Of a stretch of 64,000 nt of DNA, positions 1 to 64,000 are shown one piece after another. The notes beneath the pieces were generated by a model. The model searched no databases. It was not told the DNA's origin and worked only from the letters and a program-made list of their open reading frames with translations. How positions within the stretch are numbered: position 1 is the first letter of the stretch; each line of letters begins with the position of its first letter. This stretch comes from an uncultured Spirochaetia bacterium. Lineage in GTDB: Bacteria; Oederibacteriota; PGYV01; CAYTNY01. A program made the translations under genes and the position numbers. Location: contig CAYTNY010000001.1 of NCBI GenBank assembly GCA_964439215.1, forward strand, positions 33 through 64,032, given 5' to 3'.

Positions 1-102
1 TGTAACATACTCTATCCTCTCCCTTAGAGGGAGAGGGGGAAAAAGAAAAACCGAAAACAATATCCTCACACGTAACTTTTCCTTCGCAAGGAAATGCAGG
101 CA

Positions 103-138
103 TAAAAAAAAGGCGGGAGAAAAACTCCCGCCTTTTTT
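103..138. terminator. Bidirectional intrinsic terminator downstream of flgE: hairpin ggcgggag-aaaaa-ctcccgcc flanked by an A-run and a T-run
   Basis: Perfect 8-bp GC-rich stem at 112-119/125-132 with a 5-nt loop, A9 upstream and T6 downstream. It reads as a hairpin plus U-tract on either strand. A second GC hairpin gcgggcc-ggttag-ggcccgc sits at 145-164. Confidence 0.7.
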
Positions 139-176
139 ATGTCTGCGGGCCGGTTAGGGCCCGCTTTAAAAACTTA

Positions 177-2036
177 TTACCTTCCGATATTCACGAGCGT
201 GTCAAGCATTGTTGCCGATGTTGTTACGATTCTCGCGTTGGACTCAAAGCCCCTCTGCGCGATAATCATATTTGTCAGCTCAACCGAAAGATCAACATTT
301 GATCCTTCAAGCGATCCGCCCTCGGTTTTACCCGCGCCGGCTTGACCTGCTTCATTCATTCTTGCTGTTCCTGAGTTTGCGGAAATTGAATACATATTAC
401 CGCCTGCTTTTGAAAGGCCCTGCGGATTGCTGAATGTCGCAACAGCAAGCTTTGCTATTGTAAGTGTTTTCTCGTTTGAAAACTCCCCTACAATACCGCC
501 TGTTGAGTCAACGTTCATTCCGATCATGTCTCCGGCTCTCCATCCGTCGGTTTCCTTTGCGTATGCGGTATTATCAGGTATATATGTTGATACACCGCCT
601 ACAATCTGATACTCGCCCGAAACATCGCCCGTAAGCCCGTCTCTCAAGCCCGGCTGTGCAGGGTTAATCTCGGTATTTCCGGCAGGGTCATTAACCGTCA
701 CAACGCCTGTTCCCGGACCGGTTGTCGTGTCCCACGAGTTCGGAGTTCCAAAGTGAAGCTGGAAATCAAGATCCAATGCGCCGTCAGACATTATGCCCTG
801 GGCTGCACCACCCGCCGCAGCCGGTATCTGAGTGAATCTAATTTCCGGGCCGTATATTGTCTGCCCATCAACTTCACTCTCCAACGGCTGTCTATGGAAT
901 CCAGCACCGCCTGTACCTGTATCCCATCCGCCGCCTGAAGAAGCAAGCGAGCCGTCCTGGTTAAACCAGATAGGCGACATAACACTTTGCTCATCCGCAC
1001 CGCCGCCATTTGCCATATCAATATTTGTACCGCCCACACAGTTGAAATAATCAGGTTCACCCGTGAGAGTCTCAGAACCTCCAACAAAAGTGGTATCAAA
1101 AGCATACCAGTCCCAAACAGGCCTGAAATCATTTCCGCCCGTAGGATCAGTTCCGTGCTGGAAGAACCATACAGTAAGGTCTCTCGGGTTGCCGAGCGAA
1201 TCATATACCGTAAATGTTGCGGTATGATCAGGCACGACTTTTGAGGAGTTCTCATCAGCAGGATCTGTATGGAAATAATAGTTTGTTCCTCCGTCACCAT
1301 CCTGAACATCCTCAAGGTTAACCGAAGCAGCGCCGCCAAGCTGTGAAGGCGCGCTGTTCGGCGAAAAGTTTGACGGAAGCTCGGTAGGGGCTGCCGCAAC
1401 GTCGTTTGTCGCATATTGGTTCATAGGCGTATTGGAGTCAAGGTTGCCCGAGAACTTAACAAACCTTGTTGCCTGTGCGGACATTCTCAGGTCACTGGGT
1501 ATGTTGACATTGCCTATCTGTGATACATCATCTGTATTAATCGTATATGTTGCTGAATCTATCTGGAAACCCGGGTTTCTTGCGGGGTCATCAAGAAATG
1601 TTCTTTCAAGATTTCCCATCCAGCCCTGAACAATACCGCCGTCCGCTGTCGTAACATTACCAACATTGTCCTGAAGAAAATTTCCGGCCCTCGTGTACAT
1701 TGTTCTTGAGCCTGACGCGACAGTAAAGAATCCTTCTCCAGTTATCGCAACATCAAGCGGATTTCCTGTTGTCTGAATCGCTCCCTGGGTCATAATCGTG
1801 TCAATTGACCCGAGCGCGGCTCCGAGACCCTGCTGCAGCGGATTCTTGCCGCCGATGTTTCCCGCGGTGCTCGCGGCTGACGCCGAGCCGAGCGACTGTG
1901 AAACCTGTTCCTTGAATGTTACCCTCTGTGACTTGTAAGCCACGGTGTTTACGTTAGAAATGTTGTTTCCGATTGTGTTCATCCAGGTTGTGTGGTTTTT
2001 CAGACCTGAAATTGATGAAAACATTGATCCCATCAT
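177..2036 (-). CDS. flgE: Flagellar hook protein FlgE, long form (619 aa)
   Basis: N-terminal Flg_bb_rod motif (SGLKNHTTWMNTIGNNISNVNTVAYK) and C-terminal Flg_bbr_C motif (NVDLSVELTNMIIAQRGFESNARIV). Lies immediately downstream of flgD. AGGAGG RBS 10 nt before the ATG. Confidence 0.85.
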   Translation of the reverse strand: MMGSMFSSISGLKNHTTWMNTIGNNISNVNTVAYKSQRVTFKEQVSQSLGSASAASTAGNIGGKNPLQQGLGAALGSIDTIMTQGAIQTTGNPLDVAITGEGFFTVASGSRTMYTRAGNFLQDNVGNVTTADGGIVQGWMGNLERTFLDDPARNPGFQIDSATYTINTDDVSQIGNVNIPSDLRMSAQATRFVKFSGNLDSNTPMNQYATNDVAAAPTELPSNFSPNSAPSQLGGAASVNLEDVQDGDGGTNYYFHTDPADENSSKVVPDHTATFTVYDSLGNPRDLTVWFFQHGTDPTGGNDFRPVWDWYAFDTTFVGGSETLTGEPDYFNCVGGTNIDMANGGGADEQSVMSPIWFNQDGSLASSGGGWDTGTGGAGFHRQPLESEVDGQTIYGPEIRFTQIPAAAGGAAQGIMSDGALDLDFQLHFGTPNSWDTTTGPGTGVVTVNDPAGNTEINPAQPGLRDGLTGDVSGEYQIVGGVSTYIPDNTAYAKETDGWRAGDMIGMNVDSTGGIVGEFSNEKTLTIAKLAVATFSNPQGLSKAGGNMYSISANSGTARMNEAGQAGAGKTEGGSLEGSNVDLSVELTNMIIAQRGFESNARIVTTSATMLDTLVNIGR

Positions 2037-2139
2037 AGTTGGATCGCCTCCTGAGTTTTAATTAAACGCATATTCGATGCGTTTTTTGGAGGCCCCCGCT
2101 TTACTCAAAAGCAAAGCAGTCCGGCCTCAAATCTGGTTC

Positions 2140-2538
2140 TCAAGCAATTACCGCAGAATCTATATTGGTAAATACATTTTCCTGCATACCCGCTCTGTCA
2201 ACCGCGGTAATTACCGTACTGTTCTTTACGCTTACAACAAGCGAAAAGTTTTCAAAGACCATAAGCGTCTCATTTGCCCCTTTTTCTTTTGCTTTTCCGA
2301 GGGCATTCTGAAGCCTGCTCATTACTTCAGGATTCATATCAATATTACGCGAATGAATCCTCTTTTCAGCGTGAGAGGAAAATTTAATATCCTGCTCTTT
2401 ACCCGCTACCTGCTGCTGATCCAATACCTGCTTAAACGATGGAGTACCCCGGTCTGTCTTCTGCAGATTCCGGCTGCGCTGCTGTGCTTCCTGCAGCTGC
2501 GACAGCTTCTGAAACTGTGAATTAATATTGTTTACCAA
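2140..2538 (-). CDS. Small flagellar operon protein between flgD and flgE (TIGR02530-like, SSHAEKRIHSRNI motif)
   Basis: 132 aa, placed between flgD and flgE as in Firmicutes-type fla operons. Contains an HAxxRxxxRxI motif that I recall from the flgD-flgE intergenic 'flagellar operon protein' family. Confidence 0.45.
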   Translation of the reverse strand: MVNNINSQFQKLSQLQEAQQRSRNLQKTDRGTPSFKQVLDQQQVAGKEQDIKFSSHAEKRIHSRNIDMNPEVMSRLQNALGKAKEKGANETLMVFENFSLVVSVKNSTVITAVDRAGMQENVFTNIDSAVIA

Positions 2539-2552
2539 CTGGTATCACCACC

Positions 2553-2996
2553 TTACGCTTTTATTTCTGTAACTGAAGAAAGTCCGAATTCCTGTCCGTT
2601 CACTACTATCTTCGGATCTCCATCAGCAAATCTTACCGCACTTACCTGTCCTTCAACATTTCCCGCTTCCGTGCTTATGGCAACATTCTTTCCGATAAGC
2701 GACGCTGCCTGAGTCGTGTTCTGCATCATCATAAGCCCGATAATATTGTCATTAAGCGAGGTTATGCTGTCCGCAAACGTCTGATTCAGGTTTGTCATCT
2801 GTTCAAGCGAAGAAAACTGCGCCATATCAGCGACAAAAGACTCGTCCTCCATAGGCTTTAACGGGTCCTGATACTTGAGCTTCGTAATAAGCATTTCCAG
2901 AAAATCCATCTTGCCCAGCGCTGAATCAGGATTATCCACCATTGATGTTGCTGTTTCGCTCAAACTGTTTGTAGATCCTACTCCGGATACATCCAT
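2553..2996 (-). CDS. flgD: Flagellar hook assembly/capping protein FlgD
   Basis: Conserved FlgD N-terminal region LGKMDFLEMLITKLKYQDPLKPMEDESFVADMAQFSSLEQ, followed by a beta-rich C-terminus. Position fliK-flgD-flgE. Confidence 0.85.
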   Translation of the reverse strand: MDVSGVGSTNSLSETATSMVDNPDSALGKMDFLEMLITKLKYQDPLKPMEDESFVADMAQFSSLEQMTNLNQTFADSITSLNDNIIGLMMMQNTTQAASLIGKNVAISTEAGNVEGQVSAVRFADGDPKIVVNGQEFGLSSVTEIKA

Positions 2997-3015
2997 TTAT
3001 TATTCACCTCCTTTC

Positions 3016-5364
3016 TTAAGCAAAATAGTTTAGGTAGCCGGTAAACGGCGCTGAAACCGCTTCGGTACCATCAGCCTCCGGCAGCCCGGATAAAGCTGTA
3101 TCGTTCAATGCGCCGCCTTCCCATTGCGCAAATTCATCAAAAGAACCTTCAAAATCTCCGCGTCCATCGCTGTTAAGCATTGATATTTCAATATTTTCAA
3201 TATCCACTCCGGCATTTCCGAGGGAAGCTCTGAGTTCCGCCGTATTTACCCTTAATATTTCCCTTGCTTCAGCACCCGCAACCTGTATCTTTGCGTTTAC
3301 TTTTTTATCAGCGGTCTCAAGTTTTATTATGACAATTCCCAGATTTTCGGGCCTTAAGAACATTTTTATTTCAGTTGTTTTCGGCGACAGCGCGTTTCCC
3401 GCCACTGCTTCAGAAACCTGCTTTAAAATAATATCGGTTTTTGCCGCCTTTGCAAATGAAGCCAGATTTTCAAAAACAGCGTTATTTGCCGCGGTTTTTA
3501 AATGATTTTCATTTTTTATCTCAAATCCCATATTTTTAACCAGCCATTCCATATCTTTTACAAGCGGATTCTTTTCAGCGTTTGCTTCCCCGCTTTTAGG
3601 CGCGGGATTCACACTGCGCTCCGGCCGGGCCTCTTTAGGCGTTTCAGCGTTTTTAACATCCGCCGCGTTTGCTTTAAGTTTTAAGTTTTCCGTGTTTTCA
3701 GGCGCAGCCGCCGGAACAGGATTTTCTTTTGCGGTTATTCCTGACATTGTTTCGGGCGAAGAAGTCTGCGCGGCGGCGCGGGCCCCTTCACGGGCCGCTG
3801 TCTCCGCGGGTTTTGTGTTTATAAGACCATCCGCGGTTTTTGTCCGCGCGGCATTCTCTGATGCCGGTGCTGCTTCAGCTTTTACCGCCGGCGCAGGTTC
3901 GGGCAAAACCGTGTTTTTCATTGGTTCCTGCGGTGCTGTTTCCGCGTTTTTTATTATTTCCATTCTGCCGTTAAGCTGCTTTAAAAGCGACGCAATCTTC
4001 ATAAAAATATCTCCGTCCTGCTTTAAAGCCTGCTGTGCAGCCGGAGCATTGTCCCCCGCATTGCCGCCTTTATCCGTATTTACGCTTATTCCTCTGATAT
4101 TTCCAGAAACAGCCTCAGGCAGGGGATTATTTGATGTATCCGCGGAAAAAGAGCCGCTTAAACTGCCTGCCCCCGCGGATGATGAAAGAACACCATTAAA
4201 AATCCCGGCCAGTCCGTTTATTTTTGAAGCTGTTTCGGCTGCCTGCTGTTCAACAGCGCCGGTATTTATTAAAATATTTTTATTTCCTGAAATTTCAGGA
4301 GTGTTTTCAGAAGCAGTTTTAGGCGGAACCCCCGTAACCTGTGCTTCCACTGACACAACGGAATTCTGCGCTCTGTTTTCAACCGCGGCAAGCCTGACTG
4401 CCGAGAAAGTATTTTCTCCGGAACTCACCGAAGGCATAAGCATTGAAACCAGTTTATTAACAGATTCCACAGCTTCTTTGACCTGTGTATTTATTTCTTT
4501 GATTTCAGACGAACTCACTGAAGGGCCTTTCTCTGATACTGCTTTTTTCAAAACTGCCGCGGCTTCCATTATATCCCTGTTCAGCTGTGCGGCAAATTCT
4601 TTTACGGTTTCAGCAGGAACTTCTGTTTTTACAAAAGCCGCGCTTTTTGCCGTATCAGCGGATATTTCAATCCGTCCGGCGCCGGCGCCGGCCGGTTCTT
4701 TTCCTGCCTGTGTTTTTACATCAGGGACCGCCGGCATTTCCGCACGCACGGGAGCGTTTTGCGCCTCCCGCAAAACTTTCTGCTCAGCGGCCTGCGGCAC
4801 AGAACCCGTATTAACAATTTCTGTATTATTCCTGTTTGACGCACCCGCGTCTTTTGAATCTGTCTGCAAATCTTTGTTATTGCCGGAAATATCTTTATTG
4901 TTTTGAACATCAAAAGCAGCATCTTTTAAATCCGCCCGAAGCGCTTTTCCCAAAGCAGTATCTGCCGCCAGCTGCACAGCGGCCGCTTTTATGCTCTCAT
5001 AAAGAATATTTTTTTCATCAGCGCTCAGGCCCTGAGCAAATGCTTTCACAACAGGATCCTGCGCTATTTCAGCTTTGCCTGAAACCGCAATGCTGCCGGC
5101 TTTGTCCATAATGAATAACGCGGATACAGCTTTATAAAGAGCGGAGTGAAGTTTTTGATTTGCGATAAGATCTTCGGCAAGGCCGGCTTTCTGAATATCA
5201 TTCCTGCTGTTTTCCTGCTGCAGCATAATATCGGACATAATGCCTTTAAATGCATTAATACTATTATTGGAATTGTTTTCATTGATAACATCTATCGGAA
5301 TACCCTGCTTTGCGGACAGACTTTGTACGTTGAGCGCTGTCAACGACAAATTTAAATTGACCAC
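3016..5364 (-). CDS. fliK: Flagellar hook-length control protein FliK, unusually long (782 aa), Ala/Glu/Pro-rich
   Basis: C-terminal Flg_hook domain (MFLRPENLGIVIIKLETADKKVNAKIQVAGAEAREILRVNTAELRASLGNAGVDIENIEI). Low-complexity central region. Position between fliJ and flgD. Start appears to be GTG with an AGGAGG RBS 7 nt upstream. Confidence 0.75.
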   Translation of the reverse strand: MVNLNLSLTALNVQSLSAKQGIPIDVINENNSNNSINAFKGIMSDIMLQQENSRNDIQKAGLAEDLIANQKLHSALYKAVSALFIMDKAGSIAVSGKAEIAQDPVVKAFAQGLSADEKNILYESIKAAAVQLAADTALGKALRADLKDAAFDVQNNKDISGNNKDLQTDSKDAGASNRNNTEIVNTGSVPQAAEQKVLREAQNAPVRAEMPAVPDVKTQAGKEPAGAGAGRIEISADTAKSAAFVKTEVPAETVKEFAAQLNRDIMEAAAVLKKAVSEKGPSVSSSEIKEINTQVKEAVESVNKLVSMLMPSVSSGENTFSAVRLAAVENRAQNSVVSVEAQVTGVPPKTASENTPEISGNKNILINTGAVEQQAAETASKINGLAGIFNGVLSSSAGAGSLSGSFSADTSNNPLPEAVSGNIRGISVNTDKGGNAGDNAPAAQQALKQDGDIFMKIASLLKQLNGRMEIIKNAETAPQEPMKNTVLPEPAPAVKAEAAPASENAARTKTADGLINTKPAETAAREGARAAAQTSSPETMSGITAKENPVPAAAPENTENLKLKANAADVKNAETPKEARPERSVNPAPKSGEANAEKNPLVKDMEWLVKNMGFEIKNENHLKTAANNAVFENLASFAKAAKTDIILKQVSEAVAGNALSPKTTEIKMFLRPENLGIVIIKLETADKKVNAKIQVAGAEAREILRVNTAELRASLGNAGVDIENIEISMLNSDGRGDFEGSFDEFAQWEGGALNDTALSGLPEADGTEAVSAPFTGYLNYFA

Positions 5365-5478
5365 AACTATGCCTCCTTTGGCATTTTACCGGCGGCCCTC
5401 CTTGCGGTCCGGACCATACTGCCGGTGGAATAATCGATTCCTTAAACACCACGTTCTCGTACTATTTCAGTTAATACA

Positions 5479-5508
5479 AGTTTACACTATAAAACATAAA
5501 TCTGTCAA
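5479..5508 (-). promoter_or_regulatory. Possible internal sigma70-type promoter upstream of fliK (TTGACA-18-TAAACT)
   Basis: On the minus strand, a -35 TTGACA (plus 5503-5508) and a -10 TAAACT (plus 5479-5484) with an 18-nt spacer, inside the 210-bp fliJ-fliK gap. Confidence 0.3.
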
Positions 5509-5574
5509 CTAAAATTTCAATTTTTTTTTTGCTTTTTTTCCAAAAAACTTACATTGTTCCTTTTATGCATGTTT

Positions 5575-6030
5575 TCAGAAATTATGCTGTTCTTTGCGGT
5601 TATATTTGCTTATAGAGGTTTCATCAAGCTGTTTCTGCTCCGCGGCAAGAATGTTTTTATTAAATATCTTATAATCCCTGTCTCTGAGCTTTTCAAATAT
5701 CTTTTTTTCCTTTGAAGCTTCAACAACCTCTTCTCTCTTCCTGTCCGCCATTTTATGGAGCTCCTGTATCTTTTTTTCAGCTTCAACAATACGGTACCTG
5801 AGCACCGAAAGATGCTGTTCGTAATAAATAAGCCTGCCTATATCGGTTCCTTTCTGTTTTTCCTCATTCTTCATACGCAGATTTTCAGCGCTGCTCCGGC
5901 TTACTGCTTTGCGTATTTTTTCCTGCTCAAGCCTCAGAGCAGTAAGATGCATAAGCTCTCTTTTCAGCGCCTCTTCTTTTTTTTCCTTGACCCTCAGAAC
6001 CGTATCAAAACGGAAAACAAATTTTTTCAT
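5575..6030 (-). CDS. fliJ: Flagellar export chaperone FliJ
   Basis: 151 aa coiled-coil protein directly downstream of fliI. N-terminus FRFDTVLRVKEKKEEALKRELMHL is typical of FliJ. Confidence 0.7.
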   Translation of the reverse strand: MKKFVFRFDTVLRVKEKKEEALKRELMHLTALRLEQEKIRKAVSRSSAENLRMKNEEKQKGTDIGRLIYYEQHLSVLRYRIVEAEKKIQELHKMADRKREEVVEASKEKKIFEKLRDRDYKIFNKNILAAEQKQLDETSISKYNRKEQHNF

Positions 6031-6036
6031 AATAGT

Positions 6037-7362
6037 TTACTCTTCCCCGGGCGGAAAAAGCGCGATAAGCCTTTTTATTGTTTCTTCATACTCCGTCTTT
6101 TCATCTATGCCCTGTATCAGAAATTTTTTCACATCGCCTATTTTGCTTATGGCCCGGTCTATCTGCGGGTTTGACCCTTCCACATACGCGCCTATATTTA
6201 TAAGGTCCTCGGCATTTTTATAAGTGGAAAGCGTTTCTTTAAGTTTTCCCGCGGCGCGTCTGTGTTCATCGGATGTTATGTCTATCATACACCTGGAAAC
6301 CGAATCAAGAAGATCAACCGGCGGATAATGGTTCTGGGACGCTATCTGCCTGGAGAGCGCAATATGCCCGTCAAGTATTGCCCTGACCGAATCTGATATC
6401 GGCTCGTTCAGGTCGTCCGCTTCCACAAGCACGGTATAAAGCCCTGTGATGGATCCCTCATGCGGGGTCGTTCCCGCTCTTTCAAGAAGCTTGGGCAGAA
6501 GCGCAAAAACAGACGGCGTGTATCCTTTTGTCGTGGGAGGCTCGCCTATCGCGAGTCCTATTTCCCTCTGCGCCATGGCAAACCTTGTTACAGAATCCAT
6601 CATAAGCATTACATTATATCCCTTATCCCTGAAATACTCGGCTATGGCGGTTCCCACAAACGCGCCCATTCTCCTTATAAGAGCGGGCTGGTCGGAAGTC
6701 GCCGCAATCACAACAGACCTTTTTAAGCCTTCTTTTTTCAGGTCCTTTTCTATAAAATCCCTGACCTCGCGCCCTCTTTCTCCCACGAGCGCTATAACGT
6801 TTATATCCGCGGATGTATTTCTTGCTATCATTCCGAGCGTTGTTGATTTTCCCACTCCTGACCCCGAAAAAATACCCATCCTCTGGCCCGTGCCTATCGT
6901 AAGAGCGCCGTCAATGCTTCTTATGCCCATGGCAACCGGATCCTGTATTTTTTTTCTGGTTATGGGATCGGAAGGTTTGTTGTAAACAGAATAATATTCT
7001 TTTGTTTTTAATCTGCCTTTGTTGTCTATAGGTTTTCCCAGCCCGTCAAGCACTCTGCCCAAAAGGCCCTCCCCCACAGATACTTTGAATTCCTCTTCGG
7101 TGGGAAAAACTTTTGCGCCCGGCCCTATTCCGTGCAGGTCGCCCAGCGGCATCAGCAGAGCTTTGCCTTCCCGGAAGCCCACGATCTCGGCTTCAAGGAC
7201 AACGTCCTCGTTTCTGGAAATCACTCTGCACACCTCGCCAACCGAGGCTCTGAGCCCGGCAGCCTCAAGAACAAGGCCCACTATCTGGGTTACTTTGCCG
7301 CTGGTTTTAAGCGGATCAATTTTGGCAAGTCTTGAATGGTATTTTTGAATGTCAGGTTTCAT
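6037..7362 (-). CDS. fliI: Flagellum-specific ATP synthase FliI
   Basis: Walker A GIFSGSGVGKST. F1/T3SS ATPase fold. Position fliH-fliI-fliJ. Confidence 0.92.
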   Translation of the reverse strand: MKPDIQKYHSRLAKIDPLKTSGKVTQIVGLVLEAAGLRASVGEVCRVISRNEDVVLEAEIVGFREGKALLMPLGDLHGIGPGAKVFPTEEEFKVSVGEGLLGRVLDGLGKPIDNKGRLKTKEYYSVYNKPSDPITRKKIQDPVAMGIRSIDGALTIGTGQRMGIFSGSGVGKSTTLGMIARNTSADINVIALVGERGREVRDFIEKDLKKEGLKRSVVIAATSDQPALIRRMGAFVGTAIAEYFRDKGYNVMLMMDSVTRFAMAQREIGLAIGEPPTTKGYTPSVFALLPKLLERAGTTPHEGSITGLYTVLVEADDLNEPISDSVRAILDGHIALSRQIASQNHYPPVDLLDSVSRCMIDITSDEHRRAAGKLKETLSTYKNAEDLINIGAYVEGSNPQIDRAISKIGDVKKFLIQGIDEKTEYEETIKRLIALFPPGEE

Positions 7363-7363
7363 T

Positions 7364-8173
7364 TCACTCTCCTGCCGAGAGTTTCTTCTTTATCTCCCCA
7401 AACTGATTTTCAATGTCCGTGTCTATAATTTCTGTTTTTGATTCAAGCCTGCACTCGCCCGGGTCAAGCATATCATCAGGATGTATATGAAGCGCCTCAA
7501 CAAGATCCGTTATATTCTCAAAATCATCCCTGTGGGATTTAACAAGCTCAAGATCTTCCGGATGGCAGTAAATATATATTTTTTCCTTGTCCTCAAGCCT
7601 CATTATCGCTTCTTTTACATGCTCTATTATTATTTTCCTGTCTGTTTTCAGTTCATTGATCACAACTTTTTTCGCGATGCCGGCCGCAAGATCAACTATT
7701 TCCTTCTCTGTTTCATTTATTATTTTGGCCTTTTCAGAAGCGGCTTTTTCTGTTATTGATTCCAGGCGCTTTACAAGCAGACTGTATTTTTCCTCTGCTT
7801 CTTCTTTGCCTTTGCCGGCCCCTTCCCCGCGTCCTTTTTCAAAGCCTTCTTCATATCCCTGCTTTGATTTTTCTTCCTTCAGCGCCTCTGCTTCTTCCCG
7901 CGCTTTTTGCATTATGCTTTCAGCGTCTTTCTCGGCTTTGCCCGTCATTTCCCCGTACTCTTTTTTCAGTTCTTCAAGTTCATTCTGTTTTTCCCGCAAA
8001 AGAGCGTCTGTTTCCTTTACCCGGGCGTTCAGATCCTCAAGTTTTTCTTCGGGTGTTTTTTCTTTCTTCTTTTCCGCGGGCTTTACCGCGGTTTTCGGCA
8101 GATAAACATTCCGCAGTTTATATTCCTCGTCCGAAAGATCATAATCTCCGGTTTTAAAAATATTCTTATACAA
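7364..8173 (-). CDS. fliH: Flagellar assembly protein FliH
   Basis: Lys/Glu-rich coiled-coil N-terminus and a FliH/YscL-like C-terminal region. Located between fliG and fliI, overlapping fliG by 8 nt. Confidence 0.75.
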   Translation of the reverse strand: MYKNIFKTGDYDLSDEEYKLRNVYLPKTAVKPAEKKKEKTPEEKLEDLNARVKETDALLREKQNELEELKKEYGEMTGKAEKDAESIMQKAREEAEALKEEKSKQGYEEGFEKGRGEGAGKGKEEAEEKYSLLVKRLESITEKAASEKAKIINETEKEIVDLAAGIAKKVVINELKTDRKIIIEHVKEAIMRLEDKEKIYIYCHPEDLELVKSHRDDFENITDLVEALHIHPDDMLDPGECRLESKTEIIDTDIENQFGEIKKKLSAGE

Positions 8174-9164
8174 AGATCTCTTCCTCCCCGCCTCTTGCCA
8201 CTACAATTTCGCCCATTTCCTCCAGCTGGCGTATTACGTTTACTATCTTCTGCTGGGCCTCTTCGGTATTCTTCAGCCTTACCGGCCCCATAACTTCCAT
8301 ATCTTCCAGTATCATCTGGCGGGCGCGGCTTGACATGTTCTTCAGTATCTTGTTTTTCGTTTCTTCCGAAGCTCCCTTTAAAGCAAGAACAAGATCTTTG
8401 GAGTCAATTTCCCTGAGTATCTGCTGGATGGTCCTGTCGTCAAGAAGCAGAACATCATCAAATACGAACATAAGCCTTTTAATCTCATCGGCAAGATCCG
8501 GATTGGTTTCTTCAAGTTTTTCCATAATTCCTTTTTCCGTACTTCTGTCAACCCTGTTAAGCATTTCAGCAACCGACCTGATTCCGCCGGCGGAAGCAAA
8601 TTCCTGGGTAAATACGGAAGCGATCCTTCTTTCAAGAACCTTTTCAACCTCCATTATAACTTCAGGAGTTGCCCTGTCCATTGTTGCTATTCTTGTTGTT
8701 ACCTCAATCTGCAGCTCCGGCGAAAGCGAAGATATGATCTCCGAACCCTGTTCCGGTGAAATATGCGCCAAAACAAGCGCGATGGTCTGAGGATGCTCAT
8801 TCTGTATAAAATTCAGTATCTGCTGCGGATCCGTCTTTTTTATAAAATCAAACGGAGTCATCTGCAGAGCGCCCTGCAGACGGTTTAATATCTCAACAGC
8901 CTTCTGCTCACCGAGCGATTTCTCAAGAAGTTCTCTGGCGTAATCAATACCGCCCTGGGATATGTACTCTTCCGCCAGCGCAAGCTGATAACTTTCCTCA
9001 AGAACCGAATCTCTGTCCTGTGATGTTATTTTTCTTGTATTTGCTATCTGAAGCGTCAGCTGTTCAACAATTTCATCGTTTAATTCTCTGAATACAGTGC
9101 TGGATAAATCAGGTCCAAGCGTAATCAAAAGTGTAGCGGCTTTCTGTTCTCCGGACATCGCCAT
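8166..9164 (-). CDS. fliG: Flagellar motor switch protein FliG
   Basis: 332 aa. N-terminus MSGEQKAATLLITLGPDLSSTVFRELNDEIVEQLTLQIA. FliG middle and C-terminal domains present. Confidence 0.9.
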   Translation of the reverse strand: MAMSGEQKAATLLITLGPDLSSTVFRELNDEIVEQLTLQIANTRKITSQDRDSVLEESYQLALAEEYISQGGIDYARELLEKSLGEQKAVEILNRLQGALQMTPFDFIKKTDPQQILNFIQNEHPQTIALVLAHISPEQGSEIISSLSPELQIEVTTRIATMDRATPEVIMEVEKVLERRIASVFTQEFASAGGIRSVAEMLNRVDRSTEKGIMEKLEETNPDLADEIKRLMFVFDDVLLLDDRTIQQILREIDSKDLVLALKGASEETKNKILKNMSSRARQMILEDMEVMGPVRLKNTEEAQQKIVNVIRQLEEMGEIVVARGGEEEIFV

Positions 9165-9171
9165 TATTATC

Positions 9172-10779
9172 TCACCTCGTTTCTTCAGTCAGCCAGCGTT
9201 TAATAAGCTGAACAATAATCTTCGGATTCTCTCTTGCTATTTTCGTGATCTGTCTTTTCATTTCCGCGCGTTTCTGCGCTTCCGCAAGCTCTGCCGCGGA
9301 CGGAACCGCTTCCAGAGGAACTTCTATTTCTTCCTCTTCCTGAACTTCCTTTGCGGCAAGTTCTATCTGTTTGCGCAGTTTTTCCCTTATCGCCTTGGGT
9401 TTAAGCGTAGAGCGCAGGAACATCAGCGCAAACAGCAGTATAACTATTATAATACCCAGACTCGTCAGCGTTGTCATATATTTTTCTCTTGATTCCACTT
9501 TGCCTTTTGCCTGCTCAGCCTGCTCAATGCTTCTGTCAAATGATATATTTTCAACAGCAACCTGGTCGCCTCTTCCCAGATCAAGCCCCGCCGCGGCAAC
9601 AACAGCGTTTCTTATGGATGTAACCTGCTGCGGCTGCAGATTGTCAACTATAACCGCAACCGACATTCTTTTTACCGCGCCTACTGTTTCTATAATATGA
9701 CTCTCTCTTTTTGTTATCTCATAATTTTCGGTTGATTCTGTTTTGTTATACTGCGAGTTCCCGCTAACAACAGACTGATAACCCGGTACATTTGAATCTG
9801 TTCCCGGAACACCGCCCGGATATACTCCCGCTCCCGTATAACTTTCAAGATTATTGCGCGAACTCCTGAGAACGCCTTTGCCCCCTACCACAGGCTCATA
9901 AACCTCATCTTTTTTCTCAACCTGGTCAAAATTCATCTCCGCGCTGACCCTTACCGAGGCTCTTCTGCGGCCGAGAACATTAAGAAGCATTGATTCAACT
10001 CTTCTTTGTATCTCCCTCTCATACTCTCTCTGTATGCGGATCTGCTGATTTGTAAGTTTCAGCTGTTTTGAAAATGAATTTGCGGTGCCGTCTTCCAGAA
10101 GCTCATCGCGTATCTGATCCGTAAGGATCTCGCCTTTTGTATTTGCTATTGTAACATTTATGGGCTTTAACCCTTCAACACCGGCTGATACAAGATGAAC
10201 AATGGATTTCACTTCATCATAACCGACATTTGCGCCGGATTCCATTCGCAGAAGAACCGAAGCGGTTGGTTCCTGCTCCTTTTCTTCATAAAGCTCTTTT
10301 TTCGGCAGAACAATATGGACTCTTGCTTCCTGTACAGAATCAAGACTTGTTATTGTTCTGTTGAGCTCCCCTTCAAGCGCTCTTACAAAATTCACCCTTT
10401 GGGTAAAATCAGTAACACCCAGATTTGTTTTATCAAATATTTCAAAACCAACTCCTCCGCCCAGAGGCAGCCCTTTTGCCGCCATCTGCAGCCGCAGGTC
10501 ATACACATCTTTGGCAGGGACGGAAATCGTCTTGCCGTCATTACCGAGTTTATATGATATATTCTGTTCTTTAAGCTCTTCAACAATATTTCCCGCGTCA
10601 TCAGAACTCAAATTTGTATATAAAGGAGTGTAATTCGGCGCCGTGGTCCATAACGCAATGACTATAAGTCCGATTAAAACAACGGTAGGAACAGCAACCC
10701 ATACAGCCCTCTGCCCGGCATTAAGACCCGCCCAGAAACCCTTCGCGCGATCCCATATTCTCAAAAGAAAATCGTTCAC
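9172..10779 (-). CDS. fliF: Flagellar MS-ring protein FliF
   Basis: 535 aa. N-terminal TM helix, a YscJ/FliF domain, a second TM helix near the C-terminus, and a charged FliG-binding tail. Confidence 0.9.
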   Translation of the reverse strand: MNDFLLRIWDRAKGFWAGLNAGQRAVWVAVPTVVLIGLIVIALWTTAPNYTPLYTNLSSDDAGNIVEELKEQNISYKLGNDGKTISVPAKDVYDLRLQMAAKGLPLGGGVGFEIFDKTNLGVTDFTQRVNFVRALEGELNRTITSLDSVQEARVHIVLPKKELYEEKEQEPTASVLLRMESGANVGYDEVKSIVHLVSAGVEGLKPINVTIANTKGEILTDQIRDELLEDGTANSFSKQLKLTNQQIRIQREYEREIQRRVESMLLNVLGRRRASVRVSAEMNFDQVEKKDEVYEPVVGGKGVLRSSRNNLESYTGAGVYPGGVPGTDSNVPGYQSVVSGNSQYNKTESTENYEITKRESHIIETVGAVKRMSVAVIVDNLQPQQVTSIRNAVVAAAGLDLGRGDQVAVENISFDRSIEQAEQAKGKVESREKYMTTLTSLGIIIVILLFALMFLRSTLKPKAIREKLRKQIELAAKEVQEEEEIEVPLEAVPSAAELAEAQKRAEMKRQITKIARENPKIIVQLIKRWLTEETR

Positions 10780-10831
10780 TCTTTCACCTCGCGTATATGT
10801 TATTTAATTTTTTCTTTATAAACCTTTACTG

Positions 10832-11170
10832 TTATATCTGCATCCTCATTATCTCGTGATATGCGTCCGTTATTTTATTCTTTACCTGAAGAGCCGTCTG
10901 AAGAGTCATTGATGCTTTCTCAACAGCGAGCATGACATTATGCAGCTCAATATCCTGTCCGGCCGCAAGCTGTTTTATGGCTGTGTCCGCATTTATCTGA
11001 GTTTCATTTATTGATTTCACTGCCATATTTATAACATCTCCGAATCCGGAACCGCCTATTTTAAATTCAGGCTGCACCTGCTGTGCGTTCTGCAGCACTG
11101 TCTCCGGGATGTTGACTTTTGACGCGATTGATTCCATGCCGCCTATCGGTACTGCTCCTCCTGCCGCCAT
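10832..11170 (-). CDS. fliE: Flagellar hook-basal body protein FliE
   Basis: 112 aa. Conserved C-terminus LHNVMLAVEKASMTLQTALQVKNKITDAYHEIMRMQI. Confidence 0.85.
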   Translation of the reverse strand: MAAGGAVPIGGMESIASKVNIPETVLQNAQQVQPEFKIGGSGFGDVINMAVKSINETQINADTAIKQLAAGQDIELHNVMLAVEKASMTLQTALQVKNKITDAYHEIMRMQI

Positions 11171-11226
11171 AATACTACCTCCGTATAAAATAAATTATTG
11201 CTTATAAAACTTCTTTCCGCTGTTTT

Positions 11227-11676
11227 TTATGCTCTTCCTATTTCCAGCGCCTTGTTAGCCATTGTTTTTGCTGAATTCAGCGCGGTAACATTTGCTTCAT
11301 AAGCTCTTGTCGCGGAAATCATATCCACCATTTCCTTTACTATATTTACATTCGGCATTTTCACATATCCTGTGCGGTCCGCGTCAGGATGCCCGGGATC
11401 AAAAACAAGTTTTGACGGCTCCGGCGAATTAATAACACCTGTTACTTTCACGCCTTTAAGATTTTCCGCCTGTTTGCTTTTGTCAAAAAACGCGGGAAAA
11501 AGAAACTGTGCTTTTTCTCCGCGCGGTTCAAATAAAACACGCTGCCTCTGGTAAGGGCCGCCCTCCAGAGTCTGGGTTGTATTTACATTAGCTATATTAT
11601 TTGATATTACATCCATTCTGAGCCTTTCAGCGGTAAGGCCGGACGCGCTGATGGCAAAAGCGCCAAATACACTCAT
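11227..11676 (-). CDS. flgC: Flagellar basal-body rod protein FlgC
   Basis: N-terminal rod motif SASGLTAERLRMDVISNNIANVNTT and a C-terminal Flg_bbr_C domain. Confidence 0.9.
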   Translation of the reverse strand: MSVFGAFAISASGLTAERLRMDVISNNIANVNTTQTLEGGPYQRQRVLFEPRGEKAQFLFPAFFDKSKQAENLKGVKVTGVINSPEPSKLVFDPGHPDADRTGYVKMPNVNIVKEMVDMISATRAYEANVTALNSAKTMANKALEIGRA

Positions 11677-11679
11677 TTG

Positions 11680-12111
11680 TTATCTCCTCCCTTCGGTTAT
11701 TGCGGTTTTCAGCATACCCAGCTTCAGTGAAGTAAGCCGGGCAAGCGTTGAATATGAAGCTGTATTTTCAGCAAGTTTTGACATTTCAGAATCAATATCA
11801 ACATTATTTTTATCTGTTCTTAATGATGTTTCTGTCCTTGTTACGATCTCAGGTTCAAGATCGCTTATGTTCATATTGGGCATTATCGGTATATGCCTGC
11901 TGTTAGTAATATTAAGGGGCAGGTAATTTTTCGCGCTGTCATCCAGAATTTCAGCCAGCTTGTTCTGAAATACCACCTCGGATCTTTTATACCCCGGCGT
12001 TTCTGCGTTTGCTATGTTGTTCGCAACCATTTTGTGCTGCATTGACGCCGCACTCAATGATTTCTCAAGTATCTGATATATTTCACTGGAAAAAATACCG
12101 TCAATCATCAA
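11680..12111 (-). CDS. flgB: Flagellar basal-body rod protein FlgB
   Basis: Rod-protein motif IANAETPGYKRSEVVF. First gene of the flgB-flgC-fliE-fliF... operon. Only a 3-nt gap to flgC. Confidence 0.85.
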   Translation of the reverse strand: MMIDGIFSSEIYQILEKSLSAASMQHKMVANNIANAETPGYKRSEVVFQNKLAEILDDSAKNYLPLNITNSRHIPIMPNMNISDLEPEIVTRTETSLRTDKNNVDIDSEMSKLAENTASYSTLARLTSLKLGMLKTAITEGRR

Positions 12112-12165
12112 TAACCCTCTCTAAAAAATATAATAAATTAATACATTTATGCCGTAAGTGGTATC

Positions 12166-12194
12166 ATATTACTTAAATTTATTTTTTTTGTCAA
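12166..12194 (-). promoter_or_regulatory. Near-consensus sigma70 promoter for the flgB operon (TTGACA-17-TAATAT)
   Basis: Minus-strand -35 TTGACA (plus 12189-12194), an exact 17-nt spacer, and -10 TAATAT (plus 12166-12171). Lies about 55 nt upstream of the flgB ATG in a 128-bp AT-rich gap. Confidence 0.6.
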
Positions 12195-12239
12195 CAAATT
12201 TTTTACTTCTTTTTTTTGTGTGTCTTTTGAAACTCTGTT

Positions 12240-12590
12240 TTACAAGCCCGAACCGCCTTTGTCAAACTGCTTATAAGATTTTATAAAATCAATGCTGCGT
12301 TCGTCTATAAGAACAGAAATTATTTTTTCATTCTCTTTTTCCTGTCTCATCAGCTCTTCAAATAATCTGTTTATTTGCTTCATCAGCGCGGCGTTTTTTT
12401 CATCTTTATGATCCACGCCTTCCATCTGTCTGTCAATTCCGGAAAGCTCCGCGAGCATTCTGTTTTTTTCCCTGTCAAGCGAAACTGTTTCCGTTATTTT
12501 CCTCTGCTCCAGAAGCTCTTTCTGCTTCCGCGCATTTTTCAGCATTTCTTCAAGAAACTCCAGCTTCTTCTCAAGAAAGTTTTCCTTCAT
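12240..12590 (-). CDS. Hypothetical coiled-coil protein (116 aa), possible flagellar chaperone-like (FlgN/FliS-like?)
   Basis: Complete ORF translationally coupled (4-nt overlap) to the upstream ORF. Heptad-rich Lys/Glu sequence, directly upstream of the flgB promoter. No recognisable catalytic motif. Confidence 0.4.
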   Translation of the reverse strand: MKENFLEKKLEFLEEMLKNARKQKELLEQRKITETVSLDREKNRMLAELSGIDRQMEGVDHKDEKNAALMKQINRLFEELMRQEKENEKIISVLIDERSIDFIKSYKQFDKGGSGL

Positions 12591-12967
12591 TTCAACTGCA
12601 GCCTTTTGATCATTTCTTCAATATCCTCCCTTGTCCGCAGCCCGTTTATATCAATGTCAAGTTCAAGAAATCTTTTTAACACCATATTTATCAGCTTGTC
12701 CTTTGTAATCCTTGAAATGTTTTCGCTTTTATTCAAAGCAGACGCGATTTTATGGAATCCTTCAAAATTATACCTGTCAATTCTCGCGGTCCTTACATTT
12801 CTCGGCCGTTTTACGGTCTTTTTATTTTCTTCCTTTTCCTCCGGCCCGGAAAATTCAAATTCTTCTTTTTTTATTTTTTCTTCCGTTGTTTCTTTTTCTT
12901 CTTTTAATTTTTTCAGTTTTTCAATCTGCAGCATCGCTTCGGTAACCGCGTCTTTTTTATTTTCCAT
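12587..12967 (-). CDS. Hypothetical protein (126 aa), KE-rich N-terminus and a helical C-terminal domain of possible nucleic-acid-binding type
   Basis: ORF overlaps the MCP stop by 11 nt and the downstream ORF by 4 nt. The C-terminal segment KIASALNKSENISRITKDKLINMVLKRFLE looks HTH/RHH-like. Confidence 0.35.
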   Translation of the reverse strand: MENKKDAVTEAMLQIEKLKKLKEEKETTEEKIKKEEFEFSGPEEKEENKKTVKRPRNVRTARIDRYNFEGFHKIASALNKSENISRITKDKLINMVLKRFLELDIDINGLRTREDIEEMIKRLQLK

Positions 12968-14198
12968 CGTGCTCCTCTTCGTTTAATTTTTCTTTCAGCC
13001 GCACAAACGAAGCCATCAGGTTTTCCGTCATTTCCCTGGCTTCATAATTCACTTTTGACAGTTCCCCGGAAATGCTGTTTATAGCATCCAGATTTTTAAT
13101 CTGCGCAACGGACTTTGCGGCATTATCGGATATTATTTTAAACATAAGTTCGCTGTCAGTATTATGTTCGTCGGTAAAATCTTTTATTCCTGTAATTGTT
13201 TTTTCCACTTTCTTTACGTCTTTTACTATTTCAATAAAAATATCCCCTGTCTGGTAAAATGTCCTTATATTTTCCTCTATTTTTTCCGCTGTCTTGATTA
13301 TATCTATCACCTCTGTTGTTCTTTCCTGTATTTCTTTTAAAATAACAGCGATTTCCTCCGCCGACTGGTTTGACGCCCCGGAAAGCGTTTTTATCTCCCC
13401 TGCCACAACAGAAAAACTTTTTCCCGCCTCTCCGGCCCGAGCCGCTTCTATGCCGGCGTTAAGCGCAAGCATATTTGTTTTTTTCGCCATATCTGCGATC
13501 TTAACCACAAATATTTTTATTCTTTTTGACATTTCAACAAGTTCATTTATAAGCGACGTGGAATGTATTATGTTTTCCTTCAGCTCCGTTATATTCTGTA
13601 TTTCCCTCCCTATCGCTTTAACTCCGCCGGAAGCGAGTTTTGACTGCTGCCTGGCGTCCTTTAATACATTATATGTGGCGGTGTCAATTCCTTTTGACGT
13701 ATTTTTTATTTCCATTCCTATTGTTTTTATTTTATCAAAGATACCGTCAACTCCGCCGAGATACTCTTTCAAAAGCCGGGCTTTATCGGACATTGCGCTG
13801 TTTTCGTACGCGGTCTTTTCTATCTGGTCAAGCATTTCACGCAGTTTCTCCGTATAACCGTCAATATCTCCGGCCTGCAGCCTGACGCCTCTCTGCAGTT
13901 TTCTCTTTTCAAGAATAACATCATCCACAAGCATATGAATTTCAGGATCTTTTTCAATGAATTCACCCGGGGAATCATCTTCTTTTTTTATCATTTCCCG
14001 CGCCGCCCTGACCGAATCCCTGTGAAATTTCACAAGAAAAAGCGCGGTTATAAGAAATATAACAGCCGCGTGTATATAAAGGAACCAGAAAAGAAACACC
14101 ACATCCGTATCATAACGGAAAAGAAAAATAAGCGCAAAAAATGATGATGCCGCAAAAATAACGGCCCCGCACAGAACAAAGACAGACTGAAGCTTCAT
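12957..14198 (-). CDS. Methyl-accepting chemotaxis protein, short form (2 N-terminal TM helices, no periplasmic sensor)
   Basis: Highly conserved MCP signalling tip KTNMLALNAGIEAARAGEAGKSFSVVAGEIKTLS. Start overlaps the murA stop by 4 nt (ATGA). Confidence 0.85.
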   Translation of the reverse strand: MKLQSVFVLCGAVIFAASSFFALIFLFRYDTDVVFLFWFLYIHAAVIFLITALFLVKFHRDSVRAAREMIKKEDDSPGEFIEKDPEIHMLVDDVILEKRKLQRGVRLQAGDIDGYTEKLREMLDQIEKTAYENSAMSDKARLLKEYLGGVDGIFDKIKTIGMEIKNTSKGIDTATYNVLKDARQQSKLASGGVKAIGREIQNITELKENIIHSTSLINELVEMSKRIKIFVVKIADMAKKTNMLALNAGIEAARAGEAGKSFSVVAGEIKTLSGASNQSAEEIAVILKEIQERTTEVIDIIKTAEKIEENIRTFYQTGDIFIEIVKDVKKVEKTITGIKDFTDEHNTDSELMFKIISDNAAKSVAQIKNLDAINSISGELSKVNYEAREMTENLMASFVRLKEKLNEEEHDGK

Positions 14199-15472
14199 AC
14201 CGAAGCCTCCTTTTCAATATGTATATCAGCTCCCAGCTTTCTGAGTTTTTTATCAAGATTCTCATAACCTCTTTCAAGGTGATATATTCTCCTGACAACC
14301 GTTGTTCCCGAAGCCGCAAGCCCGGCGATTATCAGGGCAGCTGAGGCCCGCAGGTCGGAAGCCATCACATCCGCCCCGCTGAAAGACGGCACCCCTGTAA
14401 CTACCGCGGTATTTTCATCTATTTTTATATCAGCTCCCATACGCACCAGCTCCATTACGTGCATAAACCTGTTTTCCCATATATTTTCCTTTATTATACT
14501 GTCCCCTTTTGCCAGGGACATCAGAGCCATCCACTGCGCCTGTATATCCGTGGGAAATCCGGGATACGGCTCTGTCAGGACATCAACACTTTTCAGGCGT
14601 TTTCCTGACGCGGAAATCTCCACAAAGTTTTTCCCGGTTTTAAATTTCACGCCTGCTTCTTTTAATTTCTCAAGAAACATCGCAAGATGCCCGGGGTTTA
14701 TTTTTTTTACTCTTATTGTTCCTCTTGTAATAATACCCGCCGCAATCAGGGTTGCAGCCTCAATCCTGTCGGGAATAACACTGTATCCGTTTACACCTTT
14801 TAATTTCTTCACCCCTTTTATCACAAGACAATCCGTGCCTTCTCCGCTTATCTTTGCCCCCATACACCTTAAATATTTAACCGTATCTATTATTTCAGGT
14901 TCTTTAGAAGCGTTTTCAAGTATTGTTTCGCCTTCCGCAAGCACCGCGGCAAGCATTATATTCACGGTTGCCCCCAGGCTGACTTTGTCAAAAACGATCC
15001 TTGCCCCCTTCAGTCTTTTTGCACTGGCCTTTACATACCCGTGCTTCATTTCTATTTTCGCCCCCAGTTTTCTGAGGCCTTTTATATGAAGATCAATGGG
15101 TCTCGCGCCTATGGCGCAGCCTCCGGGCAGCGATACTTTTGCCTGCTTATATTTGGCGACAAGCGGCCCGAGCACATAAATGGAAGCGCGCATTGTTTTG
15201 ACAAGTTCATAAGGGGCCTTGTAGTTTTTAATTCTTTTGGGATTTATTATTAATGTATGATTTTCATAACCCACTGACGCACCCAGTATTTTAAGCAGAT
15301 GCCCCATTGTTTTTACATCCGCAAGCAGCGGAACATTATGAATCACACTCGGGGACCCGGCCAGTATTGAAGCCGCCATAACAGGAAGTGCGGCGTTTTT
15401 TGAGCCTGAAACATTCACGGACCCGTTTAATTTTTTCCCGCCTTTTATAATCATTTTTTTCAGTGTAATCAT
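14195..15472 (-). CDS. murA: UDP-N-acetylglucosamine 1-carboxyvinyltransferase MurA
   Basis: 425 aa EPSP-synthase-fold protein. N-terminus KLNGSVNVSGSKNAALPVMAASILA is typical of MurA. Full length. Confidence 0.9.
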   Translation of the reverse strand: MITLKKMIIKGGKKLNGSVNVSGSKNAALPVMAASILAGSPSVIHNVPLLADVKTMGHLLKILGASVGYENHTLIINPKRIKNYKAPYELVKTMRASIYVLGPLVAKYKQAKVSLPGGCAIGARPIDLHIKGLRKLGAKIEMKHGYVKASAKRLKGARIVFDKVSLGATVNIMLAAVLAEGETILENASKEPEIIDTVKYLRCMGAKISGEGTDCLVIKGVKKLKGVNGYSVIPDRIEAATLIAAGIITRGTIRVKKINPGHLAMFLEKLKEAGVKFKTGKNFVEISASGKRLKSVDVLTEPYPGFPTDIQAQWMALMSLAKGDSIIKENIWENRFMHVMELVRMGADIKIDENTAVVTGVPSFSGADVMASDLRASAALIIAGLAASGTTVVRRIYHLERGYENLDKKLRKLGADIHIEKEASV

Positions 15473-15570
15473 TTCAGCGCAGACATCTCCATAAATATTA
15501 TATTTTATTTATTATAACTTTTTTATAAAGTTCAGTAAAGGAGTTTGTGGGAGCAAACGGGAAACATAAT

Positions 15571-15810
15571 TTTTTATTTTTGATTTTTAATTTTTGATTT
15601 AAAACCAAAAACAAAACCATTGCGTGTGCGGTGCGGCGGGGTCTTTTTCGCAGGGAACACGCCCTGTCGTGTTCCGGCCTTTTAATTTTAAAACCCGGAC
15701 AAGCACAGGGGCTTGTCCCTACGAAATAAAAAATCAAAAATAAAAATGTATTTCGTCTTCATCTTTTAAGAAGTTAAATCAAAAATCACAAATAAAAAAT
15801 CAAAAATATC
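15571..15810. repeat. MITE/REP-like composite element: two GC-rich hairpin modules bounded by AT-rich inverted repeats
   Basis: Hairpin A is gggaacacgccctgtcgtgttcc at 15653-15675. Hairpin B is ggacaagcacaggggcttgtcc at 15697-15718. A is flanked by ttttcgcagg and B by cctacgaaa, which are near reverse complements, so A and B are inverted diverged copies. Left flank atttttgatttttaatttttgattt (15576-15600) is mirrored by the right flank aaatcaaaaat...aaaaaatcaaaaatatc (15728-15810). A related copy occurs at 24665-24810. Confidence 0.6.
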
Positions 15811-15817
15811 TTTTATC

Positions 15818-17836
15818 TCACTTATACACCGTACTTTTTATTATTATTTCAACTCTCCGGTTTTTTGCGCGGTTTTCGGATGTGCTGTTGGCCGCTACAG
15901 GATCTGTTTCTCCCTTTCCTGACACCCTTATTCTGCTTTCGTCAATACCCTGCAGATTTACCATAAAGAATTTAACGGCGCGGGCCCTTGCGCCCGACAG
16001 CTTTGTTCTTGTTCCGTATTCGCCCGGATCTTCCCTATTGTCCGTATATCCCGTTACCTTTATATCCGAATCCGGGAAGCTGCCAAGCACATCTTTTATT
16101 TCTTTCAATTTATTATACGCGGATATTTTCACGTTTGCCCTGCCCTGCTCAAATATCGCGTCAGAAGCAAATGTCAGTTTTATTTCTTTTAAAAGAATAA
16201 CCGCGGACTTAACAGGAGCCGCGCCCTTGTTCCCGGGATTGTCATGCGCCGTTAAAGAATAATAATATATTTCTCCTGTTTTCACATATCCGCCGTCATT
16301 TCCTCTGCCGTCCCACACAAGCTTTTCAGGAGGCGCTCCCGCGCCGGATGCTGAAAAAAACAATTCTTTATCATAATCCCAGACCGCCAGCTGCCAGTTC
16401 CTTATGCCGTTCCTGTCAAGGGCCCTCATTCTGAAAACCGCGGGTATTAAAAGAGCCTCATCTTCGCCCGGGCGCAGAAGTTTAGGCTCGGATAAAACAG
16501 AAACACGGGGCGGGGTATTGTCTATCTCCACTTTCACTGTATTTGACTCTGATATTGCCCTTCCGTAATCCACTTTAAGACGGGCGCTGTAAACTCCGTC
16601 AGGCAGAATCCGGCCGTCTTTATCTCTGCCGTCCCATATATATTCAAACCAATCCGGCGAAGACGCCTCAATAACAGCCGCGGGTTTATTTTCATTTTTT
16701 CCAAACACCTCCAGACTCATTTTTTTTATTTTCTCTTTTGAACCCGCATCCGCTTTAAACCGGGCAGTCCCGCTGCGGCTGCCGCCCCGCGAGGAAATAA
16801 CCGGCGGATAAACCGAAAGCTCCGACGGCGGCGCGCCCCAGCTGTAAGCCGCGGACATCCTGTGCGTCCCTCCGAGCTCTCCGTAATGAATAAAAGCATA
16901 ATCAACATCAAACCCTCCGAGTTTTATACCCAGTCCGGCTGTCAGGTGATTGAACCCTCCCGCAGCAAACCCTGTCCTGAACACCGCAATATCATTTATC
17001 GTGTATTCCGCTCCTCCTGAAAAAATAAAGTCATAATCAACGTGAAGATCCATCTGCACCGACAAAAGAAGCGGATATCCGGCTGCCTCAAAAACATCAG
17101 AGACACCCATTGACAGTATCTTGGGCGGTTCAAATGACATATTATTCAGTTTCACTTCGGTTCCTATATTTGATATCGCAACACCAAAACCTATAAGATG
17201 ATGATCATCAAACATCAGCATTTTATACAAGAGCCCCATATCCGCGGATAAATTATAACCCGTATAATCCGCCATACTCTCGGAATTAAAGTTTATCTTA
17301 AATCCCGTGGAAATATATTCATTAAGATATATGCCGTATGCGGCGGAGGCCGAATAATTATAAGGAAAATAAACCCCGTCCGAAAATTCATTCCAGTCTA
17401 CTCCTGAATTCAGATATACAGGATCATATGACGGCAGATCATAATTCCGCGAAAGCCCTCCCGCGCGCAGCATTGAAAAAGAAAAACCCATTTTTGTATT
17501 TTCCATAAAAGGAGAAGGCATTACAAAAGAAATATGCTCCATCCCGATGTCCTCAAACCACATTATATGAGATGCCTGAATTTCATAGGCCCTTACATAG
17601 GAAATACCCGCAGGATTATAATACATGCCGTATGTGCCTTCCGATACAGCCGTATATGCCCCACCCATACCGGCTGCCCCCGCCATAGGGGATATTTTCA
17701 TGAAATTATTTGAAGTGGTGCCCGTAAGCCGGCTGTCAGGCAAAACATTACGCGAAAAAAACACAACAGCCAGAAAAAGCACGCTCCAAAAAACAAGCAC
17801 TGTTCTCATCCGCATTGCCGCCGGTTTCACATTCAT
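15818..17836 (-). CDS. Outer-membrane protein with an N-terminal PorV/UPF0164-like barrel, two FlgD_Ig-like domains and a C-terminal OmpA peptidoglycan-binding domain
   Basis: Signal peptide. N-terminal motif AGAAGMGGAYTAVSEGTYGMYYNPAGISYV matches the PorV-like paralog at 25472 (GAAAGGMGNAY...NPAGLS). Two WDGRDKDGRILPDGVYSARL / WDGRGNDGGYVKTGEIYYY motifs of FlgD_Ig type. C-terminal OmpA_C motif VTGYTDNREDPGEYGTRTKLSGARARAV...NRRVEI. Confidence 0.65.
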   Translation of the reverse strand: MNVKPAAMRMRTVLVFWSVLFLAVVFFSRNVLPDSRLTGTTSNNFMKISPMAGAAGMGGAYTAVSEGTYGMYYNPAGISYVRAYEIQASHIMWFEDIGMEHISFVMPSPFMENTKMGFSFSMLRAGGLSRNYDLPSYDPVYLNSGVDWNEFSDGVYFPYNYSASAAYGIYLNEYISTGFKINFNSESMADYTGYNLSADMGLLYKMLMFDDHHLIGFGVAISNIGTEVKLNNMSFEPPKILSMGVSDVFEAAGYPLLLSVQMDLHVDYDFIFSGGAEYTINDIAVFRTGFAAGGFNHLTAGLGIKLGGFDVDYAFIHYGELGGTHRMSAAYSWGAPPSELSVYPPVISSRGGSRSGTARFKADAGSKEKIKKMSLEVFGKNENKPAAVIEASSPDWFEYIWDGRDKDGRILPDGVYSARLKVDYGRAISESNTVKVEIDNTPPRVSVLSEPKLLRPGEDEALLIPAVFRMRALDRNGIRNWQLAVWDYDKELFFSASGAGAPPEKLVWDGRGNDGGYVKTGEIYYYSLTAHDNPGNKGAAPVKSAVILLKEIKLTFASDAIFEQGRANVKISAYNKLKEIKDVLGSFPDSDIKVTGYTDNREDPGEYGTRTKLSGARARAVKFFMVNLQGIDESRIRVSGKGETDPVAANSTSENRAKNRRVEIIIKSTVYK

Positions 17837-17894
17837 TCGTTCCCCTCTATCATTCTTAATTTGTTTTTACAATTATATCACGGAGAAGAGGGAT

Positions 17895-18000
17895 AAGGGA
17901 ATAGAAACCTGAGTTTTGAGTTTTGAGTTTTGGGAAATAATAGTTCAAAGTTCAAAGATAAGGCAGTTCAAAGTTCAAAAGAACAAAATATAAGCTTTAA
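17895..18000. repeat. Short tandem repeat array in the upstream region of the PorV-OmpA gene
   Basis: Plus strand shows (gagttt)x3, then agttcaaagttcaaag twice separated by 9 bp, with an in-register spacing of 23 bp. On the minus strand (gene sense) this is TTTGAACTTTGAACT x2 followed by (aaaactc)x3, just upstream of a TATAAT-like -10 near 17880. Confidence 0.6.
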
Positions 18001-18214
18001 GTTTGGAATTTCGGAAAGAACAGTTTCAAGTTCCGAGTGTGAAGGGCTGGCGTTTGGTTTGCGGGCCCGGCGTTAAAAACTAAATCCCCCCTGCCCCCCT
18101 TTTTCAAAAGGGGGTAACAACGAAATAATTAAACCAACAGTATAGGTTTTACCAACCATACAATCATCTGAGCATCCGAGCCTCAGGTTTCCATTCCGCA
18201 TTTAAAATGGTTTT

Positions 18215-18245
18215 CATTGAAAATTGATAATTGACAATTGGCAAT
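18215..18245. repeat. Tandem aattgN hexamer repeats (aattga taattga caattgg caatt)
   Basis: Seen directly in the dus-to-ompA-like intergenic region. Confidence 0.5.
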
Positions 18246-18253
18246 TTTTCTCC

Positions 18254-19195
18254 CTACCCTTCCTGCAGTTTTTCCAGAAGCTTTCTTATTTCCCCGTAAT
18301 CTTCCATCACCATCAGGGTTTTGCGCATATCTCCGACTCCGGCAAAACTTTTTATATACTTTTTATAGTATTTTCTCATCTCAAATATGCCTTTTTGTCC
18401 TTTAAACTCATAGAGCATATCAAGATGTTTTATTGAGAGTTTCACCGCTTCCTCCCGGGAGAGTTCAAATCCCGGCTCGGTTATCTGTCTGAATATATAC
18501 GGCGCCGCGATCGCGCCCCTGGCAATCATAACAGCGTCAACACCCGTCTCCTTTTTCATCCTTAACGCGTCATCCGCGGTAAAGACATCCCCGCTGCCCG
18601 CCACAAACAATTTGGAGTTTTCTTTTAATTCCTTTATTTCATCCCACGCAGCGTTTCCGCGGAACATCTGCGTTCTGGTTCTGGGATGAAGCGTTATCAT
18701 GGATACACCACAGTCCTCGGCAATCTTGTTTACTTCAAGATAATTTTTGCTTTTTTCATCCCAGCCGCTGCGTATCTTTATGCTTACAGGCGTTTTTTTT
18801 ACCGCACTTACCGTCTGTTTTATAATATTTTCCACAACCGAAAGGTCCCTGAGCAGAGAAGCTCCCGAACCGCCGTTCGCAATACGTCCGGCAGGACATC
18901 CGAAATTTATATCTATGATATCAAATCCCAGAGATTCCGCTTTTTGGGCCGCTTCATAAAAAAGCCCTCCGCTTTTTCCGAAGATCTGTATTCCGATAGG
19001 GCGCTCACTTTCGTTATACTCATATATTTTTTTTATTTTATCGCTGAAACGGGCAAGGCCGTGTTCATTTATCATTTCAGTAAACACAAGAGACGCGCCG
19101 TAGTGTTTTGCGATCATACGGAAGGGCATATCCGTATAACCCGCAAGCGGCGCCAGAATATACGGGAACTGCTTTATTCTTTCAAAAACATTCAT
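18254..19195 (-). CDS. dusB: tRNA-dihydrouridine synthase (DusB-like)
   Basis: TIM-barrel Dus motifs PLAGYTDMPFRMIAKHYG and GIQIFG...DIIDINFGCP. 313 aa. Confidence 0.85.
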   Translation of the reverse strand: MNVFERIKQFPYILAPLAGYTDMPFRMIAKHYGASLVFTEMINEHGLARFSDKIKKIYEYNESERPIGIQIFGKSGGLFYEAAQKAESLGFDIIDINFGCPAGRIANGGSGASLLRDLSVVENIIKQTVSAVKKTPVSIKIRSGWDEKSKNYLEVNKIAEDCGVSMITLHPRTRTQMFRGNAAWDEIKELKENSKLFVAGSGDVFTADDALRMKKETGVDAVMIARGAIAAPYIFRQITEPGFELSREEAVKLSIKHLDMLYEFKGQKGIFEMRKYYKKYIKSFAGVGDMRKTLMVMEDYGEIRKLLEKLQEG

Positions 19196-19737
19196 TTCCC
19201 GGATCTTTTTTTCTTTTCGGTTTTTTTCTTCTTTTTGGGTGTTTTTTTCTTTTTAAGGTCCCTGATCCTGTTTTCCAGGCGTCTTTTTTGCGCCTCTATC
19301 TCCTCTATACTGTGCCCCATAGCATCAAAAAAATAATTTGTCGCGAGAAAAACCATGATTATCACGGCGGCAAGAGTTATGGATATCGCATACATGCCCG
19401 CGCCCACGGCAAGGCCTATGCCCGCAACGGCCCACAAACTTGCCGCGGTTGTCAGCCCTCTGACAGATCCTCTTGACTGTATTATTGTACCTGCTCCGAG
19501 AAATCCAATACCGGTTACAACCTGGGCCGCTATCCTGCCGGGATCCAAAGTCTTTGCCTCGTCCCCGTACATGTAATAAAGGTATAAAGAAACAAGCATA
19601 AACATGGTTGAACCCAGCCCCACAAAAATATGTGTTTTTAACCCCGCGGGTTTATGCCTCATTTCACGGTCAAATCCTATCGCGGCGCTCAGAACCAAAG
19701 TCAGTCCGATCCTAATAAGCATATCGGTATACGTCAA
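19192..19737 (-). CDS. mgtC: MgtC/SapB family membrane protein with a C-terminal Lys-rich tail
   Basis: MgtC signature LVLSAAIGFDREMRHKPAGLKTHIFVGLGS and VVTGIGFLGAGTII. Ends KKKKTPKKKKKTEKKKRSGK. Overlaps dus by 4 nt. Confidence 0.8.
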   Translation of the reverse strand: MTYTDMLIRIGLTLVLSAAIGFDREMRHKPAGLKTHIFVGLGSTMFMLVSLYLYYMYGDEAKTLDPGRIAAQVVTGIGFLGAGTIIQSRGSVRGLTTAASLWAVAGIGLAVGAGMYAISITLAAVIIMVFLATNYFFDAMGHSIEEIEAQKRRLENRIRDLKKKKTPKKKKKTEKKKRSGK

Positions 19738-19773
19738 TTAAACACCTCCGCATATACGGCATCCGCCGCAAAA

Positions 19774-20787
19774 TTATATTTTCAGGCCCGGATCAGCTTC
19801 CAGGCTGTATTCTGAATATCCGCCTCTTTTAAGCCTTTCATATCCCGCGTATGCTATCATTGCACCGTTATCAGTGCATAACACGGGCGACGGCGTATAA
19901 AACTTCATGCCTTTGGAATCCGCGTATTTTTTCACTTCCTGTTTCAGATAAATGTTTGCCGCCACACCGCCGGACATTGCTATTGTATTAAAGCCGTATT
20001 CCCGGCACGCCGTTTTTATCCGGCTCAGAATACTTCTTGCTACTGTTTTCTGAAAAGACGCCGCAATATCTCCTATACTGATCTCTCCTTTTTCTATTTT
20101 CTCCCTGTTGCCCCTGACATAATATAAAACAGATGTTTTAAGGCCGCTGAAAGACAGATCATAACTGCTGTCTTTCATACGCGCCTGGGGAAAAACAATT
20201 TTATTCATATCGCCTTTTAAAGCGGCCGCCGATACGGACGGACCGCCGGGATAAGGAAGCCCCAGCATTTTTGCAATCTTATCAAATGCTTCTCCGGCGG
20301 CGTCATCCCTTGTGGATGCAATAAGTTCATAATCCGAGAAGCCTTTTGCCGCGTAAAAATTCGTATGCCCTCCGGAAACAACTATTCCGAGAAAAGGAAA
20401 GTCAAAATCAGCAAATTCAAGAAAAGGGCTCAACAGATGCGCCTCCAGATGATTTACCCCTATATACTTTATACCCAGAGCATAAGCCATTGCCTTTGCG
20501 TAAGAAAGCCCCACTATAAGAGCGCCCGCAAGGCCCGGCCCGCAGGTAACCGCGGCTCCGTCAATATCGCCGTAGTCCAGCCCCGCCTCTTTAAGAGCTT
20601 CTGAAACCGCCGCGGGAAGCGCGTTCAGATGCTCTCTTGCCGCAATCTCCGGCACAACTCCTCCGTAGATCATATGGGATTTTATCTGTGAAAAAATTAT
20701 GTTTGAGAGTATTTTTTCTCCGTCAAAAACCGAGGCCGATGTTTCATCGCAGGATGTCTCAATTCCCAGAACATTCATCCGGCACAC
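19774..20787 (-). CDS. tsaD: tRNA N6-adenosine threonylcarbamoyltransferase TsaD
   Basis: Kae1/TsaD N-terminus VLGIETSCDETSASV. The true start is probably the internal Met in MNVLGIE (around 20778). Confidence 0.9.
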   Translation of the reverse strand: MCRMNVLGIETSCDETSASVFDGEKILSNIIFSQIKSHMIYGGVVPEIAAREHLNALPAAVSEALKEAGLDYGDIDGAAVTCGPGLAGALIVGLSYAKAMAYALGIKYIGVNHLEAHLLSPFLEFADFDFPFLGIVVSGGHTNFYAAKGFSDYELIASTRDDAAGEAFDKIAKMLGLPYPGGPSVSAAALKGDMNKIVFPQARMKDSSYDLSFSGLKTSVLYYVRGNREKIEKGEISIGDIAASFQKTVARSILSRIKTACREYGFNTIAMSGGVAANIYLKQEVKKYADSKGMKFYTPSPVLCTDNGAMIAYAGYERLKRGGYSEYSLEADPGLKI

Positions 20788-20796
20788 TCCTTTTTT

Positions 20797-21834
20797 TCAG
20801 AAAACAAGCTCGCTTGCAAATACAAATTCATATCCTCTTTCCTCGCTCTCGGGCATGAACTTCATAAGCGCTTCATATGTGGTTTTTGAGTCATGCCCTA
20901 TCGCGACCGCATAACCCTTTTTCAGCGCTGTACTTTCAGCCTGTTCAAGCTGCACTCTGTTATAGTCAATATCTTTTTCGTTGTCAATAAATATATTGCG
21001 CCAATTGCTCGGCACACCCATTTTTCCGGCTGTCGCAAGTCCTTTTGTATCAACGCTTGTCCTGCTGTCTATAAAATAAAAATTGTTTTTCCTGATCTGT
21101 TCAAGCACCGCGCTCATAAGCCGGACATTTTCCGTTGCCAGAGACCCCTGATGATTGTTAACCCCCGCGGCATAAGGCACAGTTTCAAGGCTTTTGCTGA
21201 AAACATCCGTTATTTCTTTTGCCGTCATATTGTTTTTCACTGTTTTCGGTTCAAGCGGTATATTCCCTTTAGGCTCCATCGGCAGATGCATTATAACTTC
21301 TTTGCCGTTTTTATGCGCGGCGGCGGCGGCGGCCCGTGAATAAGGCTGATTCGGAAGGACCGCGGCGGTAAAAGGATATTTGATTTTTTTCAGATAATGC
21401 AGGTTCCTCGTATTGTAACCGTAATCATCAAGTATTACGGCTATTTTGGGTTTAAGCGACCTTTCAAATATAACTTTTAAAAATTCCTTTTCCTCAATAA
21501 AAAACAGAACCTCGGCCCCTTCTTTTTCCCTGCCGCCGAAAACACGGACCTTTGCGTCCACTCCCCCGCGCGAAGCAGTATGTTTTTTCATAAGCGGCTT
21601 AATATCGCCGGGAGAATAGCGCAAAGGCAGTTTCACGGTATATTCACTGCCTTTGACATTTGTTATCAGACGGCCGCTGAGAAGTATCTCGCGGAGAATA
21701 TAATTAACCGCCTCCGGCCTTTCAGCGGCGGCCGCGGCATCCAGCTTTTTTTTCTGCTCGGGAACGTATACGTTTAAATAATAAACCAGTATCAGGCCCG
21801 CTGCCGCAAAAAACACGGCCCATGCTTTCTTCAT
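20797..21834 (-). CDS. Divergent polysaccharide deacetylase family protein (YibQ-like)
   Basis: Signal/TM N-terminus. YibQ-type core KIAVILDDYGYN...HLPMEP. Overlaps ctpA by 4 nt. The ctpA-yibQ arrangement is common. Confidence 0.7.
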   Translation of the reverse strand: MKKAWAVFFAAAGLILVYYLNVYVPEQKKKLDAAAAAERPEAVNYILREILLSGRLITNVKGSEYTVKLPLRYSPGDIKPLMKKHTASRGGVDAKVRVFGGREKEGAEVLFFIEEKEFLKVIFERSLKPKIAVILDDYGYNTRNLHYLKKIKYPFTAAVLPNQPYSRAAAAAAHKNGKEVIMHLPMEPKGNIPLEPKTVKNNMTAKEITDVFSKSLETVPYAAGVNNHQGSLATENVRLMSAVLEQIRKNNFYFIDSRTSVDTKGLATAGKMGVPSNWRNIFIDNEKDIDYNRVQLEQAESTALKKGYAVAIGHDSKTTYEALMKFMPESEERGYEFVFASELVF

Positions 21835-23294
21835 TGTATTTCTGAGATCCTTGTGAAAGCATTGAGTATATTTATCGCTCTTTTTACCTGCGTATCATTT
21901 TCAATGGATGCCCTGCGTTCGGCGTCTCTTCCTTTGTGTTTTTTCGCGATTTCTGATTTTATCCAGCGCAGTATTATTTCCCTGTCCGCGGCAAACTCCT
22001 GCGCCTTGACATCTATGCTCTCCCGCCTTAAAAATTTTCCGAATTCCTCAAGCAGTTTTTCATCCATATCTTTCTCAAATAAAACTTTCAGATCCGACTC
22101 GGAAACCTTTACGCTTTCTTTCATTTCAGCGGTCAGGCCTTCCGGATGCTCTTTAAGATATTTAACCGCGAACTTTTCAATGTGCCCGTCGTCATAGAGC
22201 CCCGCGGTAAAAGATGACGGTATGGGTTCGTCAAGTTCTATATCCGGTTTTATGCCCACTCCGTGTATTTTGTCTCCGCCCGGCGTAAAATACTGTGCCG
22301 TGGTAAGCCTGAGCGCTGATTTATCCGAAAGAGGCACTATTGTCTGAACCGAACCTTTCCCAAAGGTCCGGCTGCCGAGAACAATCGCTCTTTTATTATC
22401 CTGCAGCGCGCCGGCAACGATCTCTGACGCCGAGGCAGAACCGTTATTTATAAGCACAACCACATCGCCTTTGTATATCTTGTCTTTTTCCGCTTTGAAT
22501 TCCGCTCTTTTGCTTTTTTCCCGCCCCTGCGTATACACTATCATTTTTTCCTTTGAAAGAAAAAAGTCAGAAACCCTGACCGACTGGTCCAGAAGCCCTC
22601 CGGGATTGTTTCTGAGATCAAGAATAAGTTTATTTATCTTTTTTTCATTAAATTCCCTGACCGCCTCGTTTACAACTTTATCCGCACGCCCCATAAACTC
22701 ATTTATTTTTATATATCCGGTATCATCGCCGAGTATATAATATCTTGCGGTTTTTATTTTGATTATCGCCCTTGTTATTGTGATATCGCGCGGTTTGGGT
22801 TCAACACCTCTCTGAACGGTTATTGTAACCTCTGTATCGGGCTTGCCTCTGAGTTTATGCACGGCATCCATTATATCTATTCCTTCTGTTGATTCTCCTT
22901 CTATCGCGATTATCTTATCTCCCGCCTTTATACCGGCTCTGTACGCGGGTGTATCCTCTATGGGCGCCACAACCGTCAGCTGTCCGTCTTTTATGGATAT
23001 CTCAATGCCCAGCCCTCCGAATTCCGCTTTTGTATCCGCTGTCATATCTTCATAACTCTGTTTGTCAAGATACTGCGAAAAAGGATCAAGATGTTTTACC
23101 ATTCCGTTTATTGCTTCTTCCACCAGATCCTGAGGATCTGTTTTTTCATCGTCAACATAACTGTCCTGAATTATGGCATACACTTCCATTAAAGGTTTTA
23201 ATGATTCATAAGCATCATTTTTTTTGGCAAGAAAACCAAAAAAAACAGATACTGCAAGAACCACCGCTGTTATTGCTGTTATTTTTCTTTTCAT
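21831..23294 (-). CDS. ctpA: Carboxy-terminal processing protease (S41, CtpA/Prc family)
   Basis: PDZ domain followed by the S41 catalytic region GSASASEIVAGALQDNKRAIVLGSRTFGKGSVQ. N-terminal signal anchor. Confidence 0.85.
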   Translation of the reverse strand: MKRKITAITAVVLAVSVFFGFLAKKNDAYESLKPLMEVYAIIQDSYVDDEKTDPQDLVEEAINGMVKHLDPFSQYLDKQSYEDMTADTKAEFGGLGIEISIKDGQLTVVAPIEDTPAYRAGIKAGDKIIAIEGESTEGIDIMDAVHKLRGKPDTEVTITVQRGVEPKPRDITITRAIIKIKTARYYILGDDTGYIKINEFMGRADKVVNEAVREFNEKKINKLILDLRNNPGGLLDQSVRVSDFFLSKEKMIVYTQGREKSKRAEFKAEKDKIYKGDVVVLINNGSASASEIVAGALQDNKRAIVLGSRTFGKGSVQTIVPLSDKSALRLTTAQYFTPGGDKIHGVGIKPDIELDEPIPSSFTAGLYDDGHIEKFAVKYLKEHPEGLTAEMKESVKVSESDLKVLFEKDMDEKLLEEFGKFLRRESIDVKAQEFAADREIILRWIKSEIAKKHKGRDAERRASIENDTQVKRAINILNAFTRISEIQ

Positions 23295-23448
23295 AACAAT
23301 TCCTCCGTTATTTTTATCAAAAAAATGAAATCAGTATAAAGCATTGTAGCAGATGAAATTATTTTATGCAAGAATGCAGTTAGCCGGCATCCGGAAGGCC
23401 GGCAGTTTCCGGAATCAAAAAAAAAACTCAGGCATCACTGCTTTATCT

Positions 23449-24591
23449 TTAAGTTTTAAACTGTTTTCCCCTCACAAACACTTTCTTTAAATTCAGTTTT
23501 TCGTCCAGCAGTATCATATCCGCGGGCAGGCTTTTTTTTATCCTTCCTGCCTTTATTCCTGACACGGCGGCAGGCGTGGATGTGGCCATCGCAAGAGCGT
23601 CCTGCAGCGGGATGCCGCACCATTCACGCATATTTTTTACGGCCTGCAGCAGCGATGCGCCGCCGCCCATCAGTCGTCCGTCATCAAGATAATACGCGCC
23701 GTTTTTCCCGCGGTATGCTCTAACAGCCGCATTTATCCGTTTTTTACCGCCGCCCTCCTTCAGGCCCGGGCTGTCTGTAATTAAAACAATGCGGCCCCGG
23801 CCGAAAAGTTTATAAATAATCCTTAAAACAGACCTGTGTATATGCACCCCGTCCGCTATAACTTCAACAAATGTGTTTTTTTCTTCAAAAAACGCGGCAG
23901 CCGGCCCCGGCTCCCTGTGATGAAGCCCTTTCATTGCGTTAAAAAGATGAGCCGCGCATGATATTCCTTTTTTTATGCCGCGAAGTGTTTCCTTATAGTC
24001 CGCGGATGAATGACCCATACTCATAATAATTCCCTGTTCTTTTAAAAAAACCGCTGCCTTTGAAAACACCTTATGTTCCGGCGCGATACAGCATATTTTA
24101 ATTTTATTATTTTTATTTGCGGCAAATTTCAGAAATTCATCAGCCCTTTCCCTTTCCGAAACAATAAATTCCGCGGGTATCATGCCTCTTTTCTCAGAAC
24201 TGATAAACGGCCCTTCCAGATATACCCCCGCAATAAAAGCACCGGTCCCGGTCTCCGCGTATTGTGATATCTTTTCAATTATATGCGCGGTTTCCGGAGA
24301 ATAAAAACAGGCAGCCAGGACCGCAGTAACCCCGGCGCGCGCATTTTCCATGCTTATTTTCCGTATATCTTTTTTGCTTTTTATATCCAGCGTATGCACC
24401 CCGCCCGCGCCATGTGTATGAATATCAATAAGCCCCGGACTCAGTATCATCCCCTCCGCATCAATTATTCCGGTCTTTATGCGCGGAGGCGCTCCTTTAT
24501 ATATTCCGGTTATAATCCCGCGTTTTGCTTCAACAGTATCTTCCCGCAGAAATTTCACACCATCAAATACACGCGCGTTCTTTATGATCAT
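23449..24591 (-). CDS. nagA: N-acetylglucosamine-6-phosphate deacetylase NagA
   Basis: Amidohydrolase fold with PGLIDIHTHGAGG near the N-terminus. 380 aa. Confidence 0.8.
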   Translation of the reverse strand: MIIKNARVFDGVKFLREDTVEAKRGIITGIYKGAPPRIKTGIIDAEGMILSPGLIDIHTHGAGGVHTLDIKSKKDIRKISMENARAGVTAVLAACFYSPETAHIIEKISQYAETGTGAFIAGVYLEGPFISSEKRGMIPAEFIVSERERADEFLKFAANKNNKIKICCIAPEHKVFSKAAVFLKEQGIIMSMGHSSADYKETLRGIKKGISCAAHLFNAMKGLHHREPGPAAAFFEEKNTFVEVIADGVHIHRSVLRIIYKLFGRGRIVLITDSPGLKEGGGKKRINAAVRAYRGKNGAYYLDDGRLMGGGASLLQAVKNMREWCGIPLQDALAMATSTPAAVSGIKAGRIKKSLPADMILLDEKLNLKKVFVRGKQFKT

Positions 24592-24664
24592 ATTAATCTC
24601 CGTTTTGTTTTTTTTTATAATAATTCATTCCCGCGGGGAAAGCAATACAGAATACCGCCGGAAA

Positions 24665-24810
24665 GCCGGAACACGGCAGCTTGGTTAAAAATCAAAAGCC
24701 GGAACACGGCAGGGCGTGTTCCCTACGAAAAAAAGAAAAAGAAAAAACTTGCGGGCCTGCGCTTTGTTTTTTTTGTTTTCGCAGGAACAATCCCCTGTGC
24801 TTGTCCGGGT
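24665..24810. repeat. Second copy of the REP-like hairpin element (modules in inverted orientation relative to 15644-15725)
   Basis: ggaacacggcagggcgtgttcc+ctacgaaa at 24701-24730, a half copy gccggaacacggcagc at 24665-24680, and ttttcgcaggaacaatcccctgtgcttgtccgggttttt at 24775-24812. The reverse complement aligns almost base-for-base with 15644-15725 (22-nt identical aaaacccggacaagcacagggg). Confidence 0.6.
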
Positions 24811-24935
24811 TTTTATTCCCAAAACTCAAAAGATCCATATTTTAAAATATTTATCCTCCATAATCCCCTTGACTTATATAATATATATATTAAAATCATA
24901 ACTGTAACAGAAGACATTTTAGGAGGTTTATTTCT

Positions 24936-25460
24936 ATGAAAATATTTAAACTTTGTTTTATTGGTTTTATATTTGTTTTTGCGGCTTCTACGGTTTTCGC
25001 GACAGAAACAGTAACGCAGACAACAACAGAAACAACAACACAGACCGTTACGCCGACAACAACGCAGACAGCCACACAGACAGTCACGGAAACAGCTACG
25101 CCTGACTGGACCCCTACCGGCACATTTACAATAACACCTACCGCCACAATAACACCGACTTTCACATCAACACCCACGCCGCAGCCTAAGTTTTTCGCTT
25201 ACCCCAACCCCGCATATACCAATGAAATAACAATTGCGTATCCTCTGGATGACGCCAAAACTCCGCTGCGGGCAACTATCATAATAAACGCGGTAAACGG
25301 CGAGGAAGCAGGAAGAATATACGATGATACGCCCAACGGATATACCCGTTTTGATATAACGGCTCTCGCAAGAGGAGTTTATTTTTACAGGCTTATAATA
25401 AAATACACGGACAATTCCGAAACTGTTCATAAATATAAAAAATTCTCAGTGGTTAAATAG
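24936..25460 (+). CDS. Secreted Thr-rich protein with a T9SS-type C-terminal sorting domain (Por_Secre_tail-like)
   Basis: Signal peptide MKIFKLCFIGFIFVFAASTVFA. About 60-aa T/Q/P-rich repeat linker (TETVTQTTTETTTQTVTPTTTQ...). C-terminal ~80 aa carry hallmarks of TIGR04183 CTDs (AYPNPAYTNEITIAY ... GVYFYRLIIKY ... KFSVVK). TAGGAGG RBS. Confidence 0.6.
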   Translation: MKIFKLCFIGFIFVFAASTVFATETVTQTTTETTTQTVTPTTTQTATQTVTETATPDWTPTGTFTITPTATITPTFTSTPTPQPKFFAYPNPAYTNEITIAYPLDDAKTPLRATIIINAVNGEEAGRIYDDTPNGYTRFDITALARGVYFYRLIIKYTDNSETVHKYKKFSVVK

Positions 25461-25471
25461 GAGGCCTGCAT

Positions 25472-26410
25472 ATGAAAAAAATCACCGCAGCCATTACGCT
25501 TTTTCTTTTAATATCAACACAGCTTTTTGCTGTAACCGAAATTTACGACGATTCTTCAACCGTAGCGGGGAAATTTCTGGACCTTAAGGCCGGAGCCGCG
25601 GCAGGCGGCATGGGGAATGCCTATATCAACTCTTCCGTTGACGCAGGCGCCGCTTTCTGGAATCCCGCGGGGCTTTCAAATATGATAAAAGAAGATAAAG
25701 AATGGTCAATGTTCTTTTCGCACAATGTCTGGATCATGGATATGATGATAGACCACTTTTCAGCCGCGTCATATTTTCCTGAGTACGGCGTTTTTGCCCT
25801 TAGTGCTTCTTATTTTAACGCCGGCGCAATAGAACGCTATGATATTGACGGGAACGGACTTTATATAAGCAGCGGAACCTATTCGCCCTACTCGCTCATG
25901 ACCGCGCTTGCCTACTCAAATCATCTGGACAAGGACATAGACTTCGGAATAAACCTGAAATATATCTACGATAACATTGACGGCTCTTCGGCCCACGCTT
26001 ATGCCATAGATATGGGGCTCAGATATTTTTCTCCTATAGACGGCTTAAACTTCGGTCTTACAGCCTCTAATTTTTCCGGTTCCCTCAATGGTTTTATTCT
26101 GCCGAAAGAAATGTCTTTTGCTGTTTCATACAGCACTGAAATACAGAAATTCGGAATTGACGCGGAATACAACATAATAGGCAAAGTAAACAACTACCCG
26201 CTGCACAGAATCGGGCTGCAGATAGCCGCTCCTTCGGTATTTACAGCGAGATTCGGCTATCAGACAGATAACACGCTGACGGAAAACGGCTTCAGAAATC
26301 TCACGCTGGGAATAGGGCTGGATTTTGACGGCAGATACATAGATTTCTCCTATGAACCTTTTGGCGATATCGGAAATTCTTTCAAGCTTTCCATCGGCGG
26401 GGGCTTTTGA
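25472..26410 (+). CDS. PorV/PorQ-like (UPF0164/FadL-like) outer-membrane beta-barrel
   Basis: Signal peptide. N-terminal motif GAAAGGMGNAYINSSVDAGAAFWNPAGLS. Alternating beta-strand pattern ending in an aromatic residue. AGGAGG RBS. 12 nt downstream of the CTD-cargo gene. Confidence 0.55.
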   Translation: MKKITAAITLFLLISTQLFAVTEIYDDSSTVAGKFLDLKAGAAAGGMGNAYINSSVDAGAAFWNPAGLSNMIKEDKEWSMFFSHNVWIMDMMIDHFSAASYFPEYGVFALSASYFNAGAIERYDIDGNGLYISSGTYSPYSLMTALAYSNHLDKDIDFGINLKYIYDNIDGSSAHAYAIDMGLRYFSPIDGLNFGLTASNFSGSLNGFILPKEMSFAVSYSTEIQKFGIDAEYNIIGKVNNYPLHRIGLQIAAPSVFTARFGYQTDNTLTENGFRNLTLGIGLDFDGRYIDFSYEPFGDIGNSFKLSIGGGF

Positions 26411-26413
26411 TAC

Positions 26414-27787
26414 TCAGTCTATAACAAGTTTATAGTCTTTTATTTTTCTCCAGAGCGTTGACCTTGAAACACCAAGCGCTTTGGAGATTTTTGTATGGTT
26501 TTTCCCGAATCTCTCAAACGCTTTTAATATAACCCTCTTTTCAACCTCCGCAAGATTAAACTCATCATCAATGTTTTTGTCTTTTTCTCCGGATTCAGGA
26601 CTGTCCGGATTATACGCTTCAAGTTCTCTGTAAGGAGTAATATTCTGAAGATGAACCGGCAGGTCTTCCACCGTGATATAATCCCCGTTAGAAAGCGCAA
26701 AAGCATGCTGGATTATATTTTCCATTTCCCTCACATTTCCGGGATAATCATAGTACATAAGTATTGCCTTTGCCTTTTGTTCTATTCCCATTATGTTTTT
26801 TTTATTGAGTTTGTTGTATTTTTCTATAAAAAAACGCACCAGAACAGGTATGTCGTCTTTTCTTTCCCTCAGAGGCGGTATCTCTATATGTATTACATTC
26901 AGCCGGAAAAACAGGTCTTCGCGGAATCTTTTTTCTTTTATCGCCTCTTTCAGATCCTGATTTGTCGCGGCAATTACGCGTATATCAACCTTTTTGGTGT
27001 TTTCATCCCCAAGTCTTCTGACTTCTCTGTACTCCAGCGTCCTGAGAAGTTTTGCCTGAAGCCCGAGGCTCAAATCGCCGATTTCATCAAGAAACAGCGT
27101 GCCCTTATCCGCCAGTTCAATCAGTCCTTTTTTATCCGATACAGCTCCCGTAAACGCCCCTTTTCTGTATCCAAACAGCTCTGATTCAAGAAGATTTTCA
27201 GGAATAGCCGCGGAATTCACCGCTATAAAAGGATTATTGGACCTGCCGCTCATTTCATAAAGCGCCCTTGCAATCAATTCCTTTCCTGTTCCGGTTTCTC
27301 CCGTAATAAGAATATTGCTGTTATTTGAAGCAACTTTCTTTACAATTCCCGTAACCTTTCTGATCTTCTCGGAATTTCCCACAAACCTGTTTTCGAAATA
27401 TTCCAATGCGTCCATATCCTCTTCCCGTTCTTTTTCCATAAACGCTTTTTCCGCAAGGTATTTAATTTCATTCAGATTTATGGGTTTTGATATATAGGCA
27501 AATCCGGCCCGGCCCGCCATTTCTATTGCTTTGTTTATTTTTTCCCTGCCGCTTACAACCACAACTTTAAGCGAAGGGGTTCTTCTTTTTATGAAATTTA
27601 TTATGTCCAGTTCCAGCTCTTCCACGATGTCAATGTCAAGTATAAGAAGTTTGAAATTACTCTGTATCTTGTTCATGAGTGATCCGGAATCCGTGACAAT
27701 ATAAGGAGAATAAGACAACTCATCAAAAAAATTGTTTATTCTTATGGCATCATCTTTATCTGTAAGCGCAACAAGTATTTTCCCCAT
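26414..27787 (-). CDS. Sigma54-dependent Fis-family response regulator (NtrC-like, REC-AAA-HTH)
   Basis: Walker A GETGTGKELIARALYE. Sigma54-contact GAFTGA motif (ESELFGYRKGAFTGA). C-terminal Fis HTH KALGVSRSTLWRKIKDY. N-terminal receiver-like domain. No histidine kinase adjacent. Confidence 0.85.
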   Translation of the reverse strand: MGKILVALTDKDDAIRINNFFDELSYSPYIVTDSGSLMNKIQSNFKLLILDIDIVEELELDIINFIKRRTPSLKVVVVSGREKINKAIEMAGRAGFAYISKPINLNEIKYLAEKAFMEKEREEDMDALEYFENRFVGNSEKIRKVTGIVKKVASNNSNILITGETGTGKELIARALYEMSGRSNNPFIAVNSAAIPENLLESELFGYRKGAFTGAVSDKKGLIELADKGTLFLDEIGDLSLGLQAKLLRTLEYREVRRLGDENTKKVDIRVIAATNQDLKEAIKEKRFREDLFFRLNVIHIEIPPLRERKDDIPVLVRFFIEKYNKLNKKNIMGIEQKAKAILMYYDYPGNVREMENIIQHAFALSNGDYITVEDLPVHLQNITPYRELEAYNPDSPESGEKDKNIDDEFNLAEVEKRVILKAFERFGKNHTKISKALGVSRSTLWRKIKDYKLVID

Positions 27788-27794
27788 CTTAAAG

Positions 27795-30149
27795 CTATTC
27801 TCCTTTGATCTGCTTTCTTAGATCCAGTAAACCGCTGTCTTCCGGAAATGTTTTTATTCCGCGATCCAAAACATTCAATGCTTGTTTTTTGTTTCCTTTT
27901 GTATAATACACATATGCTTCAAAACTATAAAGTTCCGCGGAATTTGTTTCATTTTTTGCTTTTTTGAAGTTCTCCAGTGCTTTTTCATACCTCTTTGTTT
28001 GAAAATAAAACACTCCCAGATTCCTATATATTATACCTTCCTTATAATCATTTTCAAGTAAAAAATCCGCAATGTATTCTGCTTTCCGGTATTCATTTTG
28101 AGTCAGTTTTTCGCCTTTTGAAAGCATTTCAGTAAGCTTAGCCATTGCAATTTCAAACCATTTGCTGTTATCTGATTCTTTCAGCGATTTAAGCAGAGCA
28201 GCAACCCTGCTGTTTTCACTTCCCATTGATACTGCTTTTTTCAGATTTTCACCGGCTTTTTCAAAGATTCCAAGATTAAAATATATTCCTCCAAGATGCT
28301 CAAAAACCCTGGGATTGCTTTCTTCTTTTTCCGCGGCTAAAATAAGATATTTCATTTCATTTTTAAAATCATCAAGATTTGAATAAGCAAGAGCAATATT
28401 ATAAAAGATCATTGATTCCGGCTTGTCCACAGGGAACAAAAGCGCTTTTTTATAAAGTTTTACCGCTTCCTCCGGATAACCCGACGCATTCAGTGCATTT
28501 GCCTGATTTACCATACTTACGGGGTACCATCCTATCAGATCATTATTGTTCTTTGTAAGCCTCGCAAAATCTTCAAACACCCCCCTATACGAATATCTTT
28601 CAAAAACATCCGGACCATAAAGCCTCTGTTTTTTTGATATCCTCAGCAGTATGCCTTTCTGGGAAAAAACAAACCCTTCAGGCGGATGCTCCATTTCAGG
28701 CAGATAGCTGCTCCTGTAAACCGCTTCATCCGGAGAATAAAACCGCACAATCTCAGCAATATTTTCCGCGGTCTTAAACGGCGTCATTTTTATATCACCG
28801 TATCTGCCGGAAAAATCCTCAATACCCCAGTCAAATATAATAAAAGAAGATGTAGCAAACTTAACATCCTTTCGTCTTTTCTGTACTTCCATAATATAAT
28901 ACAGCGGCATAAGGTTATAATCGCCGTCAGCTATATAGACGCCGTCTTTTTCCACGGTCCTTAAAATATTATATCCGTAATCATAGGATAGATAATCCTC
29001 TTTATAATCATTTTTTATGAAATTGGACCAAAACATAAGAACCCCGCCGGCCGCGGCAAGAACAATAAAAAGTTTTTTATACCGCCGGCCCCTTATTCTT
29101 GTGTAAATATACGCTATTCCTGCTGAAATAAAAAGCCCTGCCAGATAGACCGCGGGCATAAGAAAAATATATATCAGCCAGATAACGCCTTCCTGTGTTC
29201 TGTTAAGAAAAACAACCGCAAATATTATAATAAAAGCAGCTGCCGCCAGAAGAACCGATATTCCGCGCGCCCTCTTATAGCCGGCATAAATACCGGCCGG
29301 CAGAAAAACACACAGCACCGAAAAATTCACGGCAAAAAGATATAAAAAATGCTTTACCTGGTATAAATACACATCAGCGGAAGGCGTGACAGGATTAACA
29401 TATCCCCGGCGCAGAACAACCCATAAGAATCCGGATAAGCCGGAAGAAGGATCGCCCCAGTTAAAAACAGGATCAGAAGATGACCTGATAACAAGAAATA
29501 AATACGGCGTGAGCCCTGCCAGAAAAAACAGCGCGGAAATAATATAATTTTTCCCTGATGTCTTTTTGCGGAAAATATATAGACAGGAAGCAAAAACCGG
29601 CGCTAATATTATCATGCTGGGCCAGTGATTGGAAAGGGACAAGCCATAGATATAGGATGACATATATATATATACAGGCGTCTTTGCGCTTTTTGCCTTA
29701 AGCATGGAAAAAATAATAACCGCAAGAAACAGCAGGTTCAGCATATAAATACTTCCCTTTGCCTCTGTTCCCTGATTCCAGAAAATATAGGAAAACGCCG
29801 TTAAAACCGCTCCCGCCCCCGCCCATATGCGCATACCGCTTCCGAAAATATTTATATTAAGCATGATCAGTATTCTGTAAGTCATATAAAGTATTATCAT
29901 CCCCAGAAACGAAGAAAAAACATTCATTCGGAACGCCGGAGACGCAAAAGAAGGCAGGCAGGCGATCTTCCCTGCCATTGTGTGCAGAGGATAAGCCGGA
30001 GGATGCGCTATGCCCAGAGTGTATGCCGCAGCCGCGGTCTCGGGCGAATCATTGTTTTTAAACACAGGGTTCATCGTGTGAAGATAAACACCGAATATAA
30101 AAACCACAACAACCACAGCCGCCGTATATGTTATTGGCTTTTGCTTCAT
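27795..30149 (-). CDS. DUF2723-family (TMEM260/GT-C-like) polytopic membrane protein fused to C-terminal TPR repeats
   Basis: N-terminal motif AYTLGIAHPPAYPLHTMAG typical of DUF2723. About 11 TM helices over the first ~400 aa. C-terminal ~300 aa of TPR-like repeats. Confidence 0.6.
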   Translation of the reverse strand: MKQKPITYTAAVVVVVFIFGVYLHTMNPVFKNNDSPETAAAAYTLGIAHPPAYPLHTMAGKIACLPSFASPAFRMNVFSSFLGMIILYMTYRILIMLNINIFGSGMRIWAGAGAVLTAFSYIFWNQGTEAKGSIYMLNLLFLAVIIFSMLKAKSAKTPVYIYMSSYIYGLSLSNHWPSMIILAPVFASCLYIFRKKTSGKNYIISALFFLAGLTPYLFLVIRSSSDPVFNWGDPSSGLSGFLWVVLRRGYVNPVTPSADVYLYQVKHFLYLFAVNFSVLCVFLPAGIYAGYKRARGISVLLAAAAFIIIFAVVFLNRTQEGVIWLIYIFLMPAVYLAGLFISAGIAYIYTRIRGRRYKKLFIVLAAAGGVLMFWSNFIKNDYKEDYLSYDYGYNILRTVEKDGVYIADGDYNLMPLYYIMEVQKRRKDVKFATSSFIIFDWGIEDFSGRYGDIKMTPFKTAENIAEIVRFYSPDEAVYRSSYLPEMEHPPEGFVFSQKGILLRISKKQRLYGPDVFERYSYRGVFEDFARLTKNNNDLIGWYPVSMVNQANALNASGYPEEAVKLYKKALLFPVDKPESMIFYNIALAYSNLDDFKNEMKYLILAAEKEESNPRVFEHLGGIYFNLGIFEKAGENLKKAVSMGSENSRVAALLKSLKESDNSKWFEIAMAKLTEMLSKGEKLTQNEYRKAEYIADFLLENDYKEGIIYRNLGVFYFQTKRYEKALENFKKAKNETNSAELYSFEAYVYYTKGNKKQALNVLDRGIKTFPEDSGLLDLRKQIKGE

Positions 30150-30201
30150 AAAATCCCCTTTATATCCCGGATAACCGCAGGCTTCAAATGCGGTCCGGTT
30201 T

Positions 30202-32070
30202 TTATTCCGGTCCTTGTTCTGTTTTAATTATTGCTTTTATATAAGGATCCATTTTTCCGTCATCACCGTTAAACCGAATATACTTTTCAGCTGTTTTTTT
30301 CGCGTTTTCTGTATCACCGGCCGCCATATACGCGGTTATAAGGTTTATATAAGCCGTTTCATAGTGCGGCGCCGCAAAAACAGCGGTTTCAAGATGCTGT
30401 ATCGCTTCTTTGAGGCTGCCGGTGCCCTCCGCGGACAGCTGCCCGGAAAGCGCGCCGAACATATTATTCACTTCAGGACAATACGGATTTATTTCCAGGT
30501 CTTTTTTATAATATTCATAGGCTTTTTTCGGATACCCGGCCTGCCGGTAGGCTTCCGCCGCATAATAATACTGAGCAACATCTGTCTGCGGGCAAAGCTC
30601 AACGTTATTCTGCTCAACTATACGCTCATAATAATTTATAGCGCTTTTATAATGCCCGCTTTTGACCAGACGGTTGGCCTGCTTAAGATATATGTTTGAC
30701 GCGGCCGCTTTTCCGTCCGCAGCCGCCGAAAACATTATCAGAAAAGCCGATGCAGCAGCTCCGGCTATGGCGCCTTTTTTTCCTATGCCGGCGCTTTTTA
30801 ATGACCGCTCTTTCTTATATGCCGACACAAAAAATATGAGTATAAAAAAATAAAGTGTTGTCGCCGGAATATTGTAAAAAGTATTAAACAGCGAAGCGCC
30901 CAGCAGCGCAGCAGCGCCCGAAACCGCTCCAGCAAGAAAAGGATCGCCTCTTTTTCTTATATAAAAACTCCTGTAAGCGGAATAAAACAATACCGCAACA
31001 ACGGCAAGAAAGGCCCCCAGCCCTAAAATACCCGTTTCCGAGGCTATAAGTATATAATTCTGATGAGGCATCCAGGTCACCACATAATCATATTTATCGT
31101 TTTTTGGATCATTTAAAAGTATTCCCTGGTAATGCGGAAAATTCAGTCTGTACATACCCATGCCTTTGCCTTTAACCGGTGATTCTTTGATCATGAGCCA
31201 TCCGGCTTCCCACATAAGAAACCTGTGTATCACAGACCGCTGCTTGCCTTCAAGAAATCTTTTTGATTCTGCCAAAACAGCCGGATATACGGCGGCGCCG
31301 CCGATAATAAGCGCAAGCAGCGCGGCGGCAGCTGCCTTTTTGCGCCGTTTAATGAACATTTTCACATGACTGCCTTTTAATGTCAGCCATAAGATTGCAA
31401 ACAAAGCCATGCCGCCCGCAAAACCTATGTAAGTACCCGCCACTTTTGCGTATAAAAATACCGCGAACATAACAACAAACCCCGCACCCGCGGCAGCCTT
31501 ATGTTTTTTTCCCAAAACCGCGTAAGACAGCAGAAGAAACATCGGTATAAGAAGCTGTGACGCAAAAAAATTAGGATTGCCGATGGTGCCCATGGGCCGC
31601 CCCTGAAAATTTGTGTTCCAGCTGAAAATATCCGCATCAAATCTCTGAGCAAGCCCGTAAACCGCCATTATCACATGGACAAAAAACACTAAAAACAGCA
31701 TTCTTCTGCCGTCATTTTCATCGGAAACGTTCCAGATAAAATAGGCCCCGAAAATAAAAAGTACAAGTTCAAAAGCATACTTGGAGGCGATCTGCGCATT
31801 CATCGCCCATGCAACGGAAAGAACCGCGATAACCGCATATAAGAACGCGGGAAAAAGAGCAGGATTGATTTTTACCTCAAATCCCCCTCTGCGCCGCGCT
31901 TCAAGAAAATACAGCAAAAAGAAAAAAGGCAGAAAAAGACGCGCGGCCATAAGCTGGGCAGGGCCGAAAGGATCAAAAAACGGCTGAAAAAAAACCACGG
32001 GGATAAACAGAATTATGAAATTAAGAATATTTTTTCTTAAAAGAATTAACAGCCTGAGATTCAATATCAC
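30202..32070 (-). CDS. O-antigen ligase (Wzy_C)-domain membrane protein fused to C-terminal TPR repeats
   Basis: Multi-TM N-terminal region with Wzy_C hallmarks (GNPNFFASQLL; MPHQNYILIASETGILGLGAFL). C-terminal ~200 aa TPR repeats (KSAINYYERIVEQN...AEAYRQAGYPKKAYEYYKKDLEINP). Confidence 0.6.
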   Translation of the reverse strand: MILNLRLLILLRKNILNFIILFIPVVFFQPFFDPFGPAQLMAARLFLPFFFLLYFLEARRRGGFEVKINPALFPAFLYAVIAVLSVAWAMNAQIASKYAFELVLFIFGAYFIWNVSDENDGRRMLFLVFFVHVIMAVYGLAQRFDADIFSWNTNFQGRPMGTIGNPNFFASQLLIPMFLLLSYAVLGKKHKAAAGAGFVVMFAVFLYAKVAGTYIGFAGGMALFAILWLTLKGSHVKMFIKRRKKAAAAALLALIIGGAAVYPAVLAESKRFLEGKQRSVIHRFLMWEAGWLMIKESPVKGKGMGMYRLNFPHYQGILLNDPKNDKYDYVVTWMPHQNYILIASETGILGLGAFLAVVAVLFYSAYRSFYIRKRGDPFLAGAVSGAAALLGASLFNTFYNIPATTLYFFILIFFVSAYKKERSLKSAGIGKKGAIAGAAASAFLIMFSAAADGKAAASNIYLKQANRLVKSGHYKSAINYYERIVEQNNVELCPQTDVAQYYYAAEAYRQAGYPKKAYEYYKKDLEINPYCPEVNNMFGALSGQLSAEGTGSLKEAIQHLETAVFAAPHYETAYINLITAYMAAGDTENAKKTAEKYIRFNGDDGKMDPYIKAIIKTEQGPE

Positions 32071-33083
32071 AGCCCGTAATAATCCCCTTCATTTATGGCC
32101 GCACCCGCGGCCCCTATCGCACCCGCAAGCTCTCCCAGTTTCGCAGGAACAATAACCGCGTCCGAAAACGGAGCAGCAAACGCTTTTTTTCCTGTTTCTT
32201 TCCTGAGCGGCGTAAAAAGCCTGTTCCCCGCATTTATTACTCCCCCCGCAATAACAACGACTTCCGGATTTAGAGTGTTTAATATTCCGGCCAGAGACGC
32301 GGATAAATGCCGGATAAAATCATCCCATACTTCCAGGGCGACCTTATCTTTATTTAAAAGCGCTTCATAAACTGTTTTTGATGTTATTTTGTTCATGTCC
32401 CCTTTTGCAATCTGCACTATCATTGACTGTCTTTTTTCTCTTATTTTTTCTTTTGCCGACTCCGCAATGGCCGTAGCCGAAGCATACGCTTCAATACACC
32501 CTGAAGCCCCGCAGGAGCATTTTTTCCCGTTTATATCAATTATGGTATGCCCTATCTCGCCGGCCGTGCCGGAATTCCCCCTGTGCAGCCTGTTATTAAG
32601 TATTATGCCTCCGCCGACGCCGGTACCCAGCGTCAGGCCGACCACATCAGCGGCGCCTTTTGCCGCGCCTGTCCATTTTTCTCCGTATACCGCGCAGTTC
32701 GCGTCGTTTTCCACCGCTGTTTTTATGCCTGTCTTTTTTTCAATTTTTTGTTTTAATTTTATATCTTTCCATCCCGGCATATTCGGAGCAAGCCTGACAA
32801 TTCCTTTTTTACTGTCCAGCGGGCCGGGCACGCCTATACCCATTCTTTTAACATTTTGTTTTTTTATGCCCGCGGATCTGATAATACCGTTGATTTTTTC
32901 CGCCATATTGTCAATTATAAAATCCGGACCCTTTGCCGCTTCTGTTTCCATGCGCTCTGTTCTGACTACTTTACCCTTATAAGTAATCAGAACAAGAACA
33001 ATATTTGTGCCTCCAAGATCCACGCCTACGGCGTATTCAGCTTCCGGCTTCTTTGAGTTCTGCTTTTTCTTTTTTAAAGTCAT
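32067..33083 (-). CDS. ROK-family sugar kinase (glucokinase-like)
   Basis: ROK motifs VGVDLGGTNI, GIGVPGPLD and CSCGASGCIEAYAS. Lys-rich N-terminal extension. Overlaps the downstream ligase-like gene by 4 nt. Confidence 0.8.
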   Translation of the reverse strand: MTLKKKKQNSKKPEAEYAVGVDLGGTNIVLVLITYKGKVVRTERMETEAAKGPDFIIDNMAEKINGIIRSAGIKKQNVKRMGIGVPGPLDSKKGIVRLAPNMPGWKDIKLKQKIEKKTGIKTAVENDANCAVYGEKWTGAAKGAADVVGLTLGTGVGGGIILNNRLHRGNSGTAGEIGHTIIDINGKKCSCGASGCIEAYASATAIAESAKEKIREKRQSMIVQIAKGDMNKITSKTVYEALLNKDKVALEVWDDFIRHLSASLAGILNTLNPEVVVIAGGVINAGNRLFTPLRKETGKKAFAAPFSDAVIVPAKLGELAGAIGAAGAAINEGDYYGL

Positions 33084-33136
33084 TTTTTCTCCCTGCCTGT
33101 TTTTTTATTTCAAAAGAAAAAAAACGGACTGAAAAA

Positions 33137-33220
33137 TTGGTGCGAGGAGCGGGACTTGAACCCGCACCGGTCGCCCGACATGGCCCTCAACCATGCGTGT
33201 CTACCATTCCACCACCCTCG
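33137..33220 (-). tRNA. tRNA-Leu (anticodon GAG)
   Basis: Hand-folded cloverleaf: acceptor stem GCGAGGG/UCCUCGC with a G-U pair, discriminator A, encoded CCA, 3-bp D-stem, anticodon stem CAUGG/CCAUG, loop UUGAGGG, long variable arm, T-stem GCGGG/CCCGC with a UUCAAGU loop. Confidence 0.85.
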
Positions 33221-33242
33221 CGCCGATTATATCATTTCCCTT

Positions 33243-33668
33243 CTATTCATCAATAATCCTGTAATCAACAGGCTTTGCGTTTCTTTTATCAGGAACGAAA
33301 ATACCCAGTATCATGGAGAGTATGCTGTAAAAAACAGAGCCAGCGACAGCGCCCCAGAAACTTTTAACCTCAAAACCGTTCACAAGCAGCCCTGCCAGCG
33401 CAAACATAACTCCATTAATAACAAAAGTAAGCAGGCCAAATGATAACACGTTTATGGGCAAAGTCAATAATAAAACAAACGGCTTAATAAACACATTTAT
33501 GACGGCAATAACAGCCGCGGCAGCCATTAAAATCACCAGACCTTCCAGGCCGTCGGCTTTTATCTCCAGGCCCTTTATCGTCTTCACAACAAGAAAAAGA
33601 GCAAAAGTATTCAAAAACCATTTTATGACAAGCGCTTTGGCATTATAGTCCCGCAATTCCACAACCAT
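33243..33668 (-). CDS. PF04020 (phage_holin_4_2 / YvlD-like) 4-TM membrane protein
   Basis: 141 aa, four hydrophobic helices in the pattern typical of the YvlD/DUF360 holin-like family. Its start lies 26 nt inside the 3' end of the cNMP-binding gene. Confidence 0.6.
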   Translation of the reverse strand: MVVELRDYNAKALVIKWFLNTFALFLVVKTIKGLEIKADGLEGLVILMAAAAVIAVINVFIKPFVLLLTLPINVLSFGLLTFVINGVMFALAGLLVNGFEVKSFWGAVAGSVFYSILSMILGIFVPDKRNAKPVDYRIIDE

Positions 33669-34107
33669 CCTTCACCAGCCTTTTATCCGCGTCTCTCAGC
33701 CGCTGAATAAGCACTTTGATAAATACTTCATTAAGCTTGACCACGACAGCGGGATAATCTTTTTTAAAAGAATTATAATCTCTTCCCGAAAAACGTATCA
33801 TTTTACAGGGTTTAATGGCAACTGCCGATGCGCTCCGCGGCGCGGGCACCATCATTGCCATCTCGCCGAAAAATTCGCCTTCCCTCAGATTGGCAATAAC
33901 CTTTTCCTCGGTCTTGTGTTTTTTTGTGATCTTCACCGCGCCCTCCGCTATTATATACATGGCATCATCACCTATCTGATTCTCCATAAAAATCCCGTCC
34001 CCGGTTTCAAACTCCTCCCAAAGCAGCCGTTCAGAAAAAACCTTTAATTCTTCCTCCGTGAAAATTCCGAAAAATTTCTGTTTTTTCAACACTTCAGCAT
34101 CAACCAT
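33643..34107 (-). CDS. Stand-alone cyclic-nucleotide-binding (CAP effector-domain) protein
   Basis: Phosphate-binding cassette GEFFGEMAMMVPAPRSASAVA. 154 aa with no output domain. Start is 1 nt after the rsmD stop. Confidence 0.75.
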   Translation of the reverse strand: MVDAEVLKKQKFFGIFTEEELKVFSERLLWEEFETGDGIFMENQIGDDAMYIIAEGAVKITKKHKTEEKVIANLREGEFFGEMAMMVPAPRSASAVAIKPCKMIRFSGRDYNSFKKDYPAVVVKLNEVFIKVLIQRLRDADKRLVKDGCGIAGL

Positions 34108-34108
34108 C

Positions 34109-34672
34109 TCATACCGCCTTTTCGAAAATTATTACATGCGTATCACTGTAATTTTTTTCTTTTATTTTCCTGAAAAAATCAGGCGTTTCAATCTCAGCAG
34201 CTTCGCTTTTATGCACTTCCAGAACACACAGCGAACCTTTAATTAAAATACCATTTAACTGCGTATTTTTCAAGATTTTTGACGCATACCCTTTGTTATA
34301 AGGAGGATCCGCCATAAATATTTCCGCTGTTATGCCTTTTTGGTGTATTTTCTGAAGCGCTTTTTGAAAGCTGCAGGAAAATATTTCATATTGTTTTTTT
34401 CCCGCCCCTGTTTTGCGAAGATTTTTCTCTATCAGTTCCCGTGTACTGTCATCTATAAATAAAACTTTTTCCGCTTCATTGCTCAGCGCTTCCAGCCCGT
34501 AAGCGCCGGTGCCCGCAAAACAGTCAATAACCGTACTGCCCGCGAGCTTTTCTCTGAGCATATTAAAAACTGCCTGCCTGACCCTGGCAAGCGAGGGCCT
34601 TGTATGCCGTCCGGGCGGCGAAAATATCTTAAACCCATTGTAACGCCCGCTTGTTATTTTCATCTTATTCAC
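34109..34672 (-). CDS. rsmD: 16S rRNA (guanine966-N2)-methyltransferase RsmD
   Basis: SAM motif VIDCFAGTGAYGLEALS and the DPPY motif (ADPPYNKG). 187 aa. Confidence 0.85.
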   Translation of the reverse strand: MNKMKITSGRYNGFKIFSPPGRHTRPSLARVRQAVFNMLREKLAGSTVIDCFAGTGAYGLEALSNEAEKVLFIDDSTRELIEKNLRKTGAGKKQYEIFSCSFQKALQKIHQKGITAEIFMADPPYNKGYASKILKNTQLNGILIKGSLCVLEVHKSEAAEIETPDFFRKIKEKNYSDTHVIIFEKAV

Positions 34673-34730
34673 CGGGCCTTCCTATCCTGATAAAAAACAC
34701 ACGCCTGCCGTACGATCTTAACCAACAGGC

Positions 34731-35237
34731 TTATTTTTTCTTTTTAGCCGTTTTTTTCTTTTTTACTGTTTTCTTTTTCGGAGACGCTTTTTTTGCCGTT
34801 TTTTCAACTGATTTTTTAACAGTTTTTTTCACGGTTTTTTTGGCTTTTTTCTTTTTAGGCGGCTCCGGCATAACAAAACTCTTTACTTTTGTTTTTCTGG
34901 TGTTAAGACACTTTATACAGTTTTGGGCAAAAGGAACCGCTTTCAGCCTTTCCATGGATATATTTCCGCCGCAGTTATTGCATTTTCCGTAATTATTCCT
35001 TTTTATTCTTTCGAGCCCGTCCTCTATATCGCCCAACAGCTGTTTGTTTTTCTCAGTCAGGTCGTACTGCAGTTCTTTTTCATATATATTGCTTGCCGTA
35101 TCCGCAAAATCCTGCGCGTCGCCTTTGAAGCTGTCAGAGCTTTCTATTTCTTCGTTCTGTCTTTTGATTTCATTGATCTTTTCTTTTTTCATACGGAGAA
35201 GCATTGCTTTAAGTTCTTTTTTTCTTTTTCCATCCAC
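34731..35237 (-). CDS. DksA/TraR-type C4 zinc-finger protein with a histone-H1-like Lys/Ala-rich C-terminal tail
   Basis: Zinc finger CNNCGGNISMERLKAVPFAQNCIKC. C-terminal 45 aa KKKKAKKTVKKTVKKSVEKTAKKASPKKKTVKKKKTAKKKK. Confidence 0.7.
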   Translation of the reverse strand: MDGKRKKELKAMLLRMKKEKINEIKRQNEEIESSDSFKGDAQDFADTASNIYEKELQYDLTEKNKQLLGDIEDGLERIKRNNYGKCNNCGGNISMERLKAVPFAQNCIKCLNTRKTKVKSFVMPEPPKKKKAKKTVKKTVKKSVEKTAKKASPKKKTVKKKKTAKKKK

Positions 35238-35260
35238 GGGTCTCTCTCCTTTTTTTGTGA

Positions 35261-35677
35261 TTATGCTTTTTCAAGCGTAAGTGTCTTTTCCTTTTGCCCG
35301 GCCTGTGCTTTATGCTTCAGGTTCGGTATATCAAGAAGTCCGCGTTTCAATTCCATTGTTGTGTTTGTTTCCGCTTCAAGAGCCTTATTCAGATAAAAAA
35401 ACGAATCCCATGGATCAACATCATCACCGCAGGTAAAAAGATCAACCGCCGCATAACCGTATTCAGGCCAGGTATGAATTGCCAGATGAGATTCCGCAAT
35501 CACAACAACACCGGATACTCCGTGCGGATTAAATTTATGAAATACATCATCCACCACTGTCGCTTTAGCAAATTCCGCGGCTCCAATCATTGCCTCTCGG
35601 ATAAATTTTAATTTATTTATTTTTTTTCTGCTGCATCCGTAAAACTCAACCAGAATATGTCTGCCAAGGCTTTTCAA
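35261..35677 (-). CDS. speH: S-adenosylmethionine decarboxylase proenzyme, small prokaryotic SpeH type
   Basis: [12 protein letters not shown] start. Self-processing site context [14 protein letters not shown] (Glu-Ser cleavage). 138 aa. Confidence 0.85.
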
Positions 35678-35794
35678 TTCATTCCCACCCCCTCTGCTTA
35701 TTTTTTTTTAGTACCAAAGAGTGTGCCTGTTACAGCCGGTCTCTGTATGCTGTCCTTTGCAAAAAGCAAAAAAAATTATAAAAAAGTAACTATA

Positions 35795-35823
35795 TTTATA
35801 CTCTTTCATCCTGTATTTGTCAA
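35795..35823 (-). promoter_or_regulatory. Sigma70-type promoter for speH (TTGACA-17-TATAAA)
   Basis: Minus-strand -35 TTGACA (plus 35818-35823), a 17-nt spacer, and -10 TATAAA (plus 35795-35800). Predicts a ~110-nt leader before the GGGGGTGG RBS. Confidence 0.5.
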
Positions 35824-35833
35824 CTATTTTTTC

Positions 35834-36045
35834 CCGCCTTGAACCTTTATATAGATTGCAGGTTTTATTGCGGCGCCTGATAGAATCGAAATCCTTTTCC
35901 CGCGCATATCGGAGCGCTTAATTCATACCGTTATTTATGTTTTTTGCAGGGCGCGCCCTCTCCAATCATGCTGTCCTTGCCCAAATCTTCTGTTTAATCT
36001 CCGGCTTATATCATACAGTATTCAGCCGCCTTGAACCTTTAAATT
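35834..36045. repeat. Two direct copies of the 19-nt motif ccgccttgaaccttta[t/a]at (35834-35852 and 36027-36045), plus a perfect 12-bp palindrome agggcgcgccct (35948-35959), in the divergent speH/nth control region
   Basis: Seen directly. Copy 1 abuts the -35 of the speH promoter. Copy 2 is ~80 nt upstream of the nth ATG. Confidence 0.5.
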
Positions 36046-36123
36046 TGCGGAGAGTTTTTTACTCTTGCCTCCGGCGTTTTTTTATTATAAACTCAACCTG
36101 CCGGCTGCAAGGAGGAAAAAAAC

Positions 36124-36783
36124 ATGATATCAGGCAAAAACATAGATAAAACCATGAATATCTTAAAAAAAATATCCTCTGCTTATAAACCGCCTGTACT
36201 GGAGCGGTTTGCGTATGATAAAAAAGATCCGTACTGGGTGCTTATACCGTGCCTTTTATCTTTAAGGGCAAGAGATGAAACAACGGCTGTTGTTTCGGAA
36301 AAACTTTTTGCCGCCGCGCCCGCACCTGCCGAAATAATGAAACTGCCGCGCCCCAAACTTGAAAAAATAATTTACAAAAGCGGTTTTTACAGAAACAAAG
36401 CCAAAGCCATACACGAAACAACCAAAATGCTTATAGAAAAATACAGCGGAAAGGTCCCCGACAGCCTTGAAGAACTTTTAAAACTTCCCGGAGTAGGAAG
36501 AAAAACCGCAAATCTCGTTGTGACAGCAGCGTTCAATAAGCCCGGCATCTGCGTTGATACCCATGTCCACAGAATCACCAACCGCTGGGGCTATGTAGAC
36601 ACAAAAAACGCGGATAAAACCGAAATGCGATTAAGAGAAATTCTTCCGAAAAAATACTGGATAAAAATAAACTATCATCTCGTGCTTTTCGGCCAGAACA
36701 TCTGCCTTCCTGTATCCCCTTACTGCTCCCGCTGTCCTCTGCGCGGAATGTGCCCCCAAAAAAACGTCAGAACACCGCGCTGA
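36124..36783 (+). CDS. nth: Endonuclease III (HhH-GPD base-excision DNA glycosylase, FeS cluster loop)
   Basis: HhH motif LKLPGVGRKTANLVV. Catalytic region CVDTHVHRI. C-terminal Cys cluster CLPVSPYCSRCPLRGMC. Confidence 0.85.
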   Translation: MISGKNIDKTMNILKKISSAYKPPVLERFAYDKKDPYWVLIPCLLSLRARDETTAVVSEKLFAAAPAPAEIMKLPRPKLEKIIYKSGFYRNKAKAIHETTKMLIEKYSGKVPDSLEELLKLPGVGRKTANLVVTAAFNKPGICVDTHVHRITNRWGYVDTKNADKTEMRLREILPKKYWIKINYHLVLFGQNICLPVSPYCSRCPLRGMCPQKNVRTPR

Positions 36784-36789
36784 ACCGGC

Positions 36790-37308
36790 TCAGATCTTTT
36801 TAAAGGTATACGTTTTCTTTCCTCTTTCAAAAAAATCAAAAAGGTTTCCGGCAAGCACCGCTTTTCTTATTTCGCCGTCGTTCATATGATGATCGCTGAA
36901 CGAAAATCTTCCGTCAGGTTTCATGACTCTGTATATTTCATCAAGAACCTGTCTTTTATTCTCCAGAAGATGAAAAACATCATACAACAGCACTCTGTCA
37001 ACGGAAGAATCAGGCAGCCCCGCGGCACAGGAAGACTCTATGACAAAGACATTGGGTTTGCCCGCGGTCCTTTTTTTTATAAATGCGGCCGCTTCAGGAT
37101 CACTGTCAAGCGCATAGACTTTCCCTCCGCTCCCGACGATTCCGGCTGCCGCAGCGGCAAAACTTCCGGTTCCCGCGCCGAAATCAAGCACGCTCATTCC
37201 TTTATCGAGTGCAGCCTCTTTCAGTGTTTTTTTCGGCGGCGAGAAAATGTCCCTTACTCCGAAAAATACAGCTTTCACCATAAAAAATTTCCTCTTTTTC
37301 CCTTTCAT
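36790..37308 (-). CDS. Class I SAM-dependent methyltransferase (small, substrate unknown)
   Basis: Motif I VLDFGAGTGSFAAAAAG. 172 aa. Confidence 0.7.
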   Translation of the reverse strand: MKGKKRKFFMVKAVFFGVRDIFSPPKKTLKEAALDKGMSVLDFGAGTGSFAAAAAGIVGSGGKVYALDSDPEAAAFIKKRTAGKPNVFVIESSCAAGLPDSSVDRVLLYDVFHLLENKRQVLDEIYRVMKPDGRFSFSDHHMNDGEIRKAVLAGNLFDFFERGKKTYTFKKI

Positions 37309-37321
37309 TCAGGAGACCTCC

Positions 37322-39070
37322 TTATTTTTTCTCCCGCGCCAAACCGGCGCTTTCCTCTCCGAATTCCATATCCGCCACTTCAAGTATAAGGTTTTCAGAA
37401 CCCTGCCATTCATTTATACCCGGATAAAAAACAACATCCGCGCCGCGCCCTTTTCGGACCGCTGTTTTGTGTTCTTCTTTGCATCCAAACATTATAAAAT
37501 TATAGTACCGCCGGCCGTGTTTTGCGTAGAATTTTATTGTATTGTTCCTGAAATGCTTCACATCCATGATCATAACTGACCGCAGACAGAACAAAGGACG
37601 CGGATTTCCTTCACCCCACGGCTGCAGTTTTTCAAATATCCTTACATCCTTTATATCAATTATTTCATTGATTTCCGCGTCAATATATATTTTTTTCTCA
37701 AAATCTTCGGTTAAATATCTTTTTTTTACATATTCATTTATCATTTCCCGGAATCTGTCAATATTTTCTTCTTTCAGACAAACTCCGGCCGCGAGTTTAT
37801 GTCCGCCGTATTTTTCCAGAACGCCTTCGCAGGCTTTCAGGCACTCATAGATATTTACCGCCGGAACACTTCTTGCGCTTCCGTGCACCAGGCCGTCCTC
37901 TCCCATAGTCAATACAAAAACAGGCCTGTCAAATCTGTTAAGTACCTTTGAAGCCGTCAGCCCCACTATGCCGGAATTCCAGGACCTGTCAAAAAGCACT
38001 ATCACAAAATCTTTTTCAGGATCAAAAACATCGGCAATCTTTTCCATCGCCTGCTCTTCGGCAAGTTTGGCCGCGCTCTTTCTCTCTTCGTTTATTCTGT
38101 TTAAATCCTGCGCCGCGTTTTTTATAAGCTCTTCATCTTCTCCGATAAAAAGTTCAACAGCTTTTTTTGCATGCTCAAGCCTTCCTGCCGCGTTTATCCG
38201 CGGACCCAGAACAAATCCCAGATGATAAGCATTAACCGGCTTTCCTTCTTTCATTCCCGCCGCTTCTTTAAGGGCTCTAAGGCCTCTGTTGGAGGCAAAT
38301 TCCATTTTTTTCATCCCTCTTGCGGATATTGTCCTGTTTTCCGCTGTCAGCGGAACTACATCCGCAATGGTCCCCAGGGCCGCGAAATCAACAAATTCAT
38401 CCCTTATATCAATCCCCTTTTTTTCGGCAAGAGCGCAGACAAGCTTGTAGGCCACACCCGCGCCGCTGAGTTCCTTTTCCGGATATCTTTCGGAATATTT
38501 CGGATTAATTATCGCGGCGGCTTTATCAGGTATTGTTTTTTCCCCGGGCATATGATGATCCGTCACTATCACATCAACTCCGCTGTCCCGGCAGAATGCC
38601 ACATCGTCTTTTGATGTTATTCCGCAGTCAACCGTTATTATCAGTTTTGCCCCTTCATTTATTATTTTTTCCGCGGCGTCCCTGTTCATGCCGTAGCCTT
38701 CATCGTGTCTGCCGGGTATGTAAAAATGAATATTATCAGCATTTAAATAATCCCTGAAAAAAAGATAAAGTATGGCGATGGATGTCACTCCGTCAACATC
38801 ATAATCCCCGTAGATCACGATCTTTTCTTTTTTCAAAACAGCTTTTAATATCCTGTCCGCCGCTCTGTTCATTTCCTCAAACAAAAACGGACTGTTAAGC
38901 GGCGCATCCGCAATCTCAAGCATTTCCCGGGCTTTTTCAGCTGTTGTTATTTCCCGGTTAATCAGCGCGCTTATAATGTATGCCGGAAGTTTCAGTTCTT
39001 CCGCAAGTTTCTCCGCCGCTCCCTCCGGCGCAGCACTGTCTGTAATTATCCATTTCATAATAAACCGCAT
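37322..39070 (-). CDS. recJ: Single-stranded-DNA-specific exonuclease RecJ
   Basis: DHH motifs (IYGDYDVDGVTS; VIVTDHH), a DHHA1 region, and a C-terminal OB-fold-like region. 582 aa. Confidence 0.85.
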   Translation of the reverse strand: MRFIMKWIITDSAAPEGAAEKLAEELKLPAYIISALINREITTAEKAREMLEIADAPLNSPFLFEEMNRAADRILKAVLKKEKIVIYGDYDVDGVTSIAILYLFFRDYLNADNIHFYIPGRHDEGYGMNRDAAEKIINEGAKLIITVDCGITSKDDVAFCRDSGVDVIVTDHHMPGEKTIPDKAAAIINPKYSERYPEKELSGAGVAYKLVCALAEKKGIDIRDEFVDFAALGTIADVVPLTAENRTISARGMKKMEFASNRGLRALKEAAGMKEGKPVNAYHLGFVLGPRINAAGRLEHAKKAVELFIGEDEELIKNAAQDLNRINEERKSAAKLAEEQAMEKIADVFDPEKDFVIVLFDRSWNSGIVGLTASKVLNRFDRPVFVLTMGEDGLVHGSARSVPAVNIYECLKACEGVLEKYGGHKLAAGVCLKEENIDRFREMINEYVKKRYLTEDFEKKIYIDAEINEIIDIKDVRIFEKLQPWGEGNPRPLFCLRSVMIMDVKHFRNNTIKFYAKHGRRYYNFIMFGCKEEHKTAVRKGRGADVVFYPGINEWQGSENLILEVADMEFGEESAGLAREKK

Positions 39071-39123
39071 CTCCCTGCACAGTGTTTTTTTTGCCGCCGC
39101 CCGGGGCCCGGGCTCCCCGTCAT

Positions 39124-40002
39124 TTATATTTCAAACAGTTCATCCGTGAATTTCCGGGCGGAAAATTCTTCAATATCGGCGGAAGTTTCACCAAAAGTAA
39201 TGTACTTAACGGGAAGGTTCAGTCCTGAGCGTATGCCTATAACGCTTCCGCCTTTTGCGGAACTGTCAAATTTCGTAAGCACGATCCCGCTTAATTTTAT
39301 ACAGGCGTTAAATTCTTTTGCCTGCATATAGGCGTTTTTTCCGGTATTCGCGTCAATAATTATATATGCGTCAATATTTTCCTCCGCCACTTCTCTCATT
39401 GCTATTTTTTTTATTTTTTCAAGCTCCTGCATAAGATTTTTCTTTGTATGCAGTCTTCCGGCAGTGTCCACTATAAGCAGGTCCGCCCGGTCTTTTTTCG
39501 CTTTCATAACAGCGTCATACACAACAGAGGCCGGATCCGCATTTTCCATGCCGCTTATAAGTTCAACTCCCAGTTTTTCCGCCCATGAAGCAAGCTGCTG
39601 TATTGCCGCCGCCCTGAAAGTATCCGCCGCCGCAAACATTACTTTTTTTCCTTTTTTCTTAAAAAGCCATGCCAGTTTCGCGGCAGTACTGGTTTTTCCG
39701 CTCCCGTTTATTCCGGTAAGAAGCAGAATATGCAGCGGTGCTTTTATTTCCAGTCCGGCTCCATCATGAGAAAGTTTTTTTTCAAATTCTTTTTTCAGGA
39801 ACCCGGCCGCTTCTTCATAAGTTTTAAGTTTGTTTTTTTCAAGCAGTTCTGACATTTCATCCACTATATCCATGTCTATGTCCGCGCTTATAAGCAGCTC
39901 TTCAAGTTCATCCAGATATTCTTTAATATCCCCTCTGTCAAAAAAAGATTTAATCTTCCCGAGAAATGATCTTGGCCGGGAAAATTTATCAGTTTTGGTC
40001 AT
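39124..40002 (-). CDS. ftsY: Signal recognition particle receptor FtsY (short, NG-domain form)
   Basis: GTPase motifs LLLTGINGSGKTSTAAKLA and DTAGRLH. 292 aa. Downstream of smc as in Bacillus. Confidence 0.9.
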   Translation of the reverse strand: MTKTDKFSRPRSFLGKIKSFFDRGDIKEYLDELEELLISADIDMDIVDEMSELLEKNKLKTYEEAAGFLKKEFEKKLSHDGAGLEIKAPLHILLLTGINGSGKTSTAAKLAWLFKKKGKKVMFAAADTFRAAAIQQLASWAEKLGVELISGMENADPASVVYDAVMKAKKDRADLLIVDTAGRLHTKKNLMQELEKIKKIAMREVAEENIDAYIIIDANTGKNAYMQAKEFNACIKLSGIVLTKFDSSAKGGSVIGIRSGLNLPVKYITFGETSADIEEFSARKFTDELFEI

Positions 40003-43000
40003 TGTCCCCGCCCTTTACCGGCTCCGCCGCCTCACCGGCTCCGGATGCATCGCTTTTATTGCTCCGTTTTTCTGCATCCGTGTTATTTTCTTCTGTTTTT
40101 TCCGGGCCTGCGGCTCCGGTATTTTCCGCGGAGCCTTCTGCCGCGGCATCCGTCTGCCGTTCACCGGAAGTACTGAATCCCTCCAGTCTTTCTTTTTTCA
40201 CCTTTTTCTCATCCATTTCCTTTTTATCCGCGGGTTTTTTCTCTTTCCCGTCCAGTTTCACTGATATGATCTTTGAAACTCCGGCTTTTTCCATGGAAAC
40301 TCCGTAAAGCACGTCCGCTGTTTCCATTGTTATCTTATTATGGGAAATTATTATAAACTGAGTTATGTCATTGAAGCTCTTTACCAGATTGGTAAATCTG
40401 ACAACATTAATATCATCAAGCGCCGCGTCAATCTCGTCCATTACGCAGAAAGGGCTTGCTTTTGTCAGAAACAGGGAAAATAAAAGGGATATTGCGGTTA
40501 TTGCCTTTTCCCCGCCGGAAAGCAGGGTTATATTCTGAAGTTTTTTGCCCGGCGGCCTGGCTATAATATCTATTCCGGATTCCAGTATATTGTCCCTGTC
40601 AATCAGTATAAGATCCGCCTCTCCGCCGTTCATCATTTTCCTGAAAACCTCGGAAAACTTTCCTCTTATTTCATCAAAAGCCTTCTCAAAAAGCGCTTTT
40701 GACTCTTCATTTGTTTTTCTTATTACTTTCTGAAGGTTTGAGCGCGCCGATGCCAGGTCATCATACTGTGACTGAAGAAATTCATTTCTTTCTTTAAGTT
40801 CATTATATTCTTCTATCGCCACAAGGTTTATAACTCCGAGCTTATCCATCTTTTCTTTTTTTTCTTCCGCGTTCATTTTCAGTTCCCTGTACTGCTCCTC
40901 ATCCATTCCTTCGCTTTCAATCTGCTCCTCGCGGGCCTTCACTTTGAATTCTTCTTCCAGTTTTTCTTCAAGAGCCCTTATGTCAACCGAAAGTTCGTTC
41001 ATTACCACTTTCAGTTCATACTGCTGTTCTTTGAGCCGGTCCCTTTCCCTGCCCATTTCTTTTATATACTTTTCAAGTCCGTCCATCTCTTTTTTAAAAC
41101 CTTCAAATTCAATTCTGCTTTGATTCCACGCGTCCTCGTCACCGCTGAGCGTATTTTTATCTTCATTTATTCTGTTTTCGCTTTCCTGCCGCTCCTGCCG
41201 GCTTTCGGATATTTTTATTTTCAGACTTTCAATTTCTTTGCCGGTATTTTCATAGAACGCCTCTATTTCCCCCAGCCTGTTTTCAAGCGTCTTTTTATTG
41301 TTTAATTCCATTTCATATTCGTTTTTCGCGGTAAGAAACTCCATCCTTTTTTCTTCAAGATTTCTATTGAGCCCCTGCAGTTCTTCCTCTGCCCGGGCAA
41401 TGCCTTCCTCCGCGTTTTCCGCCAGTTCCAGGACCCGCTGTTTTTCGTCTTTTTTCTTTCCGGACAGCTCCTGTATGCCGGCTATACGCTCTGACTTTTC
41501 CTCTTTTTCCTTTATAAGTTCTTTTTTCTGTACGTCCAGATTCTTAACTGTTTCTTTTACAAAAATACGCTCTTCTTCTTTCTGTTTGATCCTCTCATCG
41601 TCCTTGACAACCTCAACATACCTGCTGTGAAACAGCGTGGACAGCCTCTCTATTTCGGATTCTATTTCAAATATTTTTCTCTCCTGGCGGACAAATTCCT
41701 CTTCAACAGCGCCCTGTTTTTCCCGCGCAGCCATTATTTCATTTTTTATTTCACTGATCTCCCTTTCCCTGCTTAAAAAACCTTCGCCTGCCCCGGCTCC
41801 TGCTCCGGCTCTTGAATAATATCCCCGATTGGAAATAAATTCTCCCTGCTGCGTTAAAATATAGTATTCCTCGTCCGAATTCCCGTCACGGATTATCTCA
41901 AACGCCTTTTCCAGATTTTCACAGGTAAATATATTGTAAAAAAGCGCTTTCAGCGGGGTATATTTTTCCTCTACAGTTATCATATCCGGAAGGTACCCCG
42001 TAATATTTCTATGAGCGGCCTTTTTTCGTCCGGATTCAAGAACCGCCTCTCCGGAAAAAGAGGAATCAAAAAGCGAGATCCTGCCCTTGGCGTCCGCATA
42101 CCTGGTGAATATATCCTTTACCACGCCTTTATCATTTATTATAACGGTCTGCAGGACATCCGAAAGTGTTTTCTCAACGGCTTTTTCATACGTTTTTTCA
42201 ACACTTATAAGGTTACCGACCGCGTCAATTATCCTTTCACCGCCGGATTCTGTGTTTTCCTTTTTAAAATCCGTCAGAACTTTTCTTACTATTTCCCCGT
42301 ATCCTTCAAGTTTTTCATGCATCTGCTTAAGGAATCCATACCTGGATTCCATACGCCCGATATCCATTTCCAGATCCTTCAGCATTGAATCTGTCCGTTT
42401 CTTTGTTTCGTTCTTTAAGATCTTTTCTTTAATTAAACGTGTTTCCCTTCCTTTTATATCTTCTATTTCATCTTTTTTTACGCCTCTGTTCTCGGTTATC
42501 TGCTTTAATTCATTTTCAATAAAAATTTCTTTTTCTCCGGCGTATTTTGCGTCAGCTTCATTCTTCTGAAGTTTTTCATCCAGCGTTTTCAGTGCTATTT
42601 CCTGCTCAACCAGATTATTATTAAGTGTGTTTATTTCTTTATTCAGCTCTTCAACAGCTCTCAGTTTAACGTCTTTTTCGCTCCTGCGGGCCTCAAGACC
42701 CTGTTCAAATTCAGATACTTTAAGGGTCAGGCCCTCAATTTCCGTGTTTTTCCCGTCTATTTCGCGCTGTTTAACATCCAGCACTTCATTTTTTTCCGAG
42801 ATTTCAATCCTGATCCGTTCAATTTTGCCCGCATTATCCACATTTTCATTTTTCAGCTCCTCAACCCGCTGGCTCAGTTCAGCGTACCTCTGGGAAAGAA
42901 ATTTAAGATTATCTTCAAGCCTCTTTATTTCCTGCTGTTTAATAAGAAAACGCTCCCTTTTTTCATTTATATCTTTTTCTTTCTGAAGCGAAAGTATTTT

Positions 43001-43816
43001 CATTTCTTCATGTTTCATTTCATGCGTGGAAAGCTTTGTGTTTTCTTCCTCTATTTTTTCGTCAACACTCTTTTTTTCGCCCTCAACATTTCTGTACTTG
43101 GAATTTTTTTTCTTTATATCCCTGAACAGGAGCCTTACCGCTATATCGCTCCATTCTTCCTTAAGAACTTTATACTTTTCGGCTTTTTTCGCCTGCCTCT
43201 CAAGCGATGCCGCCTGCCGTTTGACTTCAACAAGTATGTCGTTTATCCTCAGCATATTCTGTTCGGTCGCTTCAAGCCTTCTTAACGCTTCATCTCTTTT
43301 CTTTATGTACTTTGTTATACCCGCGGCTTCTTCAAATATTTCCCTTCTCTGCTCGGGTTTTGTATTTATTATCCTGTCCACTTCGCCCTGGCTTATCACG
43401 GAATAGGAATCAATACCCACTCCCGTATCCATAAAAAGCTCCACTATATCCTTGAGTCTTACGGGATTTTCATTTATAAAATATTCGCTCTCTCCGGACC
43501 TGTAAAGTCTTCTGGTGACCTTTACTTCGGTATAATCCATATTTATGGTTTTCTCGGAATTATCAAGCGTTATGGATACTTCCGCCATACCCAGCGTCTT
43601 GCGGTCGTCAGACCCCACAAATATAACATCTTCCATCCTGCTGCCCCTTAAGGACTTCGGACTCTGCGTTCCGAGCACCCATTTCACGGCGTCAAATATA
43701 TTGCTTTTCCCGGAACCGTTCGGACCCACAACAATGGTTATTCCGCCGCCGAATTTCAGGCGCGTTTTATCAGCAAAAGATTTAAAACCAAAAAGTTCAA
43801 GTTCTTTAAATTTCAA
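39989..43816 (-). CDS. smc: Chromosome condensation/segregation ATPase SMC, with an unusual ~90-aa acidic low-complexity C-terminal extension
   Basis: N-terminal Walker A GPNGSGKSNIFDAVKWVLG. Long coiled-coils with a hinge. C-terminal signature LSGGEKAITAISLLFSLF and a Walker B. Tail sequence DEKKVKKERLEGF...GGDNDQN overlaps the ftsY start. Confidence 0.9.
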   Translation of the reverse strand: MKFKELELFGFKSFADKTRLKFGGGITIVVGPNGSGKSNIFDAVKWVLGTQSPKSLRGSRMEDVIFVGSDDRKTLGMAEVSITLDNSEKTINMDYTEVKVTRRLYRSGESEYFINENPVRLKDIVELFMDTGVGIDSYSVISQGEVDRIINTKPEQRREIFEEAAGITKYIKKRDEALRRLEATEQNMLRINDILVEVKRQAASLERQAKKAEKYKVLKEEWSDIAVRLLFRDIKKKNSKYRNVEGEKKSVDEKIEEENTKLSTHEMKHEEMKILSLQKEKDINEKRERFLIKQQEIKRLEDNLKFLSQRYAELSQRVEELKNENVDNAGKIERIRIEISEKNEVLDVKQREIDGKNTEIEGLTLKVSEFEQGLEARRSEKDVKLRAVEELNKEINTLNNNLVEQEIALKTLDEKLQKNEADAKYAGEKEIFIENELKQITENRGVKKDEIEDIKGRETRLIKEKILKNETKKRTDSMLKDLEMDIGRMESRYGFLKQMHEKLEGYGEIVRKVLTDFKKENTESGGERIIDAVGNLISVEKTYEKAVEKTLSDVLQTVIINDKGVVKDIFTRYADAKGRISLFDSSFSGEAVLESGRKKAAHRNITGYLPDMITVEEKYTPLKALFYNIFTCENLEKAFEIIRDGNSDEEYYILTQQGEFISNRGYYSRAGAGAGAGEGFLSREREISEIKNEIMAAREKQGAVEEEFVRQERKIFEIESEIERLSTLFHSRYVEVVKDDERIKQKEEERIFVKETVKNLDVQKKELIKEKEEKSERIAGIQELSGKKKDEKQRVLELAENAEEGIARAEEELQGLNRNLEEKRMEFLTAKNEYEMELNNKKTLENRLGEIEAFYENTGKEIESLKIKISESRQERQESENRINEDKNTLSGDEDAWNQSRIEFEGFKKEMDGLEKYIKEMGRERDRLKEQQYELKVVMNELSVDIRALEEKLEEEFKVKAREEQIESEGMDEEQYRELKMNAEEKKEKMDKLGVINLVAIEEYNELKERNEFLQSQYDDLASARSNLQKVIRKTNEESKALFEKAFDEIRGKFSEVFRKMMNGGEADLILIDRDNILESGIDIIARPPGKKLQNITLLSGGEKAITAISLLFSLFLTKASPFCVMDEIDAALDDINVVRFTNLVKSFNDITQFIIISHNKITMETADVLYGVSMEKAGVSKIISVKLDGKEKKPADKKEMDEKKVKKERLEGFSTSGERQTDAAAEGSAENTGAAGPEKTEENNTDAEKRSNKSDASGAGEAAEPVKGGDNDQN

Positions 43817-44923
43817 TTATATTCTCCCGAAATATTTTTTAAATGCTCTGCTTATTTTTTCAATATCATCTCTGTTCAGGCCGGGATGAACCGGCAGGCT
43901 TATAACTTCCCGCGATGCCTTTTCCGCCTCCGGGAACGCCGCGTTTTTCCCCGCAAACTTCCTGAATACAGGCTGTTTATGCAGAGGCACGGGATAAAAT
44001 ACCTTGGCTCCTATTTTTTCGGCATTGAGATGTTTTAAAAGACTGCCGCGCCTGCCTTTTTTCACCCTGACTGTAAACTGATGAAAAATATGCCGGCATC
44101 CTTTCTGTTCTTTCGGTGTTATTATACTGTCATATTCAGCGAATGCTTCTGTTAACACAGCCGCGTTCTTTCTTCTTTTTGCGTTAAATCCGTCAAGCTT
44201 TTTCAGCTGCTCCAGCCCTATTGCCGCCTCAATATCCGTGGTGCGGTAGTTGTAGCCTATATGCGTATGGTAATACATATTTTTCATTCCGTGGTTTATA
44301 AACTGTCTTGCTGTTCTTTCCGGGCCCCTGCTCTTAAAAATAACCATTCCGCCTTCCGAAGACGTCATATTTTTCGTCGCGTACATTGAAAATGCCGCCG
44401 CATCCCCGAACTGCCCCGCTTTTTTCCCTTTATAAACCGCGCCATGCGCCTGCGCCGCATCTTCTATTACTTTCACGCCGTACCTTCGGGCCGTTTTCAT
44501 TATCTCATCCATTTTACATATCTGTCCGTAAAGATGTACAACAACCACGGCTTTTATTTTTCTTTTTTTGTCTTTTTTCAGAGCCTGCTCCAGCGCATCG
44601 GGGGATATATTAAAACTTTCTTCTTCAATATCCGCAAAAACAGGCGAGGCGCCCGAATGAATTATTGAACTTGCCGTTGCAAAAAAGGTAAAAGGTGTTG
44701 TTAAAACCATATCGCCCCTTCCTATACCGAGGGCATAAAGAGCTGTATGCAGGGCGCACGTCCCGTTTGCCGCGGCAACCGCGCTTTTTGCTCCCTGATA
44801 AGAAGCGAACTTTCTCTCAAATTCCTTCACAACAGGGCCCGATGCGATGATCCCCGAATCAAGCACTTTTTTTACCGCCTGCTTTTCCTCTTTGCCTATT
44901 AACGGCCTTGAAATTGGAAGCAT
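43817..44923 (-). CDS. DegT/DnrJ/EryC1/StrS-family PLP-dependent sugar aminotransferase
   Basis: N-terminus PLIGKEEKQAVKKVLDSGIIASGPVVKEFE. PLP-lysine context FSMYATKNMTSSEGGMV. Zero-gap junction with smc. 26 nt after lpxI. Confidence 0.8.
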   Translation of the reverse strand: MLPISRPLIGKEEKQAVKKVLDSGIIASGPVVKEFERKFASYQGAKSAVAAANGTCALHTALYALGIGRGDMVLTTPFTFFATASSIIHSGASPVFADIEEESFNISPDALEQALKKDKKRKIKAVVVVHLYGQICKMDEIMKTARRYGVKVIEDAAQAHGAVYKGKKAGQFGDAAAFSMYATKNMTSSEGGMVIFKSRGPERTARQFINHGMKNMYYHTHIGYNYRTTDIEAAIGLEQLKKLDGFNAKRRKNAAVLTEAFAEYDSIITPKEQKGCRHIFHQFTVRVKKGRRGSLLKHLNAEKIGAKVFYPVPLHKQPVFRKFAGKNAAFPEAEKASREVISLPVHPGLNRDDIEKISRAFKKYFGRI

Positions 44924-44949
44924 ACCATTCTCCTTATGAATGTTTTTTA

Positions 44950-45750
44950 TCAGTAACCGGTTATAAATATTTTTGCTCTGTCTGCTTTTTTTATGATCTT
45001 CTCCCTGTCAAGAAGAAATGTTCTGCCTGCCTCAAGCGCAATTCCCGCGCCTTTATGTTTTTGAATAAGATCTATTGTTTTTTCTCCCACAACAGGAACG
45101 TCATACCTCATATCCTGTCCCGGCCTTGCCGCTTTTACGACCACAAAGCCCGGCCCGCCTTCCGCCGCGGCGCGTTCAATGCATTTATCTGTTCCTTCCA
45201 TTGCTTCAACCGCAATTATTGACTTCTTTTTCACAACAACCGTCTGTCCTATATCCAGCGACGCCGTCTTTTTCGCGATCTTAATTCCCAGCTGAATATC
45301 CCGGATATTATCTTTCCCCGGCGCTGTTTTTCCCGCATTTCCCTTTCCCGCAAGAAAATCCTCAAGAAGATATGTACTCTTTAAGACCTTTATTCCTTTT
45401 TCCGAAAAAAGGTCTATTATCCCTTTCATTACCGCGGCTGCCCTGAAATCCTTAAGTTTCATAAGAGTCTTTAAAGTAAGCATGTCAAACTTTATATTTT
45501 TAACAAGATTTGCGTGCCGAATATAACCCAAAAGCACTATCCTGTCAACCGCTTCTTTTCTGCATATACGGATGATTTTAGAAAGCTCCGTTATTTTTAT
45601 TTCATAAGGCTCTGAATATTCGGCAAGCGCTTTTATGTCAGCCTCGCCTGTTATTCCGAAAACAACCACGGGCTTTTTTTTCTCCGCTGCTTTGCGCAGG
45701 AACAAAAGCGGCAGGCTGCCTCCTCCCGCCGCAAGGGCTGTTTTCTTCAC
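44950..45750 (-). CDS. lpxI: UDP-2,3-diacylglucosamine pyrophosphatase LpxI (DUF1009)
   Basis: DUF1009-type N-terminus LAAGGGSLP. Size 266 aa. Immediately downstream of lpxA with a 4-nt overlap, as in other lpxI-bearing genomes. Confidence 0.65.
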   Translation of the reverse strand: MKKTALAAGGGSLPLLFLRKAAEKKKPVVVFGITGEADIKALAEYSEPYEIKITELSKIIRICRKEAVDRIVLLGYIRHANLVKNIKFDMLTLKTLMKLKDFRAAAVMKGIIDLFSEKGIKVLKSTYLLEDFLAGKGNAGKTAPGKDNIRDIQLGIKIAKKTASLDIGQTVVVKKKSIIAVEAMEGTDKCIERAAAEGGPGFVVVKAARPGQDMRYDVPVVGEKTIDLIQKHKGAGIALEAGRTFLLDREKIIKKADRAKIFITGY

Positions 45751-46514
45751 CTTATGATACCTCTGGCGGATGTTTCCGCGAATTCAATAAAATGCCTGAC
45801 ATCTTCGGTATTCTCCGCCTGTTTTTTCACGGTTTCAACCGCTTCTTTCATCATAAGTTTCTTTCTGAAAATAATATTATATGCGTTTTGAAGCGCCTTT
45901 ATCCTCGCGGAGTCAAAACCTTTTCGTTTCAGTCCGACTTTATTCAGCCCGAACGTTCTTGCGGGCTCGCTGACAACCATGACAAACGGCATTGCGTCTT
46001 TGGTGACCCTGCATCCTCCGCCTATCATGCTGTATGCGCCTATTCTGACGCCCTGGTGCACAAGCACCGTACTGCTTATAAACGCATGGTCCTCAACAAG
46101 CGTGTGCCCCGCCAGCTGTGCGGCGTTTACTATTATAACATTATTCTTCACCCGCGCATCATGGGCCATATGAACATATCCCATGATAAAGTTATTGTCT
46201 CCTATACGGGTCGCGCCGCCGGGAGCGGTTGCCCTGTGTATTGTGGCATATTCCCTTATGACATTTCCGTCTCCCACAATAACAAATGATTCTTCGTCTT
46301 TAAATTTTGTATCCTGCGGCTTATCGCCTATCAGCGTGCCTTCTCCGATATAATTTCCTCTGCCCAGGACAGTGCCTTTTTTAAGATGAACCTTCGGCGC
46401 GATTTCGCATTCATCTCCCACAACAACGCCTTCATCAATTATGGCAAAGGCTCCCACCTTTACATTTTTTCCTATTTCCGCTTTTTCGGAAACCAGAGCT
46501 GTATCGTGTATCAC
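45747..46514 (-). CDS. lpxA: Acyl-ACP--UDP-GlcNAc O-acyltransferase LpxA
   Basis: Left-handed beta-helix hexapeptide repeats. N-terminus MIHDTALVSEKAEIGKNVKVGAFAII. 255 aa. Confidence 0.85.
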   Translation of the reverse strand: MIHDTALVSEKAEIGKNVKVGAFAIIDEGVVVGDECEIAPKVHLKKGTVLGRGNYIGEGTLIGDKPQDTKFKDEESFVIVGDGNVIREYATIHRATAPGGATRIGDNNFIMGYVHMAHDARVKNNVIIVNAAQLAGHTLVEDHAFISSTVLVHQGVRIGAYSMIGGGCRVTKDAMPFVMVVSEPARTFGLNKVGLKRKGFDSARIKALQNAYNIIFRKKLMMKEAVETVKKQAENTEDVRHFIEFAETSARGIIR

Positions 46515-46535
46515 TTCACTTCTCCTTTTTCATCA

Positions 46536-46976
46536 TCAGGCGATCATAGCCATCATATCCGCTTCCGCGGCTTTGTCCTCTCCGACAAAAGCGTCCCCGT
46601 GTATTTTTCCTATCTTTCCTTTAAATTTTTCTATTGTCACCTTCATCGTCAGCGTGTCCCCGGGAACCACCGGCCTTCTGAACTTCACATTGTCAATTGA
46701 CATGAAATAAATGGCTTTTCCTTCCTGTCCTTCAAGTTTTTTCATGAGAAGCACCCCGCCGGTCTGCGCCATTGCCTCCACAATCAGAACCCCCGGCATT
46801 ACGGGTTCATCCGGATAATGCCCCTGGAAGAACCATTCATTCATAGTCACATTCTTTATTCCTGTAATTGACTCCCCTTCTGTGATTTCCGTTATTCTGT
46901 CCACGAGCAGCATAGGGATCCTGTGGGGAATAAGTTTCATAATTTCTTTAACATTCAGCTTTGTTTCCATAATCAT
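46536..46976 (-). CDS. fabZ: 3-hydroxyacyl-ACP dehydratase FabZ
   Basis: Hotdog fold. Active-site region FFQGHYPDEPVMPGVLIVEAMAQ. Confidence 0.9.
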   Translation of the reverse strand: MIMETKLNVKEIMKLIPHRIPMLLVDRITEITEGESITGIKNVTMNEWFFQGHYPDEPVMPGVLIVEAMAQTGGVLLMKKLEGQEGKAIYFMSIDNVKFRRPVVPGDTLTMKVTIEKFKGKIGKIHGDAFVGEDKAAEADMMAMIA

Positions 46977-47015
46977 TCACCTCGTTTTTTTTCATGAATT
47001 AATATACGGCCGGGA

Positions 47016-47837
47016 TTATTTTTTAATCGTGCGGATTTTCTTTATTGCTTCTATATTATGCCTGTGCCCTGTCTTATAGGCAATAACAAGCATTTTCAGT
47101 CCTGAACCCAGAATGCCGAAGTCGCCTATTACATCAAGAGCCTTATGCCTTGCCAGTTCGTTTTTATACCGCAGTCTTGTATTAACGGCCCTGCCTTTAT
47201 CCATCAGAACCGCGTTTTTAGGCCCCGCGCCTTTTATAAGCCCGCTTTTTATGAGCCCCTGCAGTTCTTTTTTAAAGCCAAAAGTTCTGGCCCGGCAGAT
47301 GCGTTTTAAGTATGTATCAGGCGTTACCTCCGATGAAAACTCCATCGGCCCGCATCCCATTTCGGAAAAATCGGAAAAATAATAAACTTTAAACACAGGA
47401 TACGGAATAACAGCCAGAAAACAGCCGTTGTCTTTAACTGCCGCAGGCTCTTTTATTTCCAGTGTTTTTTTTAATGCATTCTGTTTTTTCAGCCCCGCAC
47501 TCAAAACAGCTTTCGCAAAAACCGCGGCGCTGCCGTCGCCGCAGGGAAGTTCGCCGCCTTTAATTTCAACGGTTATATTGTCTATTCCAAGCCCCCGCAC
47601 AGCCGATACCATATGCTCCACGGTATAAATCCTGCTTTTTCCTTTTTTTACGGATGTCCCGCGCCTTGTATCAAATACATTTTCGGGCCTCAGGGTATAT
47701 TTCTCATTATTATTCTTTATTATTATTCCTCTGCCGGGCGCGGCCGCGGAAAAAACCACGGTGCTTTCTCTGCCCTTGTGCAGGCCCCTGCCTTTTACCA
47801 GCGCGCTTCCCGCAATAGTAATCTGTTTTTCTCTCAT
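47016..47837 (-). CDS. lpxC: UDP-3-O-acyl-GlcNAc deacetylase LpxC
   Basis: N-terminus [24 protein letters not shown]. 273 aa. Overlaps lpxD by 4 nt. Confidence 0.85.
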
Positions 47838-48859
47838 TTGTTCTTTTTAAACCCGTCCAGTTCCTCTTTGATTTTTCTGATCTCTTTTATAAGCTCCGGA
47901 ATCTTAGCTGTATTTGCCTCTGCTCTTCTGACCTGCATAATGGGCCTTGCCGGGGTCCCGCTCATAACAGAACCCGGTTCAATATCCTTTGAAACTCCGG
48001 CCTTAGATCCTATTATTGCTCCGTCTTTTATCGCGACATGGTCGGCAATACCTGCCTGTCCGCCTATAATGCATCCTTTTCCTATCACCGTGCTTCCCGC
48101 AATACCGGTCTGCGCCGCAATAAGGGTTCCCGCCCCTATCTTTACATTATGGCCCACATGGATAAGATTATCCATTTTCACATTATCATCTATGACCGTA
48201 GGTCCGAAAGCGCCTCTGTCAATACAGCAGTTCGCCCCTATTTCAACGTTATTTCCGATCTCCACCCATCCTGTCTGGGGTATTTTCACAACATCATCCT
48301 TAACCGGAAGGAAACCAAATCCATCCGGACCTATGACGGCTCCCGCATGAATAATACAGTCAACTCCTATTTTTACCCGCGCGTATATTACCGCATTCGG
48401 GTATATAATTGTTTTATTTCCGATTGCGGCATTTTCTCCGACACAGACGCCGTCCGACACCACAGCCATATCCCCGATGCTGCATCCGTCTCTTATTACC
48501 GCGGCTCCCCCAATATGAACGTCTTTTCCTATTTTTACATCTTTTCCTATTACCGCTGTTTCTGAGATACCCGGCTGCGGCCGCGGCCGGGTATAAAACA
48601 TCCTTAAAACTTCAACATACGCTTTTTTTGCGTCGTCTACCTTTATTATTGTCTTCCCTTTTAAATCTGACCGTGAATCCGAAATTATAACCCGCGCCTT
48701 TGAACGTTCCGCCGCTTCAATATATTTTTCGGAAAGAATAAAGCTCGCATCCGTGCCGGAAGCATTTTCAAGATCTGAGATTCCGGATATAACAGCCTCC
48801 GCATCACCGGCAGCTGTTCCGCCCAGTTTTCGCGCCAGCTGCCGTGCGGAAAGTTCCAT
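47834..48859 (-). CDS. lpxD: UDP-3-O-(3-hydroxyacyl)glucosamine N-acyltransferase LpxD
   Basis: N-terminal UDP-binding domain plus long hexapeptide-repeat beta-helix. 341 aa. Follows skp. Confidence 0.85.
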
Positions 48860-48865
48860 TGAATC

Positions 48866-49360
48866 TTAATTCCCGTTCATTTCTTTTATTACATCAAATG
48901 TAAGATCGTCGCCGCCGAACAACAGCAGGTTCTTTTCAAAAACATAATCATACCCTTCATCTTTCGCTACTTTCTGCACAACCGCTCTTATATGCTCTAT
49001 GATTTCGCCCGTGGCGCTCTGCTCTTCACTCATTAGCACACGTGCTTTTTCCTCCGCTTCCCTGGAAAGTTTCGCGATCTCCTGCTGAAGTTCTTCCTGT
49101 TTTTTCTGAAGATTTTTCCTGTCAAGCACACCTGCTTTCTTTTCCAGGTCATCTCTCCTCTCAAGAAGCATCTGTTTTTCTTTTTCTATGTTCTTTTCCA
49201 TCTCTTCTTTTTTCTTCATAAGTTTTTCCTGAGCCTTTTTTGTACCCCCATACTTTGAAAAGACCTTTTCAATGTCAACATAACCCACATTCAGCGCAAA
49301 TGCCGACACCGAAAAAACCATAAGCATCAAAACCGCCGTCAAAATCTTCATTTTTCTCAT
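48866..49360 (-). CDS. skp: Periplasmic chaperone Skp/OmpH
   Basis: Signal peptide plus a Lys/Glu-rich coiled coil. Canonical bamA-skp-lpxD position. Confidence 0.8.
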   Translation of the reverse strand: MRKMKILTAVLMLMVFSVSAFALNVGYVDIEKVFSKYGGTKKAQEKLMKKKEEMEKNIEKEKQMLLERRDDLEKKAGVLDRKNLQKKQEELQQEIAKLSREAEEKARVLMSEEQSATGEIIEHIRAVVQKVAKDEGYDYVFEKNLLLFGGDDLTFDVIKEMNGN

Positions 49361-49399
49361 TTCTATTACCTCCTGCTTTTTTTATTATTTTATTGAATG

Positions 49400-51778
49400 T
49401 TAAAATATATTCCCTATGTTAAAGTGTATCTTTCCATCCTGCCGCCCCGTGATAGGATCCGGAACCAGCGGGTAACCCCAGTCAAGCCTGATAAGCATAA
49501 CAGTTCCGGGTATCGTAAACCTTATTCCCATTCCCGCACTCGGATAAAGGAACGGATTTGAGAAATCAACGTCTTTTGAACTTGTCCAGGCATTTCCGCT
49601 GTCATAAAAAGCCACAACAGAAAACATCCTCTCAACCACTTTCAGTTTGTATTCCAGATTTGTAACCAGTGTGAAATTCCCTCCACCCAGCGGATTAAGA
49701 GCCCGTTCTTCATAACCTCTTACCGTATCCGTTCCGCCGCAGTAAAATTTCTCTGTCGGCGGCACGTCCGGCGAACCGTATGCCCATGGATAGCCCCATA
49801 CATTTCCGATCTTTGCCCGGAAGCCAAGTACAAATTTCCAAATACTGGGGGTGAAATATCTGAAGTCAGCAATTCCTTTATAATAATTATAATCCCCGCC
49901 CAGAATACCTCCGCCTGTCTGAAGCGCCAAACTTGCGTAGAGACCCTTTCCGGGATCAAAAACATCATCTCTGGTATCATAAACAAACATCGGGGTTATA
50001 CTGCTTACCTGGCTCTTTCTTTCCTCTATTACTCCCTGCAGCTCCTCGTCAATATTTGAATAAGCGTCCTCCTGATACCTGTATGTCATAAAACCTTTCA
50101 TTTCATTTGTGAATCTTCTGCCAAAACTGAGGTTCAGCCCGTAAGTATCAAGGTCATATCCCTGATTATTGTAATCTTTTTCCTTTAATATGTTCCATAC
50201 ATCAACACCCAGAGATGTCGGCACATCAAAGAGCCACGGATCTTCATAGGAAAGCTGCCAGCTTCTTTTTGTATTGCCGAACTGAACATCCGCACTGAAA
50301 GATTTGCCCTCCCCGAAAAGATTCGCGTTCGTAAGCTGCACATATCCCACAAGCCCTTCCACGGTTGAGTATCCGGCTCCGAGTCCTATTGTATTTGTTT
50401 TTCTTTCAACAACTTCAAAAACAAGATTGAGTTCATCCATTGCTATCTGTTCCGTATCTATCACAACATTGTCAAAGAATCCCAGATTGTATATTCTTTC
50501 CTGCGACTTTTTGATCTTTTCGCTGTCAAAAGGCTCATCCGGCTTCACAAGGATCTCCCTCAGGATCACTTTGTCTTTTGTCGCGTAATTGCCCCGTATT
50601 TTTATTTCATTAACATATGCAACCGGGCCCTCGGATATGGCAAGGCCTATATCAACCTCTCCGGTATCATCATCATAAAAATAAGACCTTCGCACCTGCG
50701 CGAAAATATGTCCTTTTTGCGAATACATATTCTTTACCCTTGCCACATCCTGCTCAAAACGGTTCCTGTCAAATTCCCTGTCTTTCCGGCTTTTTATGTT
50801 TTCCTCGATCTCGCGCGTCGTGAATATTTCATTGCCCTCTATCACTATCTCTCTTATTTCATACCGCGCGCCCTCTTTTATCGGTATCGTTATTTCTATC
50901 GTATTTGTTTCCGTATCTATATCCACGAATTCTTCTATGAGCTTCTCTCTGTTCATTTCGATCTCGCCGGATTCATAGCCGTTTATCTTTGCTTTCACAT
51001 AACCTTCGGATGAGTATGCGTTTAAAATCTTTTTCAGATCATTTATAAACTTATCATCATCAAACACACCGCTTTGAAACCATCCTTCTTCTTTTGTCTC
51101 CATAATTCCTTTTATCCTGTCAATGCTGAAAACCGAATTGCCTTCCGCGGTTATGGATTTTACTTTTACTTTTTCCCCTTCATTGACATTGATCTTTATT
51201 CCGACTCTTTTTTTGCCGTTTTCTTCGGTTTCCATCTCATTTATTTCGTAATTTACATCCGCGTAATAATAATTTCTTGTTTTATACATTTCTTCTATCT
51301 GGCCCACAACTTTTTTAAGAAGAAATTCATCCAGATAGCCGCCTTCTTTTATTTTGGGGTTATCACGGCTTTCAGGCGCTTCATCCTGGGCGTCGAAAGG
51401 ATTTATCGTTTCCTGCGCATCAAGTTCAAATTTCCCTTTAATATCACCGCTGCCGATACCTTCATTTCCTTCTATTGCAATTTCCGCAACTACGGGTTTC
51501 TCTTCTATCTTATAAGTCAGCACATTTTTCCCATCTTCTTCGGACAACACGACATTAATATCGTCAAATATTCCGGTTTCATACAGATTTCTGATATCTT
51601 CGCGTGTCTTGTACTGCGAATACGGCATGCCTATCCCGTATGATATCCTGCTCAGTATTTCCTGTTCATCGGCGGTCACCAGGCCCGTTATTCTAATATC
51701 GTCAATTATTGTTATTGCCGCGTTCAGAACCGGTGCCAGACACATAAAAATCAATAAAAATCGCAAATTTTTAAACAC
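49400..51778 (-). CDS. bamA: Outer-membrane protein assembly factor BamA
   Basis: Signal peptide, multiple POTRA domains, and a C-terminal Bac_surface_Ag/Omp85 barrel. 792 aa. Confidence 0.9.
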   Translation of the reverse strand: MFKNLRFLLIFMCLAPVLNAAITIIDDIRITGLVTADEQEILSRISYGIGMPYSQYKTREDIRNLYETGIFDDINVVLSEEDGKNVLTYKIEEKPVVAEIAIEGNEGIGSGDIKGKFELDAQETINPFDAQDEAPESRDNPKIKEGGYLDEFLLKKVVGQIEEMYKTRNYYYADVNYEINEMETEENGKKRVGIKINVNEGEKVKVKSITAEGNSVFSIDRIKGIMETKEEGWFQSGVFDDDKFINDLKKILNAYSSEGYVKAKINGYESGEIEMNREKLIEEFVDIDTETNTIEITIPIKEGARYEIREIVIEGNEIFTTREIEENIKSRKDREFDRNRFEQDVARVKNMYSQKGHIFAQVRRSYFYDDDTGEVDIGLAISEGPVAYVNEIKIRGNYATKDKVILREILVKPDEPFDSEKIKKSQERIYNLGFFDNVVIDTEQIAMDELNLVFEVVERKTNTIGLGAGYSTVEGLVGYVQLTNANLFGEGKSFSADVQFGNTKRSWQLSYEDPWLFDVPTSLGVDVWNILKEKDYNNQGYDLDTYGLNLSFGRRFTNEMKGFMTYRYQEDAYSNIDEELQGVIEERKSQVSSITPMFVYDTRDDVFDPGKGLYASLALQTGGGILGGDYNYYKGIADFRYFTPSIWKFVLGFRAKIGNVWGYPWAYGSPDVPPTEKFYCGGTDTVRGYEERALNPLGGGNFTLVTNLEYKLKVVERMFSVVAFYDSGNAWTSSKDVDFSNPFLYPSAGMGIRFTIPGTVMLIRLDWGYPLVPDPITGRQDGKIHFNIGNIF

Positions 51779-52050
51779 TTATATTACCTCCATTGTATTC
51801 TTGATAATTTGAAATATATTATAACATATAAAAAAACAAATTCAATACGTTTAGCCACTTTTCTTTTTTCCATATAACAAAAAACTGTGTCATAAAAACA
51901 TGCTTCCGGATATACACCCGGTCAAACACTGAACAGCAACTGCTTTTGTATCTGTTAAGTCTTTGGACGTTTAAAAAGGCGTTCCGGTTCACATATATTT
52001 CCCCAAAGCAGACATAAATACTCCCGGAACATAATTTTAAAATAAATTAC

Positions 52051-52079
52051 TTGAACACAGCTGTTTTTCAGTGTAAAAT
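52051..52079 (+). promoter_or_regulatory. Sigma70-type promoter for the HNH gene (TTGAAC-17-TAAAAT)
   Basis: -35 TTGAAC at 52051-52056, a 17-nt spacer, and -10 TAAAAT at 52074-52079. AAGGAGA RBS 9 nt before the ATG at 52107. Confidence 0.5.
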
Positions 52080-52106
52080 AATATAAATTTATAAGGAGAA
52101 TATCTG

Positions 52107-52682
52107 ATGGACCCTGATCAAAATGTCCTGCTCCTTAATTCTACCTTTGAACCGCTTACTGTTTTGCGGGGACGCAGGGCTTTAAAACTTATTTTTGAGA
52201 GAAAAGCGCACGTTATAGAAGACAGCGGGGTTTTTCTGCATACCGTAAAACACAAACTCAAACTGCCTTCAGTTGTTCAGCTTATGTATTATGTCAAAAA
52301 GCCCTATAAAAAACCCAAATTCTCCAAAAAAGCCATTTTCATAAGGGATAACTTCCGCTGCCAGTACTGCAGAACATATACATCCAAGCCCACCATTGAC
52401 CATATAGTTCCCAAAAGCAAGAACGGGCCCTCTGTATGGACAAACGTGGTAACAGCCTGCCACAAATGCAACAATAAAAAGAGCGACAGAACACTCAAAG
52501 AAGCCGGAATGACCCTTTTAAAAAAACCCCGCACTCCTAAGTATATAATAATCCATGGTTTTTCCGGAACAAAGAATATAAAGAAATGGGAAAAATACTT
52601 CAACCCCGGAGAACAGAAAATATCCAGAAATTATAATTCTCATTTTGAATCCGCTCTGCCCGCACTCGAGCAGAATGCCTGA
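52107..52682 (+). CDS. Stand-alone HNH endonuclease (McrA-like, COG1403)
   Basis: HNH motif FRCQYCRTYTSKPTIDHIVPKSKNGPSVWTNVVTACHKCNNKK. N-terminal LLLNSTFEPL region typical of this small family. Only plus-strand gene in a long minus-strand stretch. Confidence 0.75.
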   Translation: MDPDQNVLLLNSTFEPLTVLRGRRALKLIFERKAHVIEDSGVFLHTVKHKLKLPSVVQLMYYVKKPYKKPKFSKKAIFIRDNFRCQYCRTYTSKPTIDHIVPKSKNGPSVWTNVVTACHKCNNKKSDRTLKEAGMTLLKKPRTPKYIIIHGFSGTKNIKKWEKYFNPGEQKISRNYNSHFESALPALEQNA

Positions 52683-52701
52683 ATATACCCTCTGACCCCT
52701 C

Positions 52702-53556
52702 TTAAAACTCTGTCATAAAATCGCCGGGATTTACAGGTTCTTTAAACACATTCATCTGCCAGTGCAGATGCGGGCCCGTGGATATTCCGGTGCTTCCTAC
52801 GGCGCCTATTATATCGCCTTTTTTTACCACAACATCCTTATCCACATATATTTCGCTCATGTGTTCGTACAGAGAATAAACACCGCCGCCATGGTCTATA
52901 ACAATGGTTTTTCCGTGCCCCTTCATATCTTCGGCCAGTTTCACCGTTCCGTTGTTTGCTGCTTTTATCTCTGTTCCGGAAGGAGACGCAAGGTCCATTC
53001 CCTTGTGCCGCCATCCCACCGAACCGTCATCATATACTCGTTTTTTTCCAAACGGACTGGAAAGCCTTCCCGTAACAGGCCTTAAAAAAGGAAAATCAAA
53101 TTTCACCGGCGTTATTTCATCCTGCGCCTCTGATATGCGGATATTTTCCTCCCTCAGATATTTGCCGAGGGAAAAAACCTTTCCCCCTGTCTGTATAAGT
53201 GATTCTTCGCTTTTCATCGGGCGTATATTGATATATTCTTTTTTTTCGGTCTTTCCGCCTTCAGAGGAAAAATACCTTACTTTCATGACTTTTCTTCCCT
53301 GTGTCCCGAGCGGAACAGGCACAACTGCCATATATATATACTCACGGGATACCGGTTCATATTTCCTGAAAAAAACAGGATATTTTTCTTCCATAAATCT
53401 GATCTCCGACGCTTTTAAAGGCGCTTCAACACCGATCTTCACCTTTACAACTCCGCCTTCTTTCACTGTGTTTGTATCCAGCATTACATATCCCGGATAA
53501 ACAGACATCGGAAAAAGCAGGATCAAAAGAAACAATGCGTGTGTTTTTATCTTCAT
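52702..53556 (-). CDS. M23-family metallopeptidase (LytM-like), secreted
   Basis: Signal peptide. M23 catalytic motifs HKGMDLASPSGTEIKAANNGTV and GSTGISTGPHLHWQMN. Starts 2 nt after the pyrD stop. Confidence 0.85.
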   Translation of the reverse strand: MKIKTHALFLLILLFPMSVYPGYVMLDTNTVKEGGVVKVKIGVEAPLKASEIRFMEEKYPVFFRKYEPVSREYIYMAVVPVPLGTQGRKVMKVRYFSSEGGKTEKKEYINIRPMKSEESLIQTGGKVFSLGKYLREENIRISEAQDEITPVKFDFPFLRPVTGRLSSPFGKKRVYDDGSVGWRHKGMDLASPSGTEIKAANNGTVKLAEDMKGHGKTIVIDHGGGVYSLYEHMSEIYVDKDVVVKKGDIIGAVGSTGISTGPHLHWQMNVFKEPVNPGDFMTEF

Positions 53557-53557
53557 A

Positions 53558-54505
53558 TTAATACTTCAGACTCCCTCTTATCCTGTTCATGCTTTTTATT
53601 CCTTTCTTTAACATATATTCTTCTATCCCTGATATTGTTTTTTCACAGCTGCACGGGTCAACAAAATTCGCGGTGCCTATCTGGACAGCCGATGCTCCGG
53701 CAATTATAAATTCAAGAGCGTCTTCGGCGCACATTATACCGCCTATGCCTATAACCGGTATCTTTACTTTTTTTGAAACCTTATGCACCATAGCCAGCGC
53801 AACAGGTTTTACCGCGGGCCCTGACAGCCCGCCAAAAACATTTGCTATATGAGGCTTTCTTTTTTCAACATCAACAGACATACCCACAAGGGTATTTATA
53901 AGCGAGACCGCGTCAGCTCCGTGATCAGAGCACACAGCGGCCATTTCCTCTATATTTCCCGTATTCGGAGACAGTTTAACTATTACGGTTTTATCATATA
54001 CTTTTTTTATATCTTTCAGCATTTTTTTTACAGCTGTTTTGTCCGCCGCAAACTGAAGCCCTCCTTTTTTTACGTTCGGGCAGGATATGTTTATTTCAAT
54101 ACCCGCTGTTTCCGTATGATTCAGGCGCCGCGCTGCATCCGTGTATTCACTGACATTTGTGCCGTAAATATTCGCTATAACAGGTGTGTCGTATTTTTTA
54201 AGCAGCGGAAGTTTTTCGGAGATGAATTTTTCAACTCCTATATTCTGCAGTCCGATGGCGTTTATGATCCCGGCCGGCGTTTCAACAAGCCTTTGGGGCC
54301 TGTTTCCCTTCACGGGTTTTACTGACATGCCTTTTACAACGATTGCGCCCAGCCTGTTCAGATCAAAAAAATTCTCAAATTCAAGACCATAACCGAAAGT
54401 TCCGGAAGCCGTCATAACAGGATTTTTCAGCCTGAGCTTTCCTATTTTTACTCTTGCGCTGAAGCTCATACGCTCCTCCGCGGATAAAAGTTCAAAACAA
54501 AACAT
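53558..54505 (-). CDS. pyrD: Dihydroorotate dehydrogenase, catalytic subunit (class 1B PyrD)
   Basis: TIM-barrel DHODH motifs (NPVMTASGTFGYG; GIGGI). Paired with pyrK. Confidence 0.85.
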   Translation of the reverse strand: MFCFELLSAEERMSFSARVKIGKLRLKNPVMTASGTFGYGLEFENFFDLNRLGAIVVKGMSVKPVKGNRPQRLVETPAGIINAIGLQNIGVEKFISEKLPLLKKYDTPVIANIYGTNVSEYTDAARRLNHTETAGIEINISCPNVKKGGLQFAADKTAVKKMLKDIKKVYDKTVIVKLSPNTGNIEEMAAVCSDHGADAVSLINTLVGMSVDVEKRKPHIANVFGGLSGPAVKPVALAMVHKVSKKVKIPVIGIGGIMCAEDALEFIIAGASAVQIGTANFVDPCSCEKTISGIEEYMLKKGIKSMNRIRGSLKY

Positions 54506-55265
54506 CCTTTACATCAAAAACAGGCCCTTCTTTACAGACTCTTTTATATTCAAAATTATCTTTCCTGCCCACCGCAACCACGCAGCTTATGCAGGCGCCT
54601 ATTCCGCATCCCATATAAGCCTCAAGCGAAGCAAGCACACGCGTGTTTTTTTCCCTGCGGGCTTCTTTTCTCACTGCTTTTATCATCCCTTCGGGGCCGC
54701 AGGCAAAAACCACGCTGTCCGGTTTCAGTGTTTCCTCCAGCACACGGCCGGCAAGGCCTTTTATTCCGTACGAACCGTCCTCCGTACAGAATATACATCC
54801 CAATTTTTCGAGTTTTTCTTTCATTATTATCATTTCATCCGTCCGGGCGCCCTGAATCAAAGTGAATTTTATATTTTTCCCTCTTAAATATTCAGCGAGA
54901 TAATGCACCGATGCCGTGCCCGTGCCTCCGCCCACGAGTATGATATTTTTTTTCAGTGTTTCCGGCTCAAGGAAATCAAGATAAGAATTTCCCAAAGGCC
55001 CTATAAAATCAACCGGATCGTTCTTTTTTTTCTCCGAAAGGATCTCAGTGGCTCTTCCTATAACTTTATAAACTATCTCGGCATAATTCTCCCCGGCATC
55101 AAACACGGAAAACGGGCGCCTCAAAAGCGGGGCATAGCTGTCCGAAACCCTTATATTTATAAACTGCGCGGGTTTTGCGCTGAATTTCGCGGCTGTTTTT
55201 ATCTTCATATGATAAAACCCGGCGCCTGTTTTTCTGTTATATACTGTTTCTGCTTTATGCTTCAA
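54492..55265 (-). CDS. pyrK: Dihydroorotate dehydrogenase electron-transfer subunit PyrK
   Basis: FAD/NAD-binding ferredoxin-reductase fold plus a C-terminal 2Fe-2S Cys cluster (CGIGACISC). Confidence 0.85.
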   Translation of the reverse strand: MKHKAETVYNRKTGAGFYHMKIKTAAKFSAKPAQFINIRVSDSYAPLLRRPFSVFDAGENYAEIVYKVIGRATEILSEKKKNDPVDFIGPLGNSYLDFLEPETLKKNIILVGGGTGTASVHYLAEYLRGKNIKFTLIQGARTDEMIIMKEKLEKLGCIFCTEDGSYGIKGLAGRVLEETLKPDSVVFACGPEGMIKAVRKEARREKNTRVLASLEAYMGCGIGACISCVVAVGRKDNFEYKRVCKEGPVFDVKDVLF

Positions 55266-55300
55266 ATTTATCCTCCGGAAAAAAACACACAGAACGAATA

Positions 55301-58300
55301 TTACCGCTGTTTTTTGTAATAATCCTGTATTGATTTCACTTTCATATCTTTTTTCTTTACTGATTCAATTGCCGTCACCATTGCCTGCGCTCCGGCCAGG
55401 GTCGTGGTAAAAGGCACGCCAAGCGCTATTGCCGTGGTCCTTATAAGATAATCATCCGAACGCGGGCCCTTGCCTGCAGGGGTATTTATGATAAAGTCTA
55501 TTTCCTTGTTTTTCAGCGCGTCAATTATATTCGGCCTTCCTTCATTTACCTTGTTTACAATCTTTGCCTTTATGCCCTGCCGGTTAAGCATATTTGCCGT
55601 TCCCTCAGTGGCGATAATACTGAATCCCATGTCCTCAAGTTTTTTAGCGACAAAGGTCATTGTTCTTTTATCCTTGTTCTTTACGCTGATAAAAACCGTT
55701 CCTGACAAAGGCAGTTTCTGCCCTGCCGCAAGCTGCGCCTTATAAAACGCGTGCCCGAAATCCACATCTATCCCCATAACCTCACCGGTTGATTTCATTT
55801 CGGGCCCGAGTACAGAATCCGCTCCCGGAAACTTGCTGAACGGAAATACCGATTCTTTTATTGCAAAGTGCCCCATTTCAAGATTTTCTTTTATTTCAAG
55901 CTCCTTTATGGTTCTTCCTGCCATAAGTTTTGTCGCGATCTTAACCCACGGCACGCCGGAAGCCTTTGAAACAAAAGGAACCGTTCTTGAGGCCCTTGGA
56001 TTTACCTCAAGCACATATACTGTATCATTTTTTACCGCATACTGTGTATTCATCAGCCCTCTTACATCAAGCTCCAGCGCCAGGGCCCTTGTATGCTTTT
56101 TTATTTTTTCAACAATATCGTCCCTTATGGTAAAATGCGGCAGAACACAGGCGGAATCGCCGGAATGTATTCCCGCCTCCTCAATATGCTCCATAATACC
56201 CGCTATCACAACTTCTCTGCCGTCGCACACGCAGTCCACATCAACCTCAACAGCATCTTCCAGAAACTTGTCTATCAGCACCGGATGGGTTCCCGACACT
56301 TCAAAAGCTTCTTTTATAAAATCATCAAAACCAAAATCATCATAAACGATCTCCATTGCCCTGCCTCCGAGAACGTAACTCGGCCTCACAAGCACAGGAT
56401 AGCCTATTCTGTGAACTATTTTTCTTGCTTCTTCAACGTTTTTCGCGGTTCCCGGTTCAGGACAGGGTATTCCAAGTTTTTTCAGTATTCTTTCAAACTT
56501 TTTTCTGTCCTCCGCCAGGTCAATACTGAGCGGGGACGTACCCATTATCTTTACTTTTTCCTTAAACAGCGGCATTGAAAGTTTTAAAGGAGTCTGACCG
56601 CCGAACTGCACAATAAACCCGGTGTCTTTTCCCTCCTGCCGCGCGATCGCAAGAACATCCTCTTTTGTCAAAGGCTCAAAATAAAGCTTGTCAGATGTAT
56701 CATAATCCGTGGATACGGTTTCAGGATTGCAGTTTACCATTGAAACCTCATACCCTTCTTCCCTGAGTGCGAATACCCCGTGAACACAGCAGTAATCAAA
56801 TTCTATCCCCTGCCCTATGCGGTTCGGCCCGCCTCCCAGTATCACTGCTTTTTTCTTTTTTGTAACAGGATTCTCGTTCTCGCTTTCGTAAGTGGAATAC
56901 AGATACGGAGTGTGGGCCTCAAACTCTCCGCCGCAGGTATCAACCGTTTTATATACCGGCTGCAGTGAAAGTTTTTTTCTTATCTTTCTTACTGTATCCT
57001 CGCTGCTGCCGAATATATGCGCAAGCTGTATGTCCGAATAGCCGTCTTCTTTTGCTTTTTTCAGGGTATCCCTGAACGCCGGGGCGTTCTTCATATTTAT
57101 TCTGCCCTGTTTTTTCCTAAGCCTGTACATTTCCTTTTCAAAATCCGTCATTTCCTTTATCTGCTTTAAGAACCACGGATCTATTTTTGTTATATCATAA
57201 CATTCCCGGATGCTCATTCCTTTTTCCAGCGCGTATTTTACATACATGAGCCGTTTGCTGCTCGCGGCGGGTATTTTCTTTTTCAGCCATTCCATCTGCA
57301 GCTTTGAGACATCGCGGTCCTTGCCGTCCGCTCCGAATCCCGCCCTTCCGATTTCCAGCGAACGCATTGCCTTCTGAAGCGACTCTTTGAATGTCCTGCC
57401 GATAGACATAACTTCACCTATGGATTTCATCTGCGTGCCGAGTTCGTCTTTTGTCTCCCTGAACTTTTCAAAAGTAAACCGCGGAATCTTTGTCACAACA
57501 TAGTCAATGGTCGGCTCAAAAGACGCCGGCGTATATTTGGTAATATCATTGGGAATCTCATCAAGAGTATATCCCACGGCAAGTTTTGCCGCTATCTTGG
57601 CGATCGGAAAGCCGGTTGCCTTTGAAGCCAGCGCCGAGGACCTTGATACTCTCGGATTCATTTCTATGACAACAAGCCGTCCGTTTTTCGGATCAACTCC
57701 AAACTGTATATTGGAGCCGCCCGTGCTTACGCCGATTTCCCTCATTATCGCGAGCGAAGCGGACCTCATCAGCTGATATTCTTTATCCGTAAGCGTCTGA
57801 GCCGGAGCGACGGTTATTGAGTCGCCCGTATGTATACCCATGGGATCAAAATTCTCTATTGAACATACTATTACAACATTATCTTTCAGATCCCGCATCA
57901 CCTCAAGTTCATATTCTTTCCACCCCAGTATGGACGCCTCCAAAAGCACTTTGTCAACGGGAGAATCCTGAATTCCGCGCTCAACCTTTTCCTGAAACTC
58001 CTGCATATTATAGGCAATGGAGCCGCCTGTTCCTCCAAGCGTGAACGCCGGTCTTATTATAATGGGGAAATCTATTTTTTCCGCGGCCGCCATAGCTTCC
58101 TTCATGTTTTTTACCTGAGCGCTTTTGGGGACATCAAGCCCTATCTTCTGCATTGCTTTTTTAAACTCGTCCCTGTCTTCGGCTTTTTTAATAGCTTTAA
58201 AATCCGCGCCTATTAATTCAACGCCGTATTTTTTGTCATATCCTTTTCTGACAAAATCCATTGCCAGATTCAGCCCTGTCTGCCCGCCGATTGTCGGCAG

Positions 58301-58558
58301 TATACAGTCAGGACGCTCTTTTTTCACTATTTTCTCAAGAATATCAACGGTGAGCGGTTCTATGTATGTCGCGTCGGCAAATTCCGGATCTGTCATTATT
58401 GTGGCGGGATTTGAGTTCACAAGGACTACCTCATATCCTTCTTCTTTCAGCGCCTTGCAGGCCTGTGTTCCCGAATAATCAAATTCGCACGCCTGTCCTA
58501 TTACAATAGGTCCGGAGCCTATCAAAAGTATTTTTTTTATGTCTGTTCTTTTCGGCAT
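55301..58558 (-). CDS. carB: Carbamoyl-phosphate synthase large subunit CarB
   Basis: Duplicated ATP-grasp halves and an MGS-like C-terminal domain. 1085 aa. Confidence 0.92.
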
Positions 58559-58577
58559 ATTTTTCTCCTTTTATCTT

Positions 58578-59789
58578 TTAATTCTTCTTTTTTTTCGCGG
58601 TTTTCCCCGGGCTGTGTCCTGCTGTTTTCCGGGCTTTCTTTTCCTGCCTCATATAATCGGCAAATCTATCAAATATGTTTTTATGGTCATGCGGGCCCGC
58701 CGATGCTTCAGGATGATTCTGTATGGCAAAGCATTTTAATTTTTTAACCTCAATGCCTTCCACCGTACCGTCATTCAGGTTTGTATGCGTAACCTCCACC
58801 TTATGCGGGGAGCCTTTCAGCGAATCCATATCCGTGGCAAAACCATGATTCTGCACGGTTATGTCTATCCTGCCGGTCTTATTATCCCTGACAGGATGAT
58901 TGGCCCCTCTATGCCCGAATTTCAGCTTATATGTCCTGCCGCCGAGCGCCAGCGACATAAGCTGGCTCCCGAAACATATTCCAAACATGGGTTTTTTTCC
59001 GAGAAGTTTTTTTATTTCCTCAACCAGATAAGGAACCGCAGCCGGGTCCCCCGGACCGTTGGAAATAAATATCCCATCGGGCTTAAGCTCCATTATACGC
59101 TCTGCTTTTGCGGTTATGGGCACTACCGTGATCTTACAATTGAGCTCCGTCAGTATTCTTAAGATCGTATGCTTTATGCCGCAGTCAACCGCAACCACAT
59201 GGAATTTATCTTTGTTCTTCCACATTTTCAGATAATCTTTCTCATTTCTCATTATATCAAGAACCTTAAGGCCTTTGGCTTCGGGCCATCTGTATTCTTT
59301 TTTCACGGATACACCCTTTGCAAGGTCCCTTCCCTCAAGAGGCTCGGATGCTTTCACTTTTTTCAGCAGCGACTTTTTATCCGTATCCTTTGCCGAAAGC
59401 ACGCTTTTCATCGCGCCGTTGTTCCTTATATGCCTGACAAGCTTCCTTGTATCAATGCCCTCAATGGCAGGAATCTTGTTTTTTATCAGATAATCAATAA
59501 AACTCATTTCACTTCTCCAGTTGGAAGCTATCTTGCTCATGTTTTTCACGACAAATCCTTCCGCCTGCGGTCTGTTTGACTCCGAGTCATAACGGTTCAC
59601 TCCGCAGTTTCCTATTTCGGTATAGGTCATTGCCACAATCTGCCCTTTATAAGAAGGATCCGTGATTATTTCCTGATAACCCGTCATGGAAGTATTAAAA
59701 ACTATTTCACCATAAGCTTCCCCGGAATACCCGGCGGAAACACCTTCAAAACAGGCGCCGTCTTCCAGCATAAGCATTGCTTTTTTCAT
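58578..59789 (-). CDS. carA: Carbamoyl-phosphate synthase small subunit CarA (start placed at the internal Met with a strong RBS)
   Basis: CPSase small-chain N-domain plus a glutamine amidotransferase domain. The longest ORF runs to 59843. ATAATTAAAAAGGAGACAAAT-ATG places the real start at 59789 (MKKAMLMLEDG...). C-terminus is Lys-rich. Confidence 0.85.
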   Translation of the reverse strand: MKKAMLMLEDGACFEGVSAGYSGEAYGEIVFNTSMTGYQEIITDPSYKGQIVAMTYTEIGNCGVNRYDSESNRPQAEGFVVKNMSKIASNWRSEMSFIDYLIKNKIPAIEGIDTRKLVRHIRNNGAMKSVLSAKDTDKKSLLKKVKASEPLEGRDLAKGVSVKKEYRWPEAKGLKVLDIMRNEKDYLKMWKNKDKFHVVAVDCGIKHTILRILTELNCKITVVPITAKAERIMELKPDGIFISNGPGDPAAVPYLVEEIKKLLGKKPMFGICFGSQLMSLALGGRTYKLKFGHRGANHPVRDNKTGRIDITVQNHGFATDMDSLKGSPHKVEVTHTNLNDGTVEGIEVKKLKCFAIQNHPEASAGPHDHKNIFDRFADYMRQEKKARKTAGHSPGKTAKKKKN

Positions 59790-59823
59790 ATTTGTCTCCT
59801 TTTTAATTATATGAGTATGCTTT

Positions 59824-61113
59824 TCAGCACTTTTCCTGTGCATTGCCTGTAACTGCTTTGCCGTTCTTTATAACTGTTTCTATTTTGCCGTGAAGCCTGC
59901 TTCCGATAAACGGGGAGTTGGTTGACTTTGATTCAAAGAAATCATTTGTGATTTCAACCTCCGCGTCAATGTCAGCTATCACAATATCGGCGTCCGAGCC
60001 TTCCGACAGGCTGCCCGCGTTTATTCCCAGTATCTTCGCTGGGTTCACGCACATTTTTTCAACAAGAGCGCTTATCGTAAGCGTTTGTGTTCTTACAAGA
60101 TACTCAATTGCCAGAGGAAACGCGGTCTCAAGCCCGATCATTCCCGGAGCAGCCATACGAAACTCCACATTTTTGTCAAGCTCGGCGTGGGGCGCGTGGT
60201 CAGTGGCAATAACATCTATGGTGCCGTCTTTGAGCCCTTTTATCACGGCTTTTACATCCTCTTTTGACCTCAGCGGCGGCTTGACCTTAAAATTCGTGTC
60301 ATATCCCGCGAGCATTGAGTCATCAAGCGAAAAATGGTGGGGCGCGGCCTCGGCAGTCACCTTTACCCCCTGTTTTTTCGCCCATCTCACAAGTTCTACG
60401 GCACCTTTGGTGGAAATATGCTGTATGTGTATCTTTGCGTCCATCTCTTTGGCTGTCATTATATCCCGCGCAGCTATCACATCCTCGGCGCAGGCAGGCT
60501 CGCCTTTTAACCCAAAAATCGTGGAATAATATCCCTCGTTCATCTCCGCTTCCGCGGTAAGCGCAAGGTCCTCGCAATGCTCCATAAGGGGTATGTCAAA
60601 CATCTTACAGTATTCAAGGGCGCGCCTTAAAAGTTCGGAATTCTTAACAGGCGACCCGTCGTCGGTAACCGCAACTGCCCCGGCTTTCACAAGCTCGCCT
60701 ATGGGCGCAAGCTCTTCGCCTGCCCGGCCTTTTGTTACTGTCCCGGCAACAAGCACATCTATACAGCCTTCTTTGCCTGCTTTCATATTTATAAACTCAA
60801 CCATTGCCTGATTATCTATCGGTGGCTGGGTATTTGGCATACATACAACTTTTGTAAAACCGCCCTTTGCCGCGGCTTTTGTGCCTGTCTCAATGGTTTC
60901 CTTGTACTCGTATCCCGGCTCCCTGAGATGAACGTGCAGGTCAATAAAACCGGGCATAACATATTTGCCGCCCGCGTCTATTATTTTCGCGTCCCTTTCC
61001 GAAATGCTTTTTCCTGTTTTGGCTATCACTCCGCCTGAAACCAGTATGTCCATTTTCCCGTTTATGCCGTTTGCCGGGTCCACAACCGTTCCGTTTTTAA
61101 TTAATAATTTCAT
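59824..61113 (-). CDS. pyrC: Dihydroorotase PyrC
   Basis: Amidohydrolase fold. GFIDLHVHLREPG motif. 429 aa. Confidence 0.88.
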   Translation of the reverse strand: MKLLIKNGTVVDPANGINGKMDILVSGGVIAKTGKSISERDAKIIDAGGKYVMPGFIDLHVHLREPGYEYKETIETGTKAAAKGGFTKVVCMPNTQPPIDNQAMVEFINMKAGKEGCIDVLVAGTVTKGRAGEELAPIGELVKAGAVAVTDDGSPVKNSELLRRALEYCKMFDIPLMEHCEDLALTAEAEMNEGYYSTIFGLKGEPACAEDVIAARDIMTAKEMDAKIHIQHISTKGAVELVRWAKKQGVKVTAEAAPHHFSLDDSMLAGYDTNFKVKPPLRSKEDVKAVIKGLKDGTIDVIATDHAPHAELDKNVEFRMAAPGMIGLETAFPLAIEYLVRTQTLTISALVEKMCVNPAKILGINAGSLSEGSDADIVIADIDAEVEITNDFFESKSTNSPFIGSRLHGKIETVIKNGKAVTGNAQEKC

Positions 61114-62029
61114 CTTTTTTGCCTCCCCCGAGAAGATAAAGAACAGCCATTCTCACGGCCACTCCGTTTGTAACCTGCTCTTCTATGACCGACTGCGGCC
61201 CGTCCGCGACTGACGGCGATATTTCTATGCCCCTGTTCATCGGGCCCGGGTGCAGGACAAGGCAGTCTTCTTTCGCGTATTTCAGTTTTTTGCTGTCAAT
61301 TCCGAAAAGCATCGCGTACTCCCTTAAAGTCGGAAACATATTTTTTTTCTGTCTTTCAAGCTGCATCCTGAGTATGTTTATGACATCAACGTCTTTAAGC
61401 CCTTCTTTAATATCAGTGTACACATCAACCCCCATTTTATGTATGTCTCTCGGTATCAGCGTTGACGGGCCCACAACCCTCACATTCGCGCCGAGTTTTT
61501 TCAGCCCCCATATGTTTGAACGGGCGACGCGCGAGTGAAGTATGTCCCCGACTATGGCAACATTCAGCCCTTTTATGTCTGCCTTTTTTTCCTGTATTGA
61601 AAACATATCCAAAAGCGCCTGGGTCGGATGCTCGTGCATCCCGTCCCCCGCGTTTATCACCGAGGATTTTATGTTTTTGGACAGAAAAAGCGGAACACCC
61701 GACATTGAGTGCCTTATTATCACCATATCTATCTGCATCGCCTCCACGGTGCGCAGGGTATCAAGAAGCGTCTCGCCCTTTGCCACCGCTGAAGTTGACA
61801 TCTGCATATTCACGACATCAGCGGAGAGCCGCTTGGCCGCAAGCTCAAAAGAGGTCCTTGTCCTTGTGGACGGCTCAAAAAACATATTCACTATTGTCCT
61901 GCCCTTGAGAGCCGGCACCTTTTTTATCGGCCTTAAAATAACTTCTTTAAAATTCTTTGCCAGCTTAAGTATTGACTCAATATCCTCTTTTGAAACATCT
62001 TCCAGCCCTATCAGGTGTTTGAAACCCAT
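61097..62029 (-). CDS. pyrB: Aspartate carbamoyltransferase catalytic subunit PyrB
   Basis: STRTRTSFE carbamoyl-phosphate-binding motif. HPGP motif. 310 aa. Confidence 0.9.
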   Translation of the reverse strand: MGFKHLIGLEDVSKEDIESILKLAKNFKEVILRPIKKVPALKGRTIVNMFFEPSTRTRTSFELAAKRLSADVVNMQMSTSAVAKGETLLDTLRTVEAMQIDMVIIRHSMSGVPLFLSKNIKSSVINAGDGMHEHPTQALLDMFSIQEKKADIKGLNVAIVGDILHSRVARSNIWGLKKLGANVRVVGPSTLIPRDIHKMGVDVYTDIKEGLKDVDVINILRMQLERQKKNMFPTLREYAMLFGIDSKKLKYAKEDCLVLHPGPMNRGIEISPSVADGPQSVIEEQVTNGVAVRMAVLYLLGGGKKDEIIN

Positions 62030-62047
62030 ATCCGCCTCCGTATCATA

Positions 62048-62587
62048 TTATAACTTTTCCGCAAGAAGAACCTTGTTTTCGCCTTCAAGCCTGAAAACTA
62101 TCTCTTCCTCCGCGCTTGTCGGGACATTCTTTCCCGCGTAATTCGCCTGTATGGGAAGCTCCCGGTGCCCGCGGTCAACAAGAACGGCAAGCTGTATTGT
62201 TTTCGGCCTGCCCTGTTCTATAACCACATCCATCGCGGCCCTTGCTGTCCTGCCCGTGTAAAGAACATCGTCAACCAGTATTATGTCTTTGCCGTCCACT
62301 TTGAAATTAAGCTCGGTTTCGTTTACTTCGATATGACTCGTAATATCATAATCGTCCCTGTAAAAGGTTATGTCAACAGCGCCCACAGGAACGTCCTTGT
62401 TTTCTATTTTTTTGATGTTTTCGGCTATTCTTTCCGCGAGTATATCGCCTCTTTTCTTTATGCCGACAATGGCAAGATTCTCCGCGCCTCTGTTTTTTTC
62501 AAGGATTTCGTGGGAAATACGGGTAAGAGCGCGGCTGATTGATTCCGCGTCAAGGATCTCGGATTTGATTTTAATTTCTTCTTCCAT
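62048..62587 (-). CDS. pyrR: Bifunctional pyr operon regulator / uracil phosphoribosyltransferase PyrR (start placed at the internal Met)
   Basis: PRTase fold. The PyrR-like start MEEEIKIKSEILDAESISRALTRISHEILE is preceded by a GGAGA RBS. The longest ORF (to 62671) would add 28 non-conserved residues and run across the attenuator terminator. Confidence 0.8.
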   Translation of the reverse strand: MEEEIKIKSEILDAESISRALTRISHEILEKNRGAENLAIVGIKKRGDILAERIAENIKKIENKDVPVGAVDITFYRDDYDITSHIEVNETELNFKVDGKDIILVDDVLYTGRTARAAMDVVIEQGRPKTIQLAVLVDRGHRELPIQANYAGKNVPTSAEEEIVFRLEGENKVLLAEKL

Positions 62588-62649
62588 TTTAAGCTCTCCG
62601 TTTTCACGGATGCCCTCTGTTTTTCTCCGCGGCGAAAAAGGCGTCAAAC

Positions 62650-62730
62650 AAAAAAAGCCTTCTTCCCGCAAGAGGCAGAAAGGAGGCCTGTCATTTTCTC
62701 CTTACCGGTCTCGCAGGACCGATTTAAAGG
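62650..62730 (-). promoter_or_regulatory. Putative PyrR-dependent transcription attenuator: PyrR-box-like loop followed by an intrinsic terminator
   Basis: On the minus-strand RNA, GGUCCUGCGAGACCGGUAAGGAG (plus ~62700-62722) resembles the PyrR binding consensus UCCNGAGAGGCUNCAAGG. Downstream, a 10-bp GC-rich hairpin (plus 62657-62688) is followed by U7 (plus 62650-62656), ~60 nt before the pyrR RBS. Confidence 0.5.
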
Positions 62731-62758
62731 ACATCTCTTTTTTCTTTTCGTCCGCATT

Positions 62759-62787
62759 ACAATACTATATCACCGGGAAAAGGTCAA
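62759..62787 (-). promoter_or_regulatory. Candidate pyr operon promoter (TTGACC-17-TATTGT)
   Basis: Minus-strand -35 TTGACC (plus 62782-62787), a 17-nt spacer, and -10 TATTGT (plus 62759-62764), upstream of the PyrR-box leader. Confidence 0.35.
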
Positions 62788-62807
62788 GTTTTTTTTATTC
62801 CAACGCC

Positions 62808-62835
62808 CCCGCAAAATAGAAATGTCCGGTTTCAA
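62808..62835. repeat. Direct repeat copy 1 (cgcaaaatagaaatgtccggtttcaaaa...) immediately 3' of hicA
   Basis: Shares an 18-nt identical core cgcaaaatagaaatgtcc and ~25/28 identity with 63376-63404. Followed by a GC-rich segment. Confidence 0.6.
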
Positions 62836-62867
62836 AAATACAGCACGCCGGGACCCGATGCTTTGTT

Positions 62868-63089
62868 CTATTTTTCAATAATCTCTTTTAATTGCTTTAA
62901 AGTAATTCCCGCCTGCCGTAGTATGCTGTTCAATGTTCCTTGCGGTATTTCTTTTTTATTCATCGGCAATATAACAACATTTCCATCCTGATTTTTTAAT
63001 TTTCCGTGAGAACCTTTCTGAGAAATAAAATTGAAGCCCATTTGGTTTAATGCAGATTGGATTTTCTTTGAGGAATACAGCTTAGGCAT
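62868..63089 (-). CDS. hicA: HicA-family mRNA-interferase toxin
   Basis: 73 aa. HicA/YcfA motifs (KKIQSALNQMGF; QKGSHGKLKNQDGNVVILPMNKKEIPQGTLNSILRQAGI). Confidence 0.8.
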   Translation of the reverse strand: MPKLYSSKKIQSALNQMGFNFISQKGSHGKLKNQDGNVVILPMNKKEIPQGTLNSILRQAGITLKQLKEIIEK

Positions 63090-63288
63090 TGATTTGTTCT
63101 TTGCCTATGGTTATTCTTTCCACTTTAGAAAGTTCTATATTTTCCCCTTCTAATCTTAACTCAACAGCTTCTTTCAGATTTGCAATAGCTTCTTCCATCG
63201 AATCTCCGCAGGACGCCACATCAATATTTACGCATTGAGAAACATATTGTTTCTCTTCCTTCCATACCACAACATCTATTTCTTTCAC
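63082..63288 (-). CDS. hicB: HicB-like antitoxin (short, RNase-H-like fold only), GTG start
   Basis: 68 aa UPF0150/HicB N-domain-like sequence. Overlaps hicA by 8 nt. AGGAGG RBS 7 nt before the GTG. Confidence 0.65.
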   Translation of the reverse strand: MKEIDVVVWKEEKQYVSQCVNIDVASCGDSMEEAIANLKEAVELRLEGENIELSKVERITIGKEQINA

Positions 63289-63326
63289 AATATCACCTCC
63301 TTTATTGGCTGTTTATCCTCAAATAA

Positions 63327-63355
63327 ATTATACTACTGTATTCTGCCCTTTTCAA
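63327..63355 (-). promoter_or_regulatory. Consensus-like sigma70 promoter for hicBA (TTGAAA-17-TATAAT)
   Basis: Minus-strand -35 TTGAAA (plus 63350-63355), a 17-nt spacer, and -10 TATAAT (plus 63327-63332), ~35 nt upstream of the hicB RBS. Confidence 0.55.
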
Positions 63356-63375
63356 CTATTGCTTTTTTCAGTGCC

Positions 63376-63404
63376 GCCGCAAAATAGAAATGTCCTGTTT
63401 TCCA
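63376..63404. repeat. Direct repeat copy 2 (cgcaaaatagaaatgtcctgttttccaaa...) upstream of the hicBA promoter and 3' of the lipoprotein gene
   Basis: See copy 1. Followed by the GC-rich stretch cgcagcggtccggcgcggggg. Confidence 0.6.
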
Positions 63405-63435
63405 AACGCAGCGGTCCGGCGCGGGGGTCTTCGCT

Positions 63436-63945
63436 TCATTCCCATGGTGTAGGAAGCGGTATAGAAGCATTGTAATTCAGGTAAAACTCCTTTGCTTCAG
63501 AACGAAAACTCTCTATTTCCGACTGCGCATTAACAGTCACGGTGAAAATATCTCCGCCGAGATAACTTCCGCCCCGCGGTAAATCCAGATAATCACTCAT
63601 ATATATCTCATACGATACAGTCACGGTAATGTGCCGCGGCACGCCCGAATTTATTTCTATATCCCAGCTTGTTTTATCCTGTTCATAGATGTCATCTATC
63701 TCAGAAACCGGATTGTAATATTTATCTTCCTTTAATTCATACCTGTACGAAGAAGAATGCAGATACGAATGTGCTTCTTCCTGCATTTCCCCGTTCAAAA
63801 ACACCCACACTCCCGGTTCTATACCCTGAACCCTCGCCTTTACAACCACGGAATAACTGTCGGTATATTTATACTGCGGAAATTTGAAATCGCGGCATCC
63901 GAAGAAAAACACCGCGCATAAACATATAAAAACAACCCGCTTCAT
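63436..63945 (-). CDS. Hypothetical lipoprotein (169 aa)
   Basis: Signal peptide with a lipobox (FFFGC). No recognisable domain. Confidence 0.5.
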   Translation of the reverse strand: MKRVVFICLCAVFFFGCRDFKFPQYKYTDSYSVVVKARVQGIEPGVWVFLNGEMQEEAHSYLHSSSYRYELKEDKYYNPVSEIDDIYEQDKTSWDIEINSGVPRHITVTVSYEIYMSDYLDLPRGGSYLGGDIFTVTVNAQSEIESFRSEAKEFYLNYNASIPLPTPWE

Positions 63946-64000
63946 AACAGGCTCCTTTTTGCGCCGTTAATTCCCCGGCAGGTTTTAATCCGCATCTTCA

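Follow-up and report, generated by a model that had tools for sequence, protein, structure and literature searches.

A Goldbacteria locus encoding TMEM260-like and O-antigen-ligase-like membrane proteins with TPR tails: a candidate for protein O-glycosylation

Results

The best reading of the locus described here is protein O-glycosylation, with Thr-rich secreted proteins as the likeliest targets; we put its probability at about one half. The locus lies in a 64,000-nt stretch (the window) of contig CAYTNY010000001.1 (GCA_964439215.1), from an uncultured Goldbacteria genome. What the analysis establishes is the homology of the enzymes, their conserved catalytic residues, their fold and predicted topology, the synteny of the locus and a recurrent gene pairing. 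An earlier note had proposed glycosylation by an undescribed system, which is overstated, as Pfam and NCBI labels exist for both enzymes (“protein O-mannosyl-transferase TMEM260-like” and “O-antigen ligase family”). The locus is a good lead rather than a new category, its two enzymes being already named generically in databases. The enzymology of that proposal came through every challenge set for it; its acceptor is an inferred one, and the place that it gave to the kinase and the activator comes from synteny.

Organization of the locus

All four genes named in the earlier note are present on the minus strand. Their order along transcription is tRNA-Leu, ROK kinase, Wzy_C-TPR, DUF2723-TPR and NtrC-type sigma-54 activator, so that the kinase comes first and the activator last; this corrects the earlier layout, and the activator also falls outside the 27795-33083 interval that it covered. 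The first operon gene, a ROK-family sugar kinase (338 aa; 32067..33083, minus strand; PF00480, E 1.5e-72), lacks a DNA-binding domain and has the Zn motif CSCGASGC. Its stop codon overlaps the GTG start of the Wzy_C-TPR gene (ctGTGA, a 4-nt overlap); the NCBI start of the Wzy_C-TPR protein is two codons downstream of the GTG used here. The Wzy_C-TPR and DUF2723-TPR genes are separated by 52 nt, and the activator gene follows the latter after 7 nt rather than the 8 given earlier, with AAGGAG within the DUF2723 3' end. No strong internal terminator was found within the ROK-to-activator operon. Directly upstream of the kinase gene is a tRNA-Leu (anticodon GAG; 33138..33221, minus strand), a position that it also occupies in those related loci that were examined. 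It is preceded by a sigma-70-like promoter (TTGATG-16-TATAAT, 33253-33226), and no hairpin terminator was found between the tRNA and the ROK gene.

The two membrane glycosyltransferases

The DUF2723/TMEM260-like-TPR protein (784 aa; 27795-30149, minus strand; PF11028, 76.3 bits, cutoff 24.2) is, by sequence comparison, securely homologous to TMEM260. It matches PDB 9rql at E 3e-23 as a single sequence (phmmer) and at E 3.8e-70 as a profile, and the similarity covers the transmembrane core and the Rossmann-like domain. The GT-C core (aa 1-380; 29010..30149, minus strand), assigned by PF11028 and TMEM260 homology, has about 11 TM helices. It is followed by a periplasmic Rossmann-like domain of five beta-strands (aa 381-530; 28560..29009, minus strand) and by a C-terminal TPR array of 13 helices (aa 531-784; 27798..28559, minus strand) identified by TPR matches. 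All three are reproduced in the AF2 model (pLDDT 94.6), whose best structural matches besides TMEM260 are PglB and STT3.

The GIAHPPAYPL motif reported earlier is there, as LGIAHPPAYPL (residues 45-55); the first periplasmic loop holds D34, E37 and H49, and the donor-loading loop R247 and Y250. Mutating D52, H67, R264, Y267 or D441 abolishes the activity of human TMEM260 (10.64898/2026.03.17.711096). These five residues align with D34, H49, R247, Y250 and D410, each of them either invariant or conserved to at least 90% among 60 homologues, and D410, in the Rossmann-like domain, is the counterpart of the catalytic base D441 (DGD410 versus RGD441). No conserved counterpart of TMEM260 R355 was found in the DUF2723 alignment. 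The suggested relationship to a TMEM260-type protein O-mannosyltransferase therefore stands, with the profile match and all five essential residues behind it, and the opposing case of an ordinary transporter or ArnT-type enzyme fails on the same homology and on the retained donor-binding and catalytic residues. The literature searched yielded no experimental work on bacterial DUF2723 proteins; DUF2723 there means the human enzyme only.

The Wzy_C-TPR protein (622 aa; 30202-32070, minus strand) matches PF04932 over residues 197-355 (53 bits, cutoff 31.7). For its membrane core (aa 1-452; 30715..32070, minus strand) 13 TM helices are predicted, and the fold is of the WaaL/PglL type (GT-C_B); its C-terminal domain (aa 453-622; 30205..30714, minus strand) contains about 4.5 TPR repeats. 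The TPR_14, TPR_19 and TPR_2 matches span about residues 460-605, the helices of the structure model 474-619, and in structure the domain is most like TPRs that bind peptides, MamA, HOP and Sti1 among them. Residues R158, R283 and H336 are invariant and located in periplasmic loops, E345 is also invariant, and a loop-1 motif, QPFFDPFGPAQ, is conserved. The NCBIfam oligosaccharyltransferase and RfaL models gave no match to this protein.

Both TPR arrays are predicted to be periplasmic by hydropathy and the positive-inside rule, the orientation that the earlier note had asked about; that of Wzy_C-TPR comes after TM13 and is hence placed outside. Both proteins would be inner-membrane glycosyltransferases with periplasmic active sites and tails, using lipid-linked sugars as donors. 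The DUF2723 enzyme would bind a polyprenyl-monophosphate sugar, probably undecaprenyl-P-hexose, through D34, H49, R247 and Y250. Its TPR array would hold an extended acceptor polypeptide while D410 deprotonates a Ser/Thr hydroxyl, so that one sugar is transferred with inversion. Wzy_C-TPR, as a WaaL/PglL-type enzyme, would bind an undecaprenyl-pyrophosphate-linked oligosaccharide via R158 and R283 and transfer it en bloc by means of H336. The extra 13th helix and the periplasmic tail point to an O-oligosaccharyltransferase, which acts on protein, and away from lipid A-core as acceptor. Periplasmic TPR domains are also known from polysaccharide-export scaffolds, and the tail is therefore no proof of a protein acceptor. 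The sugars donated, proteins as their acceptors and any joint action of the two enzymes are our inference. Among the window ORFs scanned there is no gene for a polyprenyl-phosphate sugar synthase (GT2).

The Thr-rich neighbour and conservation of the locus

The Thr-rich secreted protein that had been noticed near the enzymes is a small protein (174 aa; 24936..25460, plus strand) with a signal peptide, a TxTxT tract, TPTPQPKFFAYPNPA, and a T9SS-type C-terminal domain. The tract is about 65 aa long (64% Thr in the best 25 aa), and the tail scores 20.2 bits against TIGR04183, under the cutoff of 23, with one orthologue at 26.4. The gene has a conserved sigma-70-like promoter (TTGACTTA...). Next to it is a gene for a PorV/PorQ-family outer-membrane beta-barrel (312 aa; 25472..26410, plus strand; NF033709, 124.4 bits, cutoff 90), which is convergent with the activator gene, their ends 3 nt apart, and keeps this position in related loci. 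A second PorV-family protein, with fused FlgD_ig and OmpA domains, is encoded 8 kb away. The Thr-rich protein is a candidate acceptor substrate, and the TxTxT linkers of such secreted T9SS-tail proteins would be the likeliest sites.

At least 14 Goldbacteria/FCPU426 genomes share the block in synteny (40-50% identity; 55-64% for the ROK orthologues, in the same position), and the Thr-rich/PorV-like pair is retained beside it in every one. The co-occurrence with Thr-rich secreted proteins that had been anticipated extends to DUF2723 paralogues, of which one MAG has at least nine. In three loci of one MAG (L018, L021 and L022) a paralogue abuts a giant Thr-rich Por_Secre_tail gene on the same strand, and in L033 three Thr-rich tail proteins lie just upstream of one. 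This adjacency was observed in the Goldbacteria clade only and may partly reflect how common Thr-rich genes are in these genomes, and the L021 and L022 pairs are possibly mutual duplicates.

Alternative interpretations

It is quite possible, at less than even odds, that there is no dedicated system, and that the adjacency is Goldbacteria synteny in which the kinase is a housekeeping glucokinase, the activator serves other sigma-54 genes (e.g., flagellar or nitrogen) and the two glycosyltransferases work separately, each on targets of its own. Synteny does reach well past the four genes, from AdoMet decarboxylase through DksA, a Cons_hypoth95 methyltransferase, a cNMP-binding protein and a holin-like protein to tRNA-Leu. 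The kinase is glucokinase-like, scoring slightly below the equivalog cutoff (TIGR00744, 254.9 versus 260.35 bits); on the glycosylation reading it would probably supply hexose phosphate for donor synthesis, or be plainly housekeeping. The sole tie between it and the glycosyltransferases is synteny, within one clade.

The same is true of the activator, an NtrC-type enhancer-binding protein (457 aa; 26414..27787, minus strand; Sigma54_activat E 3.9e-71, AAA lid) with a weak receiver match (D51 conserved in 15/15 orthologues), an AAA+ domain with GAFTGA, and HTH_8. As the earlier note had it, no kinase gene accompanies it: none of the approximately 60 window ORFs scanned has a histidine kinase domain. 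No target for it is detectable in the locus, and neither the ROK operon nor the Thr-rich gene has a -24/-12 promoter upstream. Across the window, 8 sigma-54-like matches were counted, against 28 by chance. The window includes a large flagellar cluster, which is a possible target.

Two observations on the glycosyltransferase genes also fit this alternative: DUF2723 paralogues elsewhere are mostly stand-alone, and three genomes (L016, L017 and L024) have no Wzy_C gene at the locus, so joint action of the two enzymes is not required. Against it are the tight junctions without a strong terminator, and the overlap of the activator and DUF2723 genes in most orthologous loci. In addition, a paralogous Wzy_C-TPR/DUF2723-TPR pair occurs at a second, non-syntenic locus, and this speaks for a connection of these two genes at least.

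That second locus also bears on another alternative, which we consider somewhat unlikely: that these are envelope-glycan enzymes. Wzy_C-TPR would be an O-antigen ligase or Wzy-type polymerase, and the DUF2723 protein would add a single sugar from Und-P-sugar to LPS, lipid A-core or exopolysaccharide in the manner of ArnT/GtrC, with the TPR tails docking export or assembly partners. The second pair lies near GT4 genes, a Glycos_transf_4 initiating phosphoglycosyl transferase and free TPR proteins, and such a cluster, which looks like the conventional lipid-linked-glycan assembly type, is equally compatible with LPS/exopolysaccharide and oligosaccharyltransferase roles. TPR families apart, Wzy_C and GT4 (8 each) are the most frequent among the 114 genes that directly flank other DUF2723 genes; the organism is a diderm with lipid A synthesis, BamA and Skp; the NCBI name of Wzy_C-TPR is that of a ligase, and WaaL is the only solved structure that its core matches. 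However, canonical WaaL lacks the 13th helix and C-terminal periplasmic domain, which PglS has, and the one DUF2723 member characterised so far has a protein substrate; its luminal acceptor-activating base is conserved here. A single glycan target is also harder to reconcile with the many DUF2723 paralogues, several adjoining Thr-rich cargo genes, and neither Wzx, Wzz nor an ABC exporter was found in the locus.

Finally, it is improbable that the locus anchors cargo in a T9SS-like way, with Wzy_C-TPR building or ligating a lipid-anchored glycan, comparable to Porphyromonas A-LPS, to which CTD cargo is joined after PorV-type shuttling, and DUF2723 modifying the glycan: A-LPS attachment in Porphyromonas is WaaL-dependent, and PorV-family proteins are encoded both beside the locus, always with a CTD protein, and 8 kb off, but the CTD is matched weakly, the window shows no genes for a PorU sortase, SprA or PorK-N, and the three genomes without Wzy_C still keep the PorV-like/Thr-rich pair.

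Comparison with known systems

For Wzy_C-TPR, the protein O-glycosylation reading has a parallel in PglS, an O-oligosaccharyltransferase for which 13 TM helices and, at the C-terminus, a periplasmic domain are reported. Wzy_C-TPR shares both, although its C-terminal domain is a TPR array, different from the PglL/PglS type. R265 and H313 of Cupriavidus metallidurans WaaL (PDB 7tpg/7tpj; about 17% identity) align with R283 and H336, whereas a Thr of WaaL aligns with the invariant E345. Compared with WaaL, PglL, PglS and TfpO (all PF04932), the loop-1 motif is peculiar to Wzy_C-TPR.

Human TMEM260 (9rql, 9rqm and 9rqn) and the DUF2723 protein have in common an 11-TM GT-C core, a five-stranded Rossmann-like domain, a TPR domain and a C-terminus on the non-cytoplasmic side. 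They differ in sequence (about 25% identity), in TPR helices (5 versus 13) and in donor, Dol-P-Man for TMEM260 and necessarily a bacterial polyprenyl phosphate sugar here. Nothing obvious corresponds to the IPT-domain sequon of TMEM260; TxTxT linkers are the candidate acceptors here, and the family has many paralogues per Goldbacteria genome, unlike the human enzyme.

TMTC1-4, PMT/POMT and actinobacterial PMT are likewise GT-C enzymes, acting on the non-cytoplasmic face with polyprenyl-P-mannose as donor; they belong to sequence families (PMT_2/GT39, GT105) to which the DUF2723 protein showed no significant similarity. The TMTCs have C-terminal TPR arrays, the PMTs modify secreted proteins in Ser/Thr-rich segments, and both are multi-paralogue families. 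A bacterial precedent is TfpW of P. aeruginosa, an 11-TM GT-C protein with a periplasmic TPR domain that O-glycosylates pilin. By its description, this pilin D-arabinofuranosyl transferase resembles the proposed enzyme in moving a polyprenyl-phosphate sugar to a secreted protein and in the adjacency of its gene to the substrate gene; it differs in being modelled on ArnT, and its substrate is a type IV pilin instead of a Thr-rich linker.

Gene layout and genomic setting

The locus is a minus-strand run comprising tRNA-Leu(GAG) (33138-33221), a ROK kinase (32067-33083), a 622-aa Wzy_C-TPR protein (30202-32070), a 784-aa DUF2723-TPR protein (27795-30149) and a 457-aa sigma-54 activator (26414-27787). 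The domains that an earlier note had assigned to these proteins by eye were all recovered with Pfam and NCBIfam models. The stop codon of the ROK gene overlaps the GTG start of the Wzy_C-TPR gene (ctGTGA), 52 nt separate the Wzy_C-TPR and DUF2723-TPR genes, and the activator gene begins 7 nt past the DUF2723 stop codon, preceded by AAGGAG. Because a sigma-70-like promoter lies upstream of the tRNA gene and no convincing terminator was found within the run, a single transcript from tRNA-Leu through the activator is a plausible prediction. On the plus strand, genes for a PorV/PorQ-family barrel (25472-26410; NF033709, 124 bits, cutoff 90) and for a 174-aa Thr-rich protein (24936-25460) are convergent on the activator gene. 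The ends of the activator and PorV-like genes are only 3 nt apart (window 26410-26414), which leaves no space for an intergenic terminator of either gene. On the other flank, genes for a cNMP-binding protein and a PF04020 "phage holin 4" family membrane protein (33243-34107, minus strand) overlap by 26 nt, and this pair is kept directly upstream of tRNA-Leu/ROK wherever the related loci include that flank.

The remaining genes of the window are housekeeping genes, including those for SMC, FtsY, RecJ and pyrimidine synthesis. A flagellar cluster (FlgE, FlgD, FliK, FliJ, FliI, FliH, FliG, FliF, FliE, FlgC and FlgB; 177-12111) and a lipid A/outer-membrane cluster (LpxI, LpxA, LpxC, LpxD, Skp and BamA; 44950-51778) identify the organism as a flagellated diderm that makes LPS. 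A second PorV-family protein is encoded 8 kb from the locus (15818-17836, minus strand), and is a 672-aa fusion of a PorV/PorQ barrel (NF033709, 111 bits) with FlgD Ig-like and OmpA peptidoglycan-binding domains. Nearly all window genes lie on the minus strand, and the GC skew stays negative from end to end (cumulative -6.05), which places the window within one replichore; among the few plus-strand genes are those for an HNH endonuclease (52107-52682) and an HhH-GPD glycosylase (36124-36783). At NCBI, identical proteins are assigned to a Candidatus Goldiibacteriota MAG, under the names "protein O-mannosyl-transferase family" and "O-antigen ligase family protein".

The DUF2723-TPR protein and TMEM260

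TMEM260 has been known as a human protein O-mannosyltransferase only since 2023, with its structure and mechanism following in 2026. The DUF2723-TPR protein matches the family model PF11028 over residues 34-196 (76.3 bits, cutoff 24.2) and has a precomputed match to PF28495 (TMEM260_2). A phmmer comparison aligned its residues 12-444 with residues 30-475 of 9rql, the human TMEM260 structure solved by cryo-EM (E 3.4e-23), while a profile built from 60 homologues matched the same structure much more strongly (E 3.8e-70, positions 13-479 against 30-509) and took in the membrane core together with a large part of the luminal Rossmann-like domain.

In TMEM260, the substitutions D52A, H67A, R264A, Y267A and D441A each abolish activity; D52 and H67 form a sugar-recognition motif, R264 and Y267 belong to a donor-loading loop, and these four residues hold Dol-P-Man, while D441 in the luminal domain acts as catalytic base, activating the acceptor threonine (10.64898/2026.03.17.711096). 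The alignment places D34, H49, R247, Y250 and D410 of the DUF2723-TPR protein at these positions. D34 and H49 show no variation among the 60 homologues, and conservation at R247, Y250 and D410 is at least 90%. By alignment, then, all of the catalytic residues essential in TMEM260 are intact, including the conserved aspartates whose loss would have spoken against a glycosyltransferase. A sixth TMEM260 residue, R355 of TMH10, is only partly required, as its mutant retains ∼20% of activity (10.64898/2026.03.17.711096); its counterpart by alignment is I328, in a stretch of low confidence where the family alignment has no conserved Arg.

An AlphaFold (AF2) model of the protein (pLDDT 94.6, pTM 0.89) has transmembrane helices up to residue 379, a five-strand alpha/beta (Rossmann-like) domain whose strands fall within 404-505, and then a TPR stretch of 13 helices (533-783). 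As modeled, the protein would share the "wrist, palm, fingers" layout of TMEM260, although with longer fingers. Hydropathy and charge bias predict that the N-terminus is inside and the entire C-terminal lobe outside. When the model was compared by Foldseek with a PDB set that lacked 9rql, the best membrane matches were PglB and STT3 (TM-score 0.37-0.40, normalised to the query); since 9rql was not among the structures compared, the link to TMEM260 rests on sequence and profile searches. The earlier reading of the DUF2723 core as a TMEM260-type GT-C thus agrees with the family model, the profile match, the five essential residues and the GT-C/Rossmann-like/TPR build of the AF2 model.

The family is large: with the first 520 residues as query, 10,665 representative clusters were found at E <=0.001, and 5,340 clusters (50% identity) at E <=1e-10. 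No published function for a bacterial DUF2723/TMEM260 homologue was found in the literature searched, and NCBIfam has no specific name for either the DUF2723-TPR or the Wzy_C-TPR protein.

The Wzy_C-TPR protein and O-antigen ligases

The Wzy_C-TPR protein exceeds the cutoff of the PF04932 family model and has a WaaL-like fold. In a profile of the membrane core, R283 and H336 correspond to WaaL R265 and H313, respectively; a further arginine, R158, lies outside the region covered by the WaaL alignment. All three residues are invariant in sets of 42 and 16 homologues (orthologues and paralogues), and they constitute the Arg/Arg/His set credited, in the PglS paper's comparison with WaaL, with pyrophosphate binding and catalysis. 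Hydropathy and the positive-inside rule predict 13 helices, with R158, R283 and H336 in periplasmic loops, all Lys/Arg-rich loops in the cytoplasm, and the TPR domain on the periplasmic side. Both TPR arrays of the locus are therefore predicted, by hydropathy and charge bias, to face the periplasm, a check that the earlier note had proposed.

The O-oligosaccharyltransferase PglS likewise has a 13-helix core and a C-terminal periplasmic domain, so that the predicted layout of the Wzy_C-TPR protein would resemble it, whereas canonical WaaL (∼400 aa) has no C-terminal periplasmic domain. By analogy, this layout is suggestive, but only suggestive, of a protein acceptor rather than lipid A-core. 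The PglL-type C-terminal domain is absent, with TPR in its place, and no NCBIfam O-OTase or RfaL model matched the protein at E <=0.01, where only TPR families were found. The fold and the Arg/His residues accordingly place the protein in the Wzy_C superfamily, but no curated model places it among the PglL-type O-oligosaccharyltransferases specifically. Wzy_C-TPR fusions also occur in other lineages, under generic names throughout. One paralogue (locus L035, 5933-7945) has weak, sub-threshold matches to RfaL and TfpM, and its best NCBIfam match is "IctB family putative bicarbonate transporter" (E 3.9e-22, below cutoff), a model that appears to describe Wzy_C-fold proteins, not transporters.

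Conservation of the block and a second locus

The neighborhood is conserved, as the earlier note had asked of a real system: a syntenic block of cNMP-binding, holin-like, tRNA-Leu, ROK, Wzy_C-TPR, DUF2723-TPR and activator genes with the convergent PorV-like and Thr-rich genes is kept in at least 14 Goldbacteria/FCPU426 genomes, at 40-64% protein identity, and gene content varies past the Thr-rich gene. The slot between the two enzyme genes is empty in the window and occupied in some genomes (L005 9160-10011; L002 2468-4876; L003 2577-4535; L006 7986-10001), by a DUF6544/DUF6920 gene in one genome and by an extra DUF2723 paralogue in others; these inserted paralogues are shorter, with or without TPR. 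In three genomes (loci L016, L017 and L024) the Wzy_C gene is missing, and DUF2723 directly follows ROK.

The same genomes carry a second locus, in which a paralogous Wzy_C-TPR gene (∼25% identity) lies directly upstream of a DUF2723-TPR gene (∼30% identity). The pair is preceded by genes for an ECF sigma factor and a DUF3106 protein, and followed by a GT4, two free TPR proteins and a LIC_10190-family membrane protein; next come a Glycos_transf_4 (WecA/MraY-type) initiating transferase, an amine-oxidase-like flavoprotein and another GT4. This second locus is a lipid-linked glycan assembly line and, as the pair recurs within it, the pairing of the two enzyme types goes beyond a chance feature of a single syntenic block. 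It also opens with a cNMP-binding gene, which here is followed by a class-II cAMP phosphodiesterase.

Beyond these loci, DUF2723 has undergone a strong expansion in the clade: one MAG (MFD03726.bin.1.65) encodes at least nine DUF2723-TPR paralogues besides the orthologue. Among 114 immediate neighbors of 65 other DUF2723 paralogues, we counted 21 TPR proteins, 8 Wzy_C proteins, 8 GT4s and 7 further DUF2723 genes. No universal partner was present in this census of 65 loci and most paralogues stand alone, which rules out the operon as a general DUF2723 "system".

The ROK kinase and the sigma-54 activator

The ROK kinase clearly matches PF00480, has the Zn-binding CxCGxxGC motif (as CSCGASGC), and contains no N-terminal DNA-binding/HTH domain. 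The activator has Sigma54_activat (E 3.9e-71), HTH_8 (E 2e-10) and Response_reg (31.1 bits, cutoff 30.2) domains and a GAFTGA sequence, and, judged by these features, belongs with the NtrC-type sigma-54 enhancer-binding response regulators; it reached none of the NCBIfam equivalog cutoffs. Its receiver residue D51 is kept in all orthologues (15), which suggests that it answers to a kinase probably encoded elsewhere in the genome. In line with the earlier description of an activator lacking a cognate kinase, the ∼60 window ORFs scanned include no histidine kinase, and they likewise include no polyprenyl-phosphate sugar (donor) synthase.

A search of the whole window for sigma-54 promoters (TGGCAC-N5-TTGCW, <=2 mismatches) gave 8 matches against 28 expected by chance, none of them well placed, and a looser GG-N10-GC scan upstream of the ROK and Thr-rich genes at six loci found nothing conserved. 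The Thr-rich gene has instead a conserved, sigma-70-like promoter (TTGACTTA). The activator was dropped as a driver of the operon or of the adjacent Thr-rich gene, as no sigma-54 promoter was found for either. The ROK kinase and the activator may thus be bystanders, whether the two enzymes serve protein glycosylation or the envelope: for the activator this is favored by the promoter searches, and for the kinase by its score against the glucokinase model TIGR00744 (254.9 bits, cutoff 260.35).

Thr-rich secreted proteins

The 174-aa protein is the only Thr-rich ORF among the 56 in the window. In all of its orthologues a signal peptide and a TxTxT tract are combined with the motif TPTPQPK(F/I)FAYPNPA and with a C-terminal domain that ends in K(F)A(V/I)(I/V)K. 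Against the T9SS tail model TIGR04183 (cutoff 23), the window copy scores 20.2 bits and the orthologue at L002 scores 26.4. In the divergent intergenic region (344 nt) between an amidohydrolase gene (minus) and the Thr-rich gene (plus), there are two direct copies of GCCGGAACACGGCAG (window 24666-24722), the second of which forms a perfect hairpin (GGAACACG...CGTGTTCC), after which the minus strand has a T-run. Judging from their sequence, these elements might bind a regulator, or might act as a terminator and so insulate the amidohydrolase gene.

In MAG MFD03726.bin.1.65 (contigs CAWJRG0100000xx; loci L018, L021, L022 and L033), several DUF2723-TPR genes are flanked, in the same orientation, by genes for giant Thr-rich proteins of 1,600-2,500 aa, with NHL propellers, FlgD_ig domains and T9SS tails. 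At L018, a 1622-aa Thr-rich protein, two DUF2723 genes and a 1885-aa Thr-rich protein follow one another on the same strand. L021 has a 2155-aa NHL-repeat protein and then DUF2723 on the same strand, and L022 a 2545-aa NHL-repeat protein and then a DUF2723-like gene, with one more Thr-rich gene and one more DUF2723 beyond; the two NHL-repeat proteins score 32.6 and 31.3 bits, respectively, for Por_Secre_tail (PF18962, cutoff 27), and the two pairs may be duplicates of each other. At L033, three Thr-rich tail proteins precede Wzy-like fragments, DUF2723 and a GT4. Judged on the DUF2723-bearing sequence only of these MAGs, the pattern is suggestive of an association between Thr-rich cargo genes and DUF2723 paralogues. 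No Thr-rich tracts were found beside DUF2723 genes in the sampled Firestonebacteria, Elusimicrobiota, Hydrogenedentota and other phyla, and in this sample the adjacency to Thr-rich secreted proteins was confined to the Goldbacteria clade.

Proposed function

Both enzymes fall, by sequence, into families whose substrates are lipid-linked sugars, used at the outer face of the cytoplasmic membrane, and each is predicted to expose its TPR array to the periplasm. We consider the main function of the pair to be periplasmic protein O-glycosylation of secreted tail-bearing proteins, with a probability of roughly one in two. The DUF2723 enzyme would transfer a single sugar from an undecaprenyl-phosphate donor to Ser/Thr of an extended polypeptide, as in TMEM260, with its TPR array gripping the acceptor. 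The Wzy_C-TPR enzyme would transfer an Und-PP-linked oligosaccharide, with its TPR tail selecting the protein acceptor. The acceptors would be the TxTxT linkers of the secreted tail-bearing proteins.

An envelope-glycan role, in which a ligase or polymerase acts together with a glycan-decorating GT-C, is supported by the WaaL match of the Wzy_C-TPR protein, the diderm envelope and the second locus with its enzyme pair; we think it less likely, and it would make the locus an ordinary addition to LPS or exopolysaccharide enzymology. A role in anchoring T9SS cargo is possible but thinly supported.

Returning to protein O-glycosylation, a broader version can be put forward tentatively, in which Goldbacteria and neighboring candidate phyla have a two-enzyme periplasmic pathway built from an expanded TMEM260-type family and a TPR-WaaL-like enzyme. 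Here the TMEM260-type TPR-GT-C enzymes would act like fungal/actinobacterial PMTs, placing single sugars onto the TxTxT linkers of T9SS-type proteins, with the TPR array tuning each paralogue to its neighboring cargo, and those same proteins, or related ones, would receive an oligosaccharide en bloc from the TPR-fused WaaL-like enzyme. If true, this would give a first function to a bacterial family of >5,000 sequence clusters and a prokaryotic root to the metazoan TMEM260 pathway.

Comparison with known systems

Both enzyme families are already known and the database names point the right way, and to that extent the system is less "undescribed" than the earlier note had it; a function for any bacterial TMEM260 homologue, and the pairing, are absent from the literature searched. 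That literature contained no recurrent pairing of DUF2723 with a TPR-fused WaaL-like protein, no DUF2723 paralogue expansion, no adjacency to Thr-rich cargo genes, and nothing relevant on T9SS or glycosylation in Goldbacteria. What the locus offers is a set of concrete pairings: a residue-intact enzyme, a recurring candidate partner enzyme, and candidate substrates next door. The organisms are uncultured, and the hypotheses are open to heterologous expression. Confirmation would establish a third protein O-glycosylation route in didermic bacteria, besides PglL-type oligosaccharyltransferases and cytoplasmic glycosyltransferases, would account for the Thr-rich linkers that secreted proteins carry in these phyla, and would show the origin of the metazoan enzyme.

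TfpW of P. aeruginosa, a pilin-glycosylating GT-C, combines 11 TM helices with a periplasmic TPR domain, and its gene adjoins pilA. At locus L008 (6705-12376), genes for a secretin and a T2SSE-type ATPase are directly followed, downstream, by that of a more distant DUF2723-TPR homologue (36% identity), a placement that recalls the pilin-linked position of TfpW. TfpW is a bacterial precedent for a TPR-tailed GT-C encoded beside its own protein substrate.

Follow-up and report, generated by a model that had tools for sequence, protein, structure and literature searches.

Proteins of the Pfam family PF04020, formerly DUF360, are widespread in bacteria and have been implicated in envelope stress and in daptomycin-associated membrane remodelling; to our knowledge no structure exists for the family. 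Its described members have four transmembrane (TM) helices and include YvlD of Bacillus subtilis (yvlABCD, a sigma-W regulon operon), Lmo2484 of Listeria and LiaZ of Enterococcus faecalis (liaXYZ). Firmicute representatives of this YvlD/LiaZ family are found in envelope-stress operons, YvlD and Lmo2484 among them (PMC12791056), and are associated with membrane remodelling (PMC12791056, PMC11601895), their partners being PspC-domain and toastrack proteins under the control of LiaR or sigma-W. In Enterococcus the liaY gene overlaps the start codon of liaZ, the two products were positive for interaction in a bacterial two-hybrid assay, and liaZ is deleterious when its expression is unbalanced (PMC11601895). 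The upstream product, the PspC-domain protein LiaY, has been proposed to act as a modulator of LiaZ (PMC11601895, PMC12791056).

Cyclic-nucleotide-binding (CNB) domains are found in CRP/FNR receptors (E. coli CRP, M. tuberculosis CRP Rv3676, T. thermophilus CAP, C. glutamicum GlxR), in the channels SthK and MloK1, where the domain is joined by a C-linker to a six-TM tetrameric K+ channel and controls it, in the Pycsar effectors PycTM and PycTIR, which are fusions encoded beside the PycC cyclase, and in the structural-genomics proteins Gmet_1532 (PDB 3MDP) and Mfla_1926 (PDB 3GYD), in which one CNB domain stands alone, fused to no output, and for which no partner is known. Within the phosphate-binding cassette of this domain family (PF00027), a Gly-Glu pair contacts the ribose 2'-OH and an Arg-Ser/Thr pair contacts the phosphate. 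A further position, in the C-helix, recognises the base, and its role in base specificity has been described (PMC11224242).

The locus considered here, in which a gene for a stand-alone CNB protein immediately precedes a PF04020 gene, lies in a 64-kb stretch of DNA (the window, meaning the whole stretch analysed) from a metagenome-assembled genome of Candidatus Goldiibacteriota (Goldbacteria), a candidate phylum. The arrangement rsmD-cnb-yvlD/liaZ (Table 1) is best explained as a lineage-specific, translationally coupled unit of the core genome of this phylum. Its first gene encodes the 16S rRNA m2G966 methyltransferase RsmD (TIGR00095, 124.7 bits against a cutoff of 117.5). Beyond its last gene, 21 nt from the PF04020 stop, ARAGORN places a tRNA-Leu with anticodon GAG, in agreement with the tRNA-Leu that the initial annotation had put next to the pair, and this tRNA was the sole Rfam match in the window. 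Promoter and terminator scans of the locus gave weak consensus matches only. Part of the window's genes were scanned with Pfam; the others, judged on their N-terminal sequences only, are recognisable as serving flagellar, lipid A, pyrimidine-synthesis and other core functions.

Table 1. Features of the Goldbacteria locus, in positions of the window
Feature	Position	Strand	Remarks
speH, S-adenosylmethionine decarboxylase	35677-35261	minus	PF02675, E 5.5e-42; upstream member of the block
dksA-like gene	35237-34731	minus	PF01258, E 1.4e-07; TIGR02420 / yteA family
rsmD	34672-34109	minus	187 aa; opens the tightly coupled trio; PF03602, E 6.4e-38
CNB (cNMP-binding) gene	34107-33643	minus	154 aa; PF00027
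Phosphate-binding cassette GEFFGEMAMMVPAPRSASAVA	33817..33879	minus	Residues 77-97 of the CNB protein
C-helix	33670..33753	minus	Residues 119-146; CRP-type dimerisation/lid helix (AF2 model)
CNB/PF04020 overlap	33643..33668	minus	Read directly from the sequence
PF04020 (YvlD/LiaZ, 'Phage_holin_4_2') gene	33668-33243	minus	141 aa from ATG, 137 aa from TTG
tRNA-Leu(GAG)	33138-33221	minus	ARAGORN; Rfam RF00005, 52.3 bits

PF00027 is the sole Pfam match of the CNB protein (residues 31-114; E 3.8e-19, 68.9 bits against a cutoff of 27.5). The residues G81, E82, R91, S92, A93 and S94, and with them the glycines of the cassette, are invariant across 43 orthologous clusters, and G81-E82 and R91-S92 align with G71-E72 and R82-S83 of E. 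coli CRP, so that the ribose-phosphate contacts of the CRP/FNR receptors are shared (E82, R91 and S92 standing for E72, R82 and S83). With a score above the gathering cutoff and intact Gly-Glu and Arg-Ser pairs the protein is a member of the family, and its original description as a stand-alone domain with an intact cassette holds. An AF2 model (pLDDT 86.3, pTM 0.79) consists of a beta-barrel and a long helix, residues 119-146, and the top Foldseek matches of this model are T. thermophilus CAP, M. tuberculosis CRP and GlxR (E ~1e-10, TM 0.67-0.74). The CRP/FNR receptors therefore share the fold at 25-29% sequence identity, and the segment RLRDADKRL of the C-helix aligns with RLRRTNNNL of the CRP dimerisation helix. 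The two structural-genomics proteins are likewise similar in structure (TM 0.74-0.77), but they come from other organisms, are only ~25% identical and have no known link to PF04020.

What sets the Goldbacteria protein apart from the CRP/FNR receptors is the lack of a helix-turn-helix domain: Pfam returned neither PF13545 nor PF00325, the AF2 model contains no further domain, and the chain ends 8 residues past the C-helix. A role as a CRP-type transcription factor is thereby excluded; the NCBIfam CRP model likewise scores the protein at 37 bits against a cutoff of 266. There are also four extra residues before the C-helix, and the base-recognition pair is different. By profile alignment A140 and D141 lie opposite T134 and N135 of M. 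tuberculosis CRP, which we take to be the counterparts of T127 and S128 of E. coli CRP, so that Ala-Asp takes the place of Thr-Asn or Thr-Ser. D141 is invariant and A140 at least 90% conserved among the 43 clusters. Given the Asp that is fixed at the base-recognition position, the predicted ligand is perhaps cGMP instead of cAMP, both nucleotides being candidates. A receptor domain that lacks an output of its own needs a partner, an observation that was counted in favour of the CNB-PF04020 pairing.

The family to which this receptor belongs is compact. All 43 clusters are exactly 154 aa long and free of indels, with a mean column identity of 76%; identity is 58-73% within the family and then drops to 38%. 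An exhaustive HMM search with the family profile recovered the family as a single cluster at 50% identity, long multi-CNB proteins ranking at the top. Across the same genomes RsmD is only 39-51% identical, which, together with the absence of indels, indicates that the CNB protein is under strong constraint.

The membrane protein exceeds the PF04020 gathering cutoff (E 1.4e-25, 90.4 bits against 28.8), carries the family motif LTLPINVLSFG and, in an AF2 model (pLDDT 85.2), has the four TM helices expected of a member (residues 10-30, 41-69, 74-95 and 104-122, each 19-29 residues long), arranged as two TM-strand-TM repeats. A Foldseek search of this model against the PDB gave no analogue (best E 0.3). 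Two features distinguish it from its Firmicute relatives. The first is a C-terminal tail of the EYRIID type that is the subfamily's own, present as (E/K)(Y/F)(R/K)(I/V)I(D/E) in 12 of 13 aligned subfamily sequences and missing from P0061. The second is the company it keeps, the upstream gene in Goldbacteria encoding a CNB protein. Pfam detected no PspC or toastrack (DUF4097) gene beside PF04020 in the window or the related loci, and the locus is accordingly not a Psp-like operon of the YvlABCD or LiaXYZ kind.

Pfam and TCDB name the family 'Mycobacterial 4 TMS phage holin', and it is from this name that the description of the protein as holin-like and membrane-permeabilising derives. Taken literally, the name would suggest a true lysis module in which the PF04020 protein makes lethal lesions and the CNB protein serves as an antiholin-like timer, a scheme with which the harm done by unbalanced liaZ expression in Enterococcus could be reconciled (PMC11601895). 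Such a module is nevertheless extremely improbable, as the protein matches no PHROG family and just one of 50,697 phage records, weakly and in part (E 2e-4, 49% coverage), and as its gene is a conserved core gene; when the window was scanned with Pfam, neither an endolysin gene nor any other gene of phage origin came up nearby. Apart from that single weak record, the phage homologues of a phage holin were not found, nor was a lysis cassette, the neighbours of the gene being core chromosomal genes, and at this locus the 'phage holin' label is misleading. Of the proposal that the pair forms a stress or permeabilising module, the stress half is still plausible, the protein being of the YvlD/LiaZ family, whereas the permeabilising half goes back to the name.

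The pair had also been likened to nucleotide-gated TM effectors of the PycTM type. A split Pycsar-like or abortive-infection effector would bind a phage-induced cyclic pyrimidine or other cyclic mononucleotide through the CNB protein, upon which the PF04020 protein would permeabilise the membrane. The combination of a CNB domain with TM helices does recall PycTM (PMC11224242), and PADLOC models for the CNB domains of Pycsar effectors, PycTIR among them, match the CNB protein; these matches, however, are weak (E 9e-11, for PycTIR, to 2e-07) and are those that any CNB domain gives. Whereas PycTM and PycTIR are fusions adjacent to the pyrimidine cyclase PycC, with its class III cyclase fold, the Goldbacteria proteins are encoded by two genes. 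The Pfam-scanned genes of the 64-kb window include no cyclase domain, the initial annotation having noted no adjacent cyclase, and 12 related loci have none in their flanking genes. The membrane protein has no PADLOC match at E <= 1, and the locus sits on the core chromosome with phylum-wide synteny rather than in a variable island, showing none of the behaviour of a defence island. The invariant Asp at the base-specificity position also differs from the Asn of cUMP-binding PycTIR (PMC11224242). A defence function is barely credible on these grounds, and that reading is largely refuted. The comparison with SthK and MloK1 is instructive in so far as there, too, a CNB domain controls a membrane protein, and the Goldbacteria CNB protein matches SthK with E about 1e-8 to 1e-11, but the PF04020 protein has neither a pore-domain signature nor a structural analogue in the PDB.

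The three genes of the trio are closely joined. The rsmD stop TGA (34111-34109) is followed by a single base (34108) and then by the CNB ATG at 34107, in keeping with the coupled chain proposed at the outset. The CNB gene in turn ends on a TAA at 33645-33643, within the PF04020 reading frame, for which there are three candidate starts: ATG at 33668, GTG at 33662 and TTG at 33656, giving overlaps of 26, 20 and 14 nt, respectively. The overlap, first given as 26 nt, is real for any of these starts, since no further in-frame start occurs downstream before the conserved region; orthologues favour TTG or GTG, with overlaps of 14 or 11 nt. An SD-like GAAGGA falls within the CNB codons for VKDG. Between lineages this junction takes at least six different sequences (TTG/GTG with 14/11-nt overlaps, ATG with 11/20-nt overlaps, TGATG, TAAATG, TAATTG and TGAcATG), and the spacing is kept tight throughout, the PF04020 start lying -26 to +1 nt from the CNB stop when upstream in-frame TTG/GTG codons are used in two loci, L170 and L172, for which the source gene calls give spacings of +10 and +40. 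The two ORFs are separate, and in most lineages they are in different frames. It may be noted that rsmD is as tightly coupled to the CNB gene as the PF04020 gene is, with no obvious functional link, an observation that was counted against the pairing.

Given this tight linkage upstream, the CNB protein might instead have its partner in RsmD or in the translation apparatus. The coupling of its gene to rsmD in a dksA-rsmD context makes it conceivable that ribosome function or the methylation of 16S rRNA is modulated by a cyclic nucleotide: across 11 related contexts rsmD and the CNB gene lie -8 to +23 nt apart, the GGAGG-type SD of the CNB gene lies inside the 3' end of rsmD, and dksA is upstream in all contexts. 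There is an echo of this outside the phylum, in an Elusimicrobia MAG in which a PF04020 gene overlaps rsmG, another 16S methyltransferase gene. Set against this, RsmD evolves much faster than its neighbour (mean pairwise identity 51% versus 67% for the CNB protein), the distances of RsmD and the CNB protein correlate less well than those of any other pair in the block (r 0.36), no RsmD-CNB fusion was seen, and we know of no precedent for control of RsmD by a cyclic nucleotide. A partnership with RsmD is therefore very unlikely.

The order rsmD-cNMP-PF04020 was found in all 13 distinct genomic contexts examined, so that within the lineage the co-occurrence check suggested at the outset is passed, and the CNB family was never seen in another context. 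The trio is itself part of a syntenic block, speH-dksA-(corA)-rsmD-cNMP-PF04020-tRNA-Leu-ROK, with the same tRNA-Leu 9-89 nt downstream of PF04020 in L001, L003 and L006-L010. As conservation of the pair is confined to one lineage in which a seven-gene block is syntenic, it does not constitute independent evidence of a functional pair, and the adjacency may have been inherited rather than selected. Outside the lineage the expectation that the pair would recur was disappointed: among the matches listed, 79 PF04020 loci from other phyla all lacked it, as did 80 loci encoding the cNMP proteins closest to the family. The genome and metagenome scans, which serve as outside-lineage controls and not as a census, gave among the matches listed one Goldbacteria-type locus (L010) and distant CNB proteins of at most 39% identity, respectively. 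Fusions of the two domains were absent from the best 150 matches of the exhaustive search and from 120 PF04020 homologues, a profile search being a poor detector of fusions, and crude neighbour clustering of the 79 loci yielded no recurrent PF04020 partner. In the literature, the paper on Psp evolution (PMC11237479) is silent on this family, and a search on stand-alone bacterial CNB proteins, as distinct from the combination of CNB and PF04020, returned nothing on the CNB family or its pairing.

These observations bear on the main rival to a functional pairing, namely that the trio is co-transcribed and co-translated merely through membership of a compact housekeeping block, the CNB protein being a genuine cNMP receptor whose target is encoded elsewhere or unknown and the PF04020 protein acting independently. 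The block does include functionally unrelated genes (speH, dksA, rsmD, tRNA-Leu and a ROK kinase), and neither the pair nor a fusion was found outside the lineage among the matches listed. Tight packing is not specific either, because PF04020 genes of other phyla lie closely behind many unrelated genes, including those for RsmG, PEBP, rubrerythrin, a metallo-beta-lactamase, a cytidylyltransferase, MGMT and a response regulator, and because in L173 trpA and a TPR gene both overlap another stand-alone CNB gene. Nor is a tight junction unusual in the host genome: of the window's 47 pairs of adjacent genes on the same strand, 16 (34%) have a gap of <=1 nt when the longest-ORF starts are used. A mirror-tree comparison of pairwise distances in 10 taxa carries no pair-specific signal, with r 0.64 for cNMP-PF04020 and 0.66-0.78 for PF04020 against other genes of the block.

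Passive co-residence accounts less readily for the pattern of spacing. In all lineages the spacing at both junctions of the trio is about zero or negative, despite their differing sequences, whereas the other junctions of the block are open: speH and the dksA-like gene are upstream in all related loci with spacers that are always positive (8-206 nt), the speH-dksA, dksA-corA, dksA-rsmD and PF04020-tRNA junctions are positive everywhere, and corA-rsmD overlaps by 4 nt in L003-L005 and is positive in the other contexts. Such co-residence is also at odds with the faithfulness of the CNB family to this one context, and LiaY-LiaZ offers a precedent within the PF04020 family for an upstream modulator whose gene overlaps that of its target (PMC11601895). 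Mere housekeeping linkage remains a strong contender on this balance, if somewhat short of probable.

The alternative is that the CNB protein, as an HTH-less CRP-like receptor dimer, modulates the co-translated YvlD/LiaZ-type protein, a reading that we regard as credible, with the weight of evidence stopping a little below the midpoint. Because the two are always encoded back-to-back within Goldbacteria, the CNB protein may regulate the PF04020 protein; gene order alone is no proof of this. According to this mechanism the product of the CNB gene would be a CRP-type cyclic-mononucleotide receptor whose beta-barrel and phosphate-binding cassette are retained along with the long C-helix, through which it probably acts as a dimer. 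Lacking a DNA-binding or enzymatic output, it would have to signal through protein-protein contact. It would be made together with the four-TM protein from one mRNA, ribosomes that finish the CNB gene terminating on or within the PF04020 start region, and the dimer might then dock on the cytoplasmic face of the membrane protein, at its N-terminus, the TLPIN loop or the conserved C-terminal tail. Binding of the nucleotide would alter this association and so tune an activity in membrane homeostasis or envelope stress, in a manner parallel to that proposed for LiaY. A more specific version, in which a two-gene, cNMP-controlled YvlD/LiaZ module has a CRP-like receptor in place of the PspC and toastrack partners, gating or recruiting the PF04020 protein with cGMP as the possible ligand, is rather doubtful.

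Whichever of these readings applies, the locus is neither a phage holin cassette nor a Pycsar-type defence system; its 'phage holin' label stands corrected, and an interpretation as a defence system is excluded. If the pair is not functional, what is left is an operon arrangement specific to this lineage, in a phylum that is uncultivated. If it is a real receptor-effector couple, it would link two orphans, the PF04020 proteins and the stand-alone CNB receptors. Were it the cNMP-controlled module described above, ligand regulation would have its first example in this very widespread membrane-protein family, and the nucleotide would provide a small-molecule handle on PF04020 function.

Within the window, the gene for the 154-aa cyclic-nucleotide-binding (CNB) protein, hereafter the cNMP protein, sits in a compact minus-strand series of genes.

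Genes of the minus-strand block around the cNMP gene, with their window coordinates
Feature	Coordinates	Strand	Domain or remark
speH	35677-35261	-	PF02675
dksA-like	35237-34731	-	PF01258
rsmD	34672-34109	-	PF03602; TIGR00095 score above cutoff
cNMP-binding protein, 154 aa	34107-33643	-	PF00027 sole domain, E 3.8e-19
PF04020 protein, 141 aa	33668-33243	-	PF04020, E 1.4e-25
tRNA-Leu(GAG)	33221-33138	-	
ROK kinase	33083-32067	-	
Two large TPR glycosyltransferase-like membrane proteins	32070-27795	-	Directly downstream of ROK kinase

The anatomy described in the initial annotation, a stand-alone CNB protein overlapped by a PF04020 gene, with rsmD 1 nt upstream and a tRNA-Leu nearby, is real, as coordinates, domains and junctions agree. 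The rsmD stop is followed, after a single base, by the cNMP ATG, and the phosphate-binding cassette, GEFFGEMAMMVPAPRSASAVA, is intact. The cNMP stop codon occupies 33645-33643, and the candidate PF04020 starts are ATG 33668, GTG 33662 and TTG 33656. Because no in-frame start occurs between the last of these and the conserved region, the overlap is 14-26 nt; the suggestion that a downstream start might abolish it was checked, and at least 14 nt remain at every candidate.

Other features of the block deserve mention. At the C-terminus of the 168-aa dksA-like protein is a Lys-rich extension of about 50 residues, PPKKKKAKKTVKKTVKKSVEKTAKKASPKKKTVKKKKTAKKKK (coding 34734-34886 (-)); its orthologues from related loci, only 116-132 aa long, are devoid of it. 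The final PF04020 codons contain a promoter-like element (33226-33253 (-); TTGATG and TATAAT 16 nt apart, plus an extended TG), and its position immediately ahead of tRNA-Leu(GAG) suggests a promoter dedicated to the tRNA. In each of the two large membrane proteins, domains of glycosyltransferase type are joined to a C-terminal TPR array; one protein carries a Wzy_C/O-antigen-ligase domain and the other a TMEM260-like protein O-mannosyltransferase domain.

The order rsmD, cNMP, PF04020 and then ROK was found in all 13 distinct contexts of cNMP family members (the window, related loci L001, L003-L005, L006, L007/L010, L008, L009, L170, L171 and L172, and the P0037 contig), so the pair is conserved in related genomes, all within one lineage. 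The tRNA-Leu(GAG) lies between PF04020 and ROK in the window and in 7/7 other loci checked. A corA gene, which some lineages carry between dksA and rsmD (L001 3415-4392, L003 3482-4438, L171 2376-3362) and which is absent from the window, L006-L009, L170 and L172, is the sole indel within the otherwise conserved speH-to-ROK block; beyond it, the Wzy_C/TPR gene is missing from some related lineages, and the upstream flank consists of pyruvate-ferredoxin oxidoreductase genes or recJ/nth. The cNMP/PF04020 junction varies in form, with no real spacer in any locus: a TTG or GTG start with a 14- or 11-nt overlap (window, L001, L003-L005, L170, L172), an ATG with an 11- or 20-nt overlap (L006, P0037 contig), TGATG (L007), TAAATG (L008), TAATTG (L009) or TGAcATG (L171). 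The overlaps in L170 and L172 assume that PF04020 starts at an upstream TTG/GTG, a reassignment made here; in the source annotation the start lies 10 nt (L170) and 40 nt (L172) past the cNMP stop. The rsmD-cNMP junction ranges from -8 to +23 nt, whereas the speH-dksA and dksA-rsmD/corA spacers are positive throughout (8-206 nt); the PF04020-tRNA spacer is 9-89 nt, and the sole other overlap in the block is that of corA and rsmD (4 nt, L003-L005). The tight junctions, set against the positive neighbouring spacers, argue that the trio behaves as a translationally coupled unit within a larger syntenic block. In L008 and L009 (5463-5468 in each) the cNMP and PF04020 ORFs share a frame, a single TAA separating them, and stop-codon read-through would produce a CNB-4TM fusion; the shared frame is probably due to chance, as the frames differ in other lineages.

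Entries from a Candidatus Goldiibacteriota MAG match both proteins at 100% identity. The window is core chromosome, with flagellar genes, murA, tsaD, smc, ftsY, recJ, an lpxA/C/D/I-fabZ-bamA cluster and a pyrimidine biosynthesis operon. The cNMP family is strikingly uniform and comprises 43 clusters (90% identity), each of exactly 154 aa, 58-73% identical to the window protein with zero indels; the next match is only 38% identical. When 1.84 billion representatives were searched exhaustively, the entire family came down to one 50%-identity representative, the remaining top matches being long multi-CNB proteins. Contigs carrying the same block (P0007, P0017, L010) bear the public labels Candidatus Aerophobetes (ADurb.Bin490), Spirochaetia and Goldiibacteriota, some of which are probably wrong.

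Within one candidate phylum the pair is fixed, and the co-occurrence in other genomes that the initial annotation proposed as a check was not found beyond it among the matches listed. A PF04020 profile scan of species-representative genomes gave, among the matches listed, 79 loci from other phyla (Desulfobacterota, Omnitrophota, Elusimicrobia, Patescibacteria, Bacillota and others); in none did a cNMP gene or rsmD adjoin PF04020, and in three a cNMP-domain gene lay about 3 kb away. Likewise, when metagenomes were scanned with the profile of the cNMP family, the matches listed included 80 loci of more distant CNB proteins, none of which had PF04020 within 3 kb. Elsewhere PF04020 is promiscuous, lying directly behind, and often overlapping, genes for RsmG/GidB, PEBP, rubrerythrin, metallo-beta-lactamase, cytidylyltransferase, MGMT or a response regulator. 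In Elusimicrobia bacterium ADurb.Bin231 (L012 3357-4441) it overlaps the 3' end of rsmG/GidB, an echo of the Goldbacteria rsmD context, both being 16S rRNA methyltransferase genes, that may be coincidence. Among other stand-alone CNB genes with context, the nearest (L173 63-3309; unrelated, 156 aa, 35% identical) is an orphan wedged into an operon, overlapping trpA upstream by 7 nt and a 649-aa TPR gene downstream by 4 nt. Pairwise distances across ten taxa gave no co-evolution specific to the pair (cNMP-PF04020 r 0.64; PF04020 versus speH, dksA and ROK 0.75-0.78), and tight junctions are commonplace in the window, where 16/47 same-strand junctions have a gap of at most 1 nt. Gene order thus strongly supports co-expression, and the four observations of lineage restriction, promiscuity, common tight junctions and absent pair-specific signal leave functional coupling only moderately supported. 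All four favour the simpler possibility, held with slightly less than even confidence, that the trio genes only share a compact housekeeping operon.

The cNMP model is confident (pLDDT 86.3) and is a beta-barrel with a single long C-terminal helix (residues 119-146). Structurally it is closest to CRP-family regulators (T. thermophilus CAP, M. tuberculosis CRP, GlxR, Clr), matching their sensor domain plus dimerisation helix, but the cNMP protein lacks an HTH domain. E82, R91 and S92, the canonical contacts, are invariant in the 43 clusters, as is D141. In a profile alignment A140/D141 (coding 33685-33690 (-)) fall opposite T134/N135 of M. tuberculosis CRP, which we take to be equivalent to E. 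coli CRP T127/S128, the base-recognising position. Base specificity is set there, Ser/Thr specifying cAMP in CRPs, Asn cUMP in PycTIR and Glu cGMP in XC_0249 (PMC11224242). Since the invariant Asp has an acidic counterpart in the Glu of cGMP-specific XC_0249, the predicted ligand may be other than cAMP; D141 would not in itself choose between cAMP and cGMP.

The PF04020 model (pLDDT 85.2) contains four helices in an internal two-fold repeat, each unit comprising a TM helix, a short strand (KGLEI/NGFEV) and a second TM helix; it has no significant PDB analogue (best E 0.3). The positive-inside rule would place the invariant TLPIN loop and the two termini in the cytoplasm, and an EYRIID-type C-terminal tail is common to the Goldbacteria subfamily. 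Characterised members are chromosomal: YvlD belongs to the B. subtilis yvlABCD operon, Psp-like and under sigma-W control, and Lmo2484 to a bacteriocin-induced Psp-like operon of Listeria (PMC12791056), while LiaZ is part of the enterococcal liaXYZ cluster (PMC7033496, PMC11601895). In E. faecalis the liaZ start codon is overlapped by liaY (PspC domain), the two proteins apparently interact, liaZ expressed constitutively alone gives a clumping phenotype, and both contribute to anionic phospholipid microdomain redistribution (PMC11601895). This is a close formal parallel, an upstream overlapping gene encoding a soluble or membrane-associated modulator.

The holin-like, nucleotide-gated permeabiliser envisaged initially finds no backing, and neither does the Pfam/TCDB name ('Mycobacterial 4 TMS phage holin'; Phage_holin_4_2): the PF04020 protein matched no PHROG family and only one of 50,697 phage records, weakly and partially, and characterised members are chromosomal. 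A Pycsar-like defence system was also rejected. In PADLOC the cNMP protein showed only generic CNB-domain likeness to Pycsar effectors, PycTIR among them (E 9e-11 at best), and the membrane protein no match, the locus is core and syntenic, and the reported absence of an adjacent cyclase was borne out among the Pfam-scanned window genes and in related loci.

The preferred specific mechanism, given the same weight as the shared housekeeping operon, is that a CRP-like receptor lacking an HTH and a YvlD/LiaZ-type membrane protein are produced in a fixed ratio, and that the receptor would modulate the membrane protein in response to a cyclic mononucleotide. The cNMP-PF04020 pair is a modest lead open to testing, not a surprise.
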